A stretch of DNA of 64,000 nt from Coriobacteriaceae bacterium (lineage in GTDB: Bacteria > Actinomycetota > Coriobacteriia > Coriobacteriales > UMGS124), in contig JAHZGC010000007.1 in the NCBI GenBank assembly GCA_019421015.1, positions 23,397 through 87,396 on the forward strand, written 5' to 3'. The notes beneath the pieces were generated by a model. That model saw nothing but the letters and a program-made list of their open reading frames with translations. It ran no database searches and was not told where the DNA came from. The position numbers were made by a program, and so were the translations under genes. Below, one piece after another: positions 1 through 64,000 of the stretch. Within the stretch, counting starts at the first letter, position 1. Every line of letters starts with the position of its first letter.

Positions 1-1
1 A

Positions 2-250
2 CAGAAGGAGAGCGGTCAGGTCTCGCCCGAGGTCGCGGCGTCGTGGGACAGCTACACGGGGCTGCCCATCACGGTGACCTTTGCCGACGGCACCCAGCAG
101 CGCTTTGAGGACGGCAACGGCCCCTCGAGCATGGATGTGAGCGCCGGCGACAAGACCGAGGTGTTCAGGGGCTGCCCGTTCGAGGAGATCGCGAACGTGG
201 ACGACATCGCGAGCGTGACCGTGGGCGACCTGGAGATCGCGGTGCAGTAG
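2..250 (+). CDS. 3' end of an unidentified protein-coding gene (5' end lies outside the window)
   Basis: Frame 2 is open from the window edge to TAG at 248-250 (...GLPITVTFADGTQQRFEDGNG...VGDLEIAVQ*). Codon usage is GC3-rich like the neighbours and a hairpin terminator follows. No family recognised. Confidence 0.35.
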   Translation, partial: QKESGQVSPEVAASWDSYTGLPITVTFADGTQQRFEDGNGPSSMDVSAGDKTEVFRGCPFEEIANVDDIASVTVGDLEIAVQ

Positions 251-272
251 AAGGAAAGGCCAGCTCGACAGC

Positions 273-312
273 AAAGGGGACCCCCGGAAATTACCTCCGA
301 AGGGTCCCCTTT
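273..312. terminator. Bidirectional hairpin terminator between convergent genes
   Basis: AAAGGGGACCC (273-283) pairs with GGGTCCCCTTT (302-312), with an inner CGGA/TCCG extension and T/A runs on both sides. It lies between the stop at 250 (+) and the stop at 348 (-). Confidence 0.5.
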
Positions 313-347
313 CTTCGTGCCTGGTGCCTGGCCGCAGCGGCCGGAAC

Positions 348-1286
348 CTACTCGTGGGTCACGCGCACGTCGCCAAAGGCATAGCCGTAGTCCATCTGGG
401 CCCCGTCGTGGTAGCCGACCACGCCGGGGCCTTTGGCGGGAACCACGATGATGCCGCCGTCGCCGCCGCGGTCCTCCACAGCCTCGAGCACCGCCTCGGC
501 GGCCTGATGCGGGGTCTGGCCGGCCCATAGCACGCGGCTATGCACCTGGTGGGCGGCCACCTCCTTGACGTAGTACTCGCCCGTGCCCGTGCACGAGACG
601 GCCACGGTCTGCTGGTTGGCGTAGGTACCGCTGCCGCAGATGGGCGAGTCGCCCACGCGTCCCGGCTGCTGGTTGGTGCAGCCGCCGGTGGAGGTGCCGG
701 CCGCGATGTTTCCGTTGACGTCGCGGGCCACCGCACCGATGGTGCCGTGGCCGGGCTTCTTCCAACCGCCGTCGGGCAGCGCCTTGGTCTCAGCCAGCAT
801 CGCCCGGCGCTCCTCGGTCACAAAGAAATCGTTGTCCACGAGCTCGATGCCCCACGAGACCAGCTGCTCGTCGGTGGGGTCGGCAAAGAGCACGTGCGGC
901 GTCTGCTCCATGATGGCGCGGGCCACGTCGATGGGGTGGCGCGCCGTGGTGAGGCCGGTGGCCGCGCCGGTGCTGCCGTCGCCCAACATGACGCAGGAAT
1001 CGAGCTCGGCCTTGCCCTCGGAGGTGAGGGCCGCGCCCACGCCGGCGTTGAACTCGGGGGCATCCTCCATGACGTGGAGGGCCGCGATCACGGCCTCGAT
1101 GGCCGGCTCACCCGCCTGGAGCTTTGCCATGCCGGCGTCGAGGGCTCGGCGCATGGCGGCGTCGGCGCGAGCCTGTTTCTCGGGCGTGTCGGGGTGCAGG
1201 CGCTTGCCGGCGCCTCCGTGAATCACGAGCAGGGGCTCGGTCTCTCCGCAACCGGTTGTCTCGACCATGATGGGCTTGAGCGCCAT
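348..1286 (-). CDS. Isoaspartyl peptidase / L-asparaginase (Ntn-hydrolase, plant-type asparaginase family)
   Basis: 312 aa. Has LVIHGGAG near the N-terminus, the autoprocessing/nucleophile motif GHGTIGAVARD, and GTSTGG and GDSPICGSGTYA motifs typical of the IaaA/ASRGL1 family. Confidence 0.85.
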   Translation of the reverse strand: MALKPIMVETTGCGETEPLLVIHGGAGKRLHPDTPEKQARADAAMRRALDAGMAKLQAGEPAIEAVIAALHVMEDAPEFNAGVGAALTSEGKAELDSCVMLGDGSTGAATGLTTARHPIDVARAIMEQTPHVLFADPTDEQLVSWGIELVDNDFFVTEERRAMLAETKALPDGGWKKPGHGTIGAVARDVNGNIAAGTSTGGCTNQQPGRVGDSPICGSGTYANQQTVAVSCTGTGEYYVKEVAAHQVHSRVLWAGQTPHQAAEAVLEAVEDRGGDGGIIVVPAKGPGVVGYHDGAQMDYGYAFGDVRVTHE

Positions 1287-1585
1287 GGGTGTTGTCTCCT
1301 TGGGTCGGTGTGTGATAGGGCACAGGCCGCGGACCCGCCCTCCCCCAAGGGCGCGCCGGACGTTGCGCCGACCAGTCTAGCGCTCTGGGAAAAGGGCGGC
1401 CGGAAGGGGCCGAAGGAGACGGACGATTTCCATGTTGGGGCCGGGCGGCAGGCGGGGCTGGTTCGCGAATCCTGTGGGGGCCTCGCCTCCCCCTTGACGT
1501 GAACCCGGCTCCAAGCGGTTCAATAGCATGTTGCACGCCCTGCGCCCTGCCGCGCCATCGCCGCACCCCACACGAAAGGTTCCCC

Positions 1586-2368
1586 ATGGACCACGCCGAC
1601 CTCACCGCCCTGCTCCAAGCCGTCGCCAACGGTTCAACATCGGTGGAGGAGGCCCACCGCGCCATCGCGCAGGAGCCGGTGGCCGAGTTGGGCTACGCCT
1701 CCCTCGACCTGCAGCGGGGCATGCGCCAGGGGGTATCTGAGGTGGTCTATGGCGCAGGCAAGACGGCGGGGCAGATCGCGGGCATCTGCCGTACGCTCGC
1801 CGACCACGACCAGCGCCGCATCCTGGTAACGCGGCTCTCGGCGGAGAAGGCCGCCGAGGTCGCCCGCGAGCTCGACGGGGTTCTCCCCCATGCACTTGAG
1901 TTCGTGTACCACGAGACGCCGCGCCTGGGCATCGTGGGGGAGGCCCCCGAACCCGACGGCGTGGGGACCGTGGTGGTGGCCTGCGCCGGCACGAGCGACC
2001 TCCCCGTGGCCGAGGAGGCGGCCATGACCGCCGAGATGTTGGGCAACCGCGTGGCGCGCCTGTACGACGTGGGGGTCGCAGGAATCCACCGGCTGCTCGC
2101 CCACGGCGAGGAGCTGGCGAGCGCCTCGGCCATTGTGGCCGTAGCCGGCATGGAGGGGGCGCTGGCAAGCGTGATCGGGGGCCTCGCGAGCTGCCCGGTG
2201 ATCGCCGTACCTACAAGCGTGGGCTACGGGGCGAGCTTTGGCGGGGTCACGGCGCTGCTCGCCATGCTCAACTCGTGCGCAAGCGGGGTGAGCGTCGTGA
2301 ACATCGACAACGGCTTTGGAGCCGGCTACCAGGCAAGCCTCATCAATCACGTGCACGCCCCGCTATAG
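1586..2368 (+). CDS. larB: Nickel-pincer cofactor biosynthesis protein LarB (PurE-like NaAD carboxylase/hydrolase)
   Basis: ATG at 1586 is preceded by GAAAGG. The C-terminal PurE-like domain (VVVACAGTSDLPVAEEA...AVAGMEGALASVIGGL...PVIAVPTSVGYG) with an N-terminal extension is characteristic of LarB. Confidence 0.8.
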   Translation: MDHADLTALLQAVANGSTSVEEAHRAIAQEPVAELGYASLDLQRGMRQGVSEVVYGAGKTAGQIAGICRTLADHDQRRILVTRLSAEKAAEVARELDGVLPHALEFVYHETPRLGIVGEAPEPDGVGTVVVACAGTSDLPVAEEAAMTAEMLGNRVARLYDVGVAGIHRLLAHGEELASASAIVAVAGMEGALASVIGGLASCPVIAVPTSVGYGASFGGVTALLAMLNSCASGVSVVNIDNGFGAGYQASLINHVHAPL

Positions 2369-2408
2369 CAATCCACCGCCCGGCTCCATTTTTAGAAAGC
2401 GAGACCCC

Positions 2409-3728
2409 ATGGGACAAACCCTGTACTTGGACTGCTCCAGCGGCATCAGCGGAGACATGACCGTGGCCGCCCTGCTCGACCTGGGCGCCAGCCGCGAGCG
2501 GCTCGAGGCCGCCCTAGCGTCGCTGCCCGTGAGGGGGTTCGAGGTCGTGGTGACCCGGGTAGGCAAGCACGGTCTGACCGCCTGCGACTTTGACGTGCGG
2601 CTCGACGCGGAGCACGAGAACCACGACCACGACATGGCGTGGCTGTTCGGCCACGAGCACGAGGGGCACGGTGGGCACGGCCATAGCCACGAGCATGCCC
2701 ACCACGAGCATCGCGGCCTTGCCGACGTGCTCGCCATCGTGGGCTCCGCAGACCTCACCGACCGCGCCCGCTCCATCGCCGTGCGCGTCTTTGAGATCCT
2801 GGCCGACGCCGAGGCGCAGGCCCACGGTACCACGCGCGACCAGGTGCACTTTCATGAGGTGGGCGCCCTGGACTCCATCGTAGACGTGGTGAGCGCCGCC
2901 GTGTGCCTCGACGACCTCGACGTGGAGCGCGTCGTGGCGCCCGAGCTCTCGGAGGGCTGCGGAACCGTCAGGTGCGCCCACGGCGTCATCCCCGTTCCGG
3001 TGCCGGCGGTATGTGCCGTGGCGAGCACCTACGGGCTGCCCCTGCACCCCACGGGCGTGCGCGGCGAGCTTGTGACCCCCACCGGCGCCGCCATCGTTGC
3101 CGCCGTGCGCACCGACGCCGAGCTGCCGACCCGATACACCGTCAAGCGCGTGGGCCTGGGTGCCGGGAAGCGCAGCTACGAGGGGTGTTCGGGGGTGTTG
3201 CGCGCCATGCTGGTCGAACCGGTGGAGAGGGCCTCGGACCCGGAGGCCGTCTCGGCTGCGGTGTCTGCGGCCACCGATACGACTGCCGACACCGTCTGGA
3301 AGCTCGAGTGCGACATCGACGACACCACGGGCGAGGCGCTGGGCCACGCCATCGAGACGCTCATGGGTGCCGGGGCGCGCGAGGCCCACTGCCTGCCGCT
3401 CGTCACCAAGAAGGGGCGCCCCGCCTGGCAGCTGCAGGTGATCTGCGACGAGGAACGGCGCCGGGTTCTCGAGGACCTGATCTTTGAGGAGACCACCACC
3501 ATCGGAATCCGCCGGGTGGCCATGGAGCGCACGGTGCTGCCGCGGCGCGCCTGCACCGTCCAGACGGAGGTGGGCCTTGTGGGCATCAAGGAGGTCACGC
3601 TGCCCTCGGGCCGCCGAAGGCTCTACCCCGAGGACGCCGAAGTGATGCAGGCGGCACGCGCCGCAGGGGTGCCGTACCAGGATGCCTGGCGCGCGGTGCT
3701 GGCCGGTTGCGCGCGCTTTAGCGATTAA
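2409..3728 (+). CDS. larC: Nickel insertion protein LarC (pyridinium-3,5-bisthiocarboxylate mononucleotide nickel chelatase)
   Basis: N-terminus is MGQTLYLDCSSGISGDM. It has a His-rich Ni-binding stretch (HENHDHD...HEHEGHGGHGHSHEHAHHEH), then HFHEVGALDSIVD and a C-terminal LarC2-like domain (KKGRPAWQLQVIC). Confidence 0.8.
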   Translation: MGQTLYLDCSSGISGDMTVAALLDLGASRERLEAALASLPVRGFEVVVTRVGKHGLTACDFDVRLDAEHENHDHDMAWLFGHEHEGHGGHGHSHEHAHHEHRGLADVLAIVGSADLTDRARSIAVRVFEILADAEAQAHGTTRDQVHFHEVGALDSIVDVVSAAVCLDDLDVERVVAPELSEGCGTVRCAHGVIPVPVPAVCAVASTYGLPLHPTGVRGELVTPTGAAIVAAVRTDAELPTRYTVKRVGLGAGKRSYEGCSGVLRAMLVEPVERASDPEAVSAAVSAATDTTADTVWKLECDIDDTTGEALGHAIETLMGAGAREAHCLPLVTKKGRPAWQLQVICDEERRRVLEDLIFEETTTIGIRRVAMERTVLPRRACTVQTEVGLVGIKEVTLPSGRRRLYPEDAEVMQAARAAGVPYQDAWRAVLAGCARFSD

Positions 3729-3778
3729 CCACAATAGTGGGCCAGATATCTGCAACCTCACCTGTTAGGAGCCCAACC

Positions 3779-4564
3779 TTGTTCACCCACGCCATCGTCC
3801 GCCGTCCGGGACGCTCGCTTTCTGAAGGCATTACCTCAGCCCCCGAGCTGGGCAAACCCATCTATGAGAAGGCTTTGGAGCAGCACGATGCCTACGTCGC
3901 CGCCCTGAGCGCCTGCGGCCTCGAGGTCACCGTGCTGCCGGCCCTCGAGGAGTTCCCCGACTCGTGCTTTGTGGAGGACACCGCCGTGGTGACCCGCTGC
4001 GGGGCCATCGTCGACAACCCCGGCGCCCCCTCGCGCAACGGCGAGGCGGCCGCCATGGAGCCCACGCTGCGGGAGTTCTTCTCGGACGATCGCATTGCCC
4101 ACATCGAGGCTCCGGGCACGCTCGAGGGTGGCGACGTGATGATGGTGGGCGACCGCTTCTATGTCGGGCGTTCGGCCCGCACCAACGCCGAGGGCATCCG
4201 GCAGTTCGTCCACATCCTCGAAGGCTGGGGCCTCGAGGGCGGCGAGGTGCCGCTCAAAGAGGTGCTGCACCTCAAGACCGGGGTCAACTACCTGGGCGAG
4301 AACCCTGCGGGCGAGCGGGTGCTCCTGGTGTCGGGCGAGTTCGTGGAAAACCCCGCCTTCGACGGGTATCGCAGGATCGCGGTGCCCCCCGAGGAGGCCT
4401 ATGCCGCCAACAGCCTATGGGTCAACGGCACGGTGATTGTGCCGGAAGGCTATCCGCAGGTGCTGGCCGCCGTGCAGGGGGCAGGGTTTCCCGCGCTTAC
4501 GGTGGACACCTCGGAGTACCGCAAGGTCGACGGTGGTCTGAGCTGTTTGAGCCTGCGGTTCTAG
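3779..4564 (+). CDS. ddaH: N(G),N(G)-dimethylarginine dimethylaminohydrolase (DDAH) family amidinotransferase-fold enzyme
   Basis: Collinear with bacterial DDAH along the whole length as I recall the Pseudomonas aeruginosa sequence (FTHAIVRRP.., FPDSCFVED, GGDVMMVGDRFYVG.SARTN, VLHLKTG, SEYRKVDGGLSCLSLRF with the catalytic Cys). The start was moved from the track's GTG at 3737 to TTG at 3779, which has AGGAG at 3767-3771 and aligns with the homolog N-terminus. Confidence 0.8.
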   Translation: MFTHAIVRRPGRSLSEGITSAPELGKPIYEKALEQHDAYVAALSACGLEVTVLPALEEFPDSCFVEDTAVVTRCGAIVDNPGAPSRNGEAAAMEPTLREFFSDDRIAHIEAPGTLEGGDVMMVGDRFYVGRSARTNAEGIRQFVHILEGWGLEGGEVPLKEVLHLKTGVNYLGENPAGERVLLVSGEFVENPAFDGYRRIAVPPEEAYAANSLWVNGTVIVPEGYPQVLAAVQGAGFPALTVDTSEYRKVDGGLSCLSLRF

Positions 4565-4632
4565 GGCGGTCCACAGAATAACGCGACAGTCGTCAGGATT
4601 CTGGCAGAAAAGCGTTAGGGTCTATTTGCTAT

Positions 4633-4667
4633 GGTGGGCCTCCCCATCGACCCCAAGGAGGCCCACC
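4633..4667 (+). promoter_or_regulatory. Perfect 11-bp hairpin that sequesters the SD of the downstream Rpn-like gene (could also act as the ddaH terminator)
   Basis: GGTGGGCCTCC (4633-4643) pairs with GGAGGCCCACC (4657-4667). The 3' arm contains the AAGGAGG SD located 8 nt upstream of the ATG at 4669. Confidence 0.35.
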
Positions 4668-4668
4668 T

Positions 4669-5865
4669 ATGGGAACGAGCGCGCTTTCGGCCGAGACCCT
4701 GATGCTGGCGGGAATCGGGATGACCTACGACACCGCCTTCAAGCTCATCTTTTCAGAAAAGTCGGTACTGGCCTTTATCCTACGTGGGTGTGTGGGCGGT
4801 TATGACGGCATGACCCCTCGCGAAATAGAGCGGTACATCACCTACGGCCCCGTGGCACATTCCATCCCCATAGCACCCGGACTTACCAACGCCCCGGGCA
4901 GCCCGCTCTTCGAACGGGGTGGGGAACCAACGTCGCTGTGCGGCGGCCGCACCGAGGACAAGGTGCCCTACCAGGGGCAGACCGCCTTCGACTTCTACTT
5001 CGAGGCCACGGCCCCGCAGGACGGCACGACCGTAGGCATCCACGTGGACGTGGAAGGACAGGCCGCCTACGACGACGGCACATACCCCATGGAGCACCGC
5101 GCCCAGTTTTACGCCGCACGCCTGCTCTCGTCCCAGTACGGCCGGGAATTCGTCCACTCCCACTACGAGAACCTCAAGCGGGTGTACTCGGTCTGGCTCT
5201 TTGCCGACGGGCCCCAGGAACTCCGCGGAAGCGTTTGGTCCACAGAGACGTCGTGGTGCCTCCGCGAGGTGCCCGGCACAGAGAACGGCCGGTCCAAAAG
5301 CCCGCGCCCCTGCAACCTCATGAACATCGTGTTCGGATTTATGGGAGGCCGAGAGGAAGGAGGCCCGGCCCATGCGGACGTTATCGACCTGCTCAACGTC
5401 CTCTTCGAACGCGAGAAATCCAACCACTCCAAGCGTGATATCCTGGAACGGGAGTTCTCCATCGTCGTAACCCCAGGATTGGAGGCCGGTTCCATGGCAC
5501 TCGACGAAATCAACGAGGGTATGGTCCGTATGCTCGAACGGCGGTTAAGTGAGAAATGGCTAGCCGAGGGGCGCACCGACGGCTTGGAGGAAGGCCGACA
5601 GCAGGGACTGGCAGAAGGCCGCGCAGAAGGACTGGCCAAGGGCAGGGAGGCCGGGCTCATAGAGGGTCGAGAGGCCGGGCTTGCAGAGGGCAGGGAGGCC
5701 GGGCTTGCGAAGGGGTTGGAAGATGGGCGGCGCTCAGCCTTGGTCTCCTCCATCCGCAGCCTTGAAAAGAAGCTCGGCCTGGCACCTGAAGCCGCCATGG
5801 ACGCGCTGGAGATATCTCCGGCAGAGCGCGGGGCGCTTATGGAGCAGCTCGCACATACCCAATAA
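4669..5865 (+). CDS. Rpn/YhgA-like PD-(D/E)XK recombination-promoting nuclease / putative transposase with C-terminal EGRxxGLx repeats
   Basis: Has the N-terminal DTAFKLIFSEK motif and a nuclease core pattern (FDFYFEA...GIHVDVEGQ...R.QFYAARL...Y..LKRVYSVWLF). The C-terminal tandem (A/E)EGR..GL repeats are typical of this family. Confidence 0.6.
   Translation: MGTSALSAETLMLAGIGMTYDTAFKLIFSEKSVLAFILRGCVGGYDGMTPREIERYITYGPVAHSIPIAPGLTNAPGSPLFERGGEPTSLCGGRTEDKVPYQGQTAFDFYFEATAPQDGTTVGIHVDVEGQAAYDDGTYPMEHRAQFYAARLLSSQYGREFVHSHYENLKRVYSVWLFADGPQELRGSVWSTETSWCLREVPGTENGRSKSPRPCNLMNIVFGFMGGREEGGPAHADVIDLLNVLFEREKSNHSKRDILEREFSIVVTPGLEAGSMALDEINEGMVRMLERRLSEKWLAEGRTDGLEEGRQQGLAEGRAEGLAKGREAGLIEGREAGLAEGREAGLAKGLEDGRRSALVSSIRSLEKKLGLAPEAAMDALEISPAERGALMEQLAHTQ
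5564..5727 (+). repeat. Coding tandem repeat, ~24-nt (8-codon) period, inside the Rpn-like gene
   Basis: Protein reads AEGRTDGL EEGRQQGL AEGRAEGL AKGREAGL IEGREAGL AEGREAGL AKGLEDGR. The DNA units are near-identical (gagggcagggaggccgggcttgc occurs twice). Confidence 0.6.
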
Positions 5866-5891
5866 CCCTGAAACATTGCATAGAACCACGG

Positions 5892-5934
5892 GGCCCGGCC
5901 GCACGCCGTCCTGAAAAAAGCGTGTGGCCGGGCC
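5892..5934. terminator. Bidirectional hairpin terminator between the convergent Rpn-like gene and icd
   Basis: GGCCCGGCCGCACGC (5892-5906) pairs with GCGTGTGGCCGGGCC (5920-5934). The loop contains an A6 run, which is a T-run on the minus strand. Confidence 0.55.
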
Positions 5935-5968
5935 GCTGGCATACCCCCGAAAAACGCGCCCTTCTCCC

Positions 5969-7174
5969 CTACAGCCTCGTAGCGATAGCCTTGATGAACT
6001 CCTCGCTGTCGAGGGTCTGGGGGTTGGGCAGTGTGGTGATGCGGGCCAGGTCGCCGGTCATCTGGCCGGCCTCGATGGTGTCGAGCGTGGCTTTCTCGAG
6101 CCGGTCGGCAAAGGCCACGAGGTCGGGCAGGCCGTCGAGCTCGCCACGCTTACGCAGGGCGCCCGACCAGGCGAAGATCGTGGCCACCGAGTTGGTGGAG
6201 GTCTTTTCGCCCTTGAGGTGCTTGTAGTAGTGGCGCTGCACGGTACCGTGGGCGGCCTCGTACTCGTAGTAGCCGTGGGGGCTCACGAGCACCGAGGTCA
6301 TCATGGCCAGCGACCCGAAGGCCGAGGAGACCATGTCGCTCATGACGTCGCCGTCGTAGTTCTTGCAGGCCCAGATGAAGCCGCCCTGGGCCTTCATGAC
6401 GCGGGCCACGGCGTCGTCGATGAGCGTGTAGAAGTAGGTGATGCCCGCCGCCTCGAAGCGTTCCTTGTACTCGGCGTCGTAGATCTCCTGGAAGATGTCC
6501 TTGAAGCGGTGGTCGTAGATCTTCGAGATGGTGTCTTTGGTGGAGAACCACAGGTCCTGGCGCGTGTCGAGCGCATAGGCGAAGCAGCTGCGGGCAAAGC
6601 TCTCGATGGAGCCGTCGAGGTTGTGCATGCCCTGGACCACGCCGGCGCCGGGCATGTCGAACACGAGCTCGCGCTGCTCGGTGCCGTCGGCCGCGGTGTA
6701 GACGAGCTCCACCGTGCCGGGGCCCGGGATGCGCATCTCGGCGTTGCGGTAGACGTCGCCGTAGGCGTGGCGGGCGATGGTGATGGGCTTGGTCCAGTTG
6801 CGCACGCAGGGCTCGATGCCCTTGACCACGATGGGCGCGCGGAACACCGTGCCGTCGAGCAGGGCGCGGATCGTGCCGTTGGGGCTCTTCCACATCTTCT
6901 TGAGGCCGTACTCCTCCACGCGCGCGGCGTTGGGGGTGATGGTGGCGCACTTCACGGCCACACCCAGGCGCTTGGTGGCCTCGGCCGCCTCGACGGTCAC
7001 GGCGTCGTCGGTGGCGTCGCGGTTCTCGAGACCGAGGTCGTAGTACTCGGTCTTGAGGTCAACAAAGGGGCAGATGAGCTCGTCTTTGATCATCTGCCAC
7101 AGGATGCGGGTCATCTCGTCGCCGTCCATCTCGACGAGCGGGGTAGTCATGGCGATCTTGGGCGTCTGGGCCAT
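5969..7174 (-). CDS. icd: NADP-dependent isocitrate dehydrogenase (homodimeric type II, eukaryote-like)
   Basis: Near full-length similarity pattern to type II IDH ([43 protein letters not shown]). ATG at 7174 is preceded by AAGGAGG; the track's upstream extension is unlikely. Confidence 0.9.
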
Positions 7175-7320
7175 GGAGCAAAGCCTCCTTGAACGACGTG
7201 CCTGGCGGTATGGATACACCATAGCAAGCCGGGCGACCCTGGGACCGCCCGGTAACCGTTTCGCATCATTTGCGGAGAAGCGGTGGGAGGCGGGTCGACC
7301 GAACTTGTTCCATCCGGGGC

Positions 7321-7349
7321 TTGATTATTCTATATCTTTATAATAATAT
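7321..7349 (+). promoter_or_regulatory. Candidate sigma-70-type promoter for the 7451-13077 reductase operon
   Basis: TTGATT (7321-7326), a 17-nt spacer, then TAATAT (7344-7349), in the only AT-rich patch of the icd/reductase intergenic region, ~100 nt upstream of the first ATG. Confidence 0.35.
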
Positions 7350-7450
7350 CCTTCTAGAACACTGGAACCGATGGAGCGGCTCCGGTGCGGCAAGGGCAAG
7401 GGAGGGGCGCTCTGAGCGGGCGCCCGTCGCAAGAAGGAGAGGGGAAGGAT

Positions 7451-8101
7451 ATGGCCAGATACGGCATGGTTGTGGACCTCACGCGGTGCACCGGCTGCCA
7501 GACCTGCGTCGTGGCATGCCAGATGCAGCACAACACGCGTCCCGACGTGAGGTGGTCGAGCGTCGACTTCATGGAGAGCGGCCGCTGGCCCGAGCGCCAG
7601 CGCTTCGCGTTGCCGCACGCCTGCATGCACTGCGACGACGCCCCGTGCGTCGCGGCCTGCCCCGCCGGCGCGAGCATCCAGCGCGAGGACGGCATCGTGG
7701 TCGTGGACTACGAGACCTGCATCGGCTGCGGCGTCTGCGTGGACGCCTGCCCGTTCGGCGCCCGCCAGATCGGCGCCGAGGACCGGTGGAACTTCGACGC
7801 CGCCGAGCCCGCCCCCTACGAGGCCTACGGCGTCCAGCGCCTTAACGTGGCCGAGAAGTGCGTCTTCTGCCACGACCGCGCCGAGCAGGGCCAGACCTCG
7901 TGGTGCGCCAGCGTATGCCCCAACGGCGCCCGCGTCTTCGGCGACCTCGACGACCCGGCGAGCGAGATCTGCGCCTACATCGAGGCCAACGGCGCCGAGC
8001 AGATTCCCGGCACGGCGGTCTACTATGTGAAGGGCGGCATCGACGCCGACCTGCCGGCGCTTCTGACCGCATCCACCGACGACGCAAAGGACGGCGAGTA
8101 A
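7451..8101 (+). CDS. 4Fe-4S ferredoxin-type electron-transfer subunit (DmsB/PsrB-like) of a molybdopterin oxidoreductase
   Basis: Starts MARYGMVVDLTRCTGCQTCVVAC and has four Cys clusters (CxxCxxCxxxC pattern, CMHCDDAPC, CIGCGVCVDAC, CVFC...C). ATG at 7451 follows GAAGGAGAGGGGAAGG. Confidence 0.85.
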   Translation: MARYGMVVDLTRCTGCQTCVVACQMQHNTRPDVRWSSVDFMESGRWPERQRFALPHACMHCDDAPCVAACPAGASIQREDGIVVVDYETCIGCGVCVDACPFGARQIGAEDRWNFDAAEPAPYEAYGVQRLNVAEKCVFCHDRAEQGQTSWCASVCPNGARVFGDLDDPASEICAYIEANGAEQIPGTAVYYVKGGIDADLPALLTASTDDAKDGE

Positions 8102-8102
8102 C

Positions 8103-10334
8103 ATGACCATCCGCGACACTGCCATTTCGCGCCGCTCCTTTGTGGGGGCCTCGGCCCTGGGGGCTGCGGCCTGCGCCCTCGGCGGCCTTAGGACCGTAGA
8201 GCCGGCCACCGCTGCCGAGGCTGCCGCCGCCGAAGAGACAACCTACGGTTACACGTCGTGCACGATGTGCAACCAGGTCCCGTTCTGCGGCCTGCGCGCC
8301 ACACTCAAGGACGGCTGCATCGTCCGCGTCGACGGCAACCCCGACCACCCCAAGAACAAGCCGTGCGTCAAGGGCCTCACGAGCGTCCAGGCGCTCTACG
8401 ACCCCAACCGCCTGCTCTACCCGGTCAAGCGCACGAACCCCGAGAAGGGCGTGGGCATCGACCCGGGCTGGGAGCGCATCAGTTGGGACGAGGCCCTCGA
8501 CACCATCGCCGCCAAGCTCAACGAGGCCAAGGAGACCTACGGGGCCGACTCGGTCATCTTCAGCGCCGGCGACCCGAAGGAGAACATCCCGGCCCTCGAC
8601 CGCGTGGGCGCGCTGTTCGGCACTCCCAACATCGGCTACGGCCGCGCCCAGTGCTCGTTTGCCCTCTCCATGGCCAACGTCCTCACCTTCGCCGGCGGAG
8701 CGGTGACCCTGCCTAACGCCGACACCAAGGTCCACCTGCAGTGGGGCTCCAACATCGCCTGGTCGATGTGCACCGGCCCCAAGTCGTTCAAGCCGCTCGT
8801 GGACCTCAAGCGGGCCGGCGTCAAGTACATCGTCGTCGACACGCGCCTCACCCCCACGGTGAGCCAGCTCGCCGACGTCTTCTTGCAGCCACGCCCCGGC
8901 ACCGACGGCGCCCTGGCCCTCGCCATGGCCAACGTCATCATCAGCGAGGACCTCTACGACCACGAGTTCGTGGAGAACTGGACCCACGGTTTCGAGGAGT
9001 ACGCAGCTTACGTCGCCGACTTCACCCCCGAGCGCGGCGAGGAGATTACGGGCGTCCCGGCGGAGAAGATCCAGGAGGCTGCGCGGCTCTGGGCCCAGGC
9101 CGGCCAGGGCACGCTGTGGTGCGGCCCCCACGCCACCGTCCACCACTCGAACGGCGTGCAGTCCACCCGTGCGATTCTGTTGCTCAACGCCCTCATGGGC
9201 TACTACGACAAGGAGGGCTGCGTCAAGGTCTCTCCCGCAACCCCGGGCGACTCCTACGACTACGGTGCCCCGAGCTCGTTCAGGCTCTACGACGTCATGG
9301 ACGAGAACAAGGACCGCCGCGCCGGCGTCGACCGCTGGCCCGTGTGGTCGCTGACCGAGCGCCACGTGCAGAACAACGGTCTCGTGGAGTTCATCAACGA
9401 CGGCCTGCTGCACGCCGGCCTGTTCGTGGGCACCAACGTGATGGTCTTCCCCCAGACCAGGCTCTACCAGGACGCCCTCGCCAAGCTCGACTTCGCCGCC
9501 GCCGTCGACCTCCATCTGAACCCCGCCACGCACGACCTCATGGACATCGTGCTCCCCACCTGCGTGTGCTGGGAGCGCCAAGCCCCCTACAAGCTCTACG
9601 GCAACAAGCTGTTCTGGAACGAGGTCGTGGTGCCGCCGGCGGGAGAGGCCCGCGAGGACTGGAAGATCCTGCTCGACCTGGGCTGCCGCCTCGGATACGA
9701 AGAGGAGTGCTTCAACGGCGACATCGAGGCGGCGCTCCAAGCCATGCTCGACATCAGCGGCTTTGACGTGACGACACAGCAGATCCGCGACGCCTTGCCC
9801 GGCTGCTACGAGCTGCCCGTGTCGGCCGAGGAGTGGGTGCCCAAGAAGTACGAGCAAAACGGCTTCAAGTCGCCGTCGGGCAAGGTCGAGTTCTGCTCGA
9901 CCATCCTGGAGAAGTGCGGCTTCAACGGCCTGCCCGTTTACGAGGAGCCGCACATCAGCCCCGTTTCGACCCCCGAGCTCTACGAGCAGTACCCGCTCAT
10001 CCTCGAGACCGGCAGCCGCGTCCCCTGGTACGTGCACTCCAAGTACCGCCACACGCCCTGGCTGAACCAGTTCATGCCCGAGCCCGTGGTAATCGTGAGC
10101 CCCGAAGACGCCGAGGAGCGCGGCTTGGCGGAAGGCGACGCGGTGCGCCTCTACAACCAGCTCGGAGAGCTCACGCTCAAGGTGGCCGTCTCCAACATCC
10201 AGCAGCCCGGCGTCGTGGAGCTGCACCATGGCTGGGAGCAGGCCAACTCCTGCGAGCTAATCGACCACGTGTTCGATCCGATTTCGGGCTTTCCCACCTA
10301 TAAGGACGGCCTCTGCCAGATCGAAAAGCTGTAG
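8103..10334 (+). CDS. Molybdopterin (bis-MGD) oxidoreductase catalytic subunit, DMSO reductase family, Tat-exported
   Basis: 743 aa. Has a twin-arginine signal (AISRRSFVGASALG), an N-terminal Cys cluster (CTMCNQVPFCG...C), and molybdopterin oxidoreductase plus C-terminal molydopterin dinucleotide-binding domain patterns. It starts 1 nt after the FeS gene stop. Confidence 0.9.
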   Translation: MTIRDTAISRRSFVGASALGAAACALGGLRTVEPATAAEAAAAEETTYGYTSCTMCNQVPFCGLRATLKDGCIVRVDGNPDHPKNKPCVKGLTSVQALYDPNRLLYPVKRTNPEKGVGIDPGWERISWDEALDTIAAKLNEAKETYGADSVIFSAGDPKENIPALDRVGALFGTPNIGYGRAQCSFALSMANVLTFAGGAVTLPNADTKVHLQWGSNIAWSMCTGPKSFKPLVDLKRAGVKYIVVDTRLTPTVSQLADVFLQPRPGTDGALALAMANVIISEDLYDHEFVENWTHGFEEYAAYVADFTPERGEEITGVPAEKIQEAARLWAQAGQGTLWCGPHATVHHSNGVQSTRAILLLNALMGYYDKEGCVKVSPATPGDSYDYGAPSSFRLYDVMDENKDRRAGVDRWPVWSLTERHVQNNGLVEFINDGLLHAGLFVGTNVMVFPQTRLYQDALAKLDFAAAVDLHLNPATHDLMDIVLPTCVCWERQAPYKLYGNKLFWNEVVVPPAGEAREDWKILLDLGCRLGYEEECFNGDIEAALQAMLDISGFDVTTQQIRDALPGCYELPVSAEEWVPKKYEQNGFKSPSGKVEFCSTILEKCGFNGLPVYEEPHISPVSTPELYEQYPLILETGSRVPWYVHSKYRHTPWLNQFMPEPVVIVSPEDAEERGLAEGDAVRLYNQLGELTLKVAVSNIQQPGVVELHHGWEQANSCELIDHVFDPISGFPTYKDGLCQIEKL

Positions 10335-10344
10335 CGCCCCATGC

Positions 10345-10383
10345 GGGCGGCGCCCCCGTCGAAAGCCGGCAGGGGCGCCGCCC
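10345..10383 (+). other. Intra-operon GC hairpin (possible attenuator or RNA-stability element)
   Basis: GGGCGGCGCCCC (10345-10356) pairs with GGGGCGCCGCCC (10372-10383), directly after the catalytic-subunit stop. There is no T-run. Confidence 0.3.
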
Positions 10384-10429
10384 CGTTCAAAGACCCCGAG
10401 GACACCGAGAGCACCGAGGAGAGCCGCCC

Positions 10430-11110
10430 ATGGACCACGACCTTCTGGCCACGCTCGACGACCGCGCCGCAACCTACGGGCTTCTCGCCCGCCTGCTCGG
10501 CCACGAGATCGACGCCGAGCTGCTCGCCTCCCTTGCCGACGGCGGCTTTGCCACCGACACCGGGTCGGCCGCCGTGGACGAGGGGGCGCGTCTCATGAAC
10601 GCCTACCTTCGGGCGGCGACCGACCCCGACGCCGCCCGCACCGAGCTCGCCGTGGACTTCGCGCGCCTCTTTGTGGTGCGCACCCGCAACGCCGCCGGCC
10701 TCCCCTACCCCTTCGAGTCGGTCTACACCTCCGACGACGGCTGCACAATGGGCGCGGCCCGCGACGAGGTGCGCCGCATCTACCGCGAGGCCGGCATGGC
10801 CAAGGACGATGCCTGGAACGTGGGAGAGGACCATGTGGCCCTCGAGCTCGAGTTCATGCAGACCCTCGCCGCCCGCACGGCACAGGCCCTGCGCAAGGGC
10901 AACGAGGCCGCGACCGAGCAGCTGCTCGCCCGGCAGGCGGCCTTCATGGATGCGCACCTGCTCAACTGGGTGCCGCGCTTCGCCGATGCCATGGCATGCA
11001 CGGCCCGCACCGACTTCTACCGCGGGCTCGCCCAGTTCCTGGCCGGCTGGCTGCAGGAGGACCGCGCGACGCTGGCGGAGCTGGGGGCGCAAGGAGAGGG
11101 CTGCGCGTAA
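10430..11110 (+). CDS. TorD/DmsD-family redox-enzyme maturation chaperone
   Basis: 226 aa. Has the family hallmarks YGLLARLL, LAVDFARLF, PYPFESVY, EDHVALELEFM and FL..WL. Confidence 0.8.
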   Translation: MDHDLLATLDDRAATYGLLARLLGHEIDAELLASLADGGFATDTGSAAVDEGARLMNAYLRAATDPDAARTELAVDFARLFVVRTRNAAGLPYPFESVYTSDDGCTMGAARDEVRRIYREAGMAKDDAWNVGEDHVALELEFMQTLAARTAQALRKGNEAATEQLLARQAAFMDAHLLNWVPRFADAMACTARTDFYRGLAQFLAGWLQEDRATLAELGAQGEGCA

Positions 11111-11222
11111 GCGCCCAAACACCCGGCAGGTTCATCGGATGCCCGGGCGCCGACCCTGGTAAGATGGGCGCGAGCAAAGGGCCAGCACCGTCGTCGAGCG
11201 ACCCCGCCGGGAGGAATGCCCC

Positions 11223-12062
11223 ATGGCCAGGTACGGCATGGCGATCGATACCGAGCACTGCACGGGATGCCAGACCTGCGTCGTGGCGTGCCAGATGGAG
11301 CATGCGCTGCGGCCCCAGGTGGCTTGGACCCGGGTCGACACCGTGGAATGGGGCCGCTGGCCCGACGGCGGCCGCCTGCACCTGCCCCATGGGTGCCTCC
11401 ACTGCGACGAACCGGCCTGCGTGGAGGTGTGCCCCACCGGCGCGAGCTTTGCGGGAGGCGGGGCAGCCTCGCTGGTCGACCACGAGCTGTGCATAGGATG
11501 CGGCGTGTGCGCGGCGGCGTGCCCCTACGGCGCCCGCACGATAAACCGCGCCGACCGCTGGTTCTTCGACGCCGCAGACCCGGCCCCCTACGAACGCGAC
11601 GGAACCCCCCTCGGCACGGCGGAGAAATGCACGCTGTGCGTCGAGCGACGCGAGGCGGGGCGCGACCCGGCGTGTGTGAGCAGCTGCCCCACGGGCGTGC
11701 GCGCCTTCGGCGACCTCGACGACCCGGCCGACCCCATCTGGGACTTCATAGCCGAGACCGGCGCCGAGCGGCTTGCGGGCACCGCCACCTACTACGCCCA
11801 CCCTACTTACGCGCGCGACGTCGACGTGGCCGAGAATATCCGCGCCTTGCGAAAGTCCCCGCAGGAAGCGCCGGTATCGGGGGGCCTGCGCACCGACCGC
11901 GCCAGCCCGGCCGTCATTGCGGCGGCGACCGTAGGGGGTGCCGCCGCCGTCGGGGCTATCGCGCTGGGCACCGTGCGGGCGCGCAGCAGGAAGGCGGCCG
12001 CGGAGGAACCGAGAGGTGCGGGCGGCCCGGAAGCCCCGAAGGCGGGGCGGCGCGATGTTTAG
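11223..12062 (+). CDS. Second 4Fe-4S ferredoxin subunit (NrfC/HybA-like) with a C-terminal transmembrane anchor
   Basis: Paralog of 7451..8101 (MARYGMAIDTEHCTGCQTCVVAC..., four Cys clusters) plus a C-terminal hydrophobic helix (AVIAAATVGGAAAVGAIALGTV). It overlaps the next gene by 8 nt (ATGTTTAG). Confidence 0.8.
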   Translation: MARYGMAIDTEHCTGCQTCVVACQMEHALRPQVAWTRVDTVEWGRWPDGGRLHLPHGCLHCDEPACVEVCPTGASFAGGGAASLVDHELCIGCGVCAAACPYGARTINRADRWFFDAADPAPYERDGTPLGTAEKCTLCVERREAGRDPACVSSCPTGVRAFGDLDDPADPIWDFIAETGAERLAGTATYYAHPTYARDVDVAENIRALRKSPQEAPVSGGLRTDRASPAVIAAATVGGAAAVGAIALGTVRARSRKAAAEEPRGAGGPEAPKAGRRDV

Positions 12063-13077
12063 CGAGCTCGTGACGTGGTACCTCTTTCTGGGGGGAGCAG
12101 GGGCCGCCCTAGCCGCCCTTCTCTCCCTCTCTGACCTTCTATATGGCTGCAGAACCCGGCTCGCCGCGTTGCGCGGGGGCTCACGTACGCCCAGTACGCA
12201 TCGCCCCCGCGTGCCTTGCGAGCCGGAACCTGCCTTTGGCGGGGGCTGCAGAACCCGGCTCGCCGCGTTGCGCGGGGGCTCACGTACGCCCAGTACGCAT
12301 CTTGGCGTGCTTGCGTGGACCGACGGGCTTTCGCGCAAACTGTTCGCGCGGGGGTATGCGGCGGCGGGGATCGCGCTGCTGCTGGGGGTTCTGTGCCTGC
12401 TGGTCGACCTGGGGCGCCCCGAACGCTTCTACTACGTGTTCCTGCGGCCCACCGCCTCGATTCTCACGTTCGGGTCGTTCGTGCTGGGCGCCACGCTGTG
12501 CTGCGCGGTCGCGCTCGGCACCGTCGCGCTGGGGAACCTCTCCCGCGTGCCCCGGCCCCTGGTGCGCGCCGTCGAGGTCCTGTGCGTCGTCTGCGGCACA
12601 GCGACGGCCGTCTACACAGGCGCCCTGCTCGCCGCCATGGCGCAAGCGAACCCCACCTGGAACGCCGCGCTGCCGTTCTTGTTTGCCTTCTCGTCGTTCT
12701 CGGTGGGATGCGCAGGAGCACTGGCCTGCCTTCTTCCTTTTGAGAACGCCCCGGCCGCCGTGGTGCGTGCCTTTGCCCACATCGACCTGGCCTGCATAGG
12801 CCTGGAAGCCCTTGCCCTACTCACCTACCTGGCGCTGGCCTGCGTCGACGCGGGTTCGGTCTCCCGAGCGGCCCTGCTCCTCTGGGGAGAAGGCCGGTGG
12901 AGTGGCTGGGCCGTCTTCGCGGTATGCGCCCTGGGGGTGCCCCCGATCCTGGAGGTGTTCTCCTTACACCACGACCAGTCCCTCCCCCTCGCCTGGTCGC
13001 TGGTGTTTGTGGCCGTCGGCGGATTTTTCTTGCGGGCGTGCGTGGTGGGCGCGCCGGCAGTCTGGGGAGTAGGCTAG
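12055..13077 (+). CDS. NrfD/PsrC-like polytopic membrane quinol-interaction subunit carrying an in-frame tandem repeat insertion
   Basis: ATG at 12055. TM1 is WYLFLGGAGAALAAL, then LVDLGRPERFYYVF and further TM helices, as in the NrfD family. Between TM1 and TM2 lie ~66 codons encoded by two family A repeat units (GCRTRLAALRGGSRTPSTH appears twice). Confidence 0.7.
   Translation: MFSELVTWYLFLGGAGAALAALLSLSDLLYGCRTRLAALRGGSRTPSTHRPRVPCEPEPAFGGGCRTRLAALRGGSRTPSTHLGVLAWTDGLSRKLFARGYAAAGIALLLGVLCLLVDLGRPERFYYVFLRPTASILTFGSFVLGATLCCAVALGTVALGNLSRVPRPLVRAVEVLCVVCGTATAVYTGALLAAMAQANPTWNAALPFLFAFSSFSVGCAGALACLLPFENAPAAVVRAFAHIDLACIGLEALALLTYLALACVDAGSVSRAALLLWGEGRWSGWAVFAVCALGVPPILEVFSLHHDQSLPLAWSLVFVAVGGFFLRACVVGAPAVWGVG
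12145..12330. repeat. Family A hairpin repeat, two tandem units inside the NrfD-like CDS
   Basis: 12145-12202 and 12244-12301 are an exact 58-bp direct repeat, checked base by base, with a 99-bp period. Unit 1 is a full hairpin (CCGGCTCGC:GCGAGCCGG, GCGGGGGC:GCCCCCGC, CGTAC-N5-GTACG); the 3' arm of unit 2 is degenerate. Confidence 0.8.
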
Positions 13078-13153
13078 TGTATGGGTTTCTACAGCTTACG
13101 GCCCCCGCAGGCCCGTGCGGGAGCCACACGACGCGTGAGGCGGTGAGGCGGTT

Positions 13154-13567
13154 ATGGGCGACCCCCTGTTCGAGGTCGACGAAAACAGCGGCATCCCCAT
13201 CTGGATCCAGCTGCGCAACCGCCTCATGTACCTCATCGACTCGGGCCATTACGCCAACGGCGACCGCCTCCCCACGGTGCGGGCCCTGGCCGCCGACCTC
13301 AACGTGAACTACCACACGGTGAACAAGGTCTACACCAACCTCGAGTACGAGGGCTACATCAGCTCCAAGCGCGGGCGCGGGGCGTTCGTCTGCAAAGAGG
13401 CCGTTCCGGTCGGCGAAGAGGTGCCCGGCGACATCGTGCTCGCCGAGGCCATCCGCCAGTGCGTCGAGCTCGGCATGACCCTTAACGATGTGGAGACGCA
13501 CTTTGCCCGCGCACTCGAGGCCGCCCGCGCCGGGGCGGACCCTGCAAATCCCACAACGGCAAAGTGA
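13154..13567 (+). CDS. GntR-family (YtrA-like, short) transcriptional regulator
   Basis: 137 aa with a winged-HTH (LPTVRALAADLNVNYHTVNKVYTNLEYEGYISSKRGRGAFV) and a short C-terminal tail. Confidence 0.8.
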   Translation: MGDPLFEVDENSGIPIWIQLRNRLMYLIDSGHYANGDRLPTVRALAADLNVNYHTVNKVYTNLEYEGYISSKRGRGAFVCKEAVPVGEEVPGDIVLAEAIRQCVELGMTLNDVETHFARALEAARAGADPANPTTAK

Positions 13568-13574
13568 GGTTGCC

Positions 13575-14528
13575 ATGAAGCGCGCCCCTCTCCCCCAGAA
13601 CACCGACAGCAGCGCCTTGGTAGAGCCGGCCCACGCGCCGTTCGTGCCCTCCAAGCCGAGCCGGGGCGGTGCGCTGGTGTTCGGCTTTGTGCTGGCGGCG
13701 GCCGTGTTCGCCCTGACGCTGACCATCTGCTACTTCGGCTTTGGCGTGCTCGATCTCTGGAGTATCGCGCTGGCGCTGGTGCTCGGCGTGCTGGCCCCCA
13801 TGACCATGCACATCTCCATGGAGTGGGAGCGGCTGGTCATCTTTAGGTTCGGTGCCTTCAACCGCGTGGCGGGGCCGGGCCTGGTGTTCATGATCCCCGT
13901 GGTGGAGCAGGTGGCCTGCCACGTGGACATGCGCACCGTCGCGACCCCCTTCGGGGCGGAGAAGACCCTCACAAGCGACCTGGTGCCCCTCGACGTGGAC
14001 GCCGTGCTCTTCTGGATGGTCTGGGACGCCAAGAAGGCCTGCACCGAGGTGGAGGACTACTGCTCGGCGGTGCTCTACGTGGCCCAATCGACCCTGCGCG
14101 ACGCCATAGGCCGGGCGAGCGTGGCCGAGGTGGCCTTGAGCCGCGACCAGCTCGACAAGGAGCTCAAGGAGTCCATCGAGCGAGAGTGCGAGCCCTGGGG
14201 TGTCGCCGTGCTCTCGGTCAAGGTGCGCGACATCGTGGTGCCCGCCGAGCTGCAAGAGGCCATGTCGCTGGAGGCCCAGGCCGAGCGCGAGCGCAACGCG
14301 CGGATCATCCTGGCCGGGGCCGAGGAGGAGATCGCCGAGATGGTCGCCGCGGCGGCCGACGCCTACGAGGGCAAGGAGGCCGCCCTCAAGCTGCGCACGC
14401 TCAACCTGCTCTACGAGAGCATCCGCAAGTCGGGCGGCACCGTGGTCACCGTGCCGTCGGCCATCAGCGACGGGCTCGGCGCGGGCGATGCGCTGGAAGA
14501 CGCGCTCAAGGCGGTCGCAAAGGGGTAG
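13575..14528 (+). CDS. SPFH/band-7 (stomatin/slipin-like) membrane protein
   Basis: ATG at 13575. Has an N-terminal TM hairpin followed by an SPFH core (EWERLVIFRFG...GPGLVFMIPVVE...D.V.FW.V.D...LR..IG...EL.....L; VKVRDIVVPAELQEAM...AEREARA-like). Confidence 0.85.
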   Translation: MKRAPLPQNTDSSALVEPAHAPFVPSKPSRGGALVFGFVLAAAVFALTLTICYFGFGVLDLWSIALALVLGVLAPMTMHISMEWERLVIFRFGAFNRVAGPGLVFMIPVVEQVACHVDMRTVATPFGAEKTLTSDLVPLDVDAVLFWMVWDAKKACTEVEDYCSAVLYVAQSTLRDAIGRASVAEVALSRDQLDKELKESIERECEPWGVAVLSVKVRDIVVPAELQEAMSLEAQAERERNARIILAGAEEEIAEMVAAAADAYEGKEAALKLRTLNLLYESIRKSGGTVVTVPSAISDGLGAGDALEDALKAVAKG

Positions 14529-14549
14529 CGGGCGAGCGCGGAGGCACCC

Positions 14550-16052
14550 CTACTTCCACGATCGCACAAGTGCGATAAGCTCGTCGCGGGAATGCACCCC
14601 GAACTTGCGGTAGGCGCCGCGGATGTGGCCCTGGGCGGTACCGGTGGAGACGCGCAGGGTCGAGGCGATGCTCTTGATGCTGTTGCCCTGGGCGAACAGC
14701 CACGCTACCTCGCTTTCGCGCGGGGTGAGCCGGTAGAAGGCCACGCGCTCGGGCGGAAAACCGCCAGGGACGGACGGTGCCGCGGCCTGGCCGGTGACGG
14801 ACGCACCGGAGGCGCTGGCGCCGGCATCGGCCAGACCGCGTCGGATGACGGCCCACCCCAGGGCGGCCACAAGGGTGAGCATGAGCGCGAGCAGCGAAAA
14901 CAGCGCGAGCACGTCCTGGGCCGATCGGCTGCCGCCCAGCTCGTAGGCGAGCAGGTGGGGTACGACCCCGTAGCTCAGAACCCAGGACACCACCTCGGTC
15001 AGCATACCGTAGAGCGCAAAAGAACGGGCCGGCGACGATCCCGACGAGCGCACGCAAACGCACAGGAACAGCCACAGGACGAAGCTCAGGGTGGAACGGG
15101 CAACGATGACCACCTGTCCGGCCTCACCGTACGAACCGCAGGCCAGACCCCAGAACACGCCCACGCAGAACAGCGCGGCAAGCACCACCCACGCCCCAAA
15201 CGACACGAGCATCACCGGGCGAAAACCGTCGCCGAACCGATCCGGACGCAACCGGCTGGCCAAGTAGAGTCCCAGGCAAGCCGCAAACACCGCCAGGGAG
15301 ACCCCGACCGAGAGCGGCCAGCGAAAGCCAACGGTGGCCCCGACAGGCAGCCCGGCGCCCGAGACATCCACCACGCCGCGCACCACAGCGCCCATCAGCA
15401 AAAACGCCACGAACAGCACCACAGGGGCGGAGACAACAGGACGCCGGCTGTCGCAGGGGGCATCCGGCACGGACATGCGGCTCCACGCCAGGCAAAAAGC
15501 AAGCCCAACAAGCGCGGGACCGAGCAGCGCGAACGCCTCGGGAGCACCGGGGTGTGCCCGCGACACGAGGCCGCCCAGGACCGTGCTCGCAAAAAACGAG
15601 GCCGCCATCACCGCGGCCGTCCCCGCCGACAGGAACCGGACACACAGGGAGGCCCAGGCCAGATAGCCCGTCAAGAAACTCGCGGCCACCAGGCAGGTCG
15701 AGACGCAGGCCACCGGCAACGCCAGCTCGGGCCCCTCGGAGCGACAGGCCAAAGAAAGCGCCACGCCCACCGACCCCAGCGCCCCCACCGCGCAGACGAC
15801 CCACGGCGGACACGACAGGTCACGGCGCCCCAGGACGGCCAGCGCCGCCACGGTGAGCGCACACAGCACGGCGATGAACAGCGCGTAGGCCGATACGCCC
15901 GGAGCCACCTCCAGCTCCCAGGGATAGACAACGCCGAGAAACGACTGGTAGCGGAAGCAGTTCCACAAGAAGGTCATGCCCACGAACAGCAGGGTCGCCG
16001 AGCATGCTTGCCGTCGGCGCACCGTTGACGCCCGTGCATCAGACTCCTCCAT
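14550..16052 (-). CDS. Membrane-spanning LuxR-family transcriptional regulator (polytopic N-terminal domain plus C-terminal HTH)
   Basis: 500 aa with ~10 predicted TM helices, then LTPRESEVAWLFAQGNSIKSIASTLRVSTGTAQGHIRGAYRKFGVHSRDELIAL (GerE/LuxR HTH). It is divergent from the flavoprotein gene at 16333. Confidence 0.8.
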   Translation of the reverse strand: MEESDARASTVRRRQACSATLLFVGMTFLWNCFRYQSFLGVVYPWELEVAPGVSAYALFIAVLCALTVAALAVLGRRDLSCPPWVVCAVGALGSVGVALSLACRSEGPELALPVACVSTCLVAASFLTGYLAWASLCVRFLSAGTAAVMAASFFASTVLGGLVSRAHPGAPEAFALLGPALVGLAFCLAWSRMSVPDAPCDSRRPVVSAPVVLFVAFLLMGAVVRGVVDVSGAGLPVGATVGFRWPLSVGVSLAVFAACLGLYLASRLRPDRFGDGFRPVMLVSFGAWVVLAALFCVGVFWGLACGSYGEAGQVVIVARSTLSFVLWLFLCVCVRSSGSSPARSFALYGMLTEVVSWVLSYGVVPHLLAYELGGSRSAQDVLALFSLLALMLTLVAALGWAVIRRGLADAGASASGASVTGQAAAPSVPGGFPPERVAFYRLTPRESEVAWLFAQGNSIKSIASTLRVSTGTAQGHIRGAYRKFGVHSRDELIALVRSWK

Positions 16053-16332
16053 CTTCTCGCCCCCGCCCCCTTCTCACCGTATCGTCCTTTGGCAGTATAG
16101 CCGAGGCCACCCCTGCGGGCAGGCGGCGCACAAGGAGGGCCACCGCAGCGCGCAAGGGAGGCATACGCAGCTTCTACCTGGAAGAACACCTCATTTTATG
16201 GGTGTCCCCACAAGAGGGCGAACCCTTGGTGGTCGCCTCTCTGATTTTATGGAGGTTTCACAGCCGGCGGTCCGCGTCTATGCTCAGGCCAGGGCGCCCA
16301 AGCGCCGCAACGCCATACGAAAGGATACGAGC

Positions 16333-17979
16333 ATGGAACTCACCCGCAGGAACTTCGTCGCCGGCGCCGCCGCGCTCGGCGGGTCCGCCGCCCTGGCCTC
16401 CGCCACGCTGACCGCCTCGCAGGCCTGCGCCAACGAGGCCGCCGCCCTGCCCGAGGGCACCACCGCCGAGGACTTCGCCAACTCGCTCGTTCCCGTGGAG
16501 CCCATCGCGGACTTCGTGGACGAGAAGAGCTACGACGTCGTGGTGGTCGGTGCCGGCACCGCCGGCGTACCCGCCGTGTGGGGCGCCTTGGAGGAGGGCG
16601 CCACAGTGGCCTGCCTGCAGAAGGAGGTCGCGCCCATGGCCAACGGCAACGGGTCGTCGGGGCTCATCCTCGAGGAGAGCAACGAGATCGGCAAGCTCCA
16701 GTACAAGCAGAACTGGCGCAAGGCCGGCGGCTACCGCATGAACCCCGACCTGCTCGACCTATGGGTGGAGCACTCCGGCGAGACCGCCATGTGGATGATC
16801 GGCAAGGGCCACGAGCTGGGTCTGCCGCCCGCGAGCTCCAAGGCCACGCGCAACGAGTACGACGAGGGCTCCTTCGCCACCGTGGTCATGAACTCGTTCA
16901 GCCCCAAGCCCATCAACCATACCGACATCATGGTGAAGCTGGCCGACGCCGCCGCGGCCGCGGGCGCCGAGTTCTTCTATGAGACCCCCGGCGTGCAGCT
17001 GGTGCAGGACGAGACCGGCGCGGTCACCGGCGTGGTGGCCCAGACCGCCGACGGCTACGTCAAGTTCAACGCCGCCAAGGCCGTCATCGTTGCCGCCGGC
17101 GACTACCAGAACAACGAGAGCCTCGTGCACCGCTACTCGCCCGACGTGGAGCGCTTCGCCCGCAAGCAGTTCAACCGCACGGCCGACGGCATCCTCATGT
17201 GCATGCTCGCCGGTGCCCGCATGGTGCCCGTGAACCATGCCAAGACCATGCACGACATGGACGCCGCCCCCATGTTCATGACCGGCTACCCCTTCATGGC
17301 GCTCAACGAGCGCGGGGAGCGCTTCATGAACGAGGAGATTCCCATGGAGTCGTGGGACCTCTCGCTCCAGTGGAACAAGGACGCCGAGGACCCGGGCCGC
17401 TTCTTCCGCATCTTCGACAACGCCTACCAGGACAAATACGGCGCCCGCACGACGCCCGAGCAGCTCGAGGAGTACATCCCCGGCTTCAAGGAGAACCCCG
17501 TGGGCGTCTACCCGGGCCTCATCGACACCCACCGCGCCGATACCTTGGAGGAGCTGGCCGCCGAGCTGGGTCTTGACCCCGCGGCGCTCACCGCGGCCGT
17601 GGAGCAGTGGAACGAGTACTGCGCCAACGGTGCCGACCTGGGCTTTGGCGTGGCGGCCGAGAAGCTCCAGCCCATCGACACGCCTCCCTACTGGGGCATC
17701 CGCCAGTGGATTCGCTGCAGCGCCATCAACGCGGGCGTGGAGGTCGACGGCTGCTGCCGCGTGCTCGACGCCGCCGGTCAGCCGATCCGCGGCCTGTACT
17801 CGGTGGGCTCGGGCGCGGGCAACATCTGCGGCGGCCTCGAGTGGAACCTCGCCCAGGGCGGCCTGTGCTGCGGTTCGTACATGACCATGGGGCGCTACGC
17901 CGGCATCCATGCCGTGACGGGCGACCTGGTTCCCAGCAAGCCGGCATCCTACGAGGAAATCAAGGCATACTGGGCGTAA
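16333..17979 (+). CDS. Tat-exported FAD-dependent oxidoreductase (fumarate reductase/flavocytochrome-c flavoprotein family)
   Basis: ATG at 16333. Has a Tat signal (LTRRNFVAGAAALG), a dinucleotide-binding motif (YDVVVVGAGTAGVPA), and a C-terminal LYSVGSGAGN...G motif of the FAD_binding_2 family. Confidence 0.85.
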   Translation: MELTRRNFVAGAAALGGSAALASATLTASQACANEAAALPEGTTAEDFANSLVPVEPIADFVDEKSYDVVVVGAGTAGVPAVWGALEEGATVACLQKEVAPMANGNGSSGLILEESNEIGKLQYKQNWRKAGGYRMNPDLLDLWVEHSGETAMWMIGKGHELGLPPASSKATRNEYDEGSFATVVMNSFSPKPINHTDIMVKLADAAAAAGAEFFYETPGVQLVQDETGAVTGVVAQTADGYVKFNAAKAVIVAAGDYQNNESLVHRYSPDVERFARKQFNRTADGILMCMLAGARMVPVNHAKTMHDMDAAPMFMTGYPFMALNERGERFMNEEIPMESWDLSLQWNKDAEDPGRFFRIFDNAYQDKYGARTTPEQLEEYIPGFKENPVGVYPGLIDTHRADTLEELAAELGLDPAALTAAVEQWNEYCANGADLGFGVAAEKLQPIDTPPYWGIRQWIRCSAINAGVEVDGCCRVLDAAGQPIRGLYSVGSGAGNICGGLEWNLAQGGLCCGSYMTMGRYAGIHAVTGDLVPSKPASYEEIKAYWA

Positions 17980-18015
17980 GGGTAAGGACCCCGGTGGAAA
18001 AACCCCTGTGAACGA

Positions 18016-18053
18016 CGGCGGCCCCGCCAGCGAACATGCTGGCGGGGCCGCCG
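18016..18053. terminator. Strong GC hairpin terminator between convergent genes
   Basis: CGGCGGCCCCGCCAGC (18016-18031) pairs with GCTGGCGGGGCCGCCG (18038-18053): a 16-bp perfect stem with a 6-nt loop. Confidence 0.6.
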
Positions 18054-18092
18054 GTGGTTGCGATGCCGCAAGGGCCAAAAAGCCCGGGGCGC

Positions 18093-18686
18093 CTACTGCA
18101 GGGCCTCGATGATCTGCCGGGTGCGGGCCGCCAGGGAGCCACGGCCGTTATGGGCGTCGAAGCTCAAACGCTCCGCCAGGGCGGCGCGGACGGCGGGGTC
18201 GAGGTCCCCCTGGGCAAAGACGAGCAGCGAGGTGAGCATGTCATCGAACTCGGGATCGCCGTGGTAGCACTGCACGGCCTCGTCTACCAGCGGCCACACC
18301 TTGGCCGACCAGGCGGCCGAAGCGCCGCCCAGCACGGTGAAATACCTGAACGCGGCCAGGCGCACCGGACCCGAGACCTCGTCGTAGAGGGACTCCTGGG
18401 CGTCGTCGAAGGCCTTGGCTGCGGCGTCGGGATCCACGGACACCAGCGACGCGAGGGCATCGAGCGCCTCCCAGCGAGTCTGGGCCTCAGGGCGCCCCAC
18501 GGCGCGGACCAGGTCGTCGGCAAAGGGAATCACAGCCAGCGGCACCGCCTTGGCAATGAGGGCAACGGTATGGGCAGAACTCTGCCGCGCCTTGCGGTCG
18601 CGCCCGTTCAGGGCCGTGACCAGCGCCTGGAGCGCAGCAAGGTCCTTGTCCGAAACGGTCAGTTCTACGTCGTCTTCGTGAGCCAT
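18093..18686 (-). CDS. Hypothetical protein, all-alpha (HEAT/ARM-repeat-like)
   Basis: ATG at 18686 (MAHEDDVELTV) is preceded by GAGGAG. The composition is helical-repeat-like and no family motif was recognised. Confidence 0.5.
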   Translation of the reverse strand: MAHEDDVELTVSDKDLAALQALVTALNGRDRKARQSSAHTVALIAKAVPLAVIPFADDLVRAVGRPEAQTRWEALDALASLVSVDPDAAAKAFDDAQESLYDEVSGPVRLAAFRYFTVLGGASAAWSAKVWPLVDEAVQCYHGDPEFDDMLTSLLVFAQGDLDPAVRAALAERLSFDAHNGRGSLAARTRQIIEALQ

Positions 18687-18955
18687 GACGGGCTTCTCCT
18701 CTCGAGGCAAAACTGTGCAAGCCGGTGGATTTTACCAGCCTTGAGAAGAAACGGGCAGCTTGAAGGCGGGATTTGACGGAATCAGCGCGAGGGAGGGGCG
18801 GTGTACGGGCATGCGGCACGCATGGCGGAAAATCATGAATGAGAGATTCGGAAAATAGTGATTGCGATATTCGGAAAATCATGAATGGCCAGCGTATAGG
18901 CTTGGCCGACGCACTATACTCCTTCTTTGTCGAAGCCCGTCCCAAGGAGGCCGCC

Positions 18956-20254
18956 GTGCCAGGAGTCCTACCGCCTCAAGACCAGTACATCCCACGCATC
19001 GTTGACAGCCAAATCAAGAGCTATCTCGAAATCTTCGGCGCAGTCGAAGTTGCGGGAACCAAGTGGTGCGGCAAGACCTGGACAGCCTGCCGCCATGCGC
19101 AGAGCGTAAGCTACGTCGACGAGGCGCTTTCGCTCGCCCGCTCCGATCCGCAGGCGATGCTTACGGGAGCACGCCCCCACGTCATCGACGAATGGCAGAA
19201 GGCCCCTATGGTCTGGAACGCCGTGCGCCATGCCATAGACCTGCAGCGCGGCTTGCGCGGTGCCTGGATTCTCACTGGGTCGGCGACCCCCATCGTAAGG
19301 GACGACATCGAGGCCCAGGCCCTCCACAGTGGGGCGGGGCGCATCGGACGCATCCGCATGCGACCTATGTCGTTGGCAGAATCGGGCGAGTCGAGCGGCG
19401 AAGTGTCGCTGGCAAAGCTGTTCGAGGGCACGTTCGCCCATGCCAAGGTGCCCGGCGACGCCGCCTCCATGGCCGCCTTGGCCTGCCGAGGCGGTTGGCC
19501 CGAAGCGCTCGACCTCACGGCGGCCCAAGCCCAGATTGTCGCACGGGAGTATATCAAGCTCCTGTTGGGCGAGAGCGTCCCACGCCACGGCAAAGACGGA
19601 GAGATGGCGCGGCGGGTGGCCCTCTCGATCGCACGAAACCTTGGACAGGCCGCAACCCACAAGACTTTGCTCGCCGATATCTCTAGCCCGGACGAACCTC
19701 TCATGACGGCCCAGACCCTCTCGTCCTATATTAATCTGCTCATGGACCTGTACTTTGTCGAGGAGGTGCCCGGCTGGGTCCCCGAATGGCGTTCCCCCAA
19801 ACGCCTGGCGGTAAAACCCAAGCGTTACCTGGCCGACCCCTCTCTCGCGGTGGCGCTGCTGGGTATGAACGAACGGTCGCTGCTCGATGACTGGCAGACG
19901 TTTGGCCTCGTTTACGAGAACCTCTGCATGCGTGACCTCATGGTGTATGCCCAGGCCTTGTCGGAATCGAGCGCCACCCCCGTCAGGTACTACCGCGACG
20001 ACAGCGGCCTGGAAGCCGACGCCGTGGTGGAGCTGGCCGACGGCCGCTGGGCGGCGTTCGAGTTCAAGCTCGGCATCGCCAAGGCCGACCAGGGTGTCGC
20101 GTCGCTCAAGCGCATGCGTGCCAAGCTTTTGGCCAACCCGCAGGCCCGCACCCGCGAACCCTCGTTCATGGCGGTGGTCACCGGCACGGGAGAATACGCC
20201 TACCAGGCCGAGGAGGGCATCTACGTCGTGCCCCTTCGCGCGCTGGGGGCGTGA
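18956..20254 (+). CDS. AAA-type ATPase with a DUF4143-like C-terminal domain
   Basis: GTG at 18956 follows AAGGAGG (18944-18950). N-terminus is YIPRIVD..L...L..FGAVEVAGTKWCGKTWTA (Walker A), followed by VIDEWQ (Walker B-like) and the C-terminal pattern of the DUF4143 family. Confidence 0.75.
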   Translation: MPGVLPPQDQYIPRIVDSQIKSYLEIFGAVEVAGTKWCGKTWTACRHAQSVSYVDEALSLARSDPQAMLTGARPHVIDEWQKAPMVWNAVRHAIDLQRGLRGAWILTGSATPIVRDDIEAQALHSGAGRIGRIRMRPMSLAESGESSGEVSLAKLFEGTFAHAKVPGDAASMAALACRGGWPEALDLTAAQAQIVAREYIKLLLGESVPRHGKDGEMARRVALSIARNLGQAATHKTLLADISSPDEPLMTAQTLSSYINLLMDLYFVEEVPGWVPEWRSPKRLAVKPKRYLADPSLAVALLGMNERSLLDDWQTFGLVYENLCMRDLMVYAQALSESSATPVRYYRDDSGLEADAVVELADGRWAAFEFKLGIAKADQGVASLKRMRAKLLANPQARTREPSFMAVVTGTGEYAYQAEEGIYVVPLRALGA

Positions 20255-20631
20255 GGGCAGCATCGTCGCTATCGATTCAGGCACCGAGCATGCTCTGGCA
20301 GTCGGAGCCCAGCCGGGCAATCTACTCATTCCCCGTACATCGCCCACATTTCCTGCCAAGCAAAAACAGCCCATCTACCTGCGCTTTTCCACCATTCCCG
20401 CAGGTAGATGCCCTGGCACAAATTGCCCGCAATGTATGCCCACGCACCTGTGGCGGTTTGCAGGCAGCCGCCCCCACACCGCATCGGCAACCGTATAATC
20501 CCAAGCGTTCCCATCCGCCCTCTGAGCCTTGCAAAAGGGAGCCGCATGGCAGATCGCATCGCACCCAGGTTGCCGGGCTTTTCGCCGGCAGGGTACACAG
20601 CGGGCCAGACCCAAAACCGGGAGGCCCTCTG

Positions 20632-21246
20632 ATGCGCCGCGCAAGCGCCGAAGACGCCGAGCTGGCCATGGACGCCCTGCTGGGCACCCGTACCACCGGC
20701 CGCGACGAGTCCCACGCCGACCAGGACAACAACCCCTACGAACCCACCCCTTACCCGGTACTCGAACGTCTGGCCAACAGCGGCCTTGTGGGCAAGCGCA
20801 ACTTGCTCGTAGACTACGGCTGCGGCAAGGGACGCGTGGGGTTCTACCTGTCCTACCAGTCCCGCTGCCGTACCCTGGGGGTGGAGCGCGACCGGTGGCT
20901 CTACGAGTGCGCGCTGCGCAACCGCGACTCGGCCCACGTCGCCGCCAAGACGGCCTTTACGCTGGCCGACGCCGCGCAGTTCGCGATACCTCCCGAGGCC
21001 GACCGATTCTACCTGTTCAACCCCTTCTCCGCCGCGGTGTTCGAGCAGGTGTTGGGGCAGCTGCGCACCTCCCTGGCAGCCCACCCCCGCAAGGCGCTCC
21101 TGTTCCTGTACTATCCCGACGACTCCTACCTCGCGCCGCTCGAACGTGTGGGATGGCTCGAATCCTGCGACCCCATAGACTGCCGCGACCTGTTTGGGGG
21201 AGAAGACCCCCGAGAGACGATCGTCGTATACCGCACCCGCCCCTGA
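20632..21246 (+). CDS. Class I SAM-dependent methyltransferase
   Basis: ATG at 20632 is preceded by GGGAGG. Motif I is LLVDYGCGKGRVGFYL, with a Rossmann-like pattern downstream. Confidence 0.7.
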   Translation: MRRASAEDAELAMDALLGTRTTGRDESHADQDNNPYEPTPYPVLERLANSGLVGKRNLLVDYGCGKGRVGFYLSYQSRCRTLGVERDRWLYECALRNRDSAHVAAKTAFTLADAAQFAIPPEADRFYLFNPFSAAVFEQVLGQLRTSLAAHPRKALLFLYYPDDSYLAPLERVGWLESCDPIDCRDLFGGEDPRETIVVYRTRP

Positions 21247-21261
21247 CCCTAGGAGGAACCC

Positions 21262-21936
21262 ATGGCCTCTGCCACCCGACGCTTCGACTACGTGCTGCTC
21301 GACTGCGACGGCACCCTGCTCGACACCCTCTCCGACCTGGCCGCTGCCGGCAACCACGTGTGTGCGTTGCACGGGTGGGAGCCCTACGGCCTGGAGGAGT
21401 ACAAGCGCAAGGTGGGCAACGGCCAGCGGGTACTCGCCAGCCGCATCGTGCCGCCGGAGCTCGCCGGCGACGAGGCGCTAGTCGACGAGGTCTACCGGGA
21501 GTTCTGCGCCTACTACGCACTCCACAAGGAAGACCACACCGCGCCCTATCCCGGCATGGTCGCGGCCTTGGAGCGGATGCAGGAGGCAGGGGCGGTGCTC
21601 GGCGTGCTCACCAACAAGGACCAGGCGGCGGCCGAGGCGCTGGTCGCGCGGTACTTCGGCGGCCTTCTCCCCGTGGTGCAGGGCCGGGTCGACGCGATGC
21701 CCGCCAAACCCGAGCCGCCCATGACCCTGGCGCTCATGGAGAAGCTCGGCACCGTGCCAGAGCGCACCCTCATGGTGGGCGATACCGCGGTGGACATCGC
21801 CTGTGGGACCAACGTGGGCATCGCGACCTGCGGGGTGCTCTGGGGCTTCCGCGACCGGGACGAGCTGGTGGCCGCCGGGGCGGACAAGTTGGTGGAGACA
21901 CCAGCGGAGCTGGCAGGGTGGGTGCTGGGGGAATGA
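21262..21936 (+). CDS. HAD-superfamily hydrolase (phosphoglycolate phosphatase-like, subfamily IA)
   Basis: Motif I is LLDCDGTLLDT, motif II is GVLTNK, and motifs III/IV are KP....MVGDT..D. Confidence 0.85.
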   Translation: MASATRRFDYVLLDCDGTLLDTLSDLAAAGNHVCALHGWEPYGLEEYKRKVGNGQRVLASRIVPPELAGDEALVDEVYREFCAYYALHKEDHTAPYPGMVAALERMQEAGAVLGVLTNKDQAAAEALVARYFGGLLPVVQGRVDAMPAKPEPPMTLALMEKLGTVPERTLMVGDTAVDIACGTNVGIATCGVLWGFRDRDELVAAGADKLVETPAELAGWVLGE

Positions 21937-21937
21937 A

Positions 21938-22151
21938 TTGCCAGCGGAACGTCCCTTCGTTGACAAAGAATGACGACCGTGAACGATTGGACAGGGCATT
22001 TAGAACGGGCAGACGTATCTAATGTAAAAATACCCTAGGAAATATATCATTGGTATAAATAAATGCTACCCCGAAGTACCCACGGCGACCTCGGGATGTC
22101 GCTCACAGTCGTTCATTTATGCCAGCTGGATGCCCGTTTCGCTGCAAACGC
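21938..22151. mobile_element. Family B MITE-like element, copy 1 (~214 bp; ~50-nt imperfect terminal inverted repeats; AT-rich core)
   Basis: Left end is TTGCCAGCGGAACG...TTGACAAAGAATGACGACCGTGAACGA. Right end is TCGCTCACAGTCGTTCATTTATGCCAGC...CGTTTCGCTGCAAACGC, its inverted complement. It aligns without gaps with copy 2 and starts 2 nt after the HAD stop codon. Confidence 0.7.
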
Positions 22152-22178
22152 TGTCACAGGCCGAGCTTAAAGATCGCC

Positions 22179-23690
22179 TCACCCCCGCCCATGCACCCAC
22201 TCCACGAGTTCGTCTTTGGTATGCACACCGCACTTGCGGTAGAGGTTCTTGGCATGAGACTGCACGGTACTCAGGGAAAGACCCATCTCGGCGGCGGTCT
22301 TTTGGTAGCTGTACCCGCGCAAAACGCAGCCCATGACCTCGAGCTCGCGCGGCGTCAGGCCGTAGAGGCGAACCCGCTCCTCAGAGACCAGGCCGGTTGG
22401 AACGGATGCCGCCGAAACGTCGGACCCAGGAGATTCTTTGCCATCGGGACACGGCGCGGCCGTCTCGGCACCCCCGCCTCCCCATATGGCACCGCCAAAG
22501 GCCAAAAACACGAATGTTGCCGCAATCAGAAGGAACACCAGCACAAGTAGGAGCGGAACAAACCCCGTAGCCTCGGGCGATCCCACCAGGACAGTCATCC
22601 ACGGAGCGAGCAGCTTGCCACAGAAGACCGGCACGACCTTGCAGATGCAGAACACAAAGCAGAACAGCAGAGCAACCGATAGGGCGCGCTCTCGTGCCAG
22701 GCGCACCAGCAAGATCCAAAGTAGCAGCTCAAAACAGTTAAAAGCCGCCGCCACGAGACCTTCTCCCACAACGAAGTACCGGGGCAAGCCGGCAAGCATC
22801 AGAAGCATGCCGGCGATAGCCACCAGGGCGAGCACGACCCAGGCGACCTTGATAGACGGGGCCCAGTCTTCGGGGCCCTTTCCCCTAACGAGCACAAGCA
22901 TGACGCCCATAAAGCCAAAGGCCACCGCCACATCAACCACACGCACCAACAGGGCAATCCGGGCTTCGAGGCTCACAAAAGCGCCCACGGTGATGCGTCC
23001 CGCAAAGAGGAAGACCGCGATCATGACCACGAGCAGTAGCGGGAGACGCCTGAGACCGCCAAGGGAGTAATCGGGCGTGCGACCCACGGAGGCGCCATCG
23101 GGTCGGCAGAGAAGCCAGGCCACCGCAGAGCCAACGGGAGCAAGCAGGGTAAAGCCGAGGGCAGCCCTCTGCGACGCAAGGTCCGTGATCGGGGCAAGGG
23201 AACCGAACGCATAGCCGATAACCATGACCAGCAAGGCGCTACGCCCATCCATGGCGAGCAACGATGACGCCCAGGCCAGGGTCAGCGCCACGTAACCAAG
23301 GGCCACGGCGGCAGTACCCAGCCCAAATGCAAGCGGTTCGACCCCGCCAAGCCCAGGAGCAAGGGCGAGCAGAAAAGCCCCGAGCGTACCCACGCAGCAG
23401 AGCGCGGCGGGAGCGGCGGAGGGCCTTGCAAACAGGGGCTCGACCCTGCGGCGGAGAAGGACCGCGCCCACGCACAGCACCGCCAATGCCACCAATACGG
23501 CAAGCAGGGTGCCTCGATTAGCCTGGGCCGGATCGGTATAGCCCCCGAGTACCGCCGCGAACTCGAACTGGCGCAAGGTGGGCCAATAAAGCGCAAAGCC
23601 CAGCACCCCCATGATCACCCGTAACCCTGTATGAGCCGTCTCGGCACGCACCGCCGGCGCTCCTCTCCCCCATCTTCCACAAAAGCCCAA
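22179..23690 (-). CDS. Membrane-spanning LuxR-family transcriptional regulator
   Basis: 503 aa with a polytopic N-terminal domain and a C-terminal LTPRELEVMGCVLRGYSYQKTAAEMGLSLSTVQSHAKNLYRKCGVHTKDELV. It is divergent from the cytochrome/flavoprotein pair. Confidence 0.8.
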   Translation of the reverse strand: MGFCGRWGRGAPAVRAETAHTGLRVIMGVLGFALYWPTLRQFEFAAVLGGYTDPAQANRGTLLAVLVALAVLCVGAVLLRRRVEPLFARPSAAPAALCCVGTLGAFLLALAPGLGGVEPLAFGLGTAAVALGYVALTLAWASSLLAMDGRSALLVMVIGYAFGSLAPITDLASQRAALGFTLLAPVGSAVAWLLCRPDGASVGRTPDYSLGGLRRLPLLLVVMIAVFLFAGRITVGAFVSLEARIALLVRVVDVAVAFGFMGVMLVLVRGKGPEDWAPSIKVAWVVLALVAIAGMLLMLAGLPRYFVVGEGLVAAAFNCFELLLWILLVRLARERALSVALLFCFVFCICKVVPVFCGKLLAPWMTVLVGSPEATGFVPLLLVLVFLLIAATFVFLAFGGAIWGGGGAETAAPCPDGKESPGSDVSAASVPTGLVSEERVRLYGLTPRELEVMGCVLRGYSYQKTAAEMGLSLSTVQSHAKNLYRKCGVHTKDELVEWVHGRG

Positions 23691-23919
23691 GGCTACCAGT
23701 CTAAAGGAATGCGACCGCGGTACCTTGGTTGGCGATCACAAAAACCCACGTCAAAGACTCCCCAATTATATGGGAGCCGCCGGATTTTTAAGCCTGCTTG
23801 AGGTTTCACATGTTTCATAGGGCAACCTTTGCCCACCCTCTTGCCAAGATGGGGCCACAGGTGGGCGGCCCTCATGCCACCCGCCGCGCAACAAGCCGTC
23901 ACGACAAGGGGAGGTTTAC

Positions 23920-24456
23920 ATGGCTATGAAGGAGAGGTCCTTTGGGTCCAAGGCGCACCGCACCGTATGCGCCTTTGCCGGGGCAGCGCTGATGGTCGGG
24001 GCCACGCTCGGAGCCGGACTCGGCATCGCCGGAACGCTCGACAGCAACTCAATCGTAAACAAGGACATGGACGTGGTGGCCGCCTACTCGGAGAGCTACT
24101 TTACGGCCGCCGATGACTCGGTCATGGGCGCGCACCGCAACCTTGGCCTCACGTGCATCTCGTGCCACCCGATGTCCGACGGCACCCAACCCGACGCAGT
24201 CGAAAGCGCAAGCGGTGCCCAAGAGACCTGCATGACCACCGGCTGCCACGACGACTGGGACGCTATCGTGGAAGCAACGAGCGACTGCATGGGGACGCCC
24301 ACGGTCTACAACCCCTCGGGCGTGTACAACCCCCACTCCAACCACCGCAGCCCCGCCGACTGCGGCGAGTGCCACAAGATGCACACGGTGCAGACGCTCA
24401 CCTGCGCGCAGTGCCATAAGGTAGATATGCCCGCCGGTTGGGCAGGCTTCTACTAA
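23920..24456 (+). CDS. Membrane-anchored tetraheme cytochrome c (class III / c3-like)
   Basis: Has an N-terminal TM anchor (VCAFAGAALMVGATLGAGLGIAG) and four heme-binding motifs: CISCH, CMTTGCH (the CX4CH form seen in cytochromes c3), CGECH and CAQCH. Confidence 0.8.
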   Translation: MAMKERSFGSKAHRTVCAFAGAALMVGATLGAGLGIAGTLDSNSIVNKDMDVVAAYSESYFTAADDSVMGAHRNLGLTCISCHPMSDGTQPDAVESASGAQETCMTTGCHDDWDAIVEATSDCMGTPTVYNPSGVYNPHSNHRSPADCGECHKMHTVQTLTCAQCHKVDMPAGWAGFY

Positions 24457-24524
24457 TTTGCGGCGTGGCCCCGTTCGCCGTGTCGTCCTTTTCTGACCTC
24501 TACTCCATAAGGAGCGTGTAATCT

Positions 24525-26168
24525 ATGAGCAGCATCAACCAGGCATCTCGCCGCGACTTCATTGCGGGAGCGGCGGCTTTGGCAGGTGCCGGCGTTGCCG
24601 GTGCGGCCGTCGCGGCAGGCATACCCCAAACGGCCGTCGCCACCGAAACGGCCCCCGAGCCCCAGCCCATCGAAGAGACCTACGACTGCGATGTCGTGGT
24701 CTGCGGCTCCGGCACCGCCGGCCTGTGCGGCGCATGGCGGGCCGCCGAACTCGGCGCCAAGGTCATCTTGGTGGAAACCCACGGCGAGGAGGGCGTGGGC
24801 GGCAACTCCCGCTTCGTCGAGGGCATGTCAAGCGGCGGGTGCACCTACGCCGACGGCGTCCTCACGCTGAACGAAGGCCCCGACATCTTCGACTACGGCT
24901 TCACGGTCATCTCCGACTACTGCCACTGCGCCTGCGACCTGCGTCTTCTCCGCAAGTTCGTGACCTGGATGAACCCCATGCTCGACTGGACCCACAACGT
25001 CCAGGGCATCGACTTCCTCGGTCTCGACATCCCGCTGAACAACACCATGATGGCCCCGCCCATCAGCTACAAGCCCAACGAGGACCACAGCATCGGCGGC
25101 GGCCGTATGGCCATCTACACGATGTACGAGGGGTGCAAAAACCTCGGCGTCGAGTTCCTGTTCGACTCCCGCGCCATCGACCTTGTGATGAAGGACGGCG
25201 CGGCCGCAGGCGTGGTCTGCGAGCACCTGGACGGCAGCCGCATGCAGGTCAACGCCAAAGCGGTCATGTTCGCCACGGGCGGCTTCTCGGCCAACGGCGA
25301 GATGGTCGAGAAGTACACCCACTACAGCTACGAGTCACTCATCCCCTACGGCACCTCAGGCAGCCAGGTGGGCGACGCTATCAACATGGGCCTCTCCGTG
25401 GGAGCCGCCCTGCACCACCCCGAGGCACTCATGTTCTGCAGCCCCGTGCTGCCGGGCCACTTCAACAAGAGCGCACTGGTCATCTGTGGCTGCAACCAGG
25501 CTGACACCTGCTTTTTCAATGAGAAGGGCGAGCGCTTCTGCAACGAGGAGTGCATCAAGGACTGGGCCGAGTCAGGCAACACCGGTGCCCTGCAGAAGCA
25601 CATCTTTACGGTCATCGACCAGGACTTCGTTGAGAAGATCCACACCGAGGGCCCGGTGACCAAGCGCACGAACTACTTCAAGGCCAACGAGCCGGTACCC
25701 TACTTCCAAGAAGAGATCGACGAGGCCTTGCTGCGCGAGAACCCCCGCGTCGTGAAGGCCGACACCCTGGAGGAGCTGGCTGAGAAGCTCGGCATGAAGG
25801 ACCCCCAGACCCTGGTAGACAACATCGCCGAGTGGAACAGCTGGTGCGACGAGGGTAAGGACCACGACTTCCTCAAGGCCCCCGAGCTCATGCGCAAGAT
25901 CCAGACGCCGCCCTTCTACGGCTTTAAGACCATCCTGGCGTTCTACACCACGGTGGGTGGCCTAAAATGCGACGAGTTTGCCCGCGTGCTCGACCAGAGC
26001 TACGAGCCCATCCCCGGCCTCTACGCCCTGGGCTCCGACTGCGCCGGCCTCTTTGGCGGCATGTACGACGTGGCCGCTTGCCCCGGCTCCGGCCAGATGT
26101 GGTGCCGCGAGACCGGTTACTGGGCCGGCACCCACGCAGTGGAGGAGTACCTGCCGACGCTGGGGTAA
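24525..26168 (+). CDS. Tat-exported FAD-dependent oxidoreductase (flavocytochrome-c flavoprotein family), partner of the upstream cytochrome
   Basis: Has a Tat signal (ASRRDFIAGAAALAG), a dinucleotide-binding motif (CDVVVCGSGTAGLCGA), and C-terminal LYALGSDCAG. Confidence 0.85.
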   Translation: MSSINQASRRDFIAGAAALAGAGVAGAAVAAGIPQTAVATETAPEPQPIEETYDCDVVVCGSGTAGLCGAWRAAELGAKVILVETHGEEGVGGNSRFVEGMSSGGCTYADGVLTLNEGPDIFDYGFTVISDYCHCACDLRLLRKFVTWMNPMLDWTHNVQGIDFLGLDIPLNNTMMAPPISYKPNEDHSIGGGRMAIYTMYEGCKNLGVEFLFDSRAIDLVMKDGAAAGVVCEHLDGSRMQVNAKAVMFATGGFSANGEMVEKYTHYSYESLIPYGTSGSQVGDAINMGLSVGAALHHPEALMFCSPVLPGHFNKSALVICGCNQADTCFFNEKGERFCNEECIKDWAESGNTGALQKHIFTVIDQDFVEKIHTEGPVTKRTNYFKANEPVPYFQEEIDEALLRENPRVVKADTLEELAEKLGMKDPQTLVDNIAEWNSWCDEGKDHDFLKAPELMRKIQTPPFYGFKTILAFYTTVGGLKCDEFARVLDQSYEPIPGLYALGSDCAGLFGGMYDVAACPGSGQMWCRETGYWAGTHAVEEYLPTLG

Positions 26169-26204
26169 GTTAGCCAGACAATAAGAACAGGCTATGGGAC
26201 CAGT

Positions 26205-26248
26205 CTCGGCTTGCGCGCTTTTGCCTGCAAGCCGGGGCTTCTTTTTTT
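26205..26248 (+). terminator. Rho-independent terminator of the cytochrome/flavoprotein operon
   Basis: CGGCTTGC (26207-26214) pairs with GCAAGCCG (26227-26234), followed by GGGCTTCTTTTTTT. Confidence 0.65.
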
Positions 26249-26567
26249 GACAGGATGCGCGGCAAGAGCGTAAGTGCTGCCACCAGGTGGGGCCGCCAAG
26301 GGCCTGTGGAGGAATAACAGTTTCTTGAAAAGGACCCCTCCCTGGCCGCATGGCGGGGTTGTGCGGGACCGCAGGCGGCCAAAAGGAGGCTGGACGTGAA
26401 GCAGGTGATGCATCGTATCGCTAAGATAGCAGGTAGCAGCCGTGCGGCTTTCAACCCTCCTTCAGGAATCCCGACAGGCCCTCCCGACGTCGCGCACAAC
26501 CCCCATATGCGGCCACCGATTGGGCTCAACGGCGGAATTCAGCCTATTTGTTGAGGGAAATAGATTT

Positions 26568-26778
26568 GTTAGCGAAACGCCCCTTTGTTGGCAAAGAATG
26601 ACGGCCGTGAACGATTGAGTGAAGCGTTTTGAACAAATACACGTATCGAATGCAAAGATGCCTCAGGTAATGCATCATTGTTACAAATAAACGATACCCC
26701 GGGGTGCCTTACCAACCCCGGAGCGTCGTTCACGGTCGTTCATTTTTGCCAGTGGGGCACCCGTTCCGTTGCAAACGC
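26568..26778. mobile_element. Family B MITE-like element, copy 2 (~211 bp)
   Basis: GGCAAAGAATGACGGCCGTGAACGA (26590-26614) is the inverted match of TCGTTCACGGTCGTTCATTTTTGCC (26726-26750). The outer arms are GTTAGCGAAACGCC / CGTTCCGTTGCAAACGC. The AT-rich core contains the hairpin CCGGGGT-N9-ACCCCGG. Confidence 0.7.
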
Positions 26779-26802
26779 CGTCACAGGCCAGCCCGCAGCC
26801 CC

Positions 26803-27615
26803 TTACGCCACCTCGCCGCCCAGCAGCACGCCCACGTTGGGGAGGTTGGCGGCATACTCGGCGCGGGCCTCGTCGCTCGTGGGGCTGGCGGGAACCACGT
26901 CGCGCTCCTCCACACGCACGCTCGCCACGTCGCGCACAAAGTAGCTGGCCGGCGTGGAACCCAGCCACAGTTGGTTGGTACCGCCCACGGACTGCTCCAG
27001 GCGGCTGCCGTTCACGTCAAAGACGATGGGGCAGTAGTGGCTGCGCAGGTAGCTCAGGGGCAGGGCCACCTCGTAGCCGTCGCTCGAGGTAAAGACCACG
27101 GTGTTGGCGGTCTCGCTGGGCTGGGCCATCTCGACCAGGATCATGGCAGAGATGCCCCTGACCAGGGCGTTTGCCGTGGCTCGGCCGTCGGCGGGGTTGC
27201 CCAGGCAGGAGCAGCCCATGACCACCGACTGCACGGCGTCGGTCTGGGCGATCTCCTGCACGGTGGCCGAGAAGCCCCGCTCCACGGCACCCTCGACGGT
27301 GAGGACCCAGTTCTCGGCGGTCTCGGCACCGTTGGTCTCGGAGGCGCGGGCGCCGCACAGGTAGCGCGAGCCCTCGGCAAGGTTGCGGGCGATCTCGTCG
27401 TTGGAGGAGACCTCGTCCTGGACAAAGGAGAACGTTCCCGTGACCTCGGGGACGGTCACGCGGTCGGCTGCGGCCTGCTCGACGGCTGCAGCCTGGACGG
27501 CGGGAGCGGCCACAGCTTGGGAGGCGTCGGCGGCGATCGCGACCCCGGCGACGCCGGCGGTCAGTGCCAGGACCGAGGCAGCCCCGGCGGCAATGGTCTT
27601 AGAAGTAACGCTCAT
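26803..27615 (-). CDS. Secreted molybdopterin-binding oxidoreductase, sulfite-oxidase (SUOX/YedY) fold, Mo-domain only
   Basis: Has a signal peptide (AAGAASVLALTAGVAGVAIAADA) and the pattern NWVLTVEGAV...VVMGCSCLGNP.DG.....LVRGI......A......VVFTSSDGYEVALPL, typical of the Oxidored_molyb domain. It lies 32 nt downstream of the heme-Mo fusion gene. Confidence 0.7.
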   Translation of the reverse strand: MSVTSKTIAAGAASVLALTAGVAGVAIAADASQAVAAPAVQAAAVEQAAADRVTVPEVTGTFSFVQDEVSSNDEIARNLAEGSRYLCGARASETNGAETAENWVLTVEGAVERGFSATVQEIAQTDAVQSVVMGCSCLGNPADGRATANALVRGISAMILVEMAQPSETANTVVFTSSDGYEVALPLSYLRSHYCPIVFDVNGSRLEQSVGGTNQLWLGSTPASYFVRDVASVRVEERDVVPASPTSDEARAEYAANLPNVGVLLGGEVA

Positions 27616-27647
27616 GATACACCGTTCCTCTCGGCGGTCGCAAGGGG

Positions 27648-29246
27648 TTATCGGACGTTGAAGAAGACCTGGTCGGGCTGGTAGCTCACCGCGCCGGACT
27701 CGGTGGTGGCGCGCACCTGCAGCACATAGGCGCCCGGCGCCAGCTGGTCAGGGGTGAAGTACCAGTACACCCAGGCCAGCCGGTCGGAGTCGGAGGTGTC
27801 GAACGCCGTCCAGGTGGCTCCCCTGTCCAGGGAGAACTCCACCGTGGCGATCTTCTCGTCGGTCGCCCAGGCATAGCCCTCAAAGGTGTAGGGCTCCTCG
27901 GCCGAGACGACCTGGCCCTCCTTGAAGTGGGTCACCGCCACGTTGGGGTTGTTGTAGGGCACGACCTCTTCGTCGGAGGTCACGCCGTGGCCGCCGTTGT
28001 GGTCGTTGATGGGGTTGCCGTCGGGCGAGAGCGTCCAACCGTCCCACATCTTGAGCTCCTCGAGCGGGGTGTCCACGACGCTGATCTCGTTGACCCAGCG
28101 GATGGAGGCGGGGATGCCCTGGCCCGGCCAGCAGGTCATGAGCGGGAAGCCGTTCTCCCAGTCCAGATACTCGCCGTTCACCTTGAAGATCAGGTAGCCG
28201 TCGGTCTCCTCATAGCGCGCAAAGTCGCTTGCGCGGCCCCAGCCGTCGGGGGCGTAGCTCATGATGGCGGTGGCGCCGTCCTTGACGCCGCCGGCCTTCT
28301 CGAGCAGCCACGAGATCGGGATGCCCGTGACCTCCATGTTGGCGATGGCCTCGCCGCCGGGCGCGTTCATGATGCACTCCATGGCCACGGTGGTGGTGAC
28401 CAGGGGCGCCTCGTCGATGAGGTCGGTCAGCTTGGCTGTGAAGGGCTGCTCCACCAGGCCGCTGACCGTGACCTCCCAGGTATCGAAGACGTCCATGTCG
28501 AGCTCCTCGCCGGCATAGCCGCGGGCGATGTTCGAGGTGTTGGTCTCGGTGTAGTACCAGCTGGCGTCGAACATGGGGGTCGTGACGTCCTGGCGGTAGC
28601 TGAACTCGCCCTGCACGTCGGCCACCGACCCGATGCCCTGCATGACGTCGTACTTCACGTCGTCCCACAGCTGCATACCCTGGCCGTCGGCCGTGGCGGC
28701 ATGGCAGGTCATGCAGTTGTTCACCACCCCGCTTTTGTTGTGGATGCCGTGGATGGTGTTGCCGAACTCGCCGGGGTCGTCCACGTAGCCGTAGCCGTAG
28801 TCGTGGCAGATGCGGCAGTCGTCCACCGTGGTGGTAGTCCCCAGGCCGTTGTCGAGCTCCAGGTGGAAGAAGTCCATGTTCCTCAGGACCTGGGCCAAGT
28901 CGTCGTGACAGGCGTTGCAGCCGCGGTTGTCGGCGTCGAGGTAGCGCGTGTTGTAGCTCAGGTCGCCGCCGTTCACGTAGTACATCTGGAAGTACGAGGT
29001 GTCGTAGGGCGTGCGCTGGACCTGGGTGCCGTCCTCGAGGGTCGCGACCTCGGGGGCGTACTCCTGCGCGGTCTCCTCCCAGCGCTGCTCCAGGTCTGCC
29101 TGATATTCCTCGCCGGTGGCGGCGTCGCTCTGGAACGCCTGGGCAGCCTGCACCCCGCCCAGCGTGGCCGCGAGCAGCCCGGCTGCCAGGGCGCACCCCG
29201 CAATGGCCTTGTACGCGCGGCCCGTCTTGATCGTCGTGTGGGACAT
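27648..29246 (-). CDS. Fusion protein: N-terminal triheme cytochrome c, SUOX-fold molybdopterin domain, and C-terminal Ig-like Mo-co dimerisation-type domain
   Basis: ATG at 29246 is preceded by CAAGGAGG. Has a signal peptide (AGCALAAGLLAATLGGVQAAQA) and three CxxCH motifs (CNACH, CRICH, CMTCH). These are followed by TWEVTVSGLV...VAMECIMNAPGGEA....VTGIPISWLLEKAG...MSYAPDGW and a C-terminal GYAWATDEKIATVEFSLDRGATW pattern. Confidence 0.7.
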   Translation of the reverse strand: MSHTTIKTGRAYKAIAGCALAAGLLAATLGGVQAAQAFQSDAATGEEYQADLEQRWEETAQEYAPEVATLEDGTQVQRTPYDTSYFQMYYVNGGDLSYNTRYLDADNRGCNACHDDLAQVLRNMDFFHLELDNGLGTTTTVDDCRICHDYGYGYVDDPGEFGNTIHGIHNKSGVVNNCMTCHAATADGQGMQLWDDVKYDVMQGIGSVADVQGEFSYRQDVTTPMFDASWYYTETNTSNIARGYAGEELDMDVFDTWEVTVSGLVEQPFTAKLTDLIDEAPLVTTTVAMECIMNAPGGEAIANMEVTGIPISWLLEKAGGVKDGATAIMSYAPDGWGRASDFARYEETDGYLIFKVNGEYLDWENGFPLMTCWPGQGIPASIRWVNEISVVDTPLEELKMWDGWTLSPDGNPINDHNGGHGVTSDEEVVPYNNPNVAVTHFKEGQVVSAEEPYTFEGYAWATDEKIATVEFSLDRGATWTAFDTSDSDRLAWVYWYFTPDQLAPGAYVLQVRATTESGAVSYQPDQVFFNVR

Positions 29247-29295
29247 GACCCCTCCTTGTAAAATCGCCTCTCTTGCGTGCTTCAGGAGGGAATGT

Positions 29296-29375
29296 ACAAC
29301 TGCGCCCCAACGGCACACCTATGCCCAAAAGCAACCGGATACGCATCGCACCCGCACGCCTTGCGGCCGAGGCCC
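29296..29375. repeat. Degenerate family A repeat copy
   Basis: GATACGCATCGCACCCGCACGCCTTGCGGCCGAGG (29338-29372) matches the family A 3' arm (GTACGCATCGCCCCCGCGTGCCTTGCGAGCCGG). The upstream GGCACACCTATGCC resembles the apical GGCTCACGTACGCC, but the stems are no longer complementary. Confidence 0.4.
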
Positions 29376-29528
29376 GCTTCAGGGGCCAACCAGCCAGGCA
29401 GGGCTGTGGTGGACAGAACCGCGGCTTTCTCGACAGATCCGGGAGTTCGTACCACCCCGGCCAACACCACCCGAGTGGAGCCCAGGACCCAGAAACCCCC
29501 TCGGACTCGCGCTCCCCTCCCCCATCGT

Positions 29529-30458
29529 CTACAGCGTCTGGAGGTCTTCTCCGCCAGGAACGGGCTCGGCAGGGGCCGGGCGGCGGCGGGCGTTGCGGAT
29601 GTCGACCGGCAGGTAGAGGCGCATCATCATGTCGCGCCCCTCGTAGGCAAAGAGCGGCGACTCGAGCACCATGTCGCTGTAGTAGTCGCCCGAGACCGTG
29701 TAGCCGCGCTCGGCAGCCACGTCGAGCAGGCGGCAGAGCCAGTGGTACTCGGCGTGGTCGCCGTTGGGCAGCAGGGTCGAGCCGATCGTGACCGTGAGGT
29801 AGTAGCCCTCGTTCCAGTACTCGTCGTCGGAGCAGAACCCGCGCTCGTCGGTGATGAAGCCGCCCACGGTCATGAACGCGCGGTCTGCCAACGACTCCTG
29901 AGAGATGATGCACCCCACGTTGTGGAAGAGCGCCATGGGCAGCCCCCGATCGACGAACTGCTGCTTGATCTCGCGCAGGGCGATCTCCCAGCGGCGCAGG
30001 CGGGGGTTCTCGGGCGTGGGGCGCGGCTCGTACTGGTAGGGCGTGATAGAAAACCGCGCGATGCGCCGGCGGCGCACCCACTCCAGCGAGATGCGCTCGA
30101 AGACCGGGTTGTTCTCGTAGAGGTTGCACGAGCGCACGAGGCGGTTCACCGAGTGCTTGGCCATCTCGATCTCGAAGGCCTGGCGCTCGAGCTCCTCGGT
30201 CTTGCGCTCCAGCACCTCGCGCATAAGGTCCACGTCGTGGTTCTCGAGCACCCCCTTCATCTCGGCGAGCGAGAAGCCCACGGCCTGCATCTGCTGGATG
30301 GTGTCGAGCACGGGGCACTGCTCGTAGGCGTAGTAGCGGTAGCCGGTGTCGGGGTCTATATAGCGCGGCTCAAGCAGCCCCTTCTGCTCGTAAAGGCGCA
30401 AGGCCTTCTTGCTGACCCCGTTGAGTTGCGCCATCTGCCCCGCAGTCAGCAGCTCCAT
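29529..30458 (-). CDS. MerR-family transcriptional regulator with a C-terminal GyrI-like effector-binding domain (BmrR-type)
   Basis: ATG at 30458 is preceded by GGGAGG. The N-terminal HTH is LTAGQMAQLNGVSKKALRLYEQKGLLEP.YIDP.TGYRYY, followed by a coiled-coil and a ~180-aa C-terminal domain. Confidence 0.85.
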   Translation of the reverse strand: MELLTAGQMAQLNGVSKKALRLYEQKGLLEPRYIDPDTGYRYYAYEQCPVLDTIQQMQAVGFSLAEMKGVLENHDVDLMREVLERKTEELERQAFEIEMAKHSVNRLVRSCNLYENNPVFERISLEWVRRRRIARFSITPYQYEPRPTPENPRLRRWEIALREIKQQFVDRGLPMALFHNVGCIISQESLADRAFMTVGGFITDERGFCSDDEYWNEGYYLTVTIGSTLLPNGDHAEYHWLCRLLDVAAERGYTVSGDYYSDMVLESPLFAYEGRDMMMRLYLPVDIRNARRRPAPAEPVPGGEDLQTL

Positions 30459-30546
30459 AGACGACCTCCCGGACGAATCGGTTCTCGACCTGACTCTCGC
30501 CCTGCAAGTATAGCGTCGCCCACATGCAGGGGCGCAGGTTCGGTGC

Positions 30547-30579
30547 CCTTGACCGTGCCCCAAGGGAACGGTTTAAGGT
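30547..30579 (+). promoter_or_regulatory. Candidate MerR-type promoter/operator (19-nt spacer with internal dyad) facing the AraC-like gene
   Basis: TTGACC (30549-30554), a 19-nt spacer, then TAAGGT (30574-30579). The imperfect dyad is CCTTGACCGTGCCC / GGGAACGGTTTAAGG. It lies in the divergent merR/araC intergenic region. Confidence 0.4.
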
Positions 30580-30636
30580 TCGCTTATGGCAGTCCACAGG
30601 ATTGCCGGGCCGCAAGACAGGCGGAAGGGGAACACC

Positions 30637-30993
30637 ATGGAATCCGAGCAAACCACCTACGAGGACCTTTGCGGAGAAGCCATCGTGGCGTTCGTGCGCG
30701 ACCGCTGCGACAGCGCCAGCCTCGCCAGCGTGGCCGCGCGGTTCTGCTGCCACCCCAACAGCGTCTCGAGGGTGCTCAAGCGCGAGGTGGGGGCCTCGTT
30801 CCAAGAGGTGCTCGTGGCCGCGCGCATGGAACGGGCCGAGAGGCTGTTGCGAGACACAGGGTTGAGCGTCGCCCAGGTGGCCGCGGCCTGCGGTTATGAG
30901 TCGATGACCCACTTCTACCAGGCGTTTAAACGGGAGTTTGGCGTCACGCCCGCCCGCTTTAGGGCCGAAGGCAAGATGGGGCGGGCGGCGTAG
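30637..30993 (+). CDS. AraC/XylS-family HTH protein (DNA-binding domain only, 118 aa)
   Basis: ATG at 30637 is preceded by GGAAGGGG. The two HTH units are LASVAARFCCHPNSVSRVLKRE and VAQVAAACGYESMTHFYQAFKREFGVTPARFR. There is no N-terminal ligand-binding domain. Confidence 0.75.
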   Translation: MESEQTTYEDLCGEAIVAFVRDRCDSASLASVAARFCCHPNSVSRVLKREVGASFQEVLVAARMERAERLLRDTGLSVAQVAAACGYESMTHFYQAFKREFGVTPARFRAEGKMGRAA

Positions 30994-31014
30994 GGGCCCC
31001 TGCTCTACGCACCC

Positions 31015-31908
31015 CTACGCACCCTTACGGCTCCCCAGCGCGATCGCCAGCCCTGCGGCGGCGATGAGCGCACACCCCACGAGCTCGAACGCGCCGGGCA
31101 CCACGCCGGTGGCCACGGCCGAGACGACCACGATGACGGCCAGCTCAATGTAGGAGAGCAGCGACGCGTCCTGGCTGCCGGCCAGACGGGTCGCTTCGAT
31201 ATAGAGCAGGTAGGGCACCGTGTTCGCCAGCACGGCCAACACGACGACCAGTGCAACGGGGGCCGGGGCGAGCCAGACGGAGAAGTCGCTGCCGACCGTG
31301 AACGGCGCGCTCAACGCCACGGTCGCCAGGCAGCCGTAGAAGAACACGACGGTCGGCGCGACGTCGGCGAGCACGGGGCGCGCCACCGCCACCGTGTAGA
31401 CGCTGTACGACAGGGCGCATCCCAAGGTGAGGAGCGCCCCTGCAACGGTCCAGGTCCATTGGGAGCCGAGCCCAAAGACAAAGGCCGTTCCCGCAAACGC
31501 CATGGCCACGGCAACGGCCTGGACCTTGGTGACGCGGCGCCTGAACAGCAGGGCCGAGATCAGCAGGACCCACAGCGGATAGGTGTAGTACAGGGTCCCC
31601 ACCACCCCGGCGCTGCACTCGCCGAGCGCCACCATGTAGCACACGATCGAGGCCCCATAGAGCAGCGACGTCCCCACCATGGCCGCGAGCTGTTTGCCGT
31701 GCAGCGCCAGCCGGTCGCCGCGCCAGTGGCACACCCCCAAGACGATCAGCGCCGAGAGCCCCATGCGCACCAAGGCGATCTGGTAGCCGGTGGCGCCTGC
31801 GGCGTAGAGCCCCTGCGTCAGGCTGGGGATGCACCCGAACAGCACGGCGGAGACCACCGCGTACGCGATCCCACGGCCCCTGCGGGCCGACCGAGCCTCA
31901 CCGGCCAT
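31015..31908 (-). CDS. EamA/DMT-superfamily transporter
   Basis: 297 aa, ~10 TM helices, with a duplicated EamA-type pattern. Confidence 0.85.
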   Translation of the reverse strand: MAGEARSARRGRGIAYAVVSAVLFGCIPSLTQGLYAAGATGYQIALVRMGLSALIVLGVCHWRGDRLALHGKQLAAMVGTSLLYGASIVCYMVALGECSAGVVGTLYYTYPLWVLLISALLFRRRVTKVQAVAVAMAFAGTAFVFGLGSQWTWTVAGALLTLGCALSYSVYTVAVARPVLADVAPTVVFFYGCLATVALSAPFTVGSDFSVWLAPAPVALVVVLAVLANTVPYLLYIEATRLAGSQDASLLSYIELAVIVVVSAVATGVVPGAFELVGCALIAAAGLAIALGSRKGA

Positions 31909-33772
31909 CGTCGCCTCCCGTGCGTCGCAGGTACAGCTCCCAAAGCGCCGCGACCGTCACCGGGCGGCCGCGGTCGTTCAGGACGTGGTCGGCCGCCAGC
32001 CCGTCGGTGTAGTCGGCCAGCGGATAGACCCCCGCCCCGCCGTCGCGGCCAAGGTGCATCACCGTCGGCACCAGCTCGACGTCGGCGACGCGGGCCTCCC
32101 CGTCGCCGCCGCGCTCGAGCACGAGGCGGGCACAGACCCCCAGCATGCAGGCAAGGTCGTCTTGGACCGCCGCAAAGTTGCCGAGGCCCCAGGCCACGGC
32201 GCACGTCCGTCCGTCAGAACACGCCAGGCGCTCCCACCCCAGGGCCTCGTGGCCGTGGGAGCACAGCACGGCGTCGGCACCGGCGTCGGCCAGGCGCTGC
32301 ACCACCGCCCGCTCAGCCTGCGAGGGGGCGTCGCCGTACTCCTGCCCGATGTGCAGGAAGCACGCCACGAGGTCGACGTCGTCACAGGCCCGAGCGGCCT
32401 CAACCTGGGCGGCGAGCCTTTCGAGGCGCGCCGACGCCAAGGAGGCGTCCTGTTCCCCGGCCTCCGGCACCGCCGCCCCCAGGGCCTCCGCCCCCAAAGA
32501 GGCCACCTCGTAGGCAGACCCCTCGGGCAGCGTGCGGCCGTTCGTTCCATAGGTGGCGTCGAACAACGCGAGCCTGAACCCCCGCACCTCCACCACCGTG
32601 GGCCCGAAAGGTCCGTCGCCCTCGCCGTCGTCGCCCTCGCCGCCCGCAGCGGCATTCCCGCCCGCGCCCGGGACCTGCCGGACGCCGAGCAGCTCCACAT
32701 CGGGACGGCCCTCCCAAAAGGCCAGCGTGTCGGCCAACCCCCGTTCACCGCGGTCGAGTATGTGGTTGCTGGCGCCGAGCACGACGTCGAAGCCCGCCTC
32801 GGCCAGCGCGTCGCCCAGCGCCCAGGGCGTGCCGAAGTACGGGTAGCCGCCGTAGAGCGCCGGGTCGCTCACAAAGGGGGTCTCCTGCCCCACGACCGCC
32901 AGGTCGGCCTCGGCCACCAGCCCTACAACCGGTGCAAACAACGGGCCAAAGTCGAACCCGCCCTCGCCGTCGCGCGCGGCCGCAAGCAAGGCCTCGTGGC
33001 CGATGACGTCTCCAGCTGCGAGCACCGTGGCCCGTTCCACCGGGGTTGCCGCCCCCTCGGCCGCAGCCGCAGAGTCGTCCTCGAGCACAAAGCCCCAGCT
33101 GCCCCAGCGCCACCGGGTCTGCACGCCGCGACGATCGGTCAGGACGAGCGCGCCGCCGGCATCGACGTCCATGGCCGCGATCTCGACCCCCGTCTGCGAC
33201 GACATCCAGCGAGGGCGCAGCTCGCCGCCCTGCCAGCCAAGCACAAAGATGTGCTGGGTGAACTCCTCGCCGTCCTCGGGCTCCTCGACCCAGAACGGCC
33301 GCGAGCTCCCAAAGTTCGCCGCCCGCCATACCAGCAGGACCACCTCGGGCAGCCCGTCTCCGTCGAGGTCGGTCACCCGGCCGTCGCTCACCAGCCACTC
33401 GTCGGGAGAGGAGAAGACCGGCTCGGTCCCCTCGCCCCCCGCCGCCCATAGCTCGAAACGACCGCCGCCCACGAGGACGCCGTCGGGCACACCGTCGCCG
33501 GTAACGTCGGCCTTGTAGACGCGCGCATGCCAGGTCGCCCATGCGGGCGGGGCAACCCACAGGTCGCCCGCGTCCTCGGAGGCAGCGGCCGCCCGCGCAA
33601 AGGCCGCGGAACCCGAGGACCCATCCCCCGCGTCGCCGACATCCACCAACCCCGGGGGGTTCTCCCCCACGAGGGTGCCGACGCCCGCAAGGGCCATCGT
33701 CAGTGCGGCGCTTAGAGCAATCCGCAAAATTGCTGGACAAGGCGCGCGAAGGCGCGGCGTGCTGAGGCACAT
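31898..33772 (-). CDS. Secreted protein: N-terminal FG-GAP/VCBS-like repeats plus CapA (PGA_cap) metallophosphatase-like domain
   Basis: Has DxDxDG loops (DVTGDGVPDGVL, VTDLDGDGLPEVVLL) followed by CapA-family motifs (VLAAGDVIGH..., FGTPWALGDAL..AGFDVVLGASNHILD, HIGQEY, VLCSHGHE). The start is uncertain: ATG at 33772 lies inside a family A repeat, and the alternative is ATG at 33697. The 1109-aa ORF in the track is an overlap artefact. Confidence 0.65.
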   Translation of the reverse strand: MCLSTPRLRAPCPAILRIALSAALTMALAGVGTLVGENPPGLVDVGDAGDGSSGSAAFARAAAASEDAGDLWVAPPAWATWHARVYKADVTGDGVPDGVLVGGGRFELWAAGGEGTEPVFSSPDEWLVSDGRVTDLDGDGLPEVVLLVWRAANFGSSRPFWVEEPEDGEEFTQHIFVLGWQGGELRPRWMSSQTGVEIAAMDVDAGGALVLTDRRGVQTRWRWGSWGFVLEDDSAAAAEGAATPVERATVLAAGDVIGHEALLAAARDGEGGFDFGPLFAPVVGLVAEADLAVVGQETPFVSDPALYGGYPYFGTPWALGDALAEAGFDVVLGASNHILDRGERGLADTLAFWEGRPDVELLGVRQVPGAGGNAAAGGEGDDGEGDGPFGPTVVEVRGFRLALFDATYGTNGRTLPEGSAYEVASLGAEALGAAVPEAGEQDASLASARLERLAAQVEAARACDDVDLVACFLHIGQEYGDAPSQAERAVVQRLADAGADAVLCSHGHEALGWERLACSDGRTCAVAWGLGNFAAVQDDLACMLGVCARLVLERGGDGEARVADVELVPTVMHLGRDGGAGVYPLADYTDGLAADHVLNDRGRPVTVAALWELYLRRTGGDDGR

Positions 33773-33817
33773 GAGCCCGAGCGCAACGAAGTCCAGCGTT
33801 TTTATGGATTGCTCTAG
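33711..33817. repeat. Family A hairpin repeat, long (107-nt) variant
   Basis: Outer stem TAGAGCAATCC:GGATTGCTCTA, stem GCTGGAC:GTCCAGC, bulge AAGGC, apex GTGC-N4-GCAC, and the conserved CACATGAGCCCGAGCGCAACG shared with 63593-63698. Its terminal CTAG contains the DUF3160 stop codon. Confidence 0.7.
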
Positions 33818-36096
33818 TAGAAGTCGCGCCAGCATAGCGAGAAGTCGTCGGTCCAGCTCACGGGCGCGACCTGAGGCCTGCCAAAGGTCTCGGAGTCCAT
33901 GTTGTCCATGCCGAGCAGGCGCAGCCACGCGGCGTCGGTCAGGCGGTCGCCCAGGGGCCAGGGGAACTCGTAGTAGCTGTAGACCGAGCCGCTGGCCAGG
34001 CGCAGCGACCCCTCGACGGGCACCACGGCATAGATCGTGGACACCTCGCCGGTACCCACCTCGAGCACCTGGCCGTTGGGGTCGGAGGCGACGTCGGCCA
34101 CGATGGCCGAGGGGAACTCGAAGGTCGTGAGGTACTCCCCTTCGGGCACCTCGTCTTTGTGGACCTCCTGCCAGAAGTGCTCGATCTGCACGCCGAAGCT
34201 GCGGATCAGCTCGAACTCGTCGTCGGTCGGCAGCTCGTTGGCCAGCTCCTTGCGCGCAATCACCTCGAGCCGGGTCGCCAGCTCCTGCAAGATCCCCAGG
34301 TTCTGGGCGTCGGTCTCGCCGAGCAGGCCGTAGCCCGCAAGGCCCGCGGCCGTGGCCTCCACCAAAGACGCGAGGCGCGCGAACACCTCGGGCTCGGGCT
34401 CCACGTAGCCGCGGTCGTCGCGCGCCTCGACGCCGGCGCCGCCGCCCTCGGCCATCATCTGCTTGGCATAGAGGATCGTGTCGTGCTTGAGCTCGGCAAA
34501 GCTGCCGAGGAACGACTGCAGGTCCTTGCGGGCCCAGGCGTCGCCCTGCATGAAGGGCGGGTAGCCCTCGCCGCGGGCCAGCGCGAGCGGGCGCAGCATG
34601 AGGAGCCACTGGCTGTAGAGGCTCGCGAGCCAGGTGCTTGCGGGGGCGTCGGCCACCTGGGCGCGCAGGGCCTCCATCTGCTCGGGGTAGCCGGCGTAGG
34701 CGGTGGCCCCCAGGCCCTCGAGCAAGGCCAGCGCGGCGTCGGAGCCAAAGGCCGCGGGCACGTCGAGGCCGTTGGGCAGCAGGCGCTTGTCGCCCGCGGG
34801 GTTCTCGGCCACGCGGTTGTAGGTGAGCTGCGTGAAGATCGACTCGTCGAGCGAGAAGCGCTGGCCCATGACCCTGAAGCCCTTGCCCTCGTCGAGGTGG
34901 TCGACCTCGGTCCCCACATCGACCACGGGGATCGAGTTGATGCGCGGCGCGGGCAGCTCGGCCGTGAGCCGGTGGAACACGTCCCAGGCTGCGGTATTCG
35001 CGGCAAGGTCTGCGGTCTGGGGCACACCGCCGTAGGCCTCGCCGAGCAGGGCGCGGTACTCGTAGTAGCCGTTGTCGTCGCTGGCACCGGCAAAGAAGCC
35101 CGTGATCGTGTAGACGGCCGACCACAGGTCGAGCGCCTGGGCGTCCTGGGCCAGGGCCAGCGTGACGAGCAGCGCACCGCGGTCCAGGTCCTCGTCCTTC
35201 TGTGCAAAGTTGCGCCGCCCGTACCACATCATCGCGCGGAAGTATGCCTCGAGGTCGGGGTTGCCCTCGTAGTAGCCGCGCGGCGCGTACTGGCTGTAGT
35301 CCTCGTCGCCGCCGAAGAGAGGCGACGCCGCGATGCCGCCGGCCCCCATGACCAGGTCGAGCTCGGCCTGGACCTGCTCCTGCACCTCGGGCGGCACGGG
35401 TCCGTCAGCACCCATGAGCTGCGATGCCACGGCGAAGAAGCCCGCGTTGCGCCGGGCCGCCTGCTCCCACTCGGTGCCGCGCAGGACCTCGAGCTGGGCC
35501 TCGCTGGCCTGGAGGAGAAGCCCCGCGAGGTTGCGCACCATCGCGGAGAGGTAGCCGCGCTCGGTATTGCGCAGCAAGAAGGCAAAGTAGAGGTGGTAGG
35601 TGTGGGTCATGGCGTCGACGGTCACGAAGTTCGGCACCAGGTTGTAGCGGTTCTGCTCAAAGACCTCGAAGAACTCGCGGCCGGTCTCGCGCATGATAAG
35701 AAAGCCGTTGCGCCGCAGGCAGTCGAGCTGCGCGTCGTTGAGGTAGAAGGCGTCCATGTTGATGACGTTCGAGAAGTCATCGGCCACCGTGTAGGGCTCC
35801 ACGGCCGGGCTCACCGGGTCGTAGGCCCTGTCGGCGATGGACTGCAGCAGCGACGGGCGCCCGGAAGGCGCGGCGGCAGGGGCGGCCGGAGCGCTCTCGG
35901 ACCCCTCGGCAGACTTGAGCAGCTCCTGCATGTAGGCGCCCAGGTCGCGCAGGGCCGAGGCCTCGGCTTTGGCGGGGGCCGCCGCCAAGCCAGCAACGGC
36001 CGCGGCGGAGAGGCCCGCGAAGGCGCGACGGCTTAGGGGGCGGCGGCCGCAGGGCCCTTCGTCGGGTGTGCCGGGAACGACGGACGTGTGGGCCAT
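33814..36096 (-). CDS. DUF3160-family secreted protein (Tat/Sec signal)
   Basis: 760 aa with the signal LSRRAFAGLSAAAVAGLAAAPAKA. The motifs (FVTVDAMTHTYHLYF, YAPRGYYEGNPDLEAYFRAMMWYGR) match my recollection of the DUF3160 family. Confidence 0.7.
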   Translation of the reverse strand: MAHTSVVPGTPDEGPCGRRPLSRRAFAGLSAAAVAGLAAAPAKAEASALRDLGAYMQELLKSAEGSESAPAAPAAAPSGRPSLLQSIADRAYDPVSPAVEPYTVADDFSNVINMDAFYLNDAQLDCLRRNGFLIMRETGREFFEVFEQNRYNLVPNFVTVDAMTHTYHLYFAFLLRNTERGYLSAMVRNLAGLLLQASEAQLEVLRGTEWEQAARRNAGFFAVASQLMGADGPVPPEVQEQVQAELDLVMGAGGIAASPLFGGDEDYSQYAPRGYYEGNPDLEAYFRAMMWYGRRNFAQKDEDLDRGALLVTLALAQDAQALDLWSAVYTITGFFAGASDDNGYYEYRALLGEAYGGVPQTADLAANTAAWDVFHRLTAELPAPRINSIPVVDVGTEVDHLDEGKGFRVMGQRFSLDESIFTQLTYNRVAENPAGDKRLLPNGLDVPAAFGSDAALALLEGLGATAYAGYPEQMEALRAQVADAPASTWLASLYSQWLLMLRPLALARGEGYPPFMQGDAWARKDLQSFLGSFAELKHDTILYAKQMMAEGGGAGVEARDDRGYVEPEPEVFARLASLVEATAAGLAGYGLLGETDAQNLGILQELATRLEVIARKELANELPTDDEFELIRSFGVQIEHFWQEVHKDEVPEGEYLTTFEFPSAIVADVASDPNGQVLEVGTGEVSTIYAVVPVEGSLRLASGSVYSYYEFPWPLGDRLTDAAWLRLLGMDNMDSETFGRPQVAPVSWTDDFSLCWRDFY

Positions 36097-36208
36097 GGTT
36101 TCTCACCGAGCCTTTCCCGCGCCGGGCGCGGTCGGGTTTGCAATGGGACCATGATACCCCTCGCGCGGCGCAGCGGGGTCGCGGACCGGCCGCGTCCCAT
36201 CCCGGCAC

Positions 36209-36238
36209 TTGACTTCTTACAGGTTCCTGTTGTATCTT
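36209..36238 (+). promoter_or_regulatory. Candidate promoter with a GGTTCCTGTT direct repeat upstream of marR
   Basis: TTGACT (36209-36214), an 18-nt spacer, then TATCTT (36233-36238). GGTTCCTGTT occurs twice (36222-36231 and 36250-36259), a possible MarR operator. Confidence 0.3.
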
Positions 36239-36294
36239 TGTTCTTGCCGGTTCCTGTTAATCTTTTGCACCGACGCAACGGCAAAGGAGCTCCC

Positions 36295-36933
36295 ATGGAT
36301 TCGCAAGCCACCGTCAGCGAGCAGCTCGGTTCGCTGGCACACCTCATGGCCCTGGCCCGCATGCAAAACGGGCTCGAGGCCACCCCGCTGCGCAACGCCA
36401 CCAAGGGGCGCGGCCGTATCCTCGCCTTTTTGAACATCAAGGACGGTGTGAGCACCAAGAATCTGGCCACCGTGCTCGCCCTGCGGGTCTCCTCCCTCAA
36501 CGAGCTGCTTGCAAAGCTCGAGGCCGACGGCTACATCGAGCGCAGGCCCGACCCTGAGGACGGCCGCGTGAGCCTGATCTACCTCACCGACAAGGGCCGC
36601 GAGGCCGACCCGACGGCCCCGGCCGCCGCCGTGGAACCGGAGGACTTCTTGGCCCCCGCCGAGCGCGAGGAGTTCCAGCGGCTGCTCGCAAAGGTGATCG
36701 GCGGTTTTGAGTCGACCCTCGACAGCGGCACCCTGGCGCGCTTCAAGGCCGAGCGCGAACGGCGCCGCGAGGTCCTGCGCTCCCTCTTCACCGGCGAGAA
36801 CGACCCCGAGGCACCCCGGTCCTCTGCGGGCTTCTCGCCCGACGCCTGGACCTCGCGGTTCGGGTCGCTGCCGTTCTGGCACGCCGAGAACCGCAAGGCC
36901 CCCTCGCCCGCAGACGAACCGCGCGTGCGCTAG
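36295..36933 (+). CDS. MarR-family transcriptional regulator with an extended C-terminal tail
   Basis: ATG at 36295 is preceded by AAAGGAG. The winged helix is ILAFLNIKDGVSTKNLATVLALRVSSLNELLAKLEADGYIERRPDPEDGRVSLIYLTDKG. Confidence 0.8.
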   Translation: MDSQATVSEQLGSLAHLMALARMQNGLEATPLRNATKGRGRILAFLNIKDGVSTKNLATVLALRVSSLNELLAKLEADGYIERRPDPEDGRVSLIYLTDKGREADPTAPAAAVEPEDFLAPAEREEFQRLLAKVIGGFESTLDSGTLARFKAERERRREVLRSLFTGENDPEAPRSSAGFSPDAWTSRFGSLPFWHAENRKAPSPADEPRVR

Positions 36934-36953
36934 CGCGCCCCAGGAGGATACCC

Positions 36954-37643
36954 ATGGACCGCAACGAAGTCATAATCCCCGAGGTGCCCCAAGGTCCCAA
37001 AGACGTCACGAGCCACCTGCTGGGCGTGCACCTGAGCGTGCCCCGGGCCGCCCACGACTGCCCCGGCATCAAGCTGCTGGGCCGCACCGTGCGCTCGCTC
37101 GTGTTCTCGACCGACCTGGTGGTCATACGCAACTGCGACGCCGACGCCGTGCTCGCGGTGTACCCCTTTACCTGCCAGCCCGCTATAACCCAGGCGCTCG
37201 TGTCGACGGCCGGGCGTCCCGTGCTCACCGGCGTGGCCGGGTCGACCACCTCGGGCGCGCGCTCGGTTCTGCTCGCCATGGAGTCGGAGACCCAGGGTGT
37301 GAGCGGCGTGGTGCTGAACTACGGGGCGACCCCGGAGCTCGTGGCCTCCATCGCCCAGACCGTCGACGTGCCCGTGGTCGTCACCATCACCGACTGGGAC
37401 GACCTTGCCCGCGAGAAGGTGGCCGCCGGCGCCCTCGTGCTCAACGTGGCCGCCGGCTCGCACACCCCGCAGGTCGTGGCGGCGGTGCGCGACGAGCTGC
37501 CGTTCATGCCGATCATCGCCACGGCCGGCCCCACCGAGGAGTCGGCCCGGGCCACCGTGGACGCCGGGGCCGACGCCGTCTCGTGGACGCCGCCCTCGCT
37601 GCAGCAGATTGAGAAGGAGCTCATGGCGCGGGGGCGGGAGTAG
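36954..37643 (+). CDS. Hypothetical protein, alternating beta/alpha pattern (possible TIM-barrel-like fold), family not recognised
   Basis: 229-aa ORF preceded by CAGGAGGA, probably co-transcribed with marR. The strand/helix periodicity (VVVTITD, VLNVAAG, IIATAGP) suggests an alpha/beta fold. Confidence 0.5.
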   Translation: MDRNEVIIPEVPQGPKDVTSHLLGVHLSVPRAAHDCPGIKLLGRTVRSLVFSTDLVVIRNCDADAVLAVYPFTCQPAITQALVSTAGRPVLTGVAGSTTSGARSVLLAMESETQGVSGVVLNYGATPELVASIAQTVDVPVVVTITDWDDLAREKVAAGALVLNVAAGSHTPQVVAAVRDELPFMPIIATAGPTEESARATVDAGADAVSWTPPSLQQIEKELMARGRE

Positions 37644-37700
37644 GAGCGCGCGGGGCGAAGGGGCGCGGCAGGCGTGCTGCGGGCAGATCGCCGAAGAGCG

Positions 37701-37820
37701 CGCCTGTACTCCGCCGGCGAGTTCGGCAGCGTGTGGTCCAACAAGTACGAGGGCTGCGGCAACATCGGCGAGTGCTGCGCTTTCGGCCGCATCGCAGCGC
37801 GCAACGCGCTGAAGGCGTAA
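37701..37820 (+). pseudogene. Relic of the last ~39 codons of a flavocytochrome-type FAD reductase gene
   Basis: Hand translation gives RLYSAGEFGSVWSNKYEGCGNIGECCAFGRIAARNALKA*. This matches the C-terminal LY(S/A)(A/V)GE...G...FG.IAG.NA signature of the intact paralogs at 16333, 24525 and 56564. There is no upstream coding continuity. Confidence 0.55.
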
Positions 37821-38078
37821 CGCCCGATCGGTAAAACTCGAGTTGTTTCCGCAAAAAGGCCTATCGGGATAGGTGCCCGGCTCCCCAATGACCCCCGAAG
37901 GAGGGTGCCGAGGAACCGGGCATAAGCGCGCTGTCCAACGGCAGCCCATCTACCAGGCACTTCTCCGACGCGCATCGCGGAGAAGCCGCGGGAGCCCCCG
38001 CAGCGGAGAGGACCACGGGGCTTCTCGCCTATCCAGAACCCCCTTTGTGCGGAAGTATCTCCCCTTTGGGCGTTTTGC
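37814..38078. mobile_element. Family C element, copy 1 (~265 bp, ~55-60 nt imperfect terminal inverted repeats)
   Basis: Left arm is GGCGTAACGCCC...TTCCGCAAAAAGGCCTATCGGGATAGG. Right arm is CCTATCCAGAACCCCCTTTGTGCGGAAGTATCTCCCCTTTGGGCGTTTTGC, its inverted complement with an 8-nt indel. It is collinear with 46418-46683. Confidence 0.6.
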
Positions 38079-38133
38079 AAAAACGGCGGGGTCGCCAAAG
38101 GCAGACCCGCGCCATCGCATATACAGCCGTGCT

Positions 38134-38182
38134 CCAAAAACACCCCGGCTCGCAAGCCCTAACGGGCCGCGAGCCGGGGTGT
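38134..38182 (-). terminator. Rho-independent terminator of the 43209-38224 reductase operon
   Basis: ACACCCCGGCTCGC (38140-38153) pairs with GCGAGCCGGGGTGT (38169-38182). On the minus strand the stem is followed by a T5 run. Confidence 0.6.
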
Positions 38183-38223
38183 CTTGCGTCGCAGGGCCCC
38201 ATGCGAAGCCCCAAAGCGCTTCT

Positions 38224-39132
38224 CTATATGCCCAGAGCCCCCAGGCACAGCCTGAAGCACACCGCGCCCACGAGCGTGCACGCCAGAGCCGCCGACCCCA
38301 ACGCAAGCACGCGCCCGCCGGCCCTCTCCCCCTTGCCAAGGAACAGCACGGCCGAGAGGACCAGGGGCACCACGGCGCCCACGGCCACGGCGCCACCCCA
38401 GAACAGCGGCGCGCTCGCGCCCGAGAGCACCGCAGCCAGCATGTCGGAGGCGGCCACGGCACTCGCCGCCTTGACGTTGTACTTGGCCATCGAGAACATC
38501 GAGGTGGTCGCCGCGCTCGCCGCCTGCGAGTCGAGCGCGAACACCCCGAGCACCACGGCCATGCCGACCGCCGAGAGCGCCACACAGGGCAGCGCCGCCT
38601 TGCGCGCGAGGCCCACGGCGTCGTCGCACCCCAGGGCCGCCCCGAGCACGAGCTCGCCCAGGGCGCCCAAGGCCAGGGCGTTCACCGCGTAGTAGGCGGC
38701 AAGCGCCCAAAAGTCGGGCGTCAACGTTGAGAGGTGCAGGTAGTTGTAGTTACCAAAGGCCACGAACGCCATGACGGCCACCGAGACCGCGGCGCCGGCC
38801 ACACCGCACCAGCGCGGCACGCTGCCGTCCTCGGAGCGCACCGACACCACCAGGTAGACGAGGCAGACCACCACGAAGAGCACGGCGGCGTAGAGCAGGT
38901 GCGTGGTGGGCGACGTCACGTTGGCGAACATGCCAAAGACGCGCTCCACGTGGCCCATCCGCGCTGCAAAGCACCCAAGCGCCGCGACCGCGGCCGCCAA
39001 GGAGATGGCGGCCGCGGCGCGGTTGCAGCGCTCGGCGCGGTAGAGGCTCGCCTGGATGCCTTGGAAGAGCATCAGGCCGCTAGCAAGACACATCGGCAGC
39101 GAAAACGCCGCGAGAAGCCCTCCCACGCCCAT
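38224..39132 (-). CDS. DmsC-like membrane anchor subunit of a molybdopterin oxidoreductase
   Basis: 302 aa, ~8 TM helices. It is a paralog of 47004..47903 (shared RSEDGSVPRW motif) and starts 3 nt after the FeS subunit gene stop. Confidence 0.75.
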   Translation of the reverse strand: MGVGGLLAAFSLPMCLASGLMLFQGIQASLYRAERCNRAAAAISLAAAVAALGCFAARMGHVERVFGMFANVTSPTTHLLYAAVLFVVVCLVYLVVSVRSEDGSVPRWCGVAGAAVSVAVMAFVAFGNYNYLHLSTLTPDFWALAAYYAVNALALGALGELVLGAALGCDDAVGLARKAALPCVALSAVGMAVVLGVFALDSQAASAATTSMFSMAKYNVKAASAVAASDMLAAVLSGASAPLFWGGAVAVGAVVPLVLSAVLFLGKGERAGGRVLALGSAALACTLVGAVCFRLCLGALGI

Positions 39133-39135
39133 GGC

Positions 39136-39807
39136 CTAGCTCAGCCACTCGCGGTCGCGGCGGTCGCCGTAGCCGTGGCGCAGGATGTAGTAGAGCTGCG
39201 GGCCGTTGCCCGCGTCGGGCAGCTGGTGCAGGTCGGTGTCCTCGAAGGGCTCCACGGCGTCGCGGATCTTGCGGCGCACGGCCTGCTGCTCCTCGTAGGT
39301 GCCGGCCGCCTCGGGGCGCCAGGGGCCCTCGAAGGAGTCGATACCCTCGTCGAGGTCGCCGAAGAAGCGGGCGCGGCCGCCGCACTGGGCCACGCAGGCG
39401 GGGAGCTCGCCCTTGTCGACGAGCTGCTCGCACAGCGTGCACTTCTCCACGACGTTGAGCTCCTCGTTGAGGTAGCGCACGCCGTAGGGGCAGGCGCTCA
39501 CGCAGGCCTGGCAGCCGATGCAGGCCTCCTTGTCGATCTGCACGGTGCCGTTGTCCATCTTGACGCTCGCACCCGTGGGGCACACGGTGGTGCACTCGGG
39601 GGTGGCGCAGTGCTGGCACTGCATCGGCAGGAAATACATGTCGACGTCGGGGAACTGGGCGCCCTCGTACTTGGGCGTGGGGCCCACGCGCATGGAGCGG
39701 ATCCAGTAGTTGCCCACGGGCACGCCGTTGGCGGCCTTGCAGTGGACCGTACAGGCGAGGCAGCCGGTGCAGCGGTTCAGGTCGGTGATGATCGCATACT
39801 GAGACAT
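39136..39807 (-). CDS. 4Fe-4S ferredoxin-type subunit (DmsB-like)
   Basis: Starts MSQYAIITDLNRCTGCLACTVHC and has four Cys clusters (CQHCATPEC, CIGCQACVSAC, CTLC...C). Confidence 0.9.
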   Translation of the reverse strand: MSQYAIITDLNRCTGCLACTVHCKAANGVPVGNYWIRSMRVGPTPKYEGAQFPDVDMYFLPMQCQHCATPECTTVCPTGASVKMDNGTVQIDKEACIGCQACVSACPYGVRYLNEELNVVEKCTLCEQLVDKGELPACVAQCGGRARFFGDLDEGIDSFEGPWRPEAAGTYEEQQAVRRKIRDAVEPFEDTDLHQLPDAGNGPQLYYILRHGYGDRRDREWLS

Positions 39808-39810
39808 AGA

Positions 39811-42800
39811 CTACTCCTTGATGAGCGACTTGCTGGTCTGCAGGCCCTTGGCGTTGGCGTTGTAGTAGGCCATGCCCTCGACGCTCGGGTCGGCGGTGAG
39901 CCATTCCTTCAGACGCGGGTCGCTGGACTCCCAGATCACGGGCACGCCGTCGGGGTCGCAGGGAACCGGGTTGCCGAAGGGCGAGTTCTCGGCCGTCGCC
40001 TTGTACACCACCGTGGGGATGCCGCGGAACTGGGAGGCGCCGCAGATCCAGCACTGGGCGTACTTGTCGAGCACGCAGTTGATGTTGACGAGCTCAAAGC
40101 CGTGGCTCGCGGTGTCGACCTCGGGGAACCACCAGCCGTGGTTGGCGTTGACGGTGCCCTCCTTGATGCCGTAGTACAGGTCGATGACCTCGCGGACCTT
40201 GCCCCAGGGCGTCTCGATCCAGACCCAGTCGCCCTCTTCGATGCCCAGGCGCTCGGCATCGGCGGGGTTCATCTCGAGGCGCGGGTAGGGCCACAGCTCG
40301 CGGCACCAGGGGAGCTGGCGGTGCTCGGTGTGGAAGTAGACGGGCTGGCGGGCGCCGGTGGTCATGATGAAGGCGGCGTCGGGGTTGGCCGTCAGGGCCT
40401 CCTTATAGCCTTCCTTGTTGATCATGTGCTCGTTCTCGTCCATCTTGCCGGCGCAGTGCTGCACCTCGCCGATCTGGTCGACGAGGGAGGCGTCGAAGAA
40501 CTCGGGGTTGGAGACCTTGGAGTTCATCGGCTCGCGCCAGGTGGGGAACTTGTCCTCGTCGTCGATGTAGGACTCCATGATGGTGGACCAGATCTCGACC
40601 TTGGCGGTCGGGGTCATGAAGCCGGCCTTCTCGTCGACGGCGGGGTACAGGTTGTAGCCGCCCTCCTGACGACGGTAGCCCATCTCCCAGCGACGGTAGG
40701 TGCCCCAGCGCTCGGGGTGGTAGGTGCGGCAGTCGAACCAGCCCTCGTTCTGGAACTTCTCGGCGTACTCCGCGAAGGTCGGGCCCTCGGGGAACTCGGG
40801 GGTGTGCCAGGCGTCGCAGGCGGCCTTGAGCACGCGGGCCTCCTGCTCCTCATAGGTCACGTCACCGCCCATCTGGACGAACTTGGTGACGTCGAGGTTC
40901 AGCCACTCGTCATAGGCCGGGTCGGTGTTGTTGAAGGGCACGCCCATGGCCTGGTAGAGCAGGACCACGAAGACCGGGTCGAAGATCTGGTCGCCCTCGG
41001 GCATCTTGGCGCGCTGGCCGGCGCCGAAGAGGCCGCCTGCGCCCTGGGACACGCGGGTCGTGTTGACCTCGAGCCAGTGCAGGCAGGGGAACACGATGTC
41101 GGCGCAGCCGTTGTTGGGGCAGGACCACAGGTTGATGTCGACCCAGAAGTCCAGCTTGGTCAGGGCCTCCCAGGCCTCGGTCAGGTTGGCCTCGTTCATG
41201 AAGTCGCCCGACATGCAGACGCCGCCGTGGATCTGGTAGGGGGTGTCGATCTCGTTGATCGAGTCCCAGATGGTGGCCGCGTCGGCCCAGCGGTTCCAGT
41301 AGCGCAGCAGCGGGAAGCGGTCGGCGCTGATCTGCTTGGCGTTGCGCTCCCAGGTGGTCTTGGGGTTAGGCCACGCCGTGGAGGGACGGTAGTCGCCGCC
41401 CTTGCGCTCGGCGATCCAGTAGGCCTCCTCCTCGGTCGGCACCTTGTTGCCGTAGCGCTCGGCCAGGGGCGAGTCGTTGTCGATCAGGTACTGCACGAAG
41501 TCCTGGATCTCGGGAATCTGGTCCTTGATGGACTTGTCGCGGCCCGACCAGGTGATGGCGTCCGCGCCGTAGTCGGTCGAGAGCATCGTGGCGCGGCCGG
41601 GGCAGCCGTCGACCTCCGCCTTCGAGGAACCGCGGTTACCGGCGGGCTCGTCGGAGTTGCCCGTGATGCAGGCGATGATCTGCAGGGCGCGGGTGTTCTG
41701 CACGGCGTGGCCGGTCTGGTCGGGAGCGAGCTGGTAGTGGATGCCGCCGTTGCCCATGGCCGGGTCGATACGGGTGGTGTAGGCCTTCACCGCCTGCTCG
41801 ATGAGCTCGGCGGGAACCTCCGTGACCTCCTCGGCGTACTCGAGGGTGTAGGGAGCCAGGTGCTCGGCGAAGGCGTCCCACACGGTGCGGGCAACGTGCT
41901 TGGAGCCGTCCTTCCACGTGACCTCGACCTCGCCCGGGAAGAGCGACGGCAGCTTGGGCAGGCCCTTGGGGTTGCACTCCTCAGAGCCGTTCGGGAAGCG
42001 GTCGGCCTCGGTCTCAGGGTCGGCGAAGGTCGAGATGTCGGGCAGCCAGGCGTCGGCCACGAGCGGCTTGTAGGGGTGCTCCACCCACATGCCGGTGGTG
42101 GGGATGCGGTGCTCCTCGCCCTCCCACTGGCACTCCTCGGCGTCCCAGTAGGTCAGGCGCTCGTTGGCCTCGTCCCACACCATGAAGCGCTTGGGCGAGC
42201 CGTCCTCCTTGAGGTCGGCCTCGGTGAGCAGGCGGGTGCGCATGTGCATGCCGCCGTTCATCTCCATGAACCAGACGCCGTCGCCGGGCTCGCCCTCCTT
42301 CTCCTTGTCCTCGCACCACAGGAACGGGGCGTTGGTCCAGCGGCGCACAAAGGCGTCGTCATAGGCCTCGTTGTCGAGGATCCACTTGAGCCAGCTAAGA
42401 GACAGGCACAGGTCGGTGCCCACGCGCAGCGGCAGCCAGATGCTCGACTCCTTGCCGAGCGGCGTGAGGCGCGGGTCCACCAGGATGTGGCAGGCGGCGT
42501 GCTGGGCCACGTCGGTGGCGGCGCGGTTGTTGGTGTCGTAGTTGGAGTACTCGGGCGCGGTGCCCCACTGCACGTAGACCTTGGGCTCGGCCTCGACCTC
42601 CATCCACGGGGAGCCGATCTCGTCGGTCAGGATGCCGCCGAAGTGGCGCGGACCCTTGCAGATCTCATAGGCCAGGTGCGCGTTGGGGGTACCAAAGACC
42701 TGCTTGAGCGTGCCGTAGGGGGCCTGGGTCCAGACGCGCGAGGTGCCGCCCATGGCAAAGATGGACTCGCCGCCGTACTTGTCAACGATCTCGCCGAACT

Positions 42801-43209
42801 TCTCGCCCATGAGCTTGAAGCCCTCGGCAAGCGAGATGCGCACCCAGCCCGGGTCGTCCTCGCCCTTGGGGTTGGTGCGCTTCATGACGTACTTGAGGCG
42901 GTCGGGGTGGTACGCGGCCTGCATCGACGAGGCCGACTTGGAGCAGCAGTGGCCGCGGCCGTGGCTCGAGCTCTCGTCGCCCTCGACCTTCACGACTTTG
43001 CCGTCCTCCACGGTGACCCAGACGCCGCACTCGACCTTGCCGCAGGCGCGGCAGCACGAGCGGATGCGCTTGACCTCGCCGGCGGTCTCGTCCTCGCCCT
43101 CGGCCAGGGCCTGCAGGGGCTTGGTGACACTGGGGGTCAGGGCAGCGGCTGCCGCGGTGACGGCGGCGGCCTTGACGAAGTTACGACGGCTCATCGTAAG
43201 CTTGGCCAT
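39811..43209 (-). CDS. Large (1132 aa) Tat-exported bis-MGD molybdopterin oxidoreductase catalytic subunit
   Basis: ATG at 43209 is preceded by GGGAGGAGG. Has a Tat signal (TMSRRNFVKAAAVTAAAAAL) and an N-terminal Cys cluster (SCCRACGKVECGVWV...HCCSK). Molybdopterin oxidoreductase and molydop-binding domain patterns run throughout. It is ~50% longer than DmsA-type subunits. Confidence 0.9.
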   Translation of the reverse strand: MAKLTMSRRNFVKAAAVTAAAAALTPSVTKPLQALAEGEDETAGEVKRIRSCCRACGKVECGVWVTVEDGKVVKVEGDESSSHGRGHCCSKSASSMQAAYHPDRLKYVMKRTNPKGEDDPGWVRISLAEGFKLMGEKFGEIVDKYGGESIFAMGGTSRVWTQAPYGTLKQVFGTPNAHLAYEICKGPRHFGGILTDEIGSPWMEVEAEPKVYVQWGTAPEYSNYDTNNRAATDVAQHAACHILVDPRLTPLGKESSIWLPLRVGTDLCLSLSWLKWILDNEAYDDAFVRRWTNAPFLWCEDKEKEGEPGDGVWFMEMNGGMHMRTRLLTEADLKEDGSPKRFMVWDEANERLTYWDAEECQWEGEEHRIPTTGMWVEHPYKPLVADAWLPDISTFADPETEADRFPNGSEECNPKGLPKLPSLFPGEVEVTWKDGSKHVARTVWDAFAEHLAPYTLEYAEEVTEVPAELIEQAVKAYTTRIDPAMGNGGIHYQLAPDQTGHAVQNTRALQIIACITGNSDEPAGNRGSSKAEVDGCPGRATMLSTDYGADAITWSGRDKSIKDQIPEIQDFVQYLIDNDSPLAERYGNKVPTEEEAYWIAERKGGDYRPSTAWPNPKTTWERNAKQISADRFPLLRYWNRWADAATIWDSINEIDTPYQIHGGVCMSGDFMNEANLTEAWEALTKLDFWVDINLWSCPNNGCADIVFPCLHWLEVNTTRVSQGAGGLFGAGQRAKMPEGDQIFDPVFVVLLYQAMGVPFNNTDPAYDEWLNLDVTKFVQMGGDVTYEEQEARVLKAACDAWHTPEFPEGPTFAEYAEKFQNEGWFDCRTYHPERWGTYRRWEMGYRRQEGGYNLYPAVDEKAGFMTPTAKVEIWSTIMESYIDDEDKFPTWREPMNSKVSNPEFFDASLVDQIGEVQHCAGKMDENEHMINKEGYKEALTANPDAAFIMTTGARQPVYFHTEHRQLPWCRELWPYPRLEMNPADAERLGIEEGDWVWIETPWGKVREVIDLYYGIKEGTVNANHGWWFPEVDTASHGFELVNINCVLDKYAQCWICGASQFRGIPTVVYKATAENSPFGNPVPCDPDGVPVIWESSDPRLKEWLTADPSVEGMAYYNANAKGLQTSKSLIKE

Positions 43210-43772
43210 AGGTCCTCCTCCCTTTCTGGTGCACGGGGCACCGGTAACAACTCTCCTGTGGGTTGCCTCGTCGGCCGCTCGGCGCGGCGGACCCGTGCGC
43301 TCCCGCCGGATCCGGGTGCGGGGCGCAGGCCGCGGCATCGCGGGGCCTTGAGGCGATTCGAATGGTAAGCATGGACAAATGGTGCGGCTCATTTCGGCGG
43401 GCCTGTTTGGGGAGAGGCCCATCATCCCCTGCGGTGTAGCGGTGTGGATGAGTTAGCATTTATGCAGGTAGATATCGCATATAAAGGAGGTCTCGGGGGA
43501 GAATTAATCCCCTCGTATAACATATTGATATACTCTGACCCCTTGGTTTTTTGTCCATGGTTGAACGGGCGCACCGACCGCCGCGCAACCGATACGCCGC
43601 CGGGGATGAGGCTCCACCTCTCCCGACCCGTGGGAACCCCGTGGGGGTGATGGCGTCGGAACCCGGCTACCGGTACAGTGGGAACCGCCGGAACACAGGG
43701 TCCCGGCCGCACGCAACCGCAGGCGCCCCCGCACGGCGGCACGGCCCGCACCCATCGAAGGAGAGAGGCCCC

Positions 43773-45377
43773 ATGGGCATCAAGATCCCCACCGTCACGC
43801 TGAGCGTGCGCACCGCGGCCGACGAAGACGCCCGCGAGCTCAACGGCAACGCGGTGGGGCTCGGGCTGCTCGTCATGGGCCTGCTCTCGATGCTCTACGG
43901 CAACACGGCCTGTCTGGCGCCCCGGGGGCTCACGGCACTCTGTTGCGCCTTTGGGGGGACCGTCGCCCTCTGCGCGCTGCTCGGGGCCTCGTTCGACAAG
44001 CACATCCACGGGCTGTTCCGCACCCTCGGCCCTGTGGTCGCCGGCTCTATAGCCTGTACCCTGGGCTGCGCGGCACTGCTCGGGGCGGCCGCGCTGGTAG
44101 GCACCCCCCAAACGGTCGCCGCCGCCGCGTGCGGCGTGGCGATCGGGGCGGGAACGGCGTTGCTCACCCTGTACTGGGGCATCTCCTACGGCCGCACCGA
44201 GACCCCCGGCATCGTGTTCAACGCGAGCGTCTCCACGGCCATCGCCATCCTGCTCTACGCCCTGGTGGTCGAGCAGCTCCCCACCCCCTGGGGCCACCTC
44301 CTGGTGAGCGCGGCGCCGCTGCTCAACATCGCGTTTTTGCGCCGGCGCGTGACCAACAACCTGCCCAACGCCGACATGCGCGAGGCCACCTACTTCAGCG
44401 AGCTCGACATCGCGCGGGGCAAGTTCGCCGCGAGGATCATCCCGGCCATGGCCTGCCTGGGCTTCGTGCTGGCCCTGCTGGTGGCCCACGCGGGCTTCTC
44501 CCTCACGCCGGCCGCCGGTCTGGCGGGCATCGGCTTTACCGTCTTGGCCATGGTGCTGAGCTGCACCATCGTGCTGGCCAGCAGCACCCTCTCGTCAAAG
44601 AGCGACCAGTCGTTCAACCACACGTTTCGCCTCATGATGCCCATCGTCGCCCTCTTCATCCTGCCGCTGCCCTTCACGGAAACCTCCGAGGCGTCCCTGG
44701 GCAACATGCTCATCCTCACCGCCATGGCCATGTGCATCACGCTAGGATGGGCGTTTTTAGGCAACGTGTGCCAGGAGTTCCGCCTCTCGCCCGTGCACGT
44801 GTTCGGCCTGGGCTGCGGCGCCGTGGCCTGCGGCATGCTGTTGGCCCTCTTGGCGACCCATGTCATCCCCGCCTTCGTGGGCAACGTGATGTCGCAGGCG
44901 GCCATGGGGCTTACGCTCTGCCTGTTCGGCCTGGTGGTGGTATGCGGCCTGTTCCCCCGGCGCGACGACATCCGCGCCATCGTGGTGCGCTCGTTCACGC
45001 CGGAGCAGCTCTGGGGCGCCGAAGAAGAGGGCGTCGAGGCGGCTGGAGAGCAGACGGCCCCCGGCACAACGGGCGCCCAGCCTTCGGAGCCACACGCGGG
45101 AGCCGCAGAAGGCGCCGGCTCCGGCCCCGAGGCCGACCCCAACCGCAAGGGCCGCTTCATGCGCCGCTGCGACCAGGTGGCCGACACCTACCTGCTCTCG
45201 CGCCGCGAGACCGACGTGCTCTACCTGCTGGCCAAGGGCCGCAACGTGAGCTATATCAAAGAGAAGCTCTACATCAGCGAGGGCACGGCCAAGACCCACG
45301 TGCACCACGTGTACAAAAAGCTCAACGTCCACTCGCAGCAGGAGCTCATGGCGCTCATCGACGGCGTGGAGGTGTAG
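43773..45377 (+). CDS. Membrane-spanning LuxR-family transcriptional regulator
   Basis: ATG at 43773 is preceded by GAAGGAGAGAGG. Has a polytopic N-terminal domain and a C-terminal LSRRETDVLYLLAKGRNVSYIKEKLYISEGTAKTHVHHVYKKLNVHSQQELMAL. It is divergent from the 43209 reductase operon. Confidence 0.8.
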   Translation: MGIKIPTVTLSVRTAADEDARELNGNAVGLGLLVMGLLSMLYGNTACLAPRGLTALCCAFGGTVALCALLGASFDKHIHGLFRTLGPVVAGSIACTLGCAALLGAAALVGTPQTVAAAACGVAIGAGTALLTLYWGISYGRTETPGIVFNASVSTAIAILLYALVVEQLPTPWGHLLVSAAPLLNIAFLRRRVTNNLPNADMREATYFSELDIARGKFAARIIPAMACLGFVLALLVAHAGFSLTPAAGLAGIGFTVLAMVLSCTIVLASSTLSSKSDQSFNHTFRLMMPIVALFILPLPFTETSEASLGNMLILTAMAMCITLGWAFLGNVCQEFRLSPVHVFGLGCGAVACGMLLALLATHVIPAFVGNVMSQAAMGLTLCLFGLVVVCGLFPRRDDIRAIVVRSFTPEQLWGAEEEGVEAAGEQTAPGTTGAQPSEPHAGAAEGAGSGPEADPNRKGRFMRRCDQVADTYLLSRRETDVLYLLAKGRNVSYIKEKLYISEGTAKTHVHHVYKKLNVHSQQELMALIDGVEV

Positions 45378-45392
45378 TACGATACGGCGGCC

Positions 45393-46376
45393 ATGTCGCA
45401 GCCCAAGCAGGAGAATCGATTGATACTGTCGCTCGCCCCGATGGAAGAGCTCACCGGATACCTGTTCCGCACCGTGCATGCGGAGTGCTTCGGCCCGCTC
45501 GACCGCTACTACACCCCCTTCTTGACGCCCCCGCCGGCTGGCAGGCCCTTTTTTGAGCGCTACAGCAAGGAGGTCGACCCCGAGGTCAACCGTGGCCTCG
45601 ACGTCGTTCCCCAGCTGCTCACCAAGAACGCCGACGACTTCGTGTGGGCGGCCCGCCAGCTCGCCGAGATGGGCTATAGGGAGATCAACCTGAACCTGGG
45701 GTGCCCTTCGAGAACCGTCGTCGCCAAGGGCAAGGGCTCCGGGTTTTTGCGCGACCTACAGGGCCTCGACGCGTTCCTGAGCGACGTGTGTGAGCGCTCT
45801 CCGGTCCCGGTCTCGGTCAAGACAAGGCTCGGCGTGCGCCGCGACGACGAATACGAGCGGCTCCTCGAGCTCTACTGCAGGCACCCCTTGGCGGAGCTCA
45901 TCGTGCATCCCCGCGTCCAGGCCGACCGCTACCAGGGAAAGCCCCGCTGGGAGCCCTACGGCAAGACGCTGGAGCGGGCGCCCTTTCCCGTGGCGTACAA
46001 CGGGGACGTCTTTAGCCCCGACGACCTGGAGGCCCTCGTCAAAACGCACCCCCAGACGCGCCACGTGATGCTGGGCAGGGGCATCCTGGCAAACCCGGCC
46101 CTCGCGCGCATGATACGGGGAGGAACGGCCGCCACCGCCGACGAGCTGCGGCACTTCCACGACCGGCTGTACGGCGAGACCAAGGCGGCCGTCGGCGACA
46201 AGGCGGCCTACCGCATGAAGGAGTGGTGGTCCTGCGCCCGCTTTGCCTTTGCCGACCCGGACTCGGTCCACAAGGCCGTGAGGACGGTGCGCAACGCCGC
46301 CGAGTACGAGGCCGCAGTCGAGCGTATCTTCCGCGCCGAGCGGCTGGCCGAACCCCGGCAGGCGCGGTTCCGATAA
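45393..46376 (+). CDS. tRNA-dihydrouridine synthase family protein (Dus-like FMN TIM barrel)
   Basis: Has INLNLGCPS (catalytic Cys region), VSVKTRLG and GRG.L.NP.L motifs. Confidence 0.8.
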   Translation: MSQPKQENRLILSLAPMEELTGYLFRTVHAECFGPLDRYYTPFLTPPPAGRPFFERYSKEVDPEVNRGLDVVPQLLTKNADDFVWAARQLAEMGYREINLNLGCPSRTVVAKGKGSGFLRDLQGLDAFLSDVCERSPVPVSVKTRLGVRRDDEYERLLELYCRHPLAELIVHPRVQADRYQGKPRWEPYGKTLERAPFPVAYNGDVFSPDDLEALVKTHPQTRHVMLGRGILANPALARMIRGGTAATADELRHFHDRLYGETKAAVGDKAAYRMKEWWSCARFAFADPDSVHKAVRTVRNAAEYEAAVERIFRAERLAEPRQARFR

Positions 46377-46417
46377 TGCCGCGCCTCCGGCCCCATCGCA
46401 GCGCACAGCGTGTTGGG

Positions 46418-46683
46418 GGCGTAACGCCCAAACGGCAAATCCGGAGATACTTCCGCAAGAAGGCACATCTGGATTGGCGCCTGGCCCCCGAGACGGTACC
46501 CACAGAGTACGCCGGGAACCAGGTGCAGCCATGCCATCAAGTAGCAAGCCGTCTACCAGGCGTTTCTCCACCACATACCCCGAAGGTGCCACTGATACCC
46601 CAGCAAGCGAGAGGCCCATGGGGGTTTCTCGCCTATCCAGAACCCCGATTCCGCGGAAGCATCTCCCCTTTGGCCGTCTTGCC
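46418..46683. mobile_element. Family C element, copy 2 (~266 bp)
   Basis: Left arm is GGCGTAACGCCCAAACGG...GGAGATACTTCCGCAAGAAGG...TCTGGATTGG. Right arm is CCTATCCAGAACCCCGATTCCGCGGAAGCATCTCCCCTTTGGCCGTCTTGCC. It is preceded (46388-46423) by a ~12-codon relic homologous to the 37785-37820 flavoprotein 3' end. Confidence 0.6.
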
Positions 46684-46730
46684 AAAACGGCGCGGCCGCT
46701 AAAAGCCGCCGGTACGCCCCCCGCGCGAGG

Positions 46731-46982
46731 TTACACCCGCTCGATCACCCATTCGTCGATGCCACGCTCGGCACTCGAGTAGTTCACGCCCACCTTGTAC
46801 AACGGGCCCCTTGCGCCTTGAACGTTGGCCCCGAGCAGGTCAAAGATGAGGTAGAAGGTGGTCTCGAAGCCCCGCTCGTCCTTGCTGCCCAAGTCGTAGG
46901 GCATGCCGACAAGGTAGACCCGCAACCCCTCCAGCGCCTCCTCCACCTCGCCCATACGCAGGTGGTTGGCCATACCGTTCAA
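46731..46982 (-). pseudogene. Internally deleted remnant of an AAA-ATPase/PD-(D/E)XK (PDDEXK_9-like) gene
   Basis: This 83-aa ORF retains ERGFETTFYLIFDLLG (nuclease-core-like) fused directly to YKVGVNYSSAERGIDEWVIE, a C-terminal tail typical of that family as I recall it. The ATPase domain and catalytic residues are missing. Confidence 0.4.
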
Positions 46983-47003
46983 GAAAAGATTGTGGGTCGT
47001 CTA

Positions 47004-47903
47004 TTACACCAGCATCCCCACCACCAGGCACAGGCAGTAGCCGCCCACCAACGCGGCCGAGAGGCCCACCGCGCCGCAGGCCCTCTGCACACCGGGGCGT
47101 GCGCCGCCCACCAGGGCGCCGATCCCACAGGCCAGCGGCAACGCCAGCCCGCACCCCAGGGCGCCCGCCCAGAACAGCACGGCATCGCCCGCGGCCAACG
47201 CGGCCAGCCGATCGGCGGCCGTCGCACCGGCCGCGGCGCCCATGTTGGCCGTATAACCGTCGAAAGAAAACGCCGTCTTGGCAGCACCTGCCGCATCGGC
47301 ACCCGGCCCGGCCAGGAGCCACCCCGCAAACACGGCGGCCCCCACTACCAGGGCGACGGCACCCACAAACCCCATGGTGCGGCCGAACGAACGGACCCCG
47401 TCGTTGCCGGCCAGCATGGCACCCATGAGCTGGACGAAGGACCCCAGGCACAGCGCCAGCCCCACAAACAGCGCGAACACTGCCCAAAAGCGCCCGTCCA
47501 CCTTTACAAAAGCCGACTTCAAGAAGCCCAGGGCGGCCCCGAACACCAGCGCGGCCGCCACCGCGACCAACACGACGCCCACCCAGCGCGGCACGCTGGC
47601 GTCCTCGGAGCGCTTGGCCAGCACGACCGCCGCGCCGCAGGCCGCCACGAGCGCCAGGGTCGCGTAAAGGTAGATCGCGATGCCCGAGCTCGCGTGGCGC
47701 AGCGCGGTGAAGAACGCCGCCGGGCTGCGCAGCGTGCCCACAAACAGCGCCGCTCCTGCGAGCGCCGCCACGGCAGCCAGCACGCCCAGCGCCACGTTGA
47801 GACCCTCGCCGCGATACCGCGCCATCTGCACACCCTGTACGCCGGCCGTCCCGGCCCCCAGGCACGCCAGCAACGCCGATCCGGCCAACAGATACTCCGC
47901 CAT
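47004..47903 (-). CDS. DmsC-like membrane anchor subunit
   Basis: ATG at 47903 is preceded by GGGGAGGAAGG. 300 aa, ~8 TM helices, paralog of 38224..39132. Confidence 0.75.
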   Translation of the reverse strand: MAEYLLAGSALLACLGAGTAGVQGVQMARYRGEGLNVALGVLAAVAALAGAALFVGTLRSPAAFFTALRHASSGIAIYLYATLALVAACGAAVVLAKRSEDASVPRWVGVVLVAVAAALVFGAALGFLKSAFVKVDGRFWAVFALFVGLALCLGSFVQLMGAMLAGNDGVRSFGRTMGFVGAVALVVGAAVFAGWLLAGPGADAAGAAKTAFSFDGYTANMGAAAGATAADRLAALAAGDAVLFWAGALGCGLALPLACGIGALVGGARPGVQRACGAVGLSAALVGGYCLCLVVGMLV

Positions 47904-47992
47904 AGCCTTCCTCCCCGTGTGGTTCTCTCCCCTGTGGAACACATGGGCGGCCGCGCAGGGCACGTACCCCGTGCCGTGCCGCCATAGCCGTT

Positions 47993-48754
47993 TTACGCCT
48001 GCGCGGGTTCTTCCCGTGCCGGAGCGCCCTCGTCGCCCAGCAGCTCGCTCAAGAACGCCCGGTCGGTAGCCAAAAAGCCGTCGGTCAGCTCGGCAAGGCC
48101 GCGGTAGAGGTCGGTCTTGGCAAAGCGGCGCATGTCGGCGGTGAAGGCCGGCACCCAGTTGAGGAGGTGCCCCTCCAAAAAGCCCCGCTGGGTCTTGAAG
48201 AGCTCCACGGCGCGGTCCTCGTCGCCGGCCTCGAGGGCCTCGGCGGCACGGTCGCACAGCACGGCCTCGAACTCAAGCTCGACGGCCACGTGGTCCTCCT
48301 CGTCCTTCCAGGAGCCGCTCTTGTTGAGGCCCTCGGAGCGGTACAGGGCGAGCACCTCGTCGCGGGCATCCTGGCGCAGCAGCCGGTCCTTGGAGGTGTA
48401 GACGCTCTCGAAGGGATAGGCCGCCGCACGGCCGTCGACCCCGGCGCCGATGAACGTGCGCGTGTAGTCCACGGCGAGCTCCAAGGCCATACCGTCGGCC
48501 GGACGGCCCAGATAGGCCGAGATCAGGCGGTGGCCGCGGTCCATGGCGTCGCTGCCGGTCGCGGCCGGGAAGCGCATGGCGCGCAGCTCGGCCAGCAGGG
48601 CTTCGTCGGCCTCGACGCGGTAAAGGCGGCTGAGCAGGCCGTAGGTCTCGCCGCGACGGCGGGCGAGCTGGGCGAGCTCGGTCAGCTCGGGGGCGACCTC
48701 CGAAACAGAGGCGTCGGTTTTGGCTTCGGTGGCGCAGACGCAGGTGCAGCTCAT
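47993..48754 (-). CDS. TorD/DmsD-family redox-enzyme maturation chaperone
   Basis: Has the YGLLSRLY, LAVDYTRTF, AYPFESVY, EDHVAVELEF and FLEGHLLNW motifs. It is a paralog of 10430..11110. Confidence 0.8.
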   Translation of the reverse strand: MSCTCVCATEAKTDASVSEVAPELTELAQLARRRGETYGLLSRLYRVEADEALLAELRAMRFPAATGSDAMDRGHRLISAYLGRPADGMALELAVDYTRTFIGAGVDGRAAAYPFESVYTSKDRLLRQDARDEVLALYRSEGLNKSGSWKDEEDHVAVELEFEAVLCDRAAEALEAGDEDRAVELFKTQRGFLEGHLLNWVPAFTADMRRFAKTDLYRGLAELTDGFLATDRAFLSELLGDEGAPAREEPAQA

Positions 48755-48862
48755 GGGATACTCCTCCTTGCAGGGTGTTTTTGCCGCAGGTGACGTTGCA
48801 TGCCGGCCCCACGGGCGCGTTGCGCGCGGGCGGCCAGCCGATCGGCCATGGGGCCGTACGGC

Positions 48863-49633
48863 TTACGCGCAGTCGTCCCGAACGTCGGCCAGCATGTCAA
48901 GGGCCGCCAGGCCCGTCTCGGTGACGGTCCAGGCCGGGGCCCACACCAAGGCGTCGCAGGCCTCGAGGGCGTCGACAAAGTGGGCGGCGTAAAAGCGAGG
49001 CTTCTGGACGAGCGGGTCCGCGTCGACGGCCTTCCCGAGGTCGGGCATCGACGCGCCCCCCTCGACGGAGCACATCTCGAGCACGCGCTTGTAGATGGGC
49101 AGGTAAAGCGTCTCGCGTTCAAAGAGCTCCGCCACCGGGGCAAGCGGGTCGTCGGCGGCCAAGGCCGCGTTGCCCTCCTCGGTGGCGTGCCAGAAGACCT
49201 GGGGAGGCGCGGCAGGCTCGAGGCACTCCACACCGTCGATCACCACGGTCACGGGCTCGGCCGCCCCGGCGTCCCATGCATACGGGGCCCCCTGCTCGTC
49301 AACCTGCTCGAGCGCACCGGCCTCTTCGAGCAGTAGCAGCAGGTTCTCAAGGGTGTGAATCGAGCGGTAGCGTTCCTGGACCGCCGCCACCGCGGCACGG
49401 ACCTCCTCGGTGGGCATCGGGGCCGCACAGGCCTCGAGCACCGCCCGCAGCACATGGCGCTGGCGCCGCATGCGGTCGAACAGCTCCTCGATGCGCTCGG
49501 CGGGCGGCTTAGGCACCCGGCTGGCCGGGATAGCCTGTACCTGGGAGACCTGCGGCTCGGCAACGGAGGCCGCCTGGCGCCCCTCGCAGGCAACCGCGTC
49601 AGCGCGAAGGCCCTTCGTCTCGTCGTGTCCCAT
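48863..49633 (-). CDS. Hypothetical protein embedded in the reductase operon (no recognisable family)
   Basis: ATG at 49633, 256 aa. It sits in the same orientation between the FeS-subunit and TorD genes and has helical N-terminal and mixed C-terminal halves. Confidence 0.5.
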   Translation of the reverse strand: MGHDETKGLRADAVACEGRQAASVAEPQVSQVQAIPASRVPKPPAERIEELFDRMRRQRHVLRAVLEACAAPMPTEEVRAAVAAVQERYRSIHTLENLLLLLEEAGALEQVDEQGAPYAWDAGAAEPVTVVIDGVECLEPAAPPQVFWHATEEGNAALAADDPLAPVAELFERETLYLPIYKRVLEMCSVEGGASMPDLGKAVDADPLVQKPRFYAAHFVDALEACDALVWAPAWTVTETGLAALDMLADVRDDCA

Positions 49634-49655
49634 ACGAATCCCACCCTTCCATAAG

Positions 49656-49870
49656 GCGTTTGCAGAAAAGCCGACCGGCTTGTGGCAAAGATTGACGGGT
49701 ATGAACGACACCTGAGGCCCAGAAGAGGTGCCTGAGGTCCTCATGATAAATCAACGGTGGAATCATCCCTGAATTCGTATCATTGTCGCAACGGTAGTCG
49801 CTGCTCAGAGGCAAAAGCACCGTTCACACCCGTCATTTTTTGCCACAACCGCCCCGTTTCGGTGCAAACG
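49656..49870. mobile_element. Family B MITE-like element, copy 3 (divergent core), inside the reductase operon
   Basis: Left end is GCGTTTGCAGAAAAGCCGACCGGCTTGTGGCAAAGATTGACGGGTATGAACG. Right end is CGTTCACACCCGTCATTTTTTGCCACAACCGCCCCGTTTCGGTGCAAACG, its inverted complement (~55 nt). Confidence 0.6.
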
Positions 49871-49938
49871 GGGCACCGGGCGGCGCAGGCGGCCCAAACC
49901 GACCGCGCCGCCCCAAACACAGCGAGCCAAAACCCGAA

Positions 49939-50559
49939 CTACATCTGAGGCTCCTGCCAGGCGGCGGTGCGCAGTATGTAGGCAAACTGCGGGCCGTTGC
50001 CCTCATCGGGCAGCTGGTAGACCTGGTCCTCAGTGTAGGGCTGCACAAAGTCGCCCAAGGTCTCGCCGCGCGGGCCCTTGAAGGTCTCGATGCCCTCGTC
50101 AAGGTCGCCAAAGAAGCGGGCCATGCCGCAGCACTGGCTCACGCACTGGGGCAGCTCGCCCTGGCTGATCTTCTGCTCGCAGAGGGTGCACTTCTCCACG
50201 AAGCCGGCGTCCTCGTTCATGTAGCGCACGCCGTAGGGGCAGGCGTCGAGGCAGGCCTCGCAGCCGATGCAGGCCTCGTGGTCGACCTGGACGGTGCCGT
50301 CCTCAGCCTTGAACGAAGCGCCGGTGGGGCACACCTTGATGCACTCGGGGTCGGCGCAGTGCTGGCAGGAGACGTTGAGGAAGTACATCTCGACGTCGGG
50401 GTACTGGCCCGAGCCGCCCACCTTGGGGGTGGGGCCCACGCGCAGCACGCGGTTCCAGAAGCGGCCCACCGGCACGTCGTTGATCGCCTTGCAGGCCACG
50501 GTGCAGGCATGGCACCCCACACACCGATCGATGTCGGTGACGATTGAATAGTTAGCCAT
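49939..50559 (-). CDS. 4Fe-4S ferredoxin-type subunit (DmsB-like)
   Basis: Starts MANYSIVTDIDRCVGCHACTVAC and has four Cys clusters. It is a paralog of 39136..39807. Confidence 0.9.
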   Translation of the reverse strand: MANYSIVTDIDRCVGCHACTVACKAINDVPVGRFWNRVLRVGPTPKVGGSGQYPDVEMYFLNVSCQHCADPECIKVCPTGASFKAEDGTVQVDHEACIGCEACLDACPYGVRYMNEDAGFVEKCTLCEQKISQGELPQCVSQCCGMARFFGDLDEGIETFKGPRGETLGDFVQPYTEDQVYQLPDEGNGPQFAYILRTAAWQEPQM

Positions 50560-50595
50560 ACGTACGAACCTCCCTTACAGGATTCAATCTATAAA

Positions 50596-50772
50596 GCGGG
50601 TTCTCGGCCGCAAGGCGCCGGGAGGCGATGCGTACGCCTGGTACGTGAGCCTCCCGGGAACGTGGCGGCCGAGGTTCCGCAACTACAGCGGGTTCTGGCT
50701 CGCAAGGCGCGCAGGTGCGATGCGTACATCTGGTACGTGAGTACCTGCGCAACGCCGCGAGCCAGGTTCCGC
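50596..50772. repeat. Family A hairpin repeat, two tandem 85-nt units between the catalytic and FeS subunit genes
   Basis: The units span 50596-50680 and 50688-50772, a 92-nt period. Each forms GCGG/CCGC, a 9-bp stem, an 8-9-bp stem and the apex CGTAC-N5-GTACG. The stems differ between units but are compensated: CTCGGCCGC:GCGGCCGAG vs CTGGCTCGC:GCGAGCCAG, and CCGGGAGGC:GCCTCCCGG vs GCGCAGGT:ACCTGCGC. Confidence 0.8.
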
Positions 50773-50778
50773 AGCACG

Positions 50779-53700
50779 CTAGTCCACGTGGTAGATGCTG
50801 GTGCCCTCGCCGCCGGGGAGCCACGCCTTCAGGCGCGGGTCGTCGGCGGAGCAGATGATGGGCGTGCCGTCGTTGCCGCACGGCACGGGGTTGCCGAAGG
50901 GCGAGTTCTCGGCCGTGGCCTTGTAGATCTTGACCGGGTAGGTACGCACGTTGGCCGAGCCGTTGTACTTGTCCTGGCAGGTGCGGTCCACGAGGCAGTT
51001 GATGCACGAGAGCTCAAAGCCGCCGCCGGCCTGGTTGAGCTCGGGGTACCACCACTGGTGCTCGGCGTTGATGGTGCCGGGCTCGATGCCGTAGTAGATG
51101 TCGACGGTCTGGCGCACCTTGCCCCACGGGCTCTCGATCCACGCCCAGTCGCCCTGCTCGAGGCCGAGCTCCTCGGCGTCGACGGGGTTGATCTCCATGC
51201 GGGGCACGGGCCACAGCTCGCGGCACCAGGGCAGCTGACGGTGCTCGGAGTGGAAGTACACCGGGATGCGGCGGCCGGTGATGCAGGTGAAGGGGTACTC
51301 CTCGTAGGTCGCGGCGTCGGCCACGGGGCTGTGGGCAGGCTCCTGGTAGTAGGGCAGGGCCTCGCTCGTAAAGCCGGGGGCCAGTTCGGGGCCGTCCTCA
51401 CCCTCAGGGTAGACGCTCTCGATGGTGGTGCACCAGAACTCGTGCTTCATCGTGGGCGTCGGGAAGCCGGGAATGCCGATGGGCCCGCGGTAGGTCTGCT
51501 GGTGCATGCCGGTGCGGTAGGCCTGGCCGGTCTCGTAGCGGCGGAAGGTGCCCCACTCCTCGGGGACCTCCTCCTTCATGTTCCACCAGCCGTGCTCCTG
51601 GAAGGCGTCGCGCACCTCTTCCCAGCTGTTGTAGGGCACGATGCCGTCGCGGAACAGGGCGAGGTTCAGGGCCTCGATCTCGATGTCCTTGCCGCTGTTC
51701 TCGAGCCAGGGGTCGTCGCCGTCGAAGGCCGGCACGCCGAAGTACTTGGAGAGCTCCATGAAGTAGCGCGGGTCGCTCTTGCACTCGCCGGGAGGCTCCA
51801 CGGCGCGCACGCCGAGACCCCAGGCGCCCTGGGAGCCCTGGGACATGCGCCAGGTGTTCATCTCGAGCCAGTGGCAGACGGGCAAAAGGATGTCGGCCGC
51901 GCCCGAGGTGGGCGAGTGCCACAGGTTTGCCTCGAAGAGGAAGTCGAGCTTGTTCAGGGCCTCCCAGTTGTACTGGGCGTTGGCCATGTTCATGTGATCG
52001 CCCGAGCCGATCATGCCGCCGTGGATGTGGTAGGGGGCGTCGGGCTCCTGGTGCGCGGCCTCCATGACGGCGTTGCAGTCGGCCCAGACGTTGTACCAGT
52101 AGAGCAGCGGCATCTTGTCGTTGCCGCACATCTTCATCGAGAGCTCGGGGGCGGGCATGTAGGCAAAGGCCGCCATGGCGGGCAGCACCGCGCACATGTC
52201 GCCGGCGCCGGTCCAGCCGTTGGTGGCGCCGCGCTGGCCGCCGGGGGTGTCGATGGCGCCCACCATGGCGCAGGCGGCCATGATGGCGCGGCAGTTCTGG
52301 GTGGAGTTGCCGGCATGCTCGACGCCCAGGCCGTAGTTGATGCCGCCGTTGGGCAGGTCGGGGTCGACGCGGGTCGCCCAGGCCAGGCAGGCCTCCTCGA
52401 TCTTCTCGGCCGGCACACCGGTGACCTCGGCGGTCTTCTCGGGCGTCCACTCCTGGAGGTAGGCGCTCCAAAGGTCCCACACGGGGCGGCCAGTGTGGGT
52501 GGTGCCGTCCTTGAGCACGACCTCGAACTCGCCGGTCAGGGCCGGGTCGATCATCGGGTCAAAGTCGGAGAGGTCGGCGATCCAGCCCTTGGCCTTGGCG
52601 GCGTCGGCGCGCTGGCGCGAGGTGTCCTCCTCGCGGCCGGAGGTCTGGGGCTTCCACTCCTCGCCCTCCCAGTGGGCGTCCTCGGGATCGGCCTGCCAGT
52701 AGGTCCAGCGGCCGCCCAGCTCATCCCAGACCAGGTAGCGCTTGGGGTTGCCGTCGCCCTCGACCTCCCAGTCCACCATCGAGGGGTCGATGTCGGCCTC
52801 GGTGAGCAGGCGGCTCTTGTACTCGAAGGGGCCGCTCCCCTTCTCGTTGGTGCCGGTGTAGCCGGTAGGCTCCATGTCGGGCACCACGATGAACGGGGCG
52901 TTGGACCAGCGCTTGAGGAACTTGTAGTCGGCCAGGTCGTGCTCCAGGATCACGTGGCACCAGCCCAGGGCCAGGGCGGCGTCGGTGCCGGGGCGCAGGT
53001 TCAGCCAGTGGTCGGCCTTGGAACCCAGGTTGGTCTGGCGCGGGTCCACCGAGATGTAGGTGTCGGCCTCGGTGGCCACGTCGATGGCCATGCGGGCGGA
53101 GTCGTCGTAGTTGGACTGCGACTGCTCGGTGGCCCACTGCACGAACACGGGGGCGTGGGCGTCGACGTCGCTCCACGACCAGGCCTCCACGTTGTCGAGG
53201 GCGCTCGCAAAGTGGCGCGGGCCCTTGCAGACCTGGTAGGCGGCCACCACGTTGGGAGACCCGAAGAGCTCGGTGCACATGCCGGCGTCGGACTGCATGC
53301 ACCACTGACGGCCGGTGCCGCACCAGCTGAACAGCGACTCGGGGCCGTACTTCTCGCGGATCTGCATGATGTTGTCGGCGATGGTCTGGTAGGCCTCTTC
53401 CCAACCGATGCGCACCCAGCCGGGATCGTCGGAGCCCTTGGGGTTGGTGCGCTTAAGCGGGTAGCGCAGGCGGTCGGGGTGATAGGCGGCCTGCAGCGAC
53501 GCCTGACCCTTGGAGCAGTGGCTGCCCTGGGTGGCAAAGCAAGACTCGTCGCCCTCGGTGCGGATGACGCGGCCGTCCTTGACGTAAACCCACACGCCGC
53601 ACTCGGACTTGCCGCAGCCGCGGCAGCACGAGCGGATCTTCTTGACGCCCTCTTCGGCGGCGGCCGCCTGCTCGGCGGTCTCGGCAGCAAGCGCCATACG

Positions 53701-53787
53701 CTCGGAGCCGACGCCCACCGCAGCCGCAGCCGCCGTGGCGGCCATCAGCTTGGAGAACGTGCGACGTGAGCATGTCAAACTAGCCAT
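50779..53787 (-). CDS. Large (1002 aa) Tat-exported bis-MGD molybdopterin oxidoreductase catalytic subunit
   Basis: Has a Tat signal (TCSRRTFSKLMAATAAAAAV) and a Cys cluster (SCCRGCGKSECGVWV...HCSKG). It is a paralog of 39811..43209 over its whole length. Confidence 0.9.
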   Translation of the reverse strand: MASLTCSRRTFSKLMAATAAAAAVGVGSERMALAAETAEQAAAAEEGVKKIRSCCRGCGKSECGVWVYVKDGRVIRTEGDESCFATQGSHCSKGQASLQAAYHPDRLRYPLKRTNPKGSDDPGWVRIGWEEAYQTIADNIMQIREKYGPESLFSWCGTGRQWCMQSDAGMCTELFGSPNVVAAYQVCKGPRHFASALDNVEAWSWSDVDAHAPVFVQWATEQSQSNYDDSARMAIDVATEADTYISVDPRQTNLGSKADHWLNLRPGTDAALALGWCHVILEHDLADYKFLKRWSNAPFIVVPDMEPTGYTGTNEKGSGPFEYKSRLLTEADIDPSMVDWEVEGDGNPKRYLVWDELGGRWTYWQADPEDAHWEGEEWKPQTSGREEDTSRQRADAAKAKGWIADLSDFDPMIDPALTGEFEVVLKDGTTHTGRPVWDLWSAYLQEWTPEKTAEVTGVPAEKIEEACLAWATRVDPDLPNGGINYGLGVEHAGNSTQNCRAIMAACAMVGAIDTPGGQRGATNGWTGAGDMCAVLPAMAAFAYMPAPELSMKMCGNDKMPLLYWYNVWADCNAVMEAAHQEPDAPYHIHGGMIGSGDHMNMANAQYNWEALNKLDFLFEANLWHSPTSGAADILLPVCHWLEMNTWRMSQGSQGAWGLGVRAVEPPGECKSDPRYFMELSKYFGVPAFDGDDPWLENSGKDIEIEALNLALFRDGIVPYNSWEEVRDAFQEHGWWNMKEEVPEEWGTFRRYETGQAYRTGMHQQTYRGPIGIPGFPTPTMKHEFWCTTIESVYPEGEDGPELAPGFTSEALPYYQEPAHSPVADAATYEEYPFTCITGRRIPVYFHSEHRQLPWCRELWPVPRMEINPVDAEELGLEQGDWAWIESPWGKVRQTVDIYYGIEPGTINAEHQWWYPELNQAGGGFELSCINCLVDRTCQDKYNGSANVRTYPVKIYKATAENSPFGNPVPCGNDGTPIICSADDPRLKAWLPGGEGTSIYHVD

Positions 53788-53989
53788 ACTTCCTCCCCTT
53801 CGATCTCTTCCCTAGCGATTCCAGAAGCCGCATCGGGGCCTGCAGGCGGCCGGGGTGCCCGCAGGTCCCGATGTCCGCGGTTAGCATCGCAAGTATGGAG
53901 GGGATATGGAAATAACGATTCGTTCCTTTTGGGATGAAATGCCCGCTAGGAATGGGGTCATGCTCCGCCGGACCTTGATTCCACGACGG

Positions 53990-54008
53990 CATAACGAACG
54001 CTGTTATG
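53990..54008. promoter_or_regulatory. Candidate LysR-type (LTTR) box
   Basis: CATAAC-GAACGCT-GTTATG is a perfect 6-bp dyad with a 7-nt spacer (the ATAAC-N7-GTTAT class). It lies in the divergent intergenic region between the reductase operon (start 53787) and lysR (start 54162). Confidence 0.4.
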
Positions 54009-54161
54009 CGATTCTCGCCTATGGGCCGGGGCCAACTCCGGTTCACCGGGGCATCCAACCGTGGTAGTCTGGTTTTGGGGAGAAACACGCCCGAGGAAAG
54101 GCCCTGCTCGCCATAGGCAGAGCAGCCCCGTTCCTCGCGCTTTACGGGGTTGGGAGCACCT

Positions 54162-55091
54162 ATGGCCGTCGACATGTATCGGGAGTTCCTTGAGCTCACG
54201 CGGTGCCTGAACTTTACCCAGGCGGCCCAGAACCTGCACCTCACCCAGCCCGCGCTCTCCAAACACATCGCCGCCCTGGAGCGCGAGTTCGGCACCGAGT
54301 TGTTCCACCGCGACCGGCGCAGCGTGGAGCTCACCGAGGAGGGACGGGCGCTCACCCCCTATGCCATCTCGATCGTGGAGGCCTACGAACAGGCCGTGGC
54401 AACGCTCGCCCAGATCAGGGAGCGCCAGCCCGTCCGCGTCGACGGCGTGCTGTTCGACGGCACCGTGGGGTCAATCGTCTCGCTTGCGGCGCTGCTCATC
54501 TCCCGCGACGGGCTCGCTCCCCTCAGCACCATGCACCACGAGAAGACCTCCCCCGTGGAGCTCCTGATCAACGGCGAGATCGACATGGCCCTGAGCAGCA
54601 TCGACGACGCCGAGGCGTCCGAGCTGGGCCTCGTGCGCCACCCCCTCATCGAGGTGCCCTTCGTGGCCATCCTCGACCGCAACCACCCCCTGGCCGAGCG
54701 CTCGTCGCTGCGCATGGAAGAGCTCTCCGCCGAGACCTTCATCCACTTCGTGGACAAATACGCCCAGGCAGCCTGGAACAACATCGCCGACTGCTGCCGG
54801 CGGCACGGCTTTGAGCCCCGCACACGCCCGGTTGTGGGCAACGTGGCAAACTACATGGCGGTCCAGCCCGAGGGGTCGGTGCTCATCCAGCAGGCCAACC
54901 TGCGCCAGCTCCGGTTCATGGAGGAGAGCGGCACCGTGGCTGTGGTGCCCATCTCCGACAAGGACGCCTGCTTCTTCATCGACTGCATCGTGCGCGAGAA
55001 GGACGCCAAGCGACTCGAACGCCATCTCGCGGTGTTCGAGGAGGCCCGCAACCGAACGTCGGTGCGCGGGCGCGGAGGCGAGCAGGAGTAG
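54162..55091 (+). CDS. LysR-family transcriptional regulator
   Basis: ATG at 54162 is preceded by GGGAG. The N-terminal HTH is FLELTRCLNFTQAAQNLHLTQPALSKHIAALEREFGTELFHR, followed by a LysR substrate-binding domain. Confidence 0.85.
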   Translation: MAVDMYREFLELTRCLNFTQAAQNLHLTQPALSKHIAALEREFGTELFHRDRRSVELTEEGRALTPYAISIVEAYEQAVATLAQIRERQPVRVDGVLFDGTVGSIVSLAALLISRDGLAPLSTMHHEKTSPVELLINGEIDMALSSIDDAEASELGLVRHPLIEVPFVAILDRNHPLAERSSLRMEELSAETFIHFVDKYAQAAWNNIADCCRRHGFEPRTRPVVGNVANYMAVQPEGSVLIQQANLRQLRFMEESGTVAVVPISDKDACFFIDCIVREKDAKRLERHLAVFEEARNRTSVRGRGGEQE

Positions 55092-55098
55092 GGGGCGC

Positions 55099-56315
55099 CT
55101 ACGCGTCTGCCATGCGCTCGTCGATGAGCGCCAAAAGCTCGTCCTTGCGGTGGATGCCGAGCTTTTGGTAGATGTGGGCGGTGTGGGCCTTGGCCGTTCC
55201 GGCGGAGACCCCCAGCTCCTCGCAGATATAGACGCTCGTGTAGCCCTTGGCGAGCATCTCCATAACCTCGCGTTCACGGCGCGAGAAGCCAAACTCACCC
55301 GCAATCTGCTCGTACACGCCGCGCAGGCGCTCCTCACGCGTGCGGGCGAGCTCGTCGCGCACGGCGTCCTCTTGGCGCTCCCCCACCAGGCGGGCCATGG
55401 CGTAGGCGGAGCCGAGCACCAGGGCCATGGTGATTGCGAAGATGCAGAGCTCACCGGTTCGGCCCGTAAGCGCCGATGCACCCCACAGGGACGCAAAGAC
55501 GCCCCATAGAATCCCACCCATCAAGAACCCGATGGCAAGAAGTAGCTTGTCCATCAGGCAGATATCGAGCTCGCTCATGCCAAAGCGCCCTTTGAGGTCC
55601 GACAGCTGCACGGCAGAGAAGCTGGACCAGGCTATCCATACGATTCCGGCCGTCTCCCAAACCGCCCCGTCCAGCCCCGTCTCAAGATAGGGCAGGTACA
55701 GGCCGCCCACCGCCACCAACAAAAGCGCCGGCAAGGCCGTATACAGGCTATCCGCAGAGCGAATCGCCAACACCAAAGACGCGATCAGCACCACCACGGC
55801 AAAGAGAAGCAGCACCTGATTCGACACGCCGATTGCGTCCTGGTGCCCGATCTCGGAACAAAACACCAGGGCGACACCAAATACCACACGCTGGATTATC
55901 GAGATTGCACGAGCATCAAAACCGCCAAAACGATCGTGGCTATGACGTTTTGGGCCGCACGGCGTTTATCGAACGAGGCGAAGGCGAGGCCCCACAGCAG
56001 CATGAACGAGCCGATCACAAAGAACTCGAGCGCCATGCATAAGACGCGTGCCTCCCCCCAAAAGCCCGCCACGGACCCCGTCTCCAACAGGCAGGTTGCC
56101 CCCAAAACCGCCAACGACAGAACCCTGCGTCCCTGACGAACGCCCAGGCAACGCATGGTCGCATAGGCAATGGCGATCACCGCCATGAGAAACAGGTACT
56201 TTGCCATGGGAGCCCAGAGGCCCCACTCAACGGGGTAGGCCGAGACCGGGCCGAGATATCTAAAACCTACAGACGCCCAATAGAGCGCCGATCCAACGAT
56301 GAGCCATAGGTCCAT
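55099..56315 (-). pseudogene. Membrane-spanning LuxR-family regulator split into two ORFs (55896..56315 and 55099..55887) by an apparent frameshift
   Basis: The upstream ORF (139 aa, 4 TM) ends at TAA 55896-55898. The downstream ORF (more TM helices plus the HTH FSRREREVMEMLAKGYTSVYICEELGVSAGTAKAHTAHIYQKLGIHRKDELLAL) is in a different frame. That frame stays open for at least 14 codons upstream of its GTG. Together the two pieces recreate the architecture of the intact paralogs. Confidence 0.5.
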
Positions 56316-56563
56316 CCCATCCCCCTCGTCCTTGGACCCATTAAAATAATTTGAGCAGAGAATTCAGCATCGGATAAGATTCATGCTAATCCACCTGCGG
56401 TTTTACTGTCTATAAACCAAAAGTTTAGTACCTCACGGGCCTTTTGATAAACCCTTTCCCCGATGCGCCAAAAGTGCTTCCGGCTCTACCGTTGGCAGCG
56501 TTCGAGGTCGCAGCACGCTCAAGCGCCGACCGCACCCACCAACAGCGTGAAAGGAATGCACCC

Positions 56564-58501
56564 ATGAACGCTCAGCTCAGCCGCCGCTCATTCGTCGCCG
56601 GAAGTGCCGCCCTCGGCGTGGCCGCAGGCGCCGTTGCCTCCGCCGGCATCGCCAAGGCCGCAACCGCCGACTTCACCTTTGCCGACACCGTTGCCTGGAA
56701 CGCCGAATACGACGTCGTCGTCGTGGGCTATGGAACCGCCGGCGGGACCGCTGCCGTGTATGCCGCCGACAACGGCGCCCATGTGCTGCTGTGCGACGCC
56801 GCCCCCGAGGGCGAAGAGGGCGGCAACAGCCGCGTCGCATGCCAGATGATGGTAGCCGGCGACGACCCCGAGAAGATGTTCAAATACTACAACGACGGCC
56901 TCTCCTGGCACTTCAACACCGACGAGGATACCCTGCGCACCTACACCGACGCCCTGTGCAGCATGGAGTCCTACATGGAGTACTTCGGCGTGGCCAGTGA
57001 TGACCTGTTCAAGTGGCCTAACGGCACCGTGGTGACCCCCGAATATCCCGAGTACGAGGGCGGCGAGACCGTCTACGAGATCTTTGTGCACCATGGCAAC
57101 TATGACTCGGCCCTCTACAAGCTCGTACGCAAGAACGTACAGCAGCGTGCCGACATGATCGACGTATGGTGCGCCTTCCCCGCCCAGCACCTGGTGCAGG
57201 ACCCGCAGACCAAGACCATCGTCGGCGTTGAGCTCGAGCGCGACGGCGAGCCCTTCTATGTGCGCGCCAAAAACGGCGTCGTCCTCTCCTGCGGCGGCTT
57301 TGAGAACAACCCCGAGATGATCCAGGACTATCTGGGGCTCGCCCGCGTCATGCCCATCGGCGGCATGTATAACAAGGGCGCCGGCGTGCGCATGGGCATC
57401 GAAGTCGGAGCTGACCAGTGGCACATGGAGGCCTACGAGTCCCTGGGCATCCTGAACGGCAACGCCTTTGCCAACGACGAGACCGGACGCGCCACGCTCG
57501 AGCAAAGCTTTAAGGAGAAGAAGTCCGTAAGCTGCATCTCCCTCGGCAGCGAGGAATGGGGTCAGGGCAGCGTATTTATGGTGGGCGACGACGGAGACCG
57601 CTTCTCCGACGAAAGCTACATGCACCGTCACGGTCACGTGTACTCCAACGGAGTGTGGCGCATGCCCATCGCCAACTGGTCGCCCTGGCTCATCTTTGAC
57701 CAGGCCGAGCTTGACTGGTGGAAGGAGGTCGGCCGCATCACCCCCGAACGCGAAGAGCTTATCGTGAGCGCCTCCTCTCCCGAAGAACTGGCCGAAAAGA
57801 TCGGCGTCGACCCTGAGATTTTTGCCCGCACTGTGGAAGACTTCAACTTCTTTGCCGAAAGCGGGCGTGACTACAAGGAGAATCGTCCGGCCGACACCAT
57901 GCGCGCCCTTGAAGGCGAGACCATCTACGCCATCCAGTTCCGTCCCGCCATCCTCAACACCCAGGGCGGTCCGCGCCGCAACGGCAACGCCGAGGTGCTC
58001 GACACCATGGGCAACCCCATCCCGCATCTCTACAGCGCCGGTGAGCTGGGCGGCATCTGCGCCTTCCAGTACAACTCGGGCGGCAACCTGGCCGAATGCG
58101 TGATCTTTGGCTCCATCGCCGGCACCAACGCCGCGGCCGAGAAGGAGCCGCTGCCCAACATCGAGCTGCCCGAGGCCGTTGAGCCCGATATCAAGCTGAC
58201 CCCCGGCGAGCTGAACGAGACCGACGTCGTGACCACCGCCGACCTGGCCGACAACCAGCGCCTGGGCCGCAGCACCGCCGGCATGGGCAACGAGCTCGTG
58301 CTCCGCGTGACCCTCGACGGCGACACCGTGACCGACGTGGAGGTCATCAAGTCCACCGAGACCCCCGAGTACGGCGGCAAGGCACTTCCCCAGCTCGTGG
58401 AGATGGCCGTCGCCTCCGGCACGGGCGACGTCGACGTGGTGGCCGGCGCCACGATGACCAGCGCCGCCTTCATGGACGCCATGGCCGACGCACTGAAGTA
58501 A
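56564..58501 (+). CDS. Tat-exported FAD-dependent oxidoreductase with a C-terminal FMN_bind (covalent-FMN) domain
   Basis: ATG at 56564. Has a Tat signal (LSRRSFVAGSAALG), YDVVVVGYGTAGGTAA, and LYSAGELGG...FGSIAGTNAA. The ~90-aa C-terminal domain ends in DVDVVAGATMTSAAF, the [S/T]GAT[S/T] flavinylation motif of FMN_bind domains. Confidence 0.85.
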   Translation: MNAQLSRRSFVAGSAALGVAAGAVASAGIAKAATADFTFADTVAWNAEYDVVVVGYGTAGGTAAVYAADNGAHVLLCDAAPEGEEGGNSRVACQMMVAGDDPEKMFKYYNDGLSWHFNTDEDTLRTYTDALCSMESYMEYFGVASDDLFKWPNGTVVTPEYPEYEGGETVYEIFVHHGNYDSALYKLVRKNVQQRADMIDVWCAFPAQHLVQDPQTKTIVGVELERDGEPFYVRAKNGVVLSCGGFENNPEMIQDYLGLARVMPIGGMYNKGAGVRMGIEVGADQWHMEAYESLGILNGNAFANDETGRATLEQSFKEKKSVSCISLGSEEWGQGSVFMVGDDGDRFSDESYMHRHGHVYSNGVWRMPIANWSPWLIFDQAELDWWKEVGRITPEREELIVSASSPEELAEKIGVDPEIFARTVEDFNFFAESGRDYKENRPADTMRALEGETIYAIQFRPAILNTQGGPRRNGNAEVLDTMGNPIPHLYSAGELGGICAFQYNSGGNLAECVIFGSIAGTNAAAEKEPLPNIELPEAVEPDIKLTPGELNETDVVTTADLADNQRLGRSTAGMGNELVLRVTLDGDTVTDVEVIKSTETPEYGGKALPQLVEMAVASGTGDVDVVAGATMTSAAFMDAMADALK

Positions 58502-58571
58502 GAGGACTTCTCTGAGGAGGGTTTCTCCGCCGGAAGATTGTCAGAAGACGCCCTGCCAGTTTGATCGCACG

Positions 58572-58604
58572 CAAAGGGCCCCGCAACCAGGTCGCGGGGC
58601 CCTT
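58572..58604 (+). terminator. Hairpin terminator after the flavoprotein gene
   Basis: AAGGGCCCCGC (58574-58584) pairs with GCGGGGCCCTT (58594-58604). Confidence 0.5.
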
Positions 58605-58761
58605 GCAATGCGAAGATCGGCGGGCGCAGGCTTAAGGGAAGCGCCTCCGCGCAGCTCGTGGAGAAAACCGGCGACACCGTGGGATGCCCGAAGGCCTCTT
58701 CGTGTCAAAACGGGGTCGCCGTGCGCGGTCGATCTGTCAAAGCAACCCCGCCGTGCACGAA

Positions 58762-58797
58762 AAAACGTCCCCGCAGCGTGCAGAGCGGGGACGTTTT
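58762..58797. terminator. Bidirectional Rho-independent terminator
   Basis: AAAACGTCCCCGC (58762-58774) pairs with GCGGGGACGTTTT (58785-58797), with A/T runs flanking both arms. It lies between the converging 56564 (+) and 60719 (-) transcription units. Confidence 0.6.
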
Positions 58798-58862
58798 GGC
58801 AGCACGAGCGTACACAGCGGGGTGTTTTTGGCACATACATGGCGGAACCCGCCCCAAGCCCC

Positions 58863-60719
58863 CTACGGCCGTACCCCCAGCACCACCGAGGCGTACTGCT
58901 GCCCCGAAAGCGTGCTCGGGGCATCGGGGCCCAGCTCGCCCAGGCAGGGGCTCGGCGCCAGCACGGCCAAGGCTTCGTCGCCGTCGCGGCGGGTGCGGCG
59001 GCTGGTCGCCCCCAGCTTCTGGGCCATCTCGGCCGGGCAGCGCTGGGCGCACGAGACAACCAGCTCGTCGCGGGCGCTCGCCAGAGCGCCCACAAAACCG
59101 CGGGCCTCCCGCTCAAAGCGCGCGGAATCCTGCGACCGGGCCACCGAGGGCACCAGCCCCTCGTTGGCGCCCGCAGCCACCACGGTGCGGGGACTCCATC
59201 CCAGCAGACTCTCGGCGCAGCCCACCCGCACGCAGGCGGGGTTCGCGCTGTAGTGGCGGTCAAAGCAGTTGGCGCACAGGTGCCCAAAGACCTCCGGGGC
59301 AAGCTCCTCTCCGCCCATGGGCTCGCAGAGCTCGGCAAAGGAGGCCGACCCACTGGGGTCCACGGTCTTGAGCAGGCCAAAGCCGCGGCGGCTTCCGGAG
59401 CGCTCGATCAGCGCGCGGCCCTCGCGGTAGGCGTCGGCCAGCTGCGCCGCACCGGCAAACGGCTCGCCGGAAGCGGTCCCGGCCCCCGCGGCATCCAGCG
59501 ATGCAAGCGCCTCCACAATCCCCATGCCGCGCTCGGCAGCGTAGGACTCCAAGGCAATCCACGCCGGACTCGCCAGGTCGGCGCGGCCCAAGGCAACCCA
59601 GGTGCGCCACGAGGCCGCATCCTCGGCATTCGCCAAGAGGCCCAGGCTCGCAAAGGCCGCGAGCGCCGGGCAGCCCTTGCGCCGACGGGGGTCGCCGCCG
59701 ATGGGTTGGCGCAGCAGGAACGTGCTCACCGGCACCTCGCGGGGGGCAAGGCCGCGGGCCACGGCGTTGGCGTAGACCTTGTCGGGCACCACCACGGCCA
59801 CCTGGGCCGCGCAGTAGGGCGGCAGCTCGTCGGGGCGGGCGGCTTCGATCCCCTCGCTGCGCTGGCGTGCCACATAGGCAGCCACCTGACGCAGCACGGT
59901 GGTCACGGCACCGTCGGCCTCCTCCCCGATCGAGGCCCACTTGACCGCATAGCGTCCAGGCGCACCCAGGGCGTGGGCGGGCGCAGGCAGCTCGACGCGC
60001 TCGCCGGCCGCCTGCGCAAAGGCCGAGGACCGCGCGCCCTCGTCGAACAGCACGACCTCCCAAGCGGGATCGCCCGCCATGAGCAGCTCGCAGCCCGCCA
60101 GCTCGCCGAGCAGGGCCACGGCAGCGGGGCTTAGGGCGTTGGCGTCGTCGACCAGCACGTAGGCCGCCCCGAGCTTCTGGGCGAGAACCTCATCGGCCCG
60201 CACACGTTCCAACGCCTGATAGGCCAGGGCCTGGGGCATGGTGGCACCGCGACGCCCCAGGGCGTCCACCAGCGCCGCCACGGCGGCGTCCCCGGAACCC
60301 GCGGGGTTCTCCCCCGCCCCCCAGAGCGCCGTGGCCCGGGCCACCACACCAGCAAGCTGCGCCGGGTCCACCCCGGCGGCCTTGAGGTCGGCCACCAGAA
60401 TCGACTGCTCCACGTCGAGCAGCGGCCGCAGGTGTCGGGGCTTCTCCCCCGCCTGGGTCGGGGCCTGGAGCGCCTCCCATGCAAGACCGCGCGCCGACAG
60501 CACGCGCACCTTCTGGGCCGCGGGGCCGGCCACGGCAAGCAGGCGGTCCCTCAGGGCCTGGGCGCCGTCCACATTGGCGGCCACCAGCAGCACGTCGTGG
60601 GGAGCGGTCCCGGTCGCAAGCAGTTCGGCCGCACGGGCCACCAGAGCCGCCGTCTTGCCCGAGGCCGCGCCTCCGCATAGGGCAACGCGCCGAACGGGCG
60701 TCTTTTCTTCGGCACCCAT
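58863..60719 (-). CDS. Degenerate SF1 (UvrD/PcrA-like) P-loop NTPase, paralog 2
   Basis: ATG at 60719 lies 2 nt after the upstream stop. Walker A is CGGAASGKTAAL, the motif II-like segment is YVLVDDANAL, and a degenerate UvrD_C-like end follows. No nuclease motif was seen. Confidence 0.55.
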   Translation of the reverse strand: MGAEEKTPVRRVALCGGAASGKTAALVARAAELLATGTAPHDVLLVAANVDGAQALRDRLLAVAGPAAQKVRVLSARGLAWEALQAPTQAGEKPRHLRPLLDVEQSILVADLKAAGVDPAQLAGVVARATALWGAGENPAGSGDAAVAALVDALGRRGATMPQALAYQALERVRADEVLAQKLGAAYVLVDDANALSPAAVALLGELAGCELLMAGDPAWEVVLFDEGARSSAFAQAAGERVELPAPAHALGAPGRYAVKWASIGEEADGAVTTVLRQVAAYVARQRSEGIEAARPDELPPYCAAQVAVVVPDKVYANAVARGLAPREVPVSTFLLRQPIGGDPRRRKGCPALAAFASLGLLANAEDAASWRTWVALGRADLASPAWIALESYAAERGMGIVEALASLDAAGAGTASGEPFAGAAQLADAYREGRALIERSGSRRGFGLLKTVDPSGSASFAELCEPMGGEELAPEVFGHLCANCFDRHYSANPACVRVGCAESLLGWSPRTVVAAGANEGLVPSVARSQDSARFEREARGFVGALASARDELVVSCAQRCPAEMAQKLGATSRRTRRDGDEALAVLAPSPCLGELGPDAPSTLSGQQYASVVLGVRP

Positions 60720-60721
60720 GG

Positions 60722-61531
60722 CTACAGCCACGCGCCCGTGCTGGAGTCGAGGGTGCGCACGGCGCCGTCCTCGAAGACGACGTCCCACAGACGATAGTCC
60801 ACGGCCTCGATGACCACCTGGGGCGCAGCGGGCTCGGCCGGCGTCTCAGGCTCGGCGGTCTCCCCGGCCTCAGCGGGAGCCTCGCCCTCGGCAACCTCGG
60901 CAGCCTCGGCAGCGGCGTCGCCCTCCGGTGCAGCGGTCTCCTCGGCGGCACTCTCCTCCTCGGCCTTCGCAGCCTCGGCAGCAGCGGCCTCAGCGGCGGC
61001 CTTCTCCTTTGCGGCCTCCTCGGCAGCGGCGTACTGGGCGGCCCAGCTGGCAGCCGAGGGCATCTCCACGCGGACCACGGTCCCCCCGAAGGTCCCCTGG
61101 TTCAGCAGCTCGCGGAAGCGGGCCGCCAGGTCCTCCGCCTCGGGCAGCGCGCCGGTGGTGGGCAGGGCCATCGAGAACAGGTAGGGCTTCATGTCGAGCT
61201 CGACGCGACCGTAGTCCACGGTCTGCTGGCCCTTCTCGGCGCGGCTCTTGTTGAAGTTGGCCATGGTGGAGCCCACCTTGTAGAGCTTGGCGTCGAGCCA
61301 GGTGCTCACGGCCTGCCACATCTCGTCGCCCTGAGGGTCGGCGCTCGACCAGTAGGGCTTGCCCATGCGCACGATGAGGCGCATCACGTTGCAGGCGGGG
61401 TCGGTGGCAGCGTGCTTGGTCACGGTCACCGGGCCCACGTAGGGGTAGGAGCGCTTGAGGTCGTCGATGACGGCCTGGTTGGCCTGGCGCTCGTCGAGGC
61501 TGATCTTCTCGATAAGGGACGGGTGGATCAT
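60722..61531 (-). CDS. Hypothetical protein with a long Ala/Glu-rich low-complexity linker
   Basis: ATG at 61531 (MIHPSLIEK) is preceded by GGAG. It has a ~165-aa N-terminal globular part, a ~70-aa A/E/K/P-rich segment and a short conserved-looking C-terminus. It lies between the two helicase-like genes. Confidence 0.5.
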   Translation of the reverse strand: MIHPSLIEKISLDERQANQAVIDDLKRSYPYVGPVTVTKHAATDPACNVMRLIVRMGKPYWSSADPQGDEMWQAVSTWLDAKLYKVGSTMANFNKSRAEKGQQTVDYGRVELDMKPYLFSMALPTTGALPEAEDLAARFRELLNQGTFGGTVVRVEMPSAASWAAQYAAAEEAAKEKAAAEAAAAEAAKAEEESAAEETAAPEGDAAAEAAEVAEGEAPAEAGETAEPETPAEPAAPQVVIEAVDYRLWDVVFEDGAVRTLDSSTGAWL

Positions 61532-61590
61532 GGCGGGTCTCCAATCAACGCGGTGTGTAGCGGGACGGTGTTCCAATGTTCCAACGATCG

Positions 61591-63552
61591 TTAGCGCGCC
61601 AGGGGCTCGACCCCCCAGGCGTCAAGGGCGTAGGGCAAAAGGTCGCTGCGGCGCACGGTGGTGAGGCGGGTGCCCTCGGGGGTCATGCGCACGCGGTACC
61701 CCTTGAGCTTCATGCGCTCGGCAGCCTCGAGGTCGCACAGGGCAAAGCCGCTGAACGCAAGGCCCTCGGTGGCGATGCCGGCCAGGCCGTACAGGGCGCT
61801 GCGGCAGTCGCGGTCCATGCGCAGGCGGTGCTCAAAGTCGGCCTCGGCCAGGTCGAAGTAGGCGTGGGCGGGGAACCAGCCGTTCATGAGGCCGGCCACA
61901 AAGCCATAGCGCCCCTTGATGCCGGCCAGGCAGTCGAACTCCACCACGCGCACGCCGCCCTCGTCACCGGCGAGCGCAGGCTCGAGGACCAGGTCCTTCA
62001 GGGCCGAGAAGATCTCGGCGGCCCTGGCGTCCTTGCCGGCAAGGTCGCGCGCCCGGGCAACCACCGGCGGCACGCCCTCGAGGCCCAGACCGCTTGCCAG
62101 CTCGGCCACAAGCTCCACGCCGCGCAGGCCCGCAAGCGTCTCGACCATACCCCGGCCCTGGCGATAGGCCTCGAGGAACGCCTCCTGGGCCGAGGTGGTC
62201 GCCTCGCCCGACCGGTAGAGGTCGTCGATGGCCTGCGGCACCGAAACCCCCTGGTCGGCAGCCCTCTTCTCGATAAAGCCGTAGACGTTGCTGCGGCAGA
62301 GGTAGTCGCCAAAGCCGCACCAGCAACGCCAGGCCAGGGCGTCGTTTGCGTCGGCGAGCAATGCCAGGGCCGTGTAGATGCGCGCCGTGGGACAGGCGTC
62401 GAGCTCGCGGATGTTGCCCCCCACGGGCTGGCGGCGCACCAGCGTCTGGGCCGCGCAGCCGTGGTCGCGCAGGGCCTTGGCTACGTTCGTGGCCCAGGTG
62501 CGGTTGGGCACCGCCACCACTACGTCGGCAGGCGAGACACCCCGTTCGAGCAGGGCGGCCACCCGCTGCGCCACGCCCGCGAACTCCTCCTGGGGCGTCG
62601 CGAACTCCAGGGCCTCCACACCCGCAAGACCCCGTTCGAGCGAGGGCACGTCGTAGGTCTCCTCCACGATCTCCTTGCCGCGGTTCTCGGAGATGCCGAG
62701 CGACACCGCCTCCATGAAGCCGCAGGAGGCAAGGACCCCGGCCGCCCCGGCAACGCCCGTGGGCTCGGGGTCGGGCAGGTCGACCACCGCGACGCCCTCC
62801 TGACCGGCCAAAACCTCCACGCCGGCCAGGTAGGGGAAGAGATCGGTGCCCTCGGCCGCGCGGGACGGGTCGGCAAAGGCCCACGCCGTGGCGGCGGGCA
62901 CCATCGAGAACAGCACCTGCGAGGCGCGGTTGAGCGACTGGTAGTCGTCGATCACCAGGTGAGCCGGCGCCTCGGACTCCTCCATGGGGCAGGCGCGCAG
63001 GTAGTTCACGGCCAGGTTCGAGACCTCGCAGGGATGCATGGCGTCGTAGGCCGCCAGATGGGCCTTGACCGCGCTGTGGAGCACGTGCTCCTGGGCGTCG
63101 AGGATGAAGGAGCCCATGTCGTCGTCGGCCAGCTCGGTCCAGCTGCGCTGGAAGAAACCGAACATGCCCTTGATGCGCTTGCCCGGCATCGAGGTGGTGC
63201 GCAGGTCCTCGATCAGGAACTGCTCCTCGAAGTCGGCCAGCACTCGGGGACGGCGCCCCGTGATGGCGCGGGCGGCCGGGGCGTCGAGCAGCGAGAGCTC
63301 GTAGTCGCGGGCGGTCATGACCGGCACGGTGGCCAGCGCGGGGCCTGCGGCGGTCAAGGCGCGGCGGGCGTCGGCGGCCGCCGTGGGGCTCGCGACCACC
63401 AGCAGCACCGAGGCGGGGTCGGCTCCCGCGGCCACGAGCTCGGCCACATGGGCCAGGGCGGCCCGGGTCTTACCGGCATTGCGATGCCCGCGCACCAGCA
63501 CGCGCGGGGTCAAGGCCGCAGGCAACCCGCGGTCCACAGAGAGGTTCTCCAT
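61591..63552 (-). CDS. Degenerate SF1 (UvrD/PcrA-like) P-loop NTPase, paralog 1
   Basis: ATG at 63552 is preceded by AAGGAG. Walker A is GHRNAGKTRAAL, the motif II-like segment is LVIDDYQSLN, the motif III-like segment is AFADPSRA, and the UvrD_C-like segment is VVEFDCLAGIKGRYGFVAGLMNGWFP. Confidence 0.55.
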   Translation of the reverse strand: MENLSVDRGLPAALTPRVLVRGHRNAGKTRAALAHVAELVAAGADPASVLLVVASPTAAADARRALTAAGPALATVPVMTARDYELSLLDAPAARAITGRRPRVLADFEEQFLIEDLRTTSMPGKRIKGMFGFFQRSWTELADDDMGSFILDAQEHVLHSAVKAHLAAYDAMHPCEVSNLAVNYLRACPMEESEAPAHLVIDDYQSLNRASQVLFSMVPAATAWAFADPSRAAEGTDLFPYLAGVEVLAGQEGVAVVDLPDPEPTGVAGAAGVLASCGFMEAVSLGISENRGKEIVEETYDVPSLERGLAGVEALEFATPQEEFAGVAQRVAALLERGVSPADVVVAVPNRTWATNVAKALRDHGCAAQTLVRRQPVGGNIRELDACPTARIYTALALLADANDALAWRCWCGFGDYLCRSNVYGFIEKRAADQGVSVPQAIDDLYRSGEATTSAQEAFLEAYRQGRGMVETLAGLRGVELVAELASGLGLEGVPPVVARARDLAGKDARAAEIFSALKDLVLEPALAGDEGGVRVVEFDCLAGIKGRYGFVAGLMNGWFPAHAYFDLAEADFEHRLRMDRDCRSALYGLAGIATEGLAFSGFALCDLEAAERMKLKGYRVRMTPEGTRLTTVRRSDLLPYALDAWGVEPLAR

Positions 63553-63592
63553 AGAGTTCTCCTTAACAAAAAGCCAAAAACTATCTTTGCGG

Positions 63593-63698
63593 CTAGAGCG
63601 TTTGAGGGAGCGTCTCGCAAGGCACGCGAGGGTGAAGCGTGCTTATTGCACATGAGCCCGAGCGCAACGCAGCGAGACGGTTCCTCAATACGCTCTAG
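63593..63698. repeat. Family A hairpin repeat, long (106-nt) variant
   Basis: Outer stems are CTAGAGCG:CGCTCTAG and TTGAGG:CCTCAA, with stem CGTCTCGC:GCGAGACG, bulge AAGGC, and apex GTGC-N5-GCAC. The core CACATGAGCCCGAGCGCAACG is identical to the one at 33768-33788. Its terminal CTAG contains the stop codon of the upstream ferredoxin-domain gene. Confidence 0.7.
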
Positions 63699-64000
63699 CG
63701 TTCGTAGAGTTGGTCGCAGTGGATAATCTTCCTCAGCGCCCCGATCATCGAATGGGCGCCTCCGCGGTCGTCGGTCACCGGCGGCAGCACCATGCGCTCC
63801 ACCACCGCGCCGGCGAGCACCTCGCGCGCCATGACGTCCTCGTGCAGCGTGAGGGCGTCGGTGGGGCAGACGTCGGTGCAGCAGCGGCACTTCACGCAGT
63901 CGCCCGGGATGTGCTCCACGCCGGCGTCCTCGCCGTCTGCGAACTTGCGGATGGCGCCGGTGGGGCAAAAGGTGGCGCACATGTAGCACGACTTGCAGGC
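63695..64000 (-). CDS. 3' part of a 4Fe-4S dicluster ferredoxin-domain protein (5' end outside the window)
   Basis: The frame is open to the window edge. It has two Cys cluster segments (CATFCPTGAI, CVKCRCCTDVCPTDAL). Confidence 0.6.
   Translation of the reverse strand, partial: ACKSCYMCATFCPTGAIRKFADGEDAGVEHIPGDCVKCRCCTDVCPTDALTLHEDVMAREVLAGAVVERMVLPPVTDDRGGAHSMIGALRKIIHCDQLYER

Follow-up and report, generated by a model that had tools for sequence, protein, structure and literature searches.

We found a fragment of a tandem array of palindromic repeats (family A) inside a gene for an NrfD-type membrane anchor in the window (the whole stretch of 64,000 nucleotides that we analyzed). The fragment was probably integrated into the codons for the TM1-TM2 loop of this protein and probably persists there as an old, tolerated, and nearly neutral passenger. 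Below, we describe the repeat and its family, the alleles of the insert in other genomes, and how the insert compares to known repeat systems.

The host gene and the repeat inside it

The NrfD gene belongs to an operon that includes these genes:

8103 to 10334, + strand: catalytic subunit of a molybdopterin oxidoreductase (Pfam PF00384, PF01568, and PF04879), with a twin-arginine signal (SRRSFV)
10430 to 11110, + strand: gene for a TorD/NarJ-type chaperone (Pfam Nitrate_red_del, E = 4e-33)
11223 to 12062, + strand: gene for a 4Fe-4S subunit (Pfam Fer4 families), whose stop codon overlaps the NrfD start codon
12055 to 13077, + strand: NrfD/PsrC-type membrane anchor, 340 amino acids (open reading frame with an ATG at 12055; Pfam NrfD)

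The reading frame for NrfD shares its first 8 nt with the end of the upstream Fe-S gene, and the same gene order is also found in L002, L003, and L200-L205. The match of the protein to Pfam NrfD (PF03916) scores 50.4 bits, against a gathering cutoff of 25.8 (E = 3e-13), but it covers amino acids 95-331 only and begins after the insert.

A preliminary description of this DNA reported an exact 58-bp direct repeat with a 99-bp period within this gene, and we confirm it. The parts of the repeat and of the family-A insert are as follows:

12145 to 12202, + strand: exact 58-nt direct repeat, copy 1
12244 to 12301, + strand: exact 58-nt direct repeat, copy 2, which starts 99 nt after the start of copy 1
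12149 to 12233, + strand: family-A unit 1, a complete imperfect palindrome of 85 nt (covariance model 103.5 bits, E = 5e-22, model positions 1-85)
12234 to 12247, + strand: 14-nt spacer CTTTGGCGGGGGCT between the units, of the array type by its likeness to family spacers
12248 to about 12324, + strand: family-A unit 2, which has lost its right arm (covariance model only 28.7 bits)

The 58-mer has two exact matches in the window, versus none in 100 shuffles. As had been described, both copies lie within the + strand reading frame (12055-13077), between TM1 and TM2 and 5' of the LVDLGRPERF segment, which we verified by translation and alignment, and GCRTRLAALRGGSRTPSTH is present twice in the translation. 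The assignment of the insertion to family A also stands: nothing in the window scores higher than unit 1 with the covariance model of the family, which has 29 base pairs with conserved internal loops and a conserved apex and was built mostly from copies in other genomes. More distant syntenic orthologs of the protein are without the insert.

Unit 1 encodes the peptide (C)RTRLAALRGGSRTPSTHRPRVPCEPEP, and its RNA forms a hairpin with a minimum free energy of -56.4 kcal/mol (z = -4.4). The spacer that follows is a variant of the family spacer without a stop codon. It resembles gttttggcgggct, which is the array spacer in L021 and L022, and it is kept as ATCTGGCGGGGGTC in a diverged ortholog (L001, see below). 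Two repeat units had been proposed, and two are indeed present, but they are unequal. The left arm and apex of unit 2 are intact up to 12301, and its right arm is replaced or degenerate and merges into the ancestral LAWTD codons. RNA folding of unit 2 found no canonical hairpin of significance. L001 has the same truncation of unit 2. In total, the insert consists of one full unit, the spacer, and about 0.6 of a second unit. Because the “tail” of unit 2 (GCGTGC-TTGCGTGGACCGAC) resembles the right arm of the family, the exact boundaries of the insertion are ambiguous. Relative to syntenic orthologs without the insertion, the alignment gives a net insert of 132 nt or 44 codons, instead of the roughly 66 residues that had been estimated from the sequence.

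In an AlphaFold (AF2) model of the 340-amino-acid protein (pTM 0.77, 9-10 helices), residues 44-85 have pLDDT values under 50, and the rest of the 8-helix NrfD fold is intact. The best matches of the model in the PDB, as found by Foldseek, are ActC (8k9e_C, E = 1.5e-4) and PsrC (2vpw_C, E = 1.3e-3). The insert is thus modeled as a disordered, Arg/Pro-rich TM1-TM2 loop of 44 residues. Given the positive-inside rule and the topology of DmsC and PsrC, this loop would face the cytoplasm, at a distance from the Fe-S subunit and the quinone site. The earlier suggestion that the insertion is tolerated in a loop agrees with the low pLDDT, the otherwise intact fold, and the purifying selection on the gene.

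Family A outside the NrfD gene

The window contains three other loci of family A, all of them intergenic:

50596 to 50772, - strand: two tandem units (50688-50772 and 50596-50680; covariance model 97-98 bits; TRF period 92)
63604 to 63686, - strand: a diverged unit (covariance model 58.9 bits), 8 nt past a TAG stop codon
33725 to 33804, - strand: a diverged unit (covariance model 38.1 bits), 9 nt past the TAG of a 760-amino-acid reading frame

The first of these arrays starts 6 nt past the TAG of a minus-strand reading frame of 1,002 amino acids, so all three loci begin 6-9 nt after a TAG. Hundreds of extragenic copies are found in other genomes, and 45 of 60 arrays start no more than 9 nt after the stop codon of a reading frame on the same strand, in the sense orientation. 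The insert in NrfD has this same orientation to transcription, but unit 1 is 87 nt past the stop of the Fe-S gene and inside the NrfD coding sequence, rather than within about 10 nt of a stop. Among about 60 arrays, we saw no other copy that was clearly intragenic. Protein searches for further in-frame insertions, whether by the insert peptide or by a profile of translated family members, did not recover even P0001, which bears the query, and so carry no weight here.

A unit of the family has the ends GCGGAACC...GAACCCGC, and units form direct tandem arrays with spacers of 10-14 nt. In an alignment of 33 units (A5), 98.1% of the cells are paired, and 17 of the 29 pairs have changes on both sides. 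Compensation in the stems is nearly pure Watson-Crick, without G-U intermediates.

Age, selection, and alleles of the insert

The insert is shared with L001/P0002, a syntenic ortholog with 70% amino acid identity and 75% nucleotide identity that has the same two units and spacer, so the insertion is not “very recent,” as had been suggested. It is older than the divergence between two NrfD alleles whose dS is now about 0.65. We considered recent recombination as the source of the insert in L001 and rejected it, as nucleotide identity between the window and L001 across the insert (0.78-0.83) is similar to, and no higher than, that of the flanking coding DNA. In the adjacent GntR and Band-7 genes, the organism of L001 hardly differs from the window, so alleles of the operon may have been exchanged by recombination, and “age” therefore applies to the alleles and not to the species.

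Close strains have NrfD alleles of 340, 307, or 296 amino acids, all of them in frame. The 307-amino-acid allele is exactly one 99-nt period shorter than the 340-amino-acid allele, and the lengths differ only by multiples of 3 (99, 33 [possibly 12+21], or 132 nt). The same studies and pipelines yielded both of the longer forms, in strains whose catalytic subunits are identical, and each of these two lengths is found on both deep haplotypes. The 307- and 296-amino-acid alleles are common and have at least two origins.

The hairpin could have been co-opted as a regulator of the operon at the nucleic acid level, with selection acting on the structure and not on the peptide. It might be a partial intragenic terminator or attenuator, an mRNA stabilizer, or a site about 95 nt into the NrfD message where translation pauses and membrane insertion is aided. 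Consistent with this, the unit 1 hairpin is kept in both diverged alleles by two compensatory double changes (A-U to G-C at 3/83 and G-C to C-G at 31/56, window versus L001), and dS in unit 1 is 0.23, or about a third of the 0.65 in the rest of the gene, while omega is about 0.7-0.8. The insert also has the orientation of the family's post-stop copies, and arm R1 can pair alternatively with L1 or L2, as in an attenuator. However, the common shorter alleles have no significant long hairpin (z = -1.0 for 307 amino acids and +0.9 for 296). The U-tract after the hairpin has decayed, to CUUUGG in the window and to AUCUGG in L001, and a simple terminator scan, which is not designed for long interrupted hairpins, gave no hit. 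Also, the nearly pure Watson-Crick compensation across the family points to a strand-symmetric process at the level of DNA rather than to selection on RNA. We consider a regulatory role unlikely.

It had also been proposed that the gene is becoming a pseudogene, in which case the insertion would be a first lesion that left the frame open by chance. The open frame is by itself weak evidence of function: the insert has no stop codon in any of its three sense frames, and divisibility of its length by 3 was therefore the only requirement (prior of about 1/3). In the one pairwise comparison that underlies our selection statistics (window versus L001, 337 codons), omega is 0.30 outside the insert (272 codons, dS 0.65) and 0.79 inside it. 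An omega of 0.30 is not very low, and one contig of 457 kb has an extra C in TM2, downstream of the insert, but a single +1 indel is typical of long-read error. Moreover, the gene is intact at 340, 307, or 296 amino acids in more than 25 contigs, it retains the conserved NrfD motifs and a confidently predicted fold, and its operon partners are intact. Decay is very improbable, and the gene is, by this comparison, under purifying selection. From the same statistics, we infer that the insert is translated and that the enzyme functions.

A loop that is ancestral to this subfamily of NrfD and was lost elsewhere, or a repeat family that was itself derived from the gene, would mean that there was no insertion. 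The preliminary description had named orthologs as the check on an ancestral loop, and the answer has two parts. The 70%-identical ortholog carries the loop, but ten more distant orthologs (among them P0003 and P0005-P0012) have a loop of just 9-10 amino acids without the insert, and at least one insertion-free ortholog (L003) is in a syntenic operon, which indicates an older insertion. The 296-amino-acid allele and P0005 both begin the loop with R[ST]RL, which could be taken as ancestral, yet the insert belongs, as a canonical member, to a family that has hundreds of copies outside genes in other genomes, and it includes an array spacer. We find the ancestral explanation hardly credible. The loop of the 296-amino-acid allele has exactly the length of the loop in insertion-free orthologs, and its sequence (RTRLAGPGA) aligns without gaps to that of P0005 (RSRLGRSDR), which leaves some room for a retained empty site instead of a secondary deletion. 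A metagenome scan for closer NrfD orthologs gave none above 48% identity and thus no intermediate states of the insertion.

Finally, the 58-nt exact repeat exceeds k = 31 (Logan) and k = 55 (default metaSPAdes), Logan contigs contain no 340-amino-acid forms, and several contigs break inside the gene, but there is almost no chance that the tandem duplication or the one-unit alleles are artefacts of assembly: besides the window, the two-unit form is found in L002/L205, L203, L202 (the 457-kb contig), and P0028 (an NCBI record), and its units contain SNPs that are specific to strains; the two units of L001 are clearly diverged (about 80% identical to each other); and one-unit forms come from a k141 MEGAHIT contig as well as from scaffolds of the same pipelines that produced two-unit forms.

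We therefore favor the integration of an array fragment, which may have proceeded as follows. A fragment of a tandem array of 85-nt palindromes would have entered the codons of a short, basic TM1-TM2 loop, perhaps by transposition or by template switching from an array. The host protein was presumably the quinol-interacting, NrfD-type anchor of a Tat-exported molybdoenzyme. The gene would have stayed open because the net gain was 132 nt and none of the sense frames of the GC-rich insert contains a stop codon. With a disordered loop that is distant from both the quinone site and the Fe-S subunit, function would be undisturbed. At the protein level, the insert would then be a nearly neutral passenger, while its DNA would still behave as a member of the family. 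The paired changes in both arms would uphold the unit 1 hairpin, most likely by arm-to-arm correction or conversion of the palindrome, and the left arms of units 1 and 2 would evolve in concert. The 58-nt identity would lead to recurrent, exact, in-frame deletions of one 99-nt period, and a further loss of 33 nt would complete the series of 340-, 307-, and 296-amino-acid alleles.

Relation to known repeat systems

The closest precedent is the Rickettsia palindromic elements (RPEs). As summarized in a review, these are multi-copy palindromes of about 100 nt that are found in frame within metabolic coding genes, where they are translated as an extra peptide that the fold of the protein can accommodate, and diverged orthologs share them (Ogata et al. 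2000, via PMC10969869). The insert in NrfD seems, from its sequence, to be of this kind: it is a palindromic, multi-copy repeat in frame within a metabolic gene that is apparently under purifying selection, the extra peptide is compatible with the fold, and the insert is common to diverged orthologs. There are also differences. RPEs are in many unrelated genes, whereas family A has one intragenic copy versus at least 45 post-stop arrays, and RPEs encode a conserved peptide, whereas the peptide of the NrfD insert is not conserved (omega of about 0.8). Furthermore, the insert comprises 1.6 units of a tandem array, and its unit number varies between strains. Homology between family A and RPEs at the sequence level is very unlikely, as the host is a high-GC, Coriobacteriia-like gut organism and not Rickettsia.

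Like the RAYT-mobilized REP, BIME, and REPIN sequences, family A consists of short, GC-rich, imperfect palindromes that are extragenic, clustered, and located at the 3' ends of genes, and many of its copies keep their stems by compensatory changes. Unlike REPs and REPINs, it has no conserved 5' GTAG, its 85-nt units are direct tandem repeats instead of inverted doublets, and its most conserved part is the apex and not the ends. We saw no RAYT-like gene beside the family copies in about 100 loci from three phyla, which is a weak test, as it covers these loci only.

Terminator-like repeat families include TRIT from M. tuberculosis and Pseudomon-Rho. SPRITE is such a family from pneumococcus (PMC10969869). 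Family A resembles all three in that stable hairpins are repeated directly 3' of genes in the sense orientation, and many of the Collinsella-like copies have a T-run (GTTTT or TTTTT) after the hairpin. It differs in forming tandem arrays and in having conserved asymmetric internal loops and an apex that are common across phyla. T-runs are weak in the lineage of the window, and the members of family A are only putative terminators.

Length polymorphism of the VNTR type is seen at mycobacterial MIRU-type loci. Similarly, the number of repeat units in NrfD differs between close strains, with every allele in frame, but the alleles have just one or two units, and what is repeated is not a coding repeat but a palindromic element of extragenic type. 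We saw no evidence of phase or antigenic variation at the insert. With regard to MITEs, the whole unit is palindromic, the listed flanks show no evident direct duplication, and no parent element was identified. We also considered the attC sites of integrons and rejected them, as the AAC/AAC internal loop lacks complementarity and cannot be matched to the R''/R' boxes.

The family itself is absent from Rfam and from the literature as searched by taxon, keyword, and sequence string, where only the review of RPEs and MITEs was useful. At the gathering threshold, Rfam had no hits in the window and, for 12 loci of four phyla, none other than tmRNA and tRNA; in E-value mode, the only match to the intergenic copies was sX9 (E = 1.6). 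A core of about 45 nt (GCGWTS-N7-8-CTCACGTAC-N5-GTACGCATCGC-N6-7-CGCYTTGC) is found in long, multi-copy hairpins from Coriobacteriales, Solirubrobacterales, Desulfobulbales, Alphaproteobacteria, and a Nevskia metagenome-assembled genome, with outer stems that are specific to each lineage. All-versus-all clustering of the reading frames from about 100 repeat loci in three phyla showed only generic or housekeeping families in common and no co-occurring transposase. Scans of IMG/VR with the apex motif and of PLSDB with the unit gave no match, so they provide no evidence of a phage or plasmid vector.

Tentatively, family A could be one lineage's branch of a class of hairpin elements that is undescribed, spans phyla, and lies next to stop codons, although we would not bet on it. 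If it is, the shared core, the lineage-specific outer stems, and the nearly pure Watson-Crick compensation would imply a conserved machinery that recognizes such elements (a nuclease, a transposase, or a terminator-binding factor) or else the horizontal spread of a mobile, terminator-like module, and the insert in NrfD would be a rare, exaptation-grade accident whose hairpin is still maintained inside a coding sequence.

For annotation, the insert is a reason for caution: the Pfam alignment breaks at it, and gene callers truncate NrfD where the assembly errs. Similarly, the two-unit allele is fragmented or under-represented in short-k assemblies. As a case of a selfish palindromic repeat that apparently became a disordered loop of a functional protein, it is clean, datable, and from outside Rickettsia, and the population data show that the insert is still repeat-like (with unit loss, concerted evolution, and compensated stems) while the host gene is under purifying selection. 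The repeat family may be the larger point. A tandem hairpin that follows stop codons, with a core that different phyla conserve, offers a concrete target in studies of the evolution of terminators or of an unknown system of mobilization.

A partial repeat array inside the NrfD-type gene

As the preliminary description stated, an exact 58-bp direct repeat with a 99-bp period lies inside an NrfD-like coding sequence. Positions 12145-12202 and 12244-12301 are identical, both copies fall within the open reading frame, and this 58-mer occurs twice in the window and in none of 100 dinucleotide-preserving shuffles. The host gene starts at the ATG at 12055 (not 12057) and extends over the TAG that ends the upstream Fe-S gene (ATGTTTAG); GCRTRLAALRGGSRTPSTH is present twice in its 340-aa product. 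The Pfam NrfD match (E = 3e-13) begins only at residue 95, which means that the insert interrupts the profile alignment. The operon and the insert contain:

upstream, same operon: molybdopterin oxidoreductase with a twin-arginine signal (SRRSFV)
upstream, same operon: TorD/NarJ-type chaperone
11223-12062, upstream, same operon: 4Fe-4S subunit
12055-13077, + strand: NrfD-type gene
12149-12233: unit 1, a complete 85-nt hairpin (RNA minimum free energy -56.4 kcal/mol, z = -4.4)
12234-12247: spacer, 14 nt
12248-12301: unit 2, left arm and apex repeated

Both 58-nt copies belong to long imperfect palindromes. In unit 2, other sequence running into the conserved LAWTD codons stands where a right arm would be expected, which prevents this unit from folding into the canonical hairpin. 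Either left arm is a possible pairing partner for the right arm of unit 1. With a covariance model built from 33 aligned units of the same family (family A), unit 1 scored 103.5 bits, the best match in the window, and unit 2 scored 28.7 bits. The spacer is a natural variant of the family (compare gttttggcgggct in locus L021), so the inserted DNA is a piece of a tandem array (a unit, a spacer, and part of a second unit). Two separate insertions were rejected because of this array-type spacer. The insert has no stop codon in any of the three sense frames, so divisibility by 3 was the sole requirement for keeping the gene.

The repeat family

The window has three other family A loci, each starting 6-9 nt beyond a TAG that ends a minus-strand ORF:

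50596-50680 and 50688-50772, minus strand: tandem pair (stop-adjacent position 50779)
63604-63686, minus strand: single copy (stop-adjacent position 63695)
33725-33804, minus strand: single copy (stop-adjacent position 33814)

Scanning a genome collection with the apex motif CTCACGTAC-N5-GTACGCATCGC identified at least 101 stretches. In Coriobacteriales/Collinsella-like MAGs, the unit is GCGGAACC-stem1-YGCGTTC-stem2-CTCACGTAC-N5-GTACGCATCG-stem2'-CGCCTTGC-stem1'-GAACCCGC, usually in direct tandem arrays with spacers of 10-13 nt (e.g., GTTTTAGTGGG). Across the 33 aligned units, 98.1% of cells are paired, 17 of 29 pairs have changes on both sides, and G-U pairs are almost absent. The covariation score was 0.446, versus 0.166 for shuffled alignments and about 0.05 for slid registers.

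Among the matches listed, 45 of 60 arrays start 1-9 nt past a same-strand stop codon that ends an ORF of 100 aa or more, and only five are near a convergent stop; the apparent exceptions that we inspected either had short ORFs upstream or were false positives of the regex. Relative to transcription, the NrfD copy is oriented as is usual for the family, and it is the only clearly intragenic copy among these matches. Spacers and 5' leaders often contain TAG or TAA, and the element may provide stop codons or target them. Some units are longer (104-137 nt), with a nested hairpin CCACGGGACTCGTCGCAAAGGGCGCTCCGTG between GCGTTCT and stem 2 (e.g., L006 5700-5816 on the minus strand of that locus, L057 1306-1420, and L078 3226-3340), which indicates modular growth of the element. 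Tandem Repeats Finder also reported short arrays unrelated to family A at 5590-5708, 18826-18887, and 36214-36265 (periods 24, 23, and 27).

A core of about 45 nt (GCGWTS..CTCACGTAC-N5-GTACGCATCGC..CGCYTTGC) recurs in multi-copy long hairpins with lineage-specific outer stems. Its hosts, among the matches listed, are Coriobacteriales, Desulfurivibrionaceae/Desulfobulbales MAGs, Rhizomicrobium and other Alphaproteobacteria, Solirubrobacter, Conexibacter, and a Nevskia MAG. Both ends of the alphaproteobacterial hairpins are often CTAG, which overlaps the stop codons of convergent genes. Bins labelled Acutalibacteraceae (L025, L032, L046, L064, L094, and L099) or Alistipes onderdonkii (L054, L081, L084, and L104) include contigs with Coriobacteriaceae-type arrays that match those of Collinsella-like MAGs exactly, which is likely bin contamination. 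Family A had no match in Rfam (window, intergenic copies, and 12 loci from four phyla). Searches of IMG/VR with the apex motif and of PLSDB with the unit gave no phage or plasmid copy, ORF comparison across about 100 repeat-bearing loci from three phyla gave no associated gene, and neither family nor core appeared in the literature searched.

Length alleles, age, and constraint

The 90% cluster of the window protein has three length classes, all in frame: 340 aa (including P0028 from NCBI, identical to the window's), 307 aa (exactly one 99-nt period fewer), and 296 aa (one member). At the DNA level, the 307 alleles show a clean loss of one period, and the 296 allele (L105) has only the left arm GCAGAACCCGGCTCGCCG, then GC, then the tail. 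Among loci that share the window's 743-aa catalytic subunit exactly, L205, L203, and the 457-kb contig L202 have two units, and L200, L201, L204, and a k141 contig (L107) have one; both forms sometimes occur within one study and pipeline. Assembly duplication was not borne out, as the two-unit form is present in L205, L203, L202, and P0028. The SNP table shows two deep haplotypes with both lengths in each, so a unit was lost at least twice or the lengths were shuffled by recombination. RNA folding found no significant long hairpin in the 307 or 296 alleles, which argues against an essential role of the hairpin.

In the Fe-S gene (11223-12062; L107-L113 and L200-L205), about 50 linked SNPs split two haplotypes with an identical catalytic subunit, a pattern suggestive of recombination inside the operon. 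L202 carries one additional C at position 8270 (window 12371), within the codons for TM2, and the start called for its NrfD is internal; a homopolymer error of long-read sequencing is the probable cause, but a real frameshift is possible.

The preliminary description expected related proteins to lack about 66 residues. The TM1-TM2 loop has just 9-10 basic residues in insertion-free orthologs (P0003-P0012, 37-55% identity) versus 53 residues in the window, so orthologs do lack the insert, and the net gain is 132 nt, or 44 codons. At least one of these orthologs is syntenic (P0005 on L003, TorD-Fer4-NrfD-GntR).

A very recent insertion is contradicted by L001, a diverged syntenic allele (NrfD-GntR-Band7) whose protein, P0002, is 70% identical to the window's (75% at the nucleotide level) and which has both units and a homologous spacer. 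Nucleotide identity within the insert is 0.78-0.83, typical of the adjoining coding DNA, which argues against recent transfer. The two alleles show 12 differences over the 85 positions of unit 1, mostly in the apical loop and at two compensated pairs (3/83, A-U to G-C; 31/56, G-C to C-G). Within each lineage, both left arms carry the lineage's own variants (GGCTGCAG versus GGTCGCGG), which indicates that they evolve in concert. The GntR and Band-7 genes downstream (window 13162-14455, L001 1900-3300) are 90-97% identical in nucleotide sequence to those of L001, versus about 75-80% for the adjoining Fe-S and NrfD genes; this mosaic suggests recombination at the operon boundary, and the split of the operon alleles may predate that of the organisms. 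The 3' end of the Fe-S gene (11880-12054) encodes a hydrophobic segment VIAAATVGGAAAVGAIALGTV, which may be a C-terminal membrane anchor, and then an Arg/Ala/Pro-rich tail that is poorly conserved and indel-rich (identity 0.5-0.6 to L001).

We also compared window and L001 by the Nei-Gojobori method (one pairwise comparison). Outside the insert (272 codons), dS was 0.65, dN 0.19, and omega (dN/dS) 0.30; within it (55 codons), dS was 0.31, dN 0.25, and omega 0.79; for unit 1 alone, dS was 0.23. The gene is constrained, the inserted peptide is nearly free, and the hairpin DNA changes more slowly at silent sites. Given the omega of 0.30 outside the insert and the intact frame in all length classes, the gene does not appear to be becoming a pseudogene.

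AlphaFold (13-sequence alignment, pTM 0.77) predicted confident helices, with residues 44-85 at pLDDT below 50; the closest PDB folds were ActC and PsrC. We infer that the insert-bearing loop is cytoplasmic, on the face opposite to the one touching the exported Fe-S and catalytic subunits, from the Arg-rich loops of insertion-free orthologs, the conserved DLGRPERF after TM2, the positive-inside rule, and the DmsC/PsrC topology.

Probable capture of an array fragment

SPRITE, TRIT, and Pseudomon-Rho are terminator-like repeats. Family A resembles these in position, but its U-tract is inconsistent; it is also positioned like REP/BIME, but without GTAG or inverted doublets. The NrfD insert behaves like the Rickettsia palindromic elements (PMC10969869), but it lacks their conserved peptide and, among the matches listed, their recurrence in many genes.

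The fragment might have entered by transposition of a dimer that then lost its second right arm, or by a template switch into an array. GGCTCG is common to the ancestral loop and stem 1, and the LAWTD codons resemble the family's right arm, so microhomology-guided integration is conceivable. The near-pure Watson-Crick compensation suggests a strand-symmetric process acting on DNA, not RNA selection; candidates are arm-to-arm correction of extruded palindromes and recognition of a DNA hairpin.

The evidence best fits an old and tolerated capture, in frame, of a repeat-array fragment by a functional NrfD-type anchor, in a loop predicted to be cytoplasmic. A piece of a palindromic array that normally follows stop codons would have entered the TM1-TM2 loop codons, where it would be neutral as protein and would still be evolving as palindromic repeat DNA.

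Follow-up and report, generated by a model that had tools for sequence, protein, structure and literature searches.

Family B, an apparently low-copy repeat with paired inverted arms in the spacers of reductase gene clusters of a Coriobacteriaceae bacterium

The three copies and their surroundings

The window analysed here, a 64-kb stretch of DNA taken as a whole, is rich in molybdopterin and flavin reductase clusters and in LuxR-type regulators. Homologues of a Fer4 subunit encoded in it carry the source labels Eggerthellaceae or Coriobacteriales. The window holds three copies of a repeat, Family B, each 219-227 bp long, whose features are collected in Table 1. Their number and places, which the original prediction had given, are confirmed by mutual alignment, by repeat detection and by a position-weight scan for pairs of inverted arms with 120-230 nt between them; in the window, the scan returns these three sites alone, and 50 shuffled windows yield no site. 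Likewise, a 25-nt arm motif is matched in copies 1 and 2 at three mismatches or fewer, where shuffles expect no match, and the outer box CCGTTTCGNTGCAAACG is found at the right end of all three copies. In repeat detection, copies 1 and 2 correspond over two stretches, 146 nt at 75% and 75 nt at 80% identity, which are one base out of register. The facing sequences quoted earlier for copy 2 are correct (26590-26614 and 26726-26750). As for the limits of the elements, the places were right, but the similarity between copies 1 and 2 extends 12 nt past the right inverted repeat, through a common extension (CYGTCACAGGCC) that reaches 22162 and 26789. The repeat and its anatomy in the window are thus confirmed as real.

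Table 1. Positions of the Family B copies and of their parts in the window
Feature	Coordinates	Strand	Sequence or remark	Recognised by
Copy 1, whole element	21938..22162	+		alignment, repeat detection, flanking genes
Copy 1, outer left box	21938..21951	+	TTGCCAGCGGAACG	
Copy 1, inner left arm	21961..21986	+	TGACAAAGAATGACGACCGTGAACGA	arm-pair scan
Copy 1, inner GC hairpin	22069..22096	-	followed by TAGCATTTATTTATACC on the minus strand, weakly terminator-like	
Copy 1, inner right arm	22099..22124	-	reverse complement TGGCATAAATGAACGACTGTGAGCGA	
Copy 1, outer right box and extension	22134..22162	+	CCGTTTCGCTGCAAACG, then CTGTCACAGGCC, a 12-nt extension also present in copy 2	
Copy 2, whole element	26563..26789	+		alignment, repeat detection, flanking genes
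Copy 2, inner left arm	26589..26614	+	TGGCAAAGAATGACGGCCGTGAACGA	arm-pair scan
Copy 2, inner GC hairpin	26697..26722	-	followed by TATCGTTTATTTGTAAC on the minus strand	
Copy 2, inner right arm	26726..26751	-	reverse complement TGGCAAAAATGAACGACCGTGAACGA	
Copy 2, outer right box and extension	26761..26789	+	CCGTTCCGTTGCAAACG, then the extension CCGTCACAGGCC	
Copy 3, whole element	49655..49873	+		alignment, operon position
Copy 3, inner left arm	49683..49708	+	TGGCAAAGATTGACGGGTATGAACGA	arm-pair scan
Copy 3, inner right arm	49820..49845	-	reverse complement TGGCAAAAAATGACGGGTGTGAACGG	
Copy 3, outer right box	49852..49873	+	perfect 8-bp mini-hairpin CCCCGTTT-CGGTGC-AAACGGGG	

Copy 1 occupies a spacer of 242 nt, with a HAD hydrolase gene (21262-21936, plus strand) on one side and a LuxR/GerE gene on the minus strand (stop codon at 22179-22181) on the other. 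Its start had been placed just past a TGA, and this is indeed the HAD stop codon (21934-21936), with the element running from 21938. Copy 2 is separated by 13 nt from the stop codon of an Oxidored_molyb gene on the minus strand (26803-26805) and by 400 nt from the flavoreductase stop codon (26168). The gap on the flavoreductase side contains an unrelated palindrome (26343-26515) as well as a terminator of canonical type (26203-26250), which has a T7 run. Both copies sit 13-16 nt beyond the stop codons of minus-strand genes. The idea that they lie exactly between converging gene ends holds for copy 1, but not for copy 2, given its distance of 400 nt from the flavoreductase stop. The palindrome (TGGC-N14-GTG) was considered as a distant member of the family and rejected: arm identity is 42%, and shuffled windows contain a loose pattern of this kind at a rate of 0.8 each.

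Copy 3 sits between the cistrons of an operon, not between converging genes. The operon is of the DMSO-reductase type and lies on the minus strand; the element separates the gene for the Fer4 subunit (49939-50559) from that for the membrane anchor (48863-49633). It begins 65 nt downstream of the Fer4 stop codon (49939-49941) and ends 21 nt upstream of the anchor start codon (49631-49633), the ribosome-binding site of the anchor gene falling just outside it. The same operon carries two 90-nt hairpin units of another kind, called family A, between its first two genes. In a paralogous operon of the window (38224-43425), there are spacers of 3 nt at the places where copy 3 and the family A units sit, and in a 72%-identical operon of another species, the Fer4 and DmsC genes overlap. 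Such contexts are insertion-like. Several stable hairpins are found in the spacers of related operons in another species, which indicates that spacer hairpins of this sort are common in the group.

Each terminus of the element is a bipartite inverted repeat of about 55 nt. It consists of an outer box of about 16 nt, centred on (G)CGTTTGCAGCGAAACG, a spacer of 8-10 nt and an inner arm of 26 nt with the consensus TGGCAAAGAWTGACGGNNGTGAACGA. On the left, the outer box, the spacer and the inner arm follow each other up to the core, and the same modules are found inverted on the right. Within each arm, TGAMCG is repeated at 9-10 nt, and the positions TGGC, CG and GTGAA are invariant. The right arm of copies 1 and 2 is shifted by one base with respect to the left (GAATGA-CGG vs -AATGAACGA); the arms of copy 3 and of a copy outside the window, L119, pair without this shift. 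The core measures 111-112 nt in the window copies and 110-130 nt over the family. A constant length had been proposed, and this is true within the window, where the arm-to-arm span is 163-164, but not across the family, where spans of 173 and 184 are also found. These spans differ by steps of about 10.5 bp, which, over three length classes, is suggestive of a protein-mediated synapsis of both ends as DNA.

Conservation of the arms and variation of the cores

The cores were first described as strikingly AT-rich. This applies to copies 1 and 2, with 44-46% G+C against 61-72% in the window, but the core of copy 3 is unrelated to theirs and has 51% G+C. The cores of copies 1 and 2 are 65% identical in a MAFFT alignment and about 75% identical without gaps, and the whole copies about 78%. 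Copy 3 shares only the ends with them: its core is about 33% identical in the alignment, which is background, and lacks the inner hairpin. A similar picture emerges when copies 2 and 3 are compared with L119, as arm identity is 85-92% vs 33-43% (background) for the cores. In effect, copy 3, L119 and a diverged relative described below have the same architecture around cores that are unrelated to each other. Judged from the alignments, the family is defined by its arms alone.

The two arms do not change independently. In an alignment of 10 instances, which comprises 29 pairs of arm columns, 86% of the arm cells pair, a share that drops to 76% on shuffling the partners and to 32-44% on sliding them. 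Both sides have changed in 13 of the 29 pairs, and seven never vary. As far as sequence comparison goes, this shows that the two arms co-evolve; a hairpin and two ends read by one protein are indistinguishable with four or five lineages. In addition, arms always occur as inverted pairs, with no solo arm in about 250 kb of Eggerthellaceae DNA.

Between orthologous copies of different strains or species, the arms tend to vary less than the cores. Variable events affect 6 of 156 arm positions vs 39 of 355 core positions (p = 0.01), although the difference falls to p = 0.14 when a 5-nt deletion is counted base by base; strain L129 has a 5-nt deletion within an arm. For copies 1 and 3 alone, the counts are 1/104 and 17/223, respectively (p = 0.016). 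Slower change of the arms among orthologues would not be expected of a dead selfish element; it points to a function in situ. Similarly, the combination of unrelated cores with an arm sequence that is kept in place is better explained by a continuing, sequence-specific role of the arms. An RNA hairpin alone does not explain why the arm sequence would be conserved beyond pairing.

Copies of the same locus were also compared between strains. Copy 1 is present in 11 strain contigs in an identical or near-identical form (core identity 96-100%), copy 2 is identical in L107 and L108, and nine of ten strain contigs retain copy 3, as does L126, an orthologue with 97% identity. Copy 3 is also contained in assembly GCA_965643355.1, whereas the strain represented by SRR35948574 has no copy 1 beside its HAD gene. 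Two contigs differ at the element or beside it. The first, L105, follows the window at 98.5% identity as far as 21937, and the resemblance ceases at 21938, which is the first base of copy 1. Its tail of 97 nt has no match in the sequences compared, and the other junction lies outside the contig. The second, L112, agrees with the window at 99.5% identity until the stop codon of the Fer4 gene, after which two family A units and another hairpin replace copy 3; its genes beyond the replaced spacer are just about 80% identical. A comparison of filled and empty sites had been suggested as a check on the element, and it reveals polymorphism at or beside two copies (L105 and L112), but no clean empty site with both flanks joined is found among the strain contigs compared. 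Where the element is present, the orientation of the core is uniform in all of the 36 assembled instances (12 of copy 1, three of copy 2, 11 of copy 3 and ten of the diverged relative).

Beyond these loci, members of the family appear to be scarce. The dispersed copies observed are the three in the window and one from a scan of JGI metagenomes with the both-arm pattern, with none in the 19 kb that flank the window. The metagenome copy, L119, agrees with the window copies in its ends but not in its core, which is unrelated, and its span exceeds theirs by 10 nt; a multihaem cytochrome gene follows about 150 nt downstream of it. The diverged relative is found between converging genes at loci L127-L136, which come from another Eggerthellaceae species and were reached through a 71% Fer4 homologue. 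Its arms, TGGCCAAAAAGTTCGATCGTGAAGAG and TGGCCAGAATGGTCGATCGTGAAGGG, have changed together, and its outer box is related to that of the window copies. No family member is present at the loci of two other Eggerthellaceae Fer4 homologues, and viral-contig scans and plasmid BLAST returned nothing meaningful. A degenerate single-arm pattern gave 100 matches in the genome collection; these were set aside as chance, as they fall in unrelated phyla and none has a paired arm. The part of the window at 17-32 kb is itself rare in public assemblies, where 2-7 contigs contain it vs 34-45 blocks for other window genes.

Origin of the element and competing explanations

The original prediction regarded the copies as a MITE-like, possibly non-autonomous transposon. 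Criteria for MITEs were drawn from PMC11602168 and PMC10969869. Their size is approximately 50-800 bp (PMC11602168); terminal inverted repeats of at least 10-15 bp and a target-site duplication of 2-10 bp were the further criteria applied. Family B is within the size range with its 219-227 bp and is non-coding, its short ORFs not being conserved between copies 1 and 2. It also possesses terminal inverted repeats in its 26-nt inner arms and outer boxes. No direct repeat is seen at the ends of any window copy; these are old copies, whose termini can be placed only to within a few bases. The absence of a transposase nearby, which had been pointed out before, is borne out: neither the ORFs tested nor the gene tables of the overlapping contigs show a transposase or recombinase domain, and no autonomous element with matching ends is found in the DNA examined. 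An IS21-family end in L127 was considered as a parent and rejected, as one of ten half-elements (the left of copy 2) scores above shuffles, through the shared TGTTAGCG. A non-autonomous transposon is thus favoured by a short, non-coding, dispersed element with long inverted ends, but no duplication, empty site or parent is seen. Furthermore, unrelated cores between subfamilies would be unusual for a recently amplified MITE. Copies derived from recent transposition should share their cores, which counts against the mobile-element reading. Membership in the MITE class in the strict sense is unproven, as are the mobility and the function of Family B.

Other classes of repeat were considered too. 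As is the case for ERIC-type elements, Family B is an imperfect palindrome in presumably transcribed intergenic spacers, including one inside an operon, but it is not conserved over the whole unit across species, only the arms being kept. Integron attC sites can be discarded: the ends read TTGCCAGCGG, TTTGTTAGCG or CGTTTGCA rather than the boxes RYYYAAC ... GTTRRRY, there is no integrase, and the adjoining genes are in mixed orientations. REP/RAYT and IS200/IS605-type (PATE) elements do not fit either the ends or the gene content.

At the RNA level, the arms are paired in the predicted folds of copies 1, 2 and 3, which are more stable than those of shuffles (z = -3.2, -4.2 and -6.2, respectively). 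Taken together with the above, we give an even chance to the explanation that Family B is an old, low-copy, non-autonomous MITE- or ERIC-like element, comparable to such MITEs as Correia and RUP, that is co-transcribed into a long hairpin. According to this explanation, a transposase acting in trans would recognise the arms. The copies would have been inserted long ago into short spacers, at the 3′ ends of genes and between the cistrons of respiratory-reductase clusters, and few of them would survive. Each copy would be read as part of the adjoining mRNA, copy 3 necessarily so if its operon is one transcript. The arms could then pair in the RNA, forming a stem of about 26 bp, or of at least 40 bp with the outer boxes. 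For the converging genes next to copies 1 and 2, such a stem may serve as a 3′-end barrier or protection or as a transcription stop; in copy 3, it may be a site of double-strand-RNA processing or stability within the operon. What we infer here is that an enzyme mobilised the elements, that transcripts run through them and that mRNA is affected. The proposed RNA effect matches that of Correia, ERIC and pneumococcal repeats (PMC10969869, PMC3184786, PMC3049150).

Instead of the arms, the core could be the working part of the element, which would encode an RNA of about 100 nt or deliver a promoter or terminator to its neighbours. We regard this as unlikely. A GC hairpin does occur in the cores of copies 1 and 2, a short way past the stop codons of the minus-strand genes; when it is read on the minus strand, a T-rich run comes after it, with 5-6 nt in between. 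Copy 3, which lies inside an operon, lacks the inner hairpin. The stem was said to differ between copies 1 and 2 by largely compensating changes. One of them is a true double change (A-T to G-C), but the other is A.C vs G-C, a position that becomes G.U solely on the minus strand, where it is therefore G.U or G-C. On the plus strand, copies 1 and 2 additionally contain TGGTATAAA and TGTTACAAA, which look similar to an extended -10. Nevertheless, the core is kept in copies 1 and 2 only, so it cannot provide an RNA or signal for the whole family. Rfam 15 has no match in the window at gathering thresholds, and nothing over the elements even at E <= 1. The scans called no sigma-70-type promoter in any window copy and no intrinsic terminator inside the elements, the inner hairpins of copies 1 and 2 included. 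In quality, the hairpin is below the canonical T7-run terminator of the same genome (26203-26250). Consequently, neither a small RNA from the core nor a portable promoter, both of which had been suggested, is upheld, and a portable terminator would be weak at best: copies 1 and 2 have the hairpin and T-rich run, but with the gap of 5-6 nt, without a call in the scan and without a counterpart in copy 3. A small ORF in the core was discarded as well, as it has 44 codons in copy 2 and 16 in copy 1. The strand of a putative RNA was sought from G.U vs A.C mismatches in the arms, and this was abandoned because the counts are too few and contradictory.

Equally unlikely, in our estimation, is that the arms are sites for a recombinase or an arm-synapsing protein, which would make Family B an inverton or a switch or exchange point at module boundaries in the reductase clusters of Eggerthellaceae. 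This reading draws on the single arm consensus with unrelated cores, the arms kept in situ, the spans in helical turns and the breakpoints at the elements. It can be divided into two more specific versions, invertons and module boundaries, each of which is less probable.

In the first of these, which we consider quite improbable, the elements are invertons. The arms would be binding and crossover sites of an invertase encoded elsewhere, and the core would flip and carry a directional signal. To the same low degree, we consider that this signal might be the minus-strand hairpin with its T-rich run in copies 1 and 2, and TTGACA-16-TACACC, directed towards the cytochrome gene, in L119. A single inverted-repeat consensus at several loci with different cores is the pattern of regions served by one invertase, the repeats of invertons being typically 10-40 nt long (PMC11892184). 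Moreover, Actinobacteriota in a defined gut community have a median of 14 invertons per genome (PMC11892184). The arm sequence kept in situ, spans that differ by about one helical turn and the location of L119 in a promoter region agree with this. However, all 36 assembled instances share one core orientation, a count at the level of assemblies that is compatible with a low frequency of the minor orientation. Copies 1 and 2 lie between the 3′ ends of genes, where there is nothing obvious to switch; no recombinase gene is found in the window or the related loci examined; and the window copies have no promoter consensus. In addition, invertase sites do not usually have a second, outer box that continues the inverted repeat, as is the case here, and the helical-phase argument is based on three length classes.

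In a separate explanation, the arms are paired operators: a protein would bind both on the same face of the helix and loop the core, and the element would be a host site and not a mobile one. The invariant arm positions, which exceed what mere pairing calls for, the repetition of TGAMCG within each arm, the span steps of about 10.5 bp and the preservation of the arms among orthologues can be cited in its favour. Yet three of the five loci are between converging gene ends and one is inside an operon, L119 alone being upstream of a gene. The core has no promoter, and independent operators would have no need for changes on both sides that keep the arms complementary. We hold this explanation to be very improbable.

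Even less probable is that the elements are recombination sites that bound exchangeable reductase modules, with copies 1 and 2 flanking a 4.4-kb module of LuxR, cytochrome c and flavoreductase genes. These two copies have the same orientation, a common core and the common 12-nt extension, and they bracket 22163-26562. The homology of L105 ends at the outer edge of copy 1, that of L112 ends 65 nt from copy 3, and the rarity of the 17-32-kb part in public assemblies would fit as well. However, an identity of only about 78% means that copies 1 and 2 have not recombined with each other recently. Among the strains compared, none has the module deleted or swapped between the copies, and the tail of L105 matches nothing compared. 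Besides, spacers that contain repeats are expected to break assemblies and alignments anyway.

Finally, that the copies are remnants of one duplicated segment including the flanking genes is refuted: copies 1 and 2 share 12 nt past the inverted repeat, but the flanking gene families are unrelated at all three sites (HAD/LuxR, flavoreductase/Oxidored_molyb and Fer4/membrane anchor), and the similarity stops within those 12 nt.

Significance and comparison with known repeats

In Eggerthellaceae, drugs and dietary compounds are metabolised by reductase clusters, of which there are dozens and which vary between strains; to our knowledge, the regulation and exchange of these clusters are poorly understood. 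Family B and family A, located in the spacers of such clusters, are candidates for the post-transcriptional tuning of subunit ratios and candidate breakpoints of strain variation. The present use of Family B is in annotation, in strain typing and as a caution on assembly breaks. It would be more than a new family of a familiar class only if its arms prove to be sites of a recombinase or regulator. If the switch or exchange reading were true, it would mean phase-variable or swappable expression of reductases in gut bacteria. We found no paper on MITEs in Eggerthellaceae or Coriobacteriia, and no literature on Family B, which seems to be a previously undescribed member of an ordinary class of small bacterial repeats.

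The Correia elements (NEMIS) of Neisseria are non-coding sequences of 100-160 bp with terminal inverted repeats of about 26 nt. They are intergenic and co-transcribed, and their hairpin is a substrate of RNase III. Family B is similar to them in being non-coding, in its terminal inverted repeats of about 26 nt and in its intergenic and presumably co-transcribed position. However, Correia elements exist in hundreds of near-identical copies, with a TA target duplication and a conserved core that includes an IHF site, while Family B has few copies, no visible duplication, unrelated cores and no sequence similarity to them. ERIC sequences (IRU) are imperfect palindromes restricted to transcribed intergenic regions, including operons, and have neither a target duplication nor a known transposase. 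They are conserved across species and have orientation-dependent effects on mRNA stability. Family B resembles ERIC as an imperfect palindrome of similar size in intergenic and intra-operon spacers, with no target duplication seen. By contrast, ERIC is conserved over its whole length and Family B at the ends only; the two belong to different phyla and have no sequence similarity. Correia elements are reviewed in PMC10969869 and PMC3184786, and ERIC in PMC3184786.

The RUP, BOX and SPRITE elements of Streptococcus pneumoniae are small interspersed repeats with stable RNA structures that are co-transcribed with their neighbours (PMC3049150). RUP has many copies and a parent insertion sequence, IS630-Spn1, whereas no parent was found for Family B. 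Invertons of the Mpi type in Bacteroides, and those detected by PhaseFinder, are comparable as short segments with a shared 10-40-nt inverted-repeat consensus and different interiors (PMC11892184). Family B differs from them in the absence of orientation polymorphism in 36 assemblies, of a nearby invertase and of a core promoter, and in being located mostly at the 3′ ends of genes. Finally, REP/BIME and family A are like Family B in that they place GC-rich hairpins between cistrons and in 3′ spacers. The operon of copy 3 also contains family A units, and in strain L112 such units take the place of copy 3 in its own spacer. Nevertheless, REP units (20-40 nt) and family A (about 90 nt) are simple hairpins, whereas Family B has bipartite ends and a large core that is unpaired or independently folded.

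Repeats and hairpins in the window

Between the terminator of the flavoreductase gene and copy 2 of the family B palindromic repeats there is a third palindromic element, with arms of 36 nt that are 78% complementary and a core of approximately 100 nt. These arms start with TGGCC and fit the pattern TGGC-N14-GTG, and their identity to family B arms is only 42%. The terminator itself is of the canonical intrinsic type, and its presence shows that this genome uses U-tract terminators; a simple terminator scan did not call it.

Features located in the window
Feature	Position	Remarks
Canonical intrinsic terminator	26203-26250	long GC stem and T7 run, immediately 3′ of the flavoreductase stop
Third palindromic element	26343-26515	flanked by the flavoreductase terminator and copy 2
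86-nt repeat	38017-38102, 46621-46706; inverted, 46430-46488	85% identity
Family A unit or fragment	12148-12236
Family A unit or fragment	12247-12301
Family A unit or fragment	29339-29378
Family A unit or fragment	50592-50681
Family A unit or fragment	50684-50773
Family A unit or fragment	63614-63685

Family A consists of GC-rich hairpin units of approximately 90 nt, and six units or fragments of it are found in the window. Two of them form a tandem pair between the genes for the Mo subunit and the Fer4 protein, in the operon that also holds copy 3. Finally, copies of an 86-nt repeat are situated upstream of reductase or regulator genes. This repeat may be a promoter or operator segment that these genes have in common.

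Differences between strains

In one strain contig (L112), identity to the window falls abruptly from 99.5% to approximately 80%, exactly at the Fer4 stop codon (L112 from 8949 onward; 49937 in the window). This drop indicates that the operon's distal half (anchor, chaperone and what follows) has undergone allelic replacement between strains. In the same contig, the spacer that holds copy 3 in the window is occupied by two family A units.

Genes at approximately 17000-32000 were found in only 2-7 public contigs, whereas the Fer4 and asparaginase genes were found in 34-45 index blocks. Contigs also break off within the flavoreductase gene, at about 25779. The whole stretch may be specific to certain strains. 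To the left of the window, a gene for a Uma2-family endonuclease (186 aa) lies between a sigma-70 gene and a 395-aa gene; it is present in five contigs (L138-L142) and absent from one (L137).

Loci in a metagenome contig and in another species

In the metagenome contig with a further family B copy (L119, 1-560), a RecR-like stretch of low G+C adjoins a cytochrome gene of high G+C; this contig may be a chimeric assembly.

In another Eggerthellaceae species, one strain has a LysR gene split by an IS21-family insertion (IstA/IstB; L127 1-1618), the end of which contains repeated TGGCG.AA..GGCGCC motifs. Comparison of this contig with L128, L133 and L134 also reveals a 101-nt indel at L127 16880-16890, with junctions GGCCTG and GGGCTG, one end of which falls at the left terminus (TGTGTCAAAG) of a diverged family B relative. 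This indel could be either an element-adjacent deletion or a microhomology deletion.

Follow-up and report, generated by a model that had tools for sequence, protein, structure and literature searches.

Two long imperfect hairpins of 85 nt, set head to tail between the catalytic and iron–sulfur (FeS) subunit genes of a molybdopterin reductase operon, raise the question of what separates two genes that are closely spaced in related operons: a structured element of the transcript, kept for its fold, or a piece of mobile DNA. An initial annotation of the 64-kb stretch of DNA analyzed here (the window; 67% G+C) had named both options for this hairpin repeat, which we refer to as Family A.

Family A Copies in the Window and Their Host

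The tandem pair occupies most of a 219-nt gap between genes that are both encoded on the opposite strand (Table 1), and its two units, whose coordinates were given exactly in the initial annotation, share 74% identity over 90 nt. Using a profile scan together with a covariance model, we found six supported copies in the window, one fewer than the minimum of seven initially counted; the supposed decayed copy at ~29296-29375 yielded a partial nhmmer match alone (29340-29378, E = 0.001), without support from the covariance model. The longer variants reported near 33.7 and 63.6 kb are real, each being exactly 100 nt with terminal inverted repeats. The copy first placed at 12145-12235 is a genuine unit as well, but the half unit adjacent to it had gone unlisted, and both lie inside a coding sequence, not in an intergenic region. 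The apical pattern that we searched, GATGCGTAC-N4-GGTACGTGAG, occurs four times in the window against 0.03 expected by chance. Overall, Family A copies measure 85–125 nt and are short, non-coding and multi-copy, as MITEs are, with dozens of further copies in related assemblies.

The host is an uncultured human-gut member of the Eggerthellaceae; a sequence identical to the FeS protein is present on human-gut metagenome contigs, and the named homologues of this protein belong to that family. Three operons for molybdopterin reductases lie in the window, together with several flavin reductases and regulators of the LuxR type.

Table 1. Family A copies, insertion boundaries, and host genes in the window.
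Feature	Position	Strand	Details
nrfD-like gene (NrfD-family membrane subunit), host of the translated repeat	12055..13077	+	Pfam NrfD match resumes after the insert
Family A unit, 85 nt, inside nrfD-like gene	12149..12233	-	covariance model 96.7 bits
Half unit (apex and 3' arm; 5' arm decayed), inside nrfD-like gene	12248..12324	-	23.2 bits; nhmmer E = 1e-17
Long variant, 100 nt	33715..33814	+	terminal inverted repeat GAGCAATCC/GGATTGCTC; TA at 33713-33714 and 33815-33816
Model core of the 33.7-kb long variant	33723-33806	+	31.1 bits
4Fe-4S (FeS) subunit gene	49939..50559	-	206 aa
Relic TAA, inferred original stop of the catalytic subunit gene	50575..50577	-	spacer length and comparison with L121-L126
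Whole inserted block, 202 nt	50578..50779	-	TA flanks at 50780-50781 and 50576-50577
Family A unit 1, 85 nt, closest to the FeS-subunit gene	50596..50680	+	covariance model 94.7 bits (+), 32.3 bits (-)
Family A unit 2, 85 nt, closest to the catalytic-subunit stop codon	50688..50772	+	covariance model 94.5 bits
Molybdopterin catalytic subunit gene	50779..53787	-	1002 aa
Long variant, 100 nt	63596..63695	+	ends GAGCGTTTGAGG/CCTCAATACGCTC; TA at 63594-63595 and 63696-63697
Model core of the 63.6-kb long variant	63603-63687	+	51.6 bits

Insertion into Stop Codons

Comparison with homologous loci shows the units to be inserted DNA, in a setting where genes are otherwise closely packed. In the homologous operons compared (FeS subunits 71–72% identical, catalytic subunits of 989–1003 aa, including L121-L126), the spacer between the catalytic (A) and FeS (B) genes is 15 nt, for example TAA-GCGAGGAGGTAGACT-ATG, as against 219 nt in the window. 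The window carries a 202-nt block at this site which, in the mRNA sense, consists of G-CGTGCT, unit 2, TGTAGTT, unit 1, and TTTATAGATTGAATCCTG, and the whole junction reads GAC TA/G CGTGCT-unit-TGTAGTT-unit-TTTATAGATTGAATCCTG/TA/A GGGAGGTTCGTACGT ATG (slashes set off the block and the second TA). The relic TAA downstream of the block is followed by exactly 15 nt (50560-50574, GGGAGGTTCGTACGT) and then by the ATG of the FeS gene. The simplest history would be that the block entered the TA of the original TAA stop codon and that the TA was duplicated. The first G of the block rebuilds a TAG stop, and the ribosome-binding spacer downstream is intact. In a divergent strain (L002), the outer boundaries are the same (TAG ... 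CTG TAA, 15 nt, and ATG) and enclose one chimeric and one truncated unit; a further locus (L120) has the boundaries of the window with several base differences.

The long variants are placed in the same manner. The TAG stop of the gene at 33814..36096 (- strand) is made up of TA and the first base of the 33.7-kb element, past which come a relic TAA, 14 nt, and the ATG of the next gene; the 63.6-kb element overlaps the TAG stop of the gene at 63695..63982 (- strand) and is present in all same-species contigs (L117-L119). For both variants, a relic TAA or TAG precedes the short spacer of the next co-directional gene, and TA would, judging from these relic stop codons, have been duplicated at all three stop-codon insertions. 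No empty allele of the 33.7- or 63.6-kb site was found, as every same-species contig recovered carries the element. Terminal inverted repeats are clear in the 100-nt variants and in the families of other phyla described below; the 85-nt units have GCGG/CCGC as their sole terminal repeat, with a left flank of 1–9 nt.

The 35 stop codons of the window comprise 20 TAG, 13 TAA, and two TGA. An insertion bias toward TA-containing stops was considered and set aside, given that usage beside the elements is close to background, with TGA being rare genome-wide; a preference for TA is compatible with the stop-codon data.

Copies Read in Frame within an nrfD-Like Gene

The copies at 12.2 kb lie in frame in the nrfD-like gene, whose ORF shares 8 nt with the end of the FeS gene before it, and they encode the peptide CRTRLAALRGGSRTPSTH twice. 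The initial annotation had overlooked both this translated copy and the splitting of a stop codon by the element. Compared with homologues of 288–315 aa, the insert amounts to ~50 residues, located in the loop that follows the first transmembrane helix. A second species (P0122, 70% protein identity; L127) carries the same insertion, and its first unit still pairs via two double differences (GCAG/CTGC versus GCGG/CCGC, and GGGGGC/GCCCCC versus GGGGCC/GGCCCC). Both of these pair variants occur elsewhere in Family A, so conversion from other copies may explain the pairing. Rickettsia palindromic elements (RPE) are likewise palindromic repeats found in frame within conserved protein genes and translated, and the 12.2-kb copies behave as they do; RPE are mostly intragenic, whereas Family A is found mostly at stop codons.

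Fold, Covariation, and Strand Asymmetry

Each unit of the pair forms the long imperfect hairpin initially described, with fold energies of −63.4 kcal/mol (+ strand) versus −53.9 (- strand) for unit 1 and −61.5 versus −49.9 for unit 2 (z = −7.0 and −7.2 against shuffles, respectively). The better-folding strand of the pair is thus the + strand, and the host operon is on the - strand. Across the five window copies folded, the GCGGGTTC...GGTTCCGC strand folds 7.4–11.6 kcal/mol better than its complement, and the covariance model scores it at ~95 bits versus ~30. Four invariant G.U/G.T pairs are present on the better-folding strand only, turning into A.C mismatches in the complement. The bases initially read as constant, unpaired bulges are indeed constant, but a portion of them pair, making the fold tighter: on the better-folding strand, GATG/TGAG forms U.G and G.U pairs around a GA/A loop, and GCG/CGC forms a 3-bp mini-helix within the AAGGC/AACG loop. 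The GTTC/GGTT segment comprises a G.U pair, a U.U mismatch, a U.G pair, and a C-G pair.

We assessed covariation on 47 distinct units from the window and related genome assemblies, among the matches listed. On the refined structure, 97.6% of cells are paired, and both sides have changed in 17 of the 34 pairs (230 cells). The covariation score was 0.393, versus 0.168 in shuffles, a value reached by none of 500 shuffles, and it fell to at most 0.072 once the 3' partners were slid by 1–3 columns. Covariation, the lack of which the initial annotation had considered fatal to its reading, is therefore supported. A sizeable minority of units are chimeric, with outer arms that derive from different alleles and do not pair. 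Because chimeric units mix the outer arms of different alleles, units appear to recombine with one another through the conserved core.

These observations also bear on what the covariation means. Stem alleles form a limited set (e.g., CTCGTCCGC, CTGATGCGC, CTGGCCTGC, and CTCACGCGC), and the covariation counts mirror this set as much as they do independent events. Where variable pairs carry sporadic mismatches, G.T and A.C are about equal in number (16 versus 10), a balance that adds no further evidence for strand-specific purifying selection. From conserved loops and compensated stems, the initial annotation had drawn selection on the fold; the covariation beneath this is real, but with limited alleles and chimeras it tells only a part, as recombination between copies and selection on element mobility can produce the same picture.

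Orientation, Arrays, and Transcript Context

The strand that carries the conserved G.U pairs and purine loops is antisense to every host gene. Among the matches listed for Coriobacteriales loci, the neighboring gene 3' of the unit runs opposite to it 78 times and with it 10 times, its stop codon mostly lying 0–10 nt from the foot of the hairpin. Within the window, this one rule is obeyed by host genes on either DNA strand, with the host mRNA being the complement of the better-folding strand, which indicates that orientation tracks transcription, not replication. An orientation driven by replication was rejected, as both orientations occur within the window; GC skew was uninformative. Units form head-to-tail arrays with linkers of ~10–13 nt, and orthologous sites bear different arrays between strains and species. 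In the mRNA sense, 66 of 77 units among the matches listed have a T-run of 3–5 no more than 1 nt from the hairpin; unit 2 has none.

Fixed orientation relative to the host gene, against the stop codon, together with a GC-rich hairpin followed by a U-run, is what would be expected of a cis-acting structured RNA module selected for its fold, whether it stabilizes the message between cistrons or in the 3' UTR, serves as a processing site, or fixes the A:B subunit ratio as an intrinsic terminator or attenuator. The supported covariation and the orthologous copy of the second species, still paired through two double changes, point the same way, and effects of hairpin repeats on mRNA are known from ERIC, Correia elements, and attenuation by BIMEs. 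We nevertheless judge this reading unlikely. The transcript carries the weaker-folding strand, in which the conserved G.U pairs become A.C mismatches, and the near-equal sporadic mismatches reveal no preference; arrays turn over at orthologous sites and include chimeric units with unpaired outer arms; one copy is located within a coding sequence; and homologous operons work with a 15-nt spacer and no module. Moreover, no terminator was called at the A–B site by a simple consensus scan, and the U-run is absent from the hairpin families of other phyla. As the primary nature of Family A, the structured RNA option of the initial annotation is therefore weak, given that the host mRNA bears the strand that folds less well.

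The better-folding strand could instead encode a small RNA, antisense to the end of the neighboring gene, and its purine-rich loops and tandem G.U pairs, along with the G.A oppositions seen on the better-folding strand of the alphaproteobacterial families, are typical of structured RNA. This seems very unlikely, since a scan called no promoter for that strand in the window or in the Desulfobulbia elements (where a −35/−10 read by hand in the extension matched 7 of 12 positions and was rejected as a promoter of the element's own), only ~10 nt separate successive array units, and no terminator follows a unit on that strand.

A folding strand antisense to the gene whose stop codon overlaps the site also brings to mind integron attC sites, where the folded bottom strand is read by a tyrosine recombinase and the adjacent genes would be cassettes. 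Structure conserved above sequence, fixed unpaired bases, and the attC size range (57–141 nt) all fit. The genomic context largely refutes this reading, to which we give almost no credence: the host genes are ordinary long operon genes (reductase subunits, kinases, and helicases), not cassettes; units lie in gene-free tandem arrays and within a coding sequence; the ends of Family A (GCGG...CCGC) lack the RYYYAAC/GTTRRRY (R/L) boxes; and no integrase, of the integron type or otherwise, is associated beyond ordinary XerC/D-like genes.

The Apical Hairpin in Other Phyla

The apical tip of Family A, GATGCGTAC-N5-GTACGTGAG, caps different hairpin repeats in at least six other phyla. A scan using one genome per species returned at least 108 stretches, a few of which are chance matches in coding sequence; in the others, the motif caps long hairpin repeats of quite different sequence. 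The hosts include Coriobacteriales and Eggerthellaceae (the window's own family) and Conexibacter; two Desulfobulbia families, Pseudodesulfovibrio, and a Myxococcota assembly; Rhizomicrobium and other Alphaproteobacteria, and Nevskia; and Family XIII and other Clostridia, as well as a Yanofskybacteria assembly.

Conservation continues outside of the fixed pattern. Among the matches listed, 60 distinct copies from outside the Coriobacteriales have C-G as the closing pair in 57 and, as the next pair, G-C in 30, C-G in 23, A-U in two, and G.U in one; in other registers such pairing is not seen. Nearly all families that were folded agree in which strand folds better, by up to ~25 kcal/mol; one copy from a Coriobacteriales assembly (L066) has no strand difference. 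Placement is also shared: by a hand count among the matches listed from other phyla, an ORF of at least 100 aa has its end no more than 65 nt from the apex ~32 times in the relative orientation seen in Coriobacteriales versus seven in the reverse, with the ORF end 34–61 nt away and the stop often within the terminal repeat. Several alphaproteobacterial families are flanked by TA. One Desulfobulbia family, which has ends of GTAAC..GTTAC and 8-bp target duplications in five copies, is clearly a transposable element.

The common part can be written as C-GA-UGCGUAC-N5-GUACGUG-A-G, consisting of a closing C-G pair, a 2x1 purine loop, two tandem G.U pairs, and a 5-bp stem. The shells around it differ, with some flanked by TA, one family bearing 8-bp duplications, and others forming tandem arrays, and its hosts are Actinomycetota, Desulfobacterota, Alpha- and Gammaproteobacteria, Myxococcota, Bacillota, and a Patescibacteria genome. 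We offer, as a tentative and somewhat doubtful suggestion, that this module may be an undescribed, strand-specific recognition element common to a pan-bacterial superfamily of gene-end hairpin repeats, whose folded strand would be read by a conserved protein. If so, such a reader might be a transposase or recombinase of a new single-strand type, or a host factor that works at the ends of genes, and it would account for the position of the repeats at stop codons as well as for their strict orientation with respect to transcription. A tip that is kept across phyla in different shells takes Family A beyond a routine new MITE.

Searches for a Mobilizing Enzyme and Catalogued Relatives

In agreement with the initial annotation, no RAYT, IS200-type, or other transposase was found in the 64-kb window. 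No transposase recurs near the copies, with ORF clustering over the listed loci (at least 108) returning housekeeping families only, and neither the window nor the surroundings of the copies yielded a repeat-flanked Y1 (RAYT) transposase gene. A parent IS with matching ends was absent from the window and from the matches listed, as was a full-length IS with the Desulfobulbia terminal repeats from the loci examined.

A match to a catalogued Rfam family, raised at the outset as a way in which novelty could fail, was not obtained for the window at the gathering score, at which 17 loci of other phyla gave tRNA and RNase P only; permissive thresholds returned only chance-level sX9 and nadA for the window (E ≥ 0.3). 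The apex pattern had no matches in a phage/viral collection, and plasmid blastn with the alphaproteobacterial unit and with the window pair gave none either. We found no description in the literature on Eggerthella REPs, on stop-codon hairpin repeats, or under the motif text, and Family A is absent from the 50-genomes ncRNA paper. Within these searches, the initial view that no element of this kind had been described held. Resemblances to a SECIS-like recoding signal, a k-turn, loop-E, parS, and an ECF promoter were also considered on reading the sequence, and their defining features did not fit.

Relation to Known Elements and Proposed Origin

Units that are inserted, multi-copy, strain-variable, and arranged in tandem arrays are, in kind, the REP/BIME-like DNA element that the initial annotation proposed. 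Like REP, BIME, and REPIN sequences, Family A consists of extragenic palindromes arrayed at gene 3' ends that form strand-specific imperfect hairpins. This makes it necessary to consider a REP/REPIN-type element in the strict sense, which a Y1 (HUH) transposase like those of RAYT or IS200/IS605 would mobilize in single-stranded form, reading the imperfect hairpin and unpaired bases of one strand. The strong and consistent strand asymmetry, in the window and in nearly every family folded from other phyla, the four invariant G.U/G.T pairs on one strand, the constant unpaired bases beside variable paired stems, tandem clusters reminiscent of BIMEs, and the preference for gene 3' ends all suit such an element. 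We consider it improbable even so. TA repeats lie on either side of the inserts, which would reflect a duplicated target, and 8-bp duplications occur in a related family; mobilization of IS200/IS605 and REP sequences is not known to duplicate the target. The RAYT gene to which REPs are linked has no counterpart among the loci considered: the window lacks a Y1 transposase, and none recurs close to the copies. Orientation follows transcription instead of one replication direction, both orientations being found within 64 kb, and successive units do not alternate in orientation as REPs do in BIMEs. REPs are described as 20–40 nt with a GTAG or CGTC tag (PMC3733652); Family A units are 85–125 nt, start with GCGG, and have neither tag at the hairpin foot. 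Roles in mRNA stabilization and transcription attenuation have been proposed for REP/BIME sequences.

The closest behavior is that of ERIC/IRU sequences of Enterobacteriaceae, as known from Yersinia, which are imperfect palindromes of ~100–127 bp, regarded as miniature mobile elements, that form long RNA hairpins. They are co-transcribed with flanking genes, affect mRNA in an orientation-dependent manner, and are known in in-frame gene fusions. ERIC insertion reportedly duplicates TA, and copies that overlap or adjoin stop codons are said to have a preferred orientation. Family A is similarly a long-hairpin imperfect palindrome of comparable size, placed at stops in a fixed orientation. It differs in that it has no sequence similarity to ERIC and belongs to another phylum, forms head-to-tail arrays with 10–13-nt linkers, and has an apex common to repeat families of other phyla; in addition, ERIC conserves its terminal repeats, whereas the stems of Family A vary and covary around fixed loops. 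Correia (NEMIS) and RUP elements resemble Family A in being small, non-autonomous, and inserted at TA; a link with IS630-Spn1 is known for RUP, and Correia transcripts form hairpins that are processed by RNase III, affecting neighboring mRNAs. Their terminal inverted repeats are well defined and a parent IS has been identified or is suspected, neither of which is seen for the short units of Family A.

Taken with the insertions, arrays, and orientation described above, Family A is probably a non-autonomous, hairpin-forming mobile repeat, MITE/REP-like and closest in behavior to ERIC. New loci would be seeded by a TA-targeting transposase of the IS630/Tc1 type supplied in trans, and arrays would then grow, shrink, and shuffle by recombination via the conserved core. 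Purifying selection may leave the insertions at stop codons, where they would persist because 33 of the 35 window stops are TAG or TAA and, at 67% G+C, the stop is the main harmless TA. The fixed orientation would depend on what is tolerated or put to use in the mRNA; with the element so oriented, the transcript bears the weaker hairpin and a run of 3–5 U, which could be a leaky terminator or a 3'-end protector between cistrons. A cut-and-paste DDE enzyme alone would leave both the strict orientation and the asymmetry of the fold between strands unaccounted for. Pairing in the stems and constancy of the unpaired bases may be kept because some protein recognizes the folded form, probably that of the better-folding strand, and the recurrence of the same apical hairpin in other phyla points the same way.

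Implications for Gut Eggerthellaceae

Our best reading is that Family A is an undescribed small mobile repeat of gut Eggerthellaceae for which precedents exist trait by trait (ERIC, RUP, RPE, and Correia). Four traits are combined in it, namely insertion that rebuilds a stop codon, orientation locked to transcription, covarying stems around fixed loops, and an apex found across phyla, and known MITE or REP models each account for only part of this set. If one protein reads the apex, a new and widespread factor would be at work at the ends of bacterial genes.

Family A lengthens intergenic gaps in operons, overlaps stop codons, and in one case adds ~50 residues to a membrane subunit, which is relevant to gene callers and operon predictors for gut Eggerthellaceae, a group studied for drug and diet metabolism via molybdenum and flavin reductases such as these. 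At the operon considered here, two 85-nt hairpins between subunit genes that are 15 nt apart in relatives constitute a natural experiment on subunit stoichiometry.

Modular Variation of the Hairpin Repeats

The Family A unit, a covarying hairpin repeat of ~85 nt found mostly at stop codons, also occurs in larger size variants, and in three of these forms (104, 105, and 125 nt) an additional 20-nt helix lies beside the apex, i.e., the hairpin tip, on one or both sides. The forms with the extra helix on one side resemble products of recombination at the tip. In the forms of 115–117 nt, it is the 3′ arm that is enlarged, by a side hairpin (CACGGAGCGCCCTTTGCGACGAGTCCCGTG).

Within Desulfobulbia, where hairpin repeats of other sequence share the apex, another small module that forms a hairpin (AGCTGAG-TTGAGCAGCTTGTCTGCTCAA...) directly follows CGCTTA(T) (L025, L062, L078, L087, L097, L106, L110, and L114), as if this short sequence were its target. 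The module is found within the arm of the apex-bearing element as well as at its end, which produces nested mosaic repeats.

A single element can also constitute an entire intergenic gap, as seen at L066 in a Coriobacteriales assembly, with the stop codons of the two convergent genes in or at the hairpin arms and one of them within CTAG. Coriobacteriales-type units and genes were further noted on four contigs of 64–69% G+C labeled as Acutalibacteraceae (L039, L052, and L082) or Alistipes onderdonkii (L104), which were probably mis-binned in those assemblies.

Coordinates and composition of the features discussed
Feature	Location	Strand	Description
Third molybdopterin reductase operon	38224-43425	-	1204-aa catalytic subunit, FeS subunit, third gene
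FeS-subunit gene	11223-12062		first of overlapping pair
nrfD-like gene	12055-13077	+	third gene of its operon; carries in-frame repeat
GC-rich palindrome	18016-18053		84% G+C
GC-rich palindrome	38138-38184		70% G+C
Convergent-gap element	L066, 1413-1492		
Unit size variants	L021, L033, L035, L037, L061, L065, L077, L086, L103, L107		104, 105, 115-117, 125 nt

Genomic Context in the Window

The third molybdopterin reductase operon, with intergenic gaps of 3 nt and no repeat, provides an internal control that shows the usual tight packing of such operons. The FeS-subunit and nrfD-like genes overlap by 8 nt (ATGTTTAG), which indicates translational coupling in their operon.

The two short GC-rich palindromes matched the covariance model of Family A weakly on both strands (E ~0.02–0.04). 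Both are probably hairpins of another kind that are not related to the family, and they may be terminators.

TGA is typically the preferred stop in high-GC bacteria. In this lineage of 67% G+C it is the rare stop, both in the window (TAG 20, TAA 13, and TGA 2 in 35 genes with Pfam support) and among the matches listed for the Coriobacteriales loci L011–L109 of related assemblies (TAA 66, TAG 63, and TGA 14).
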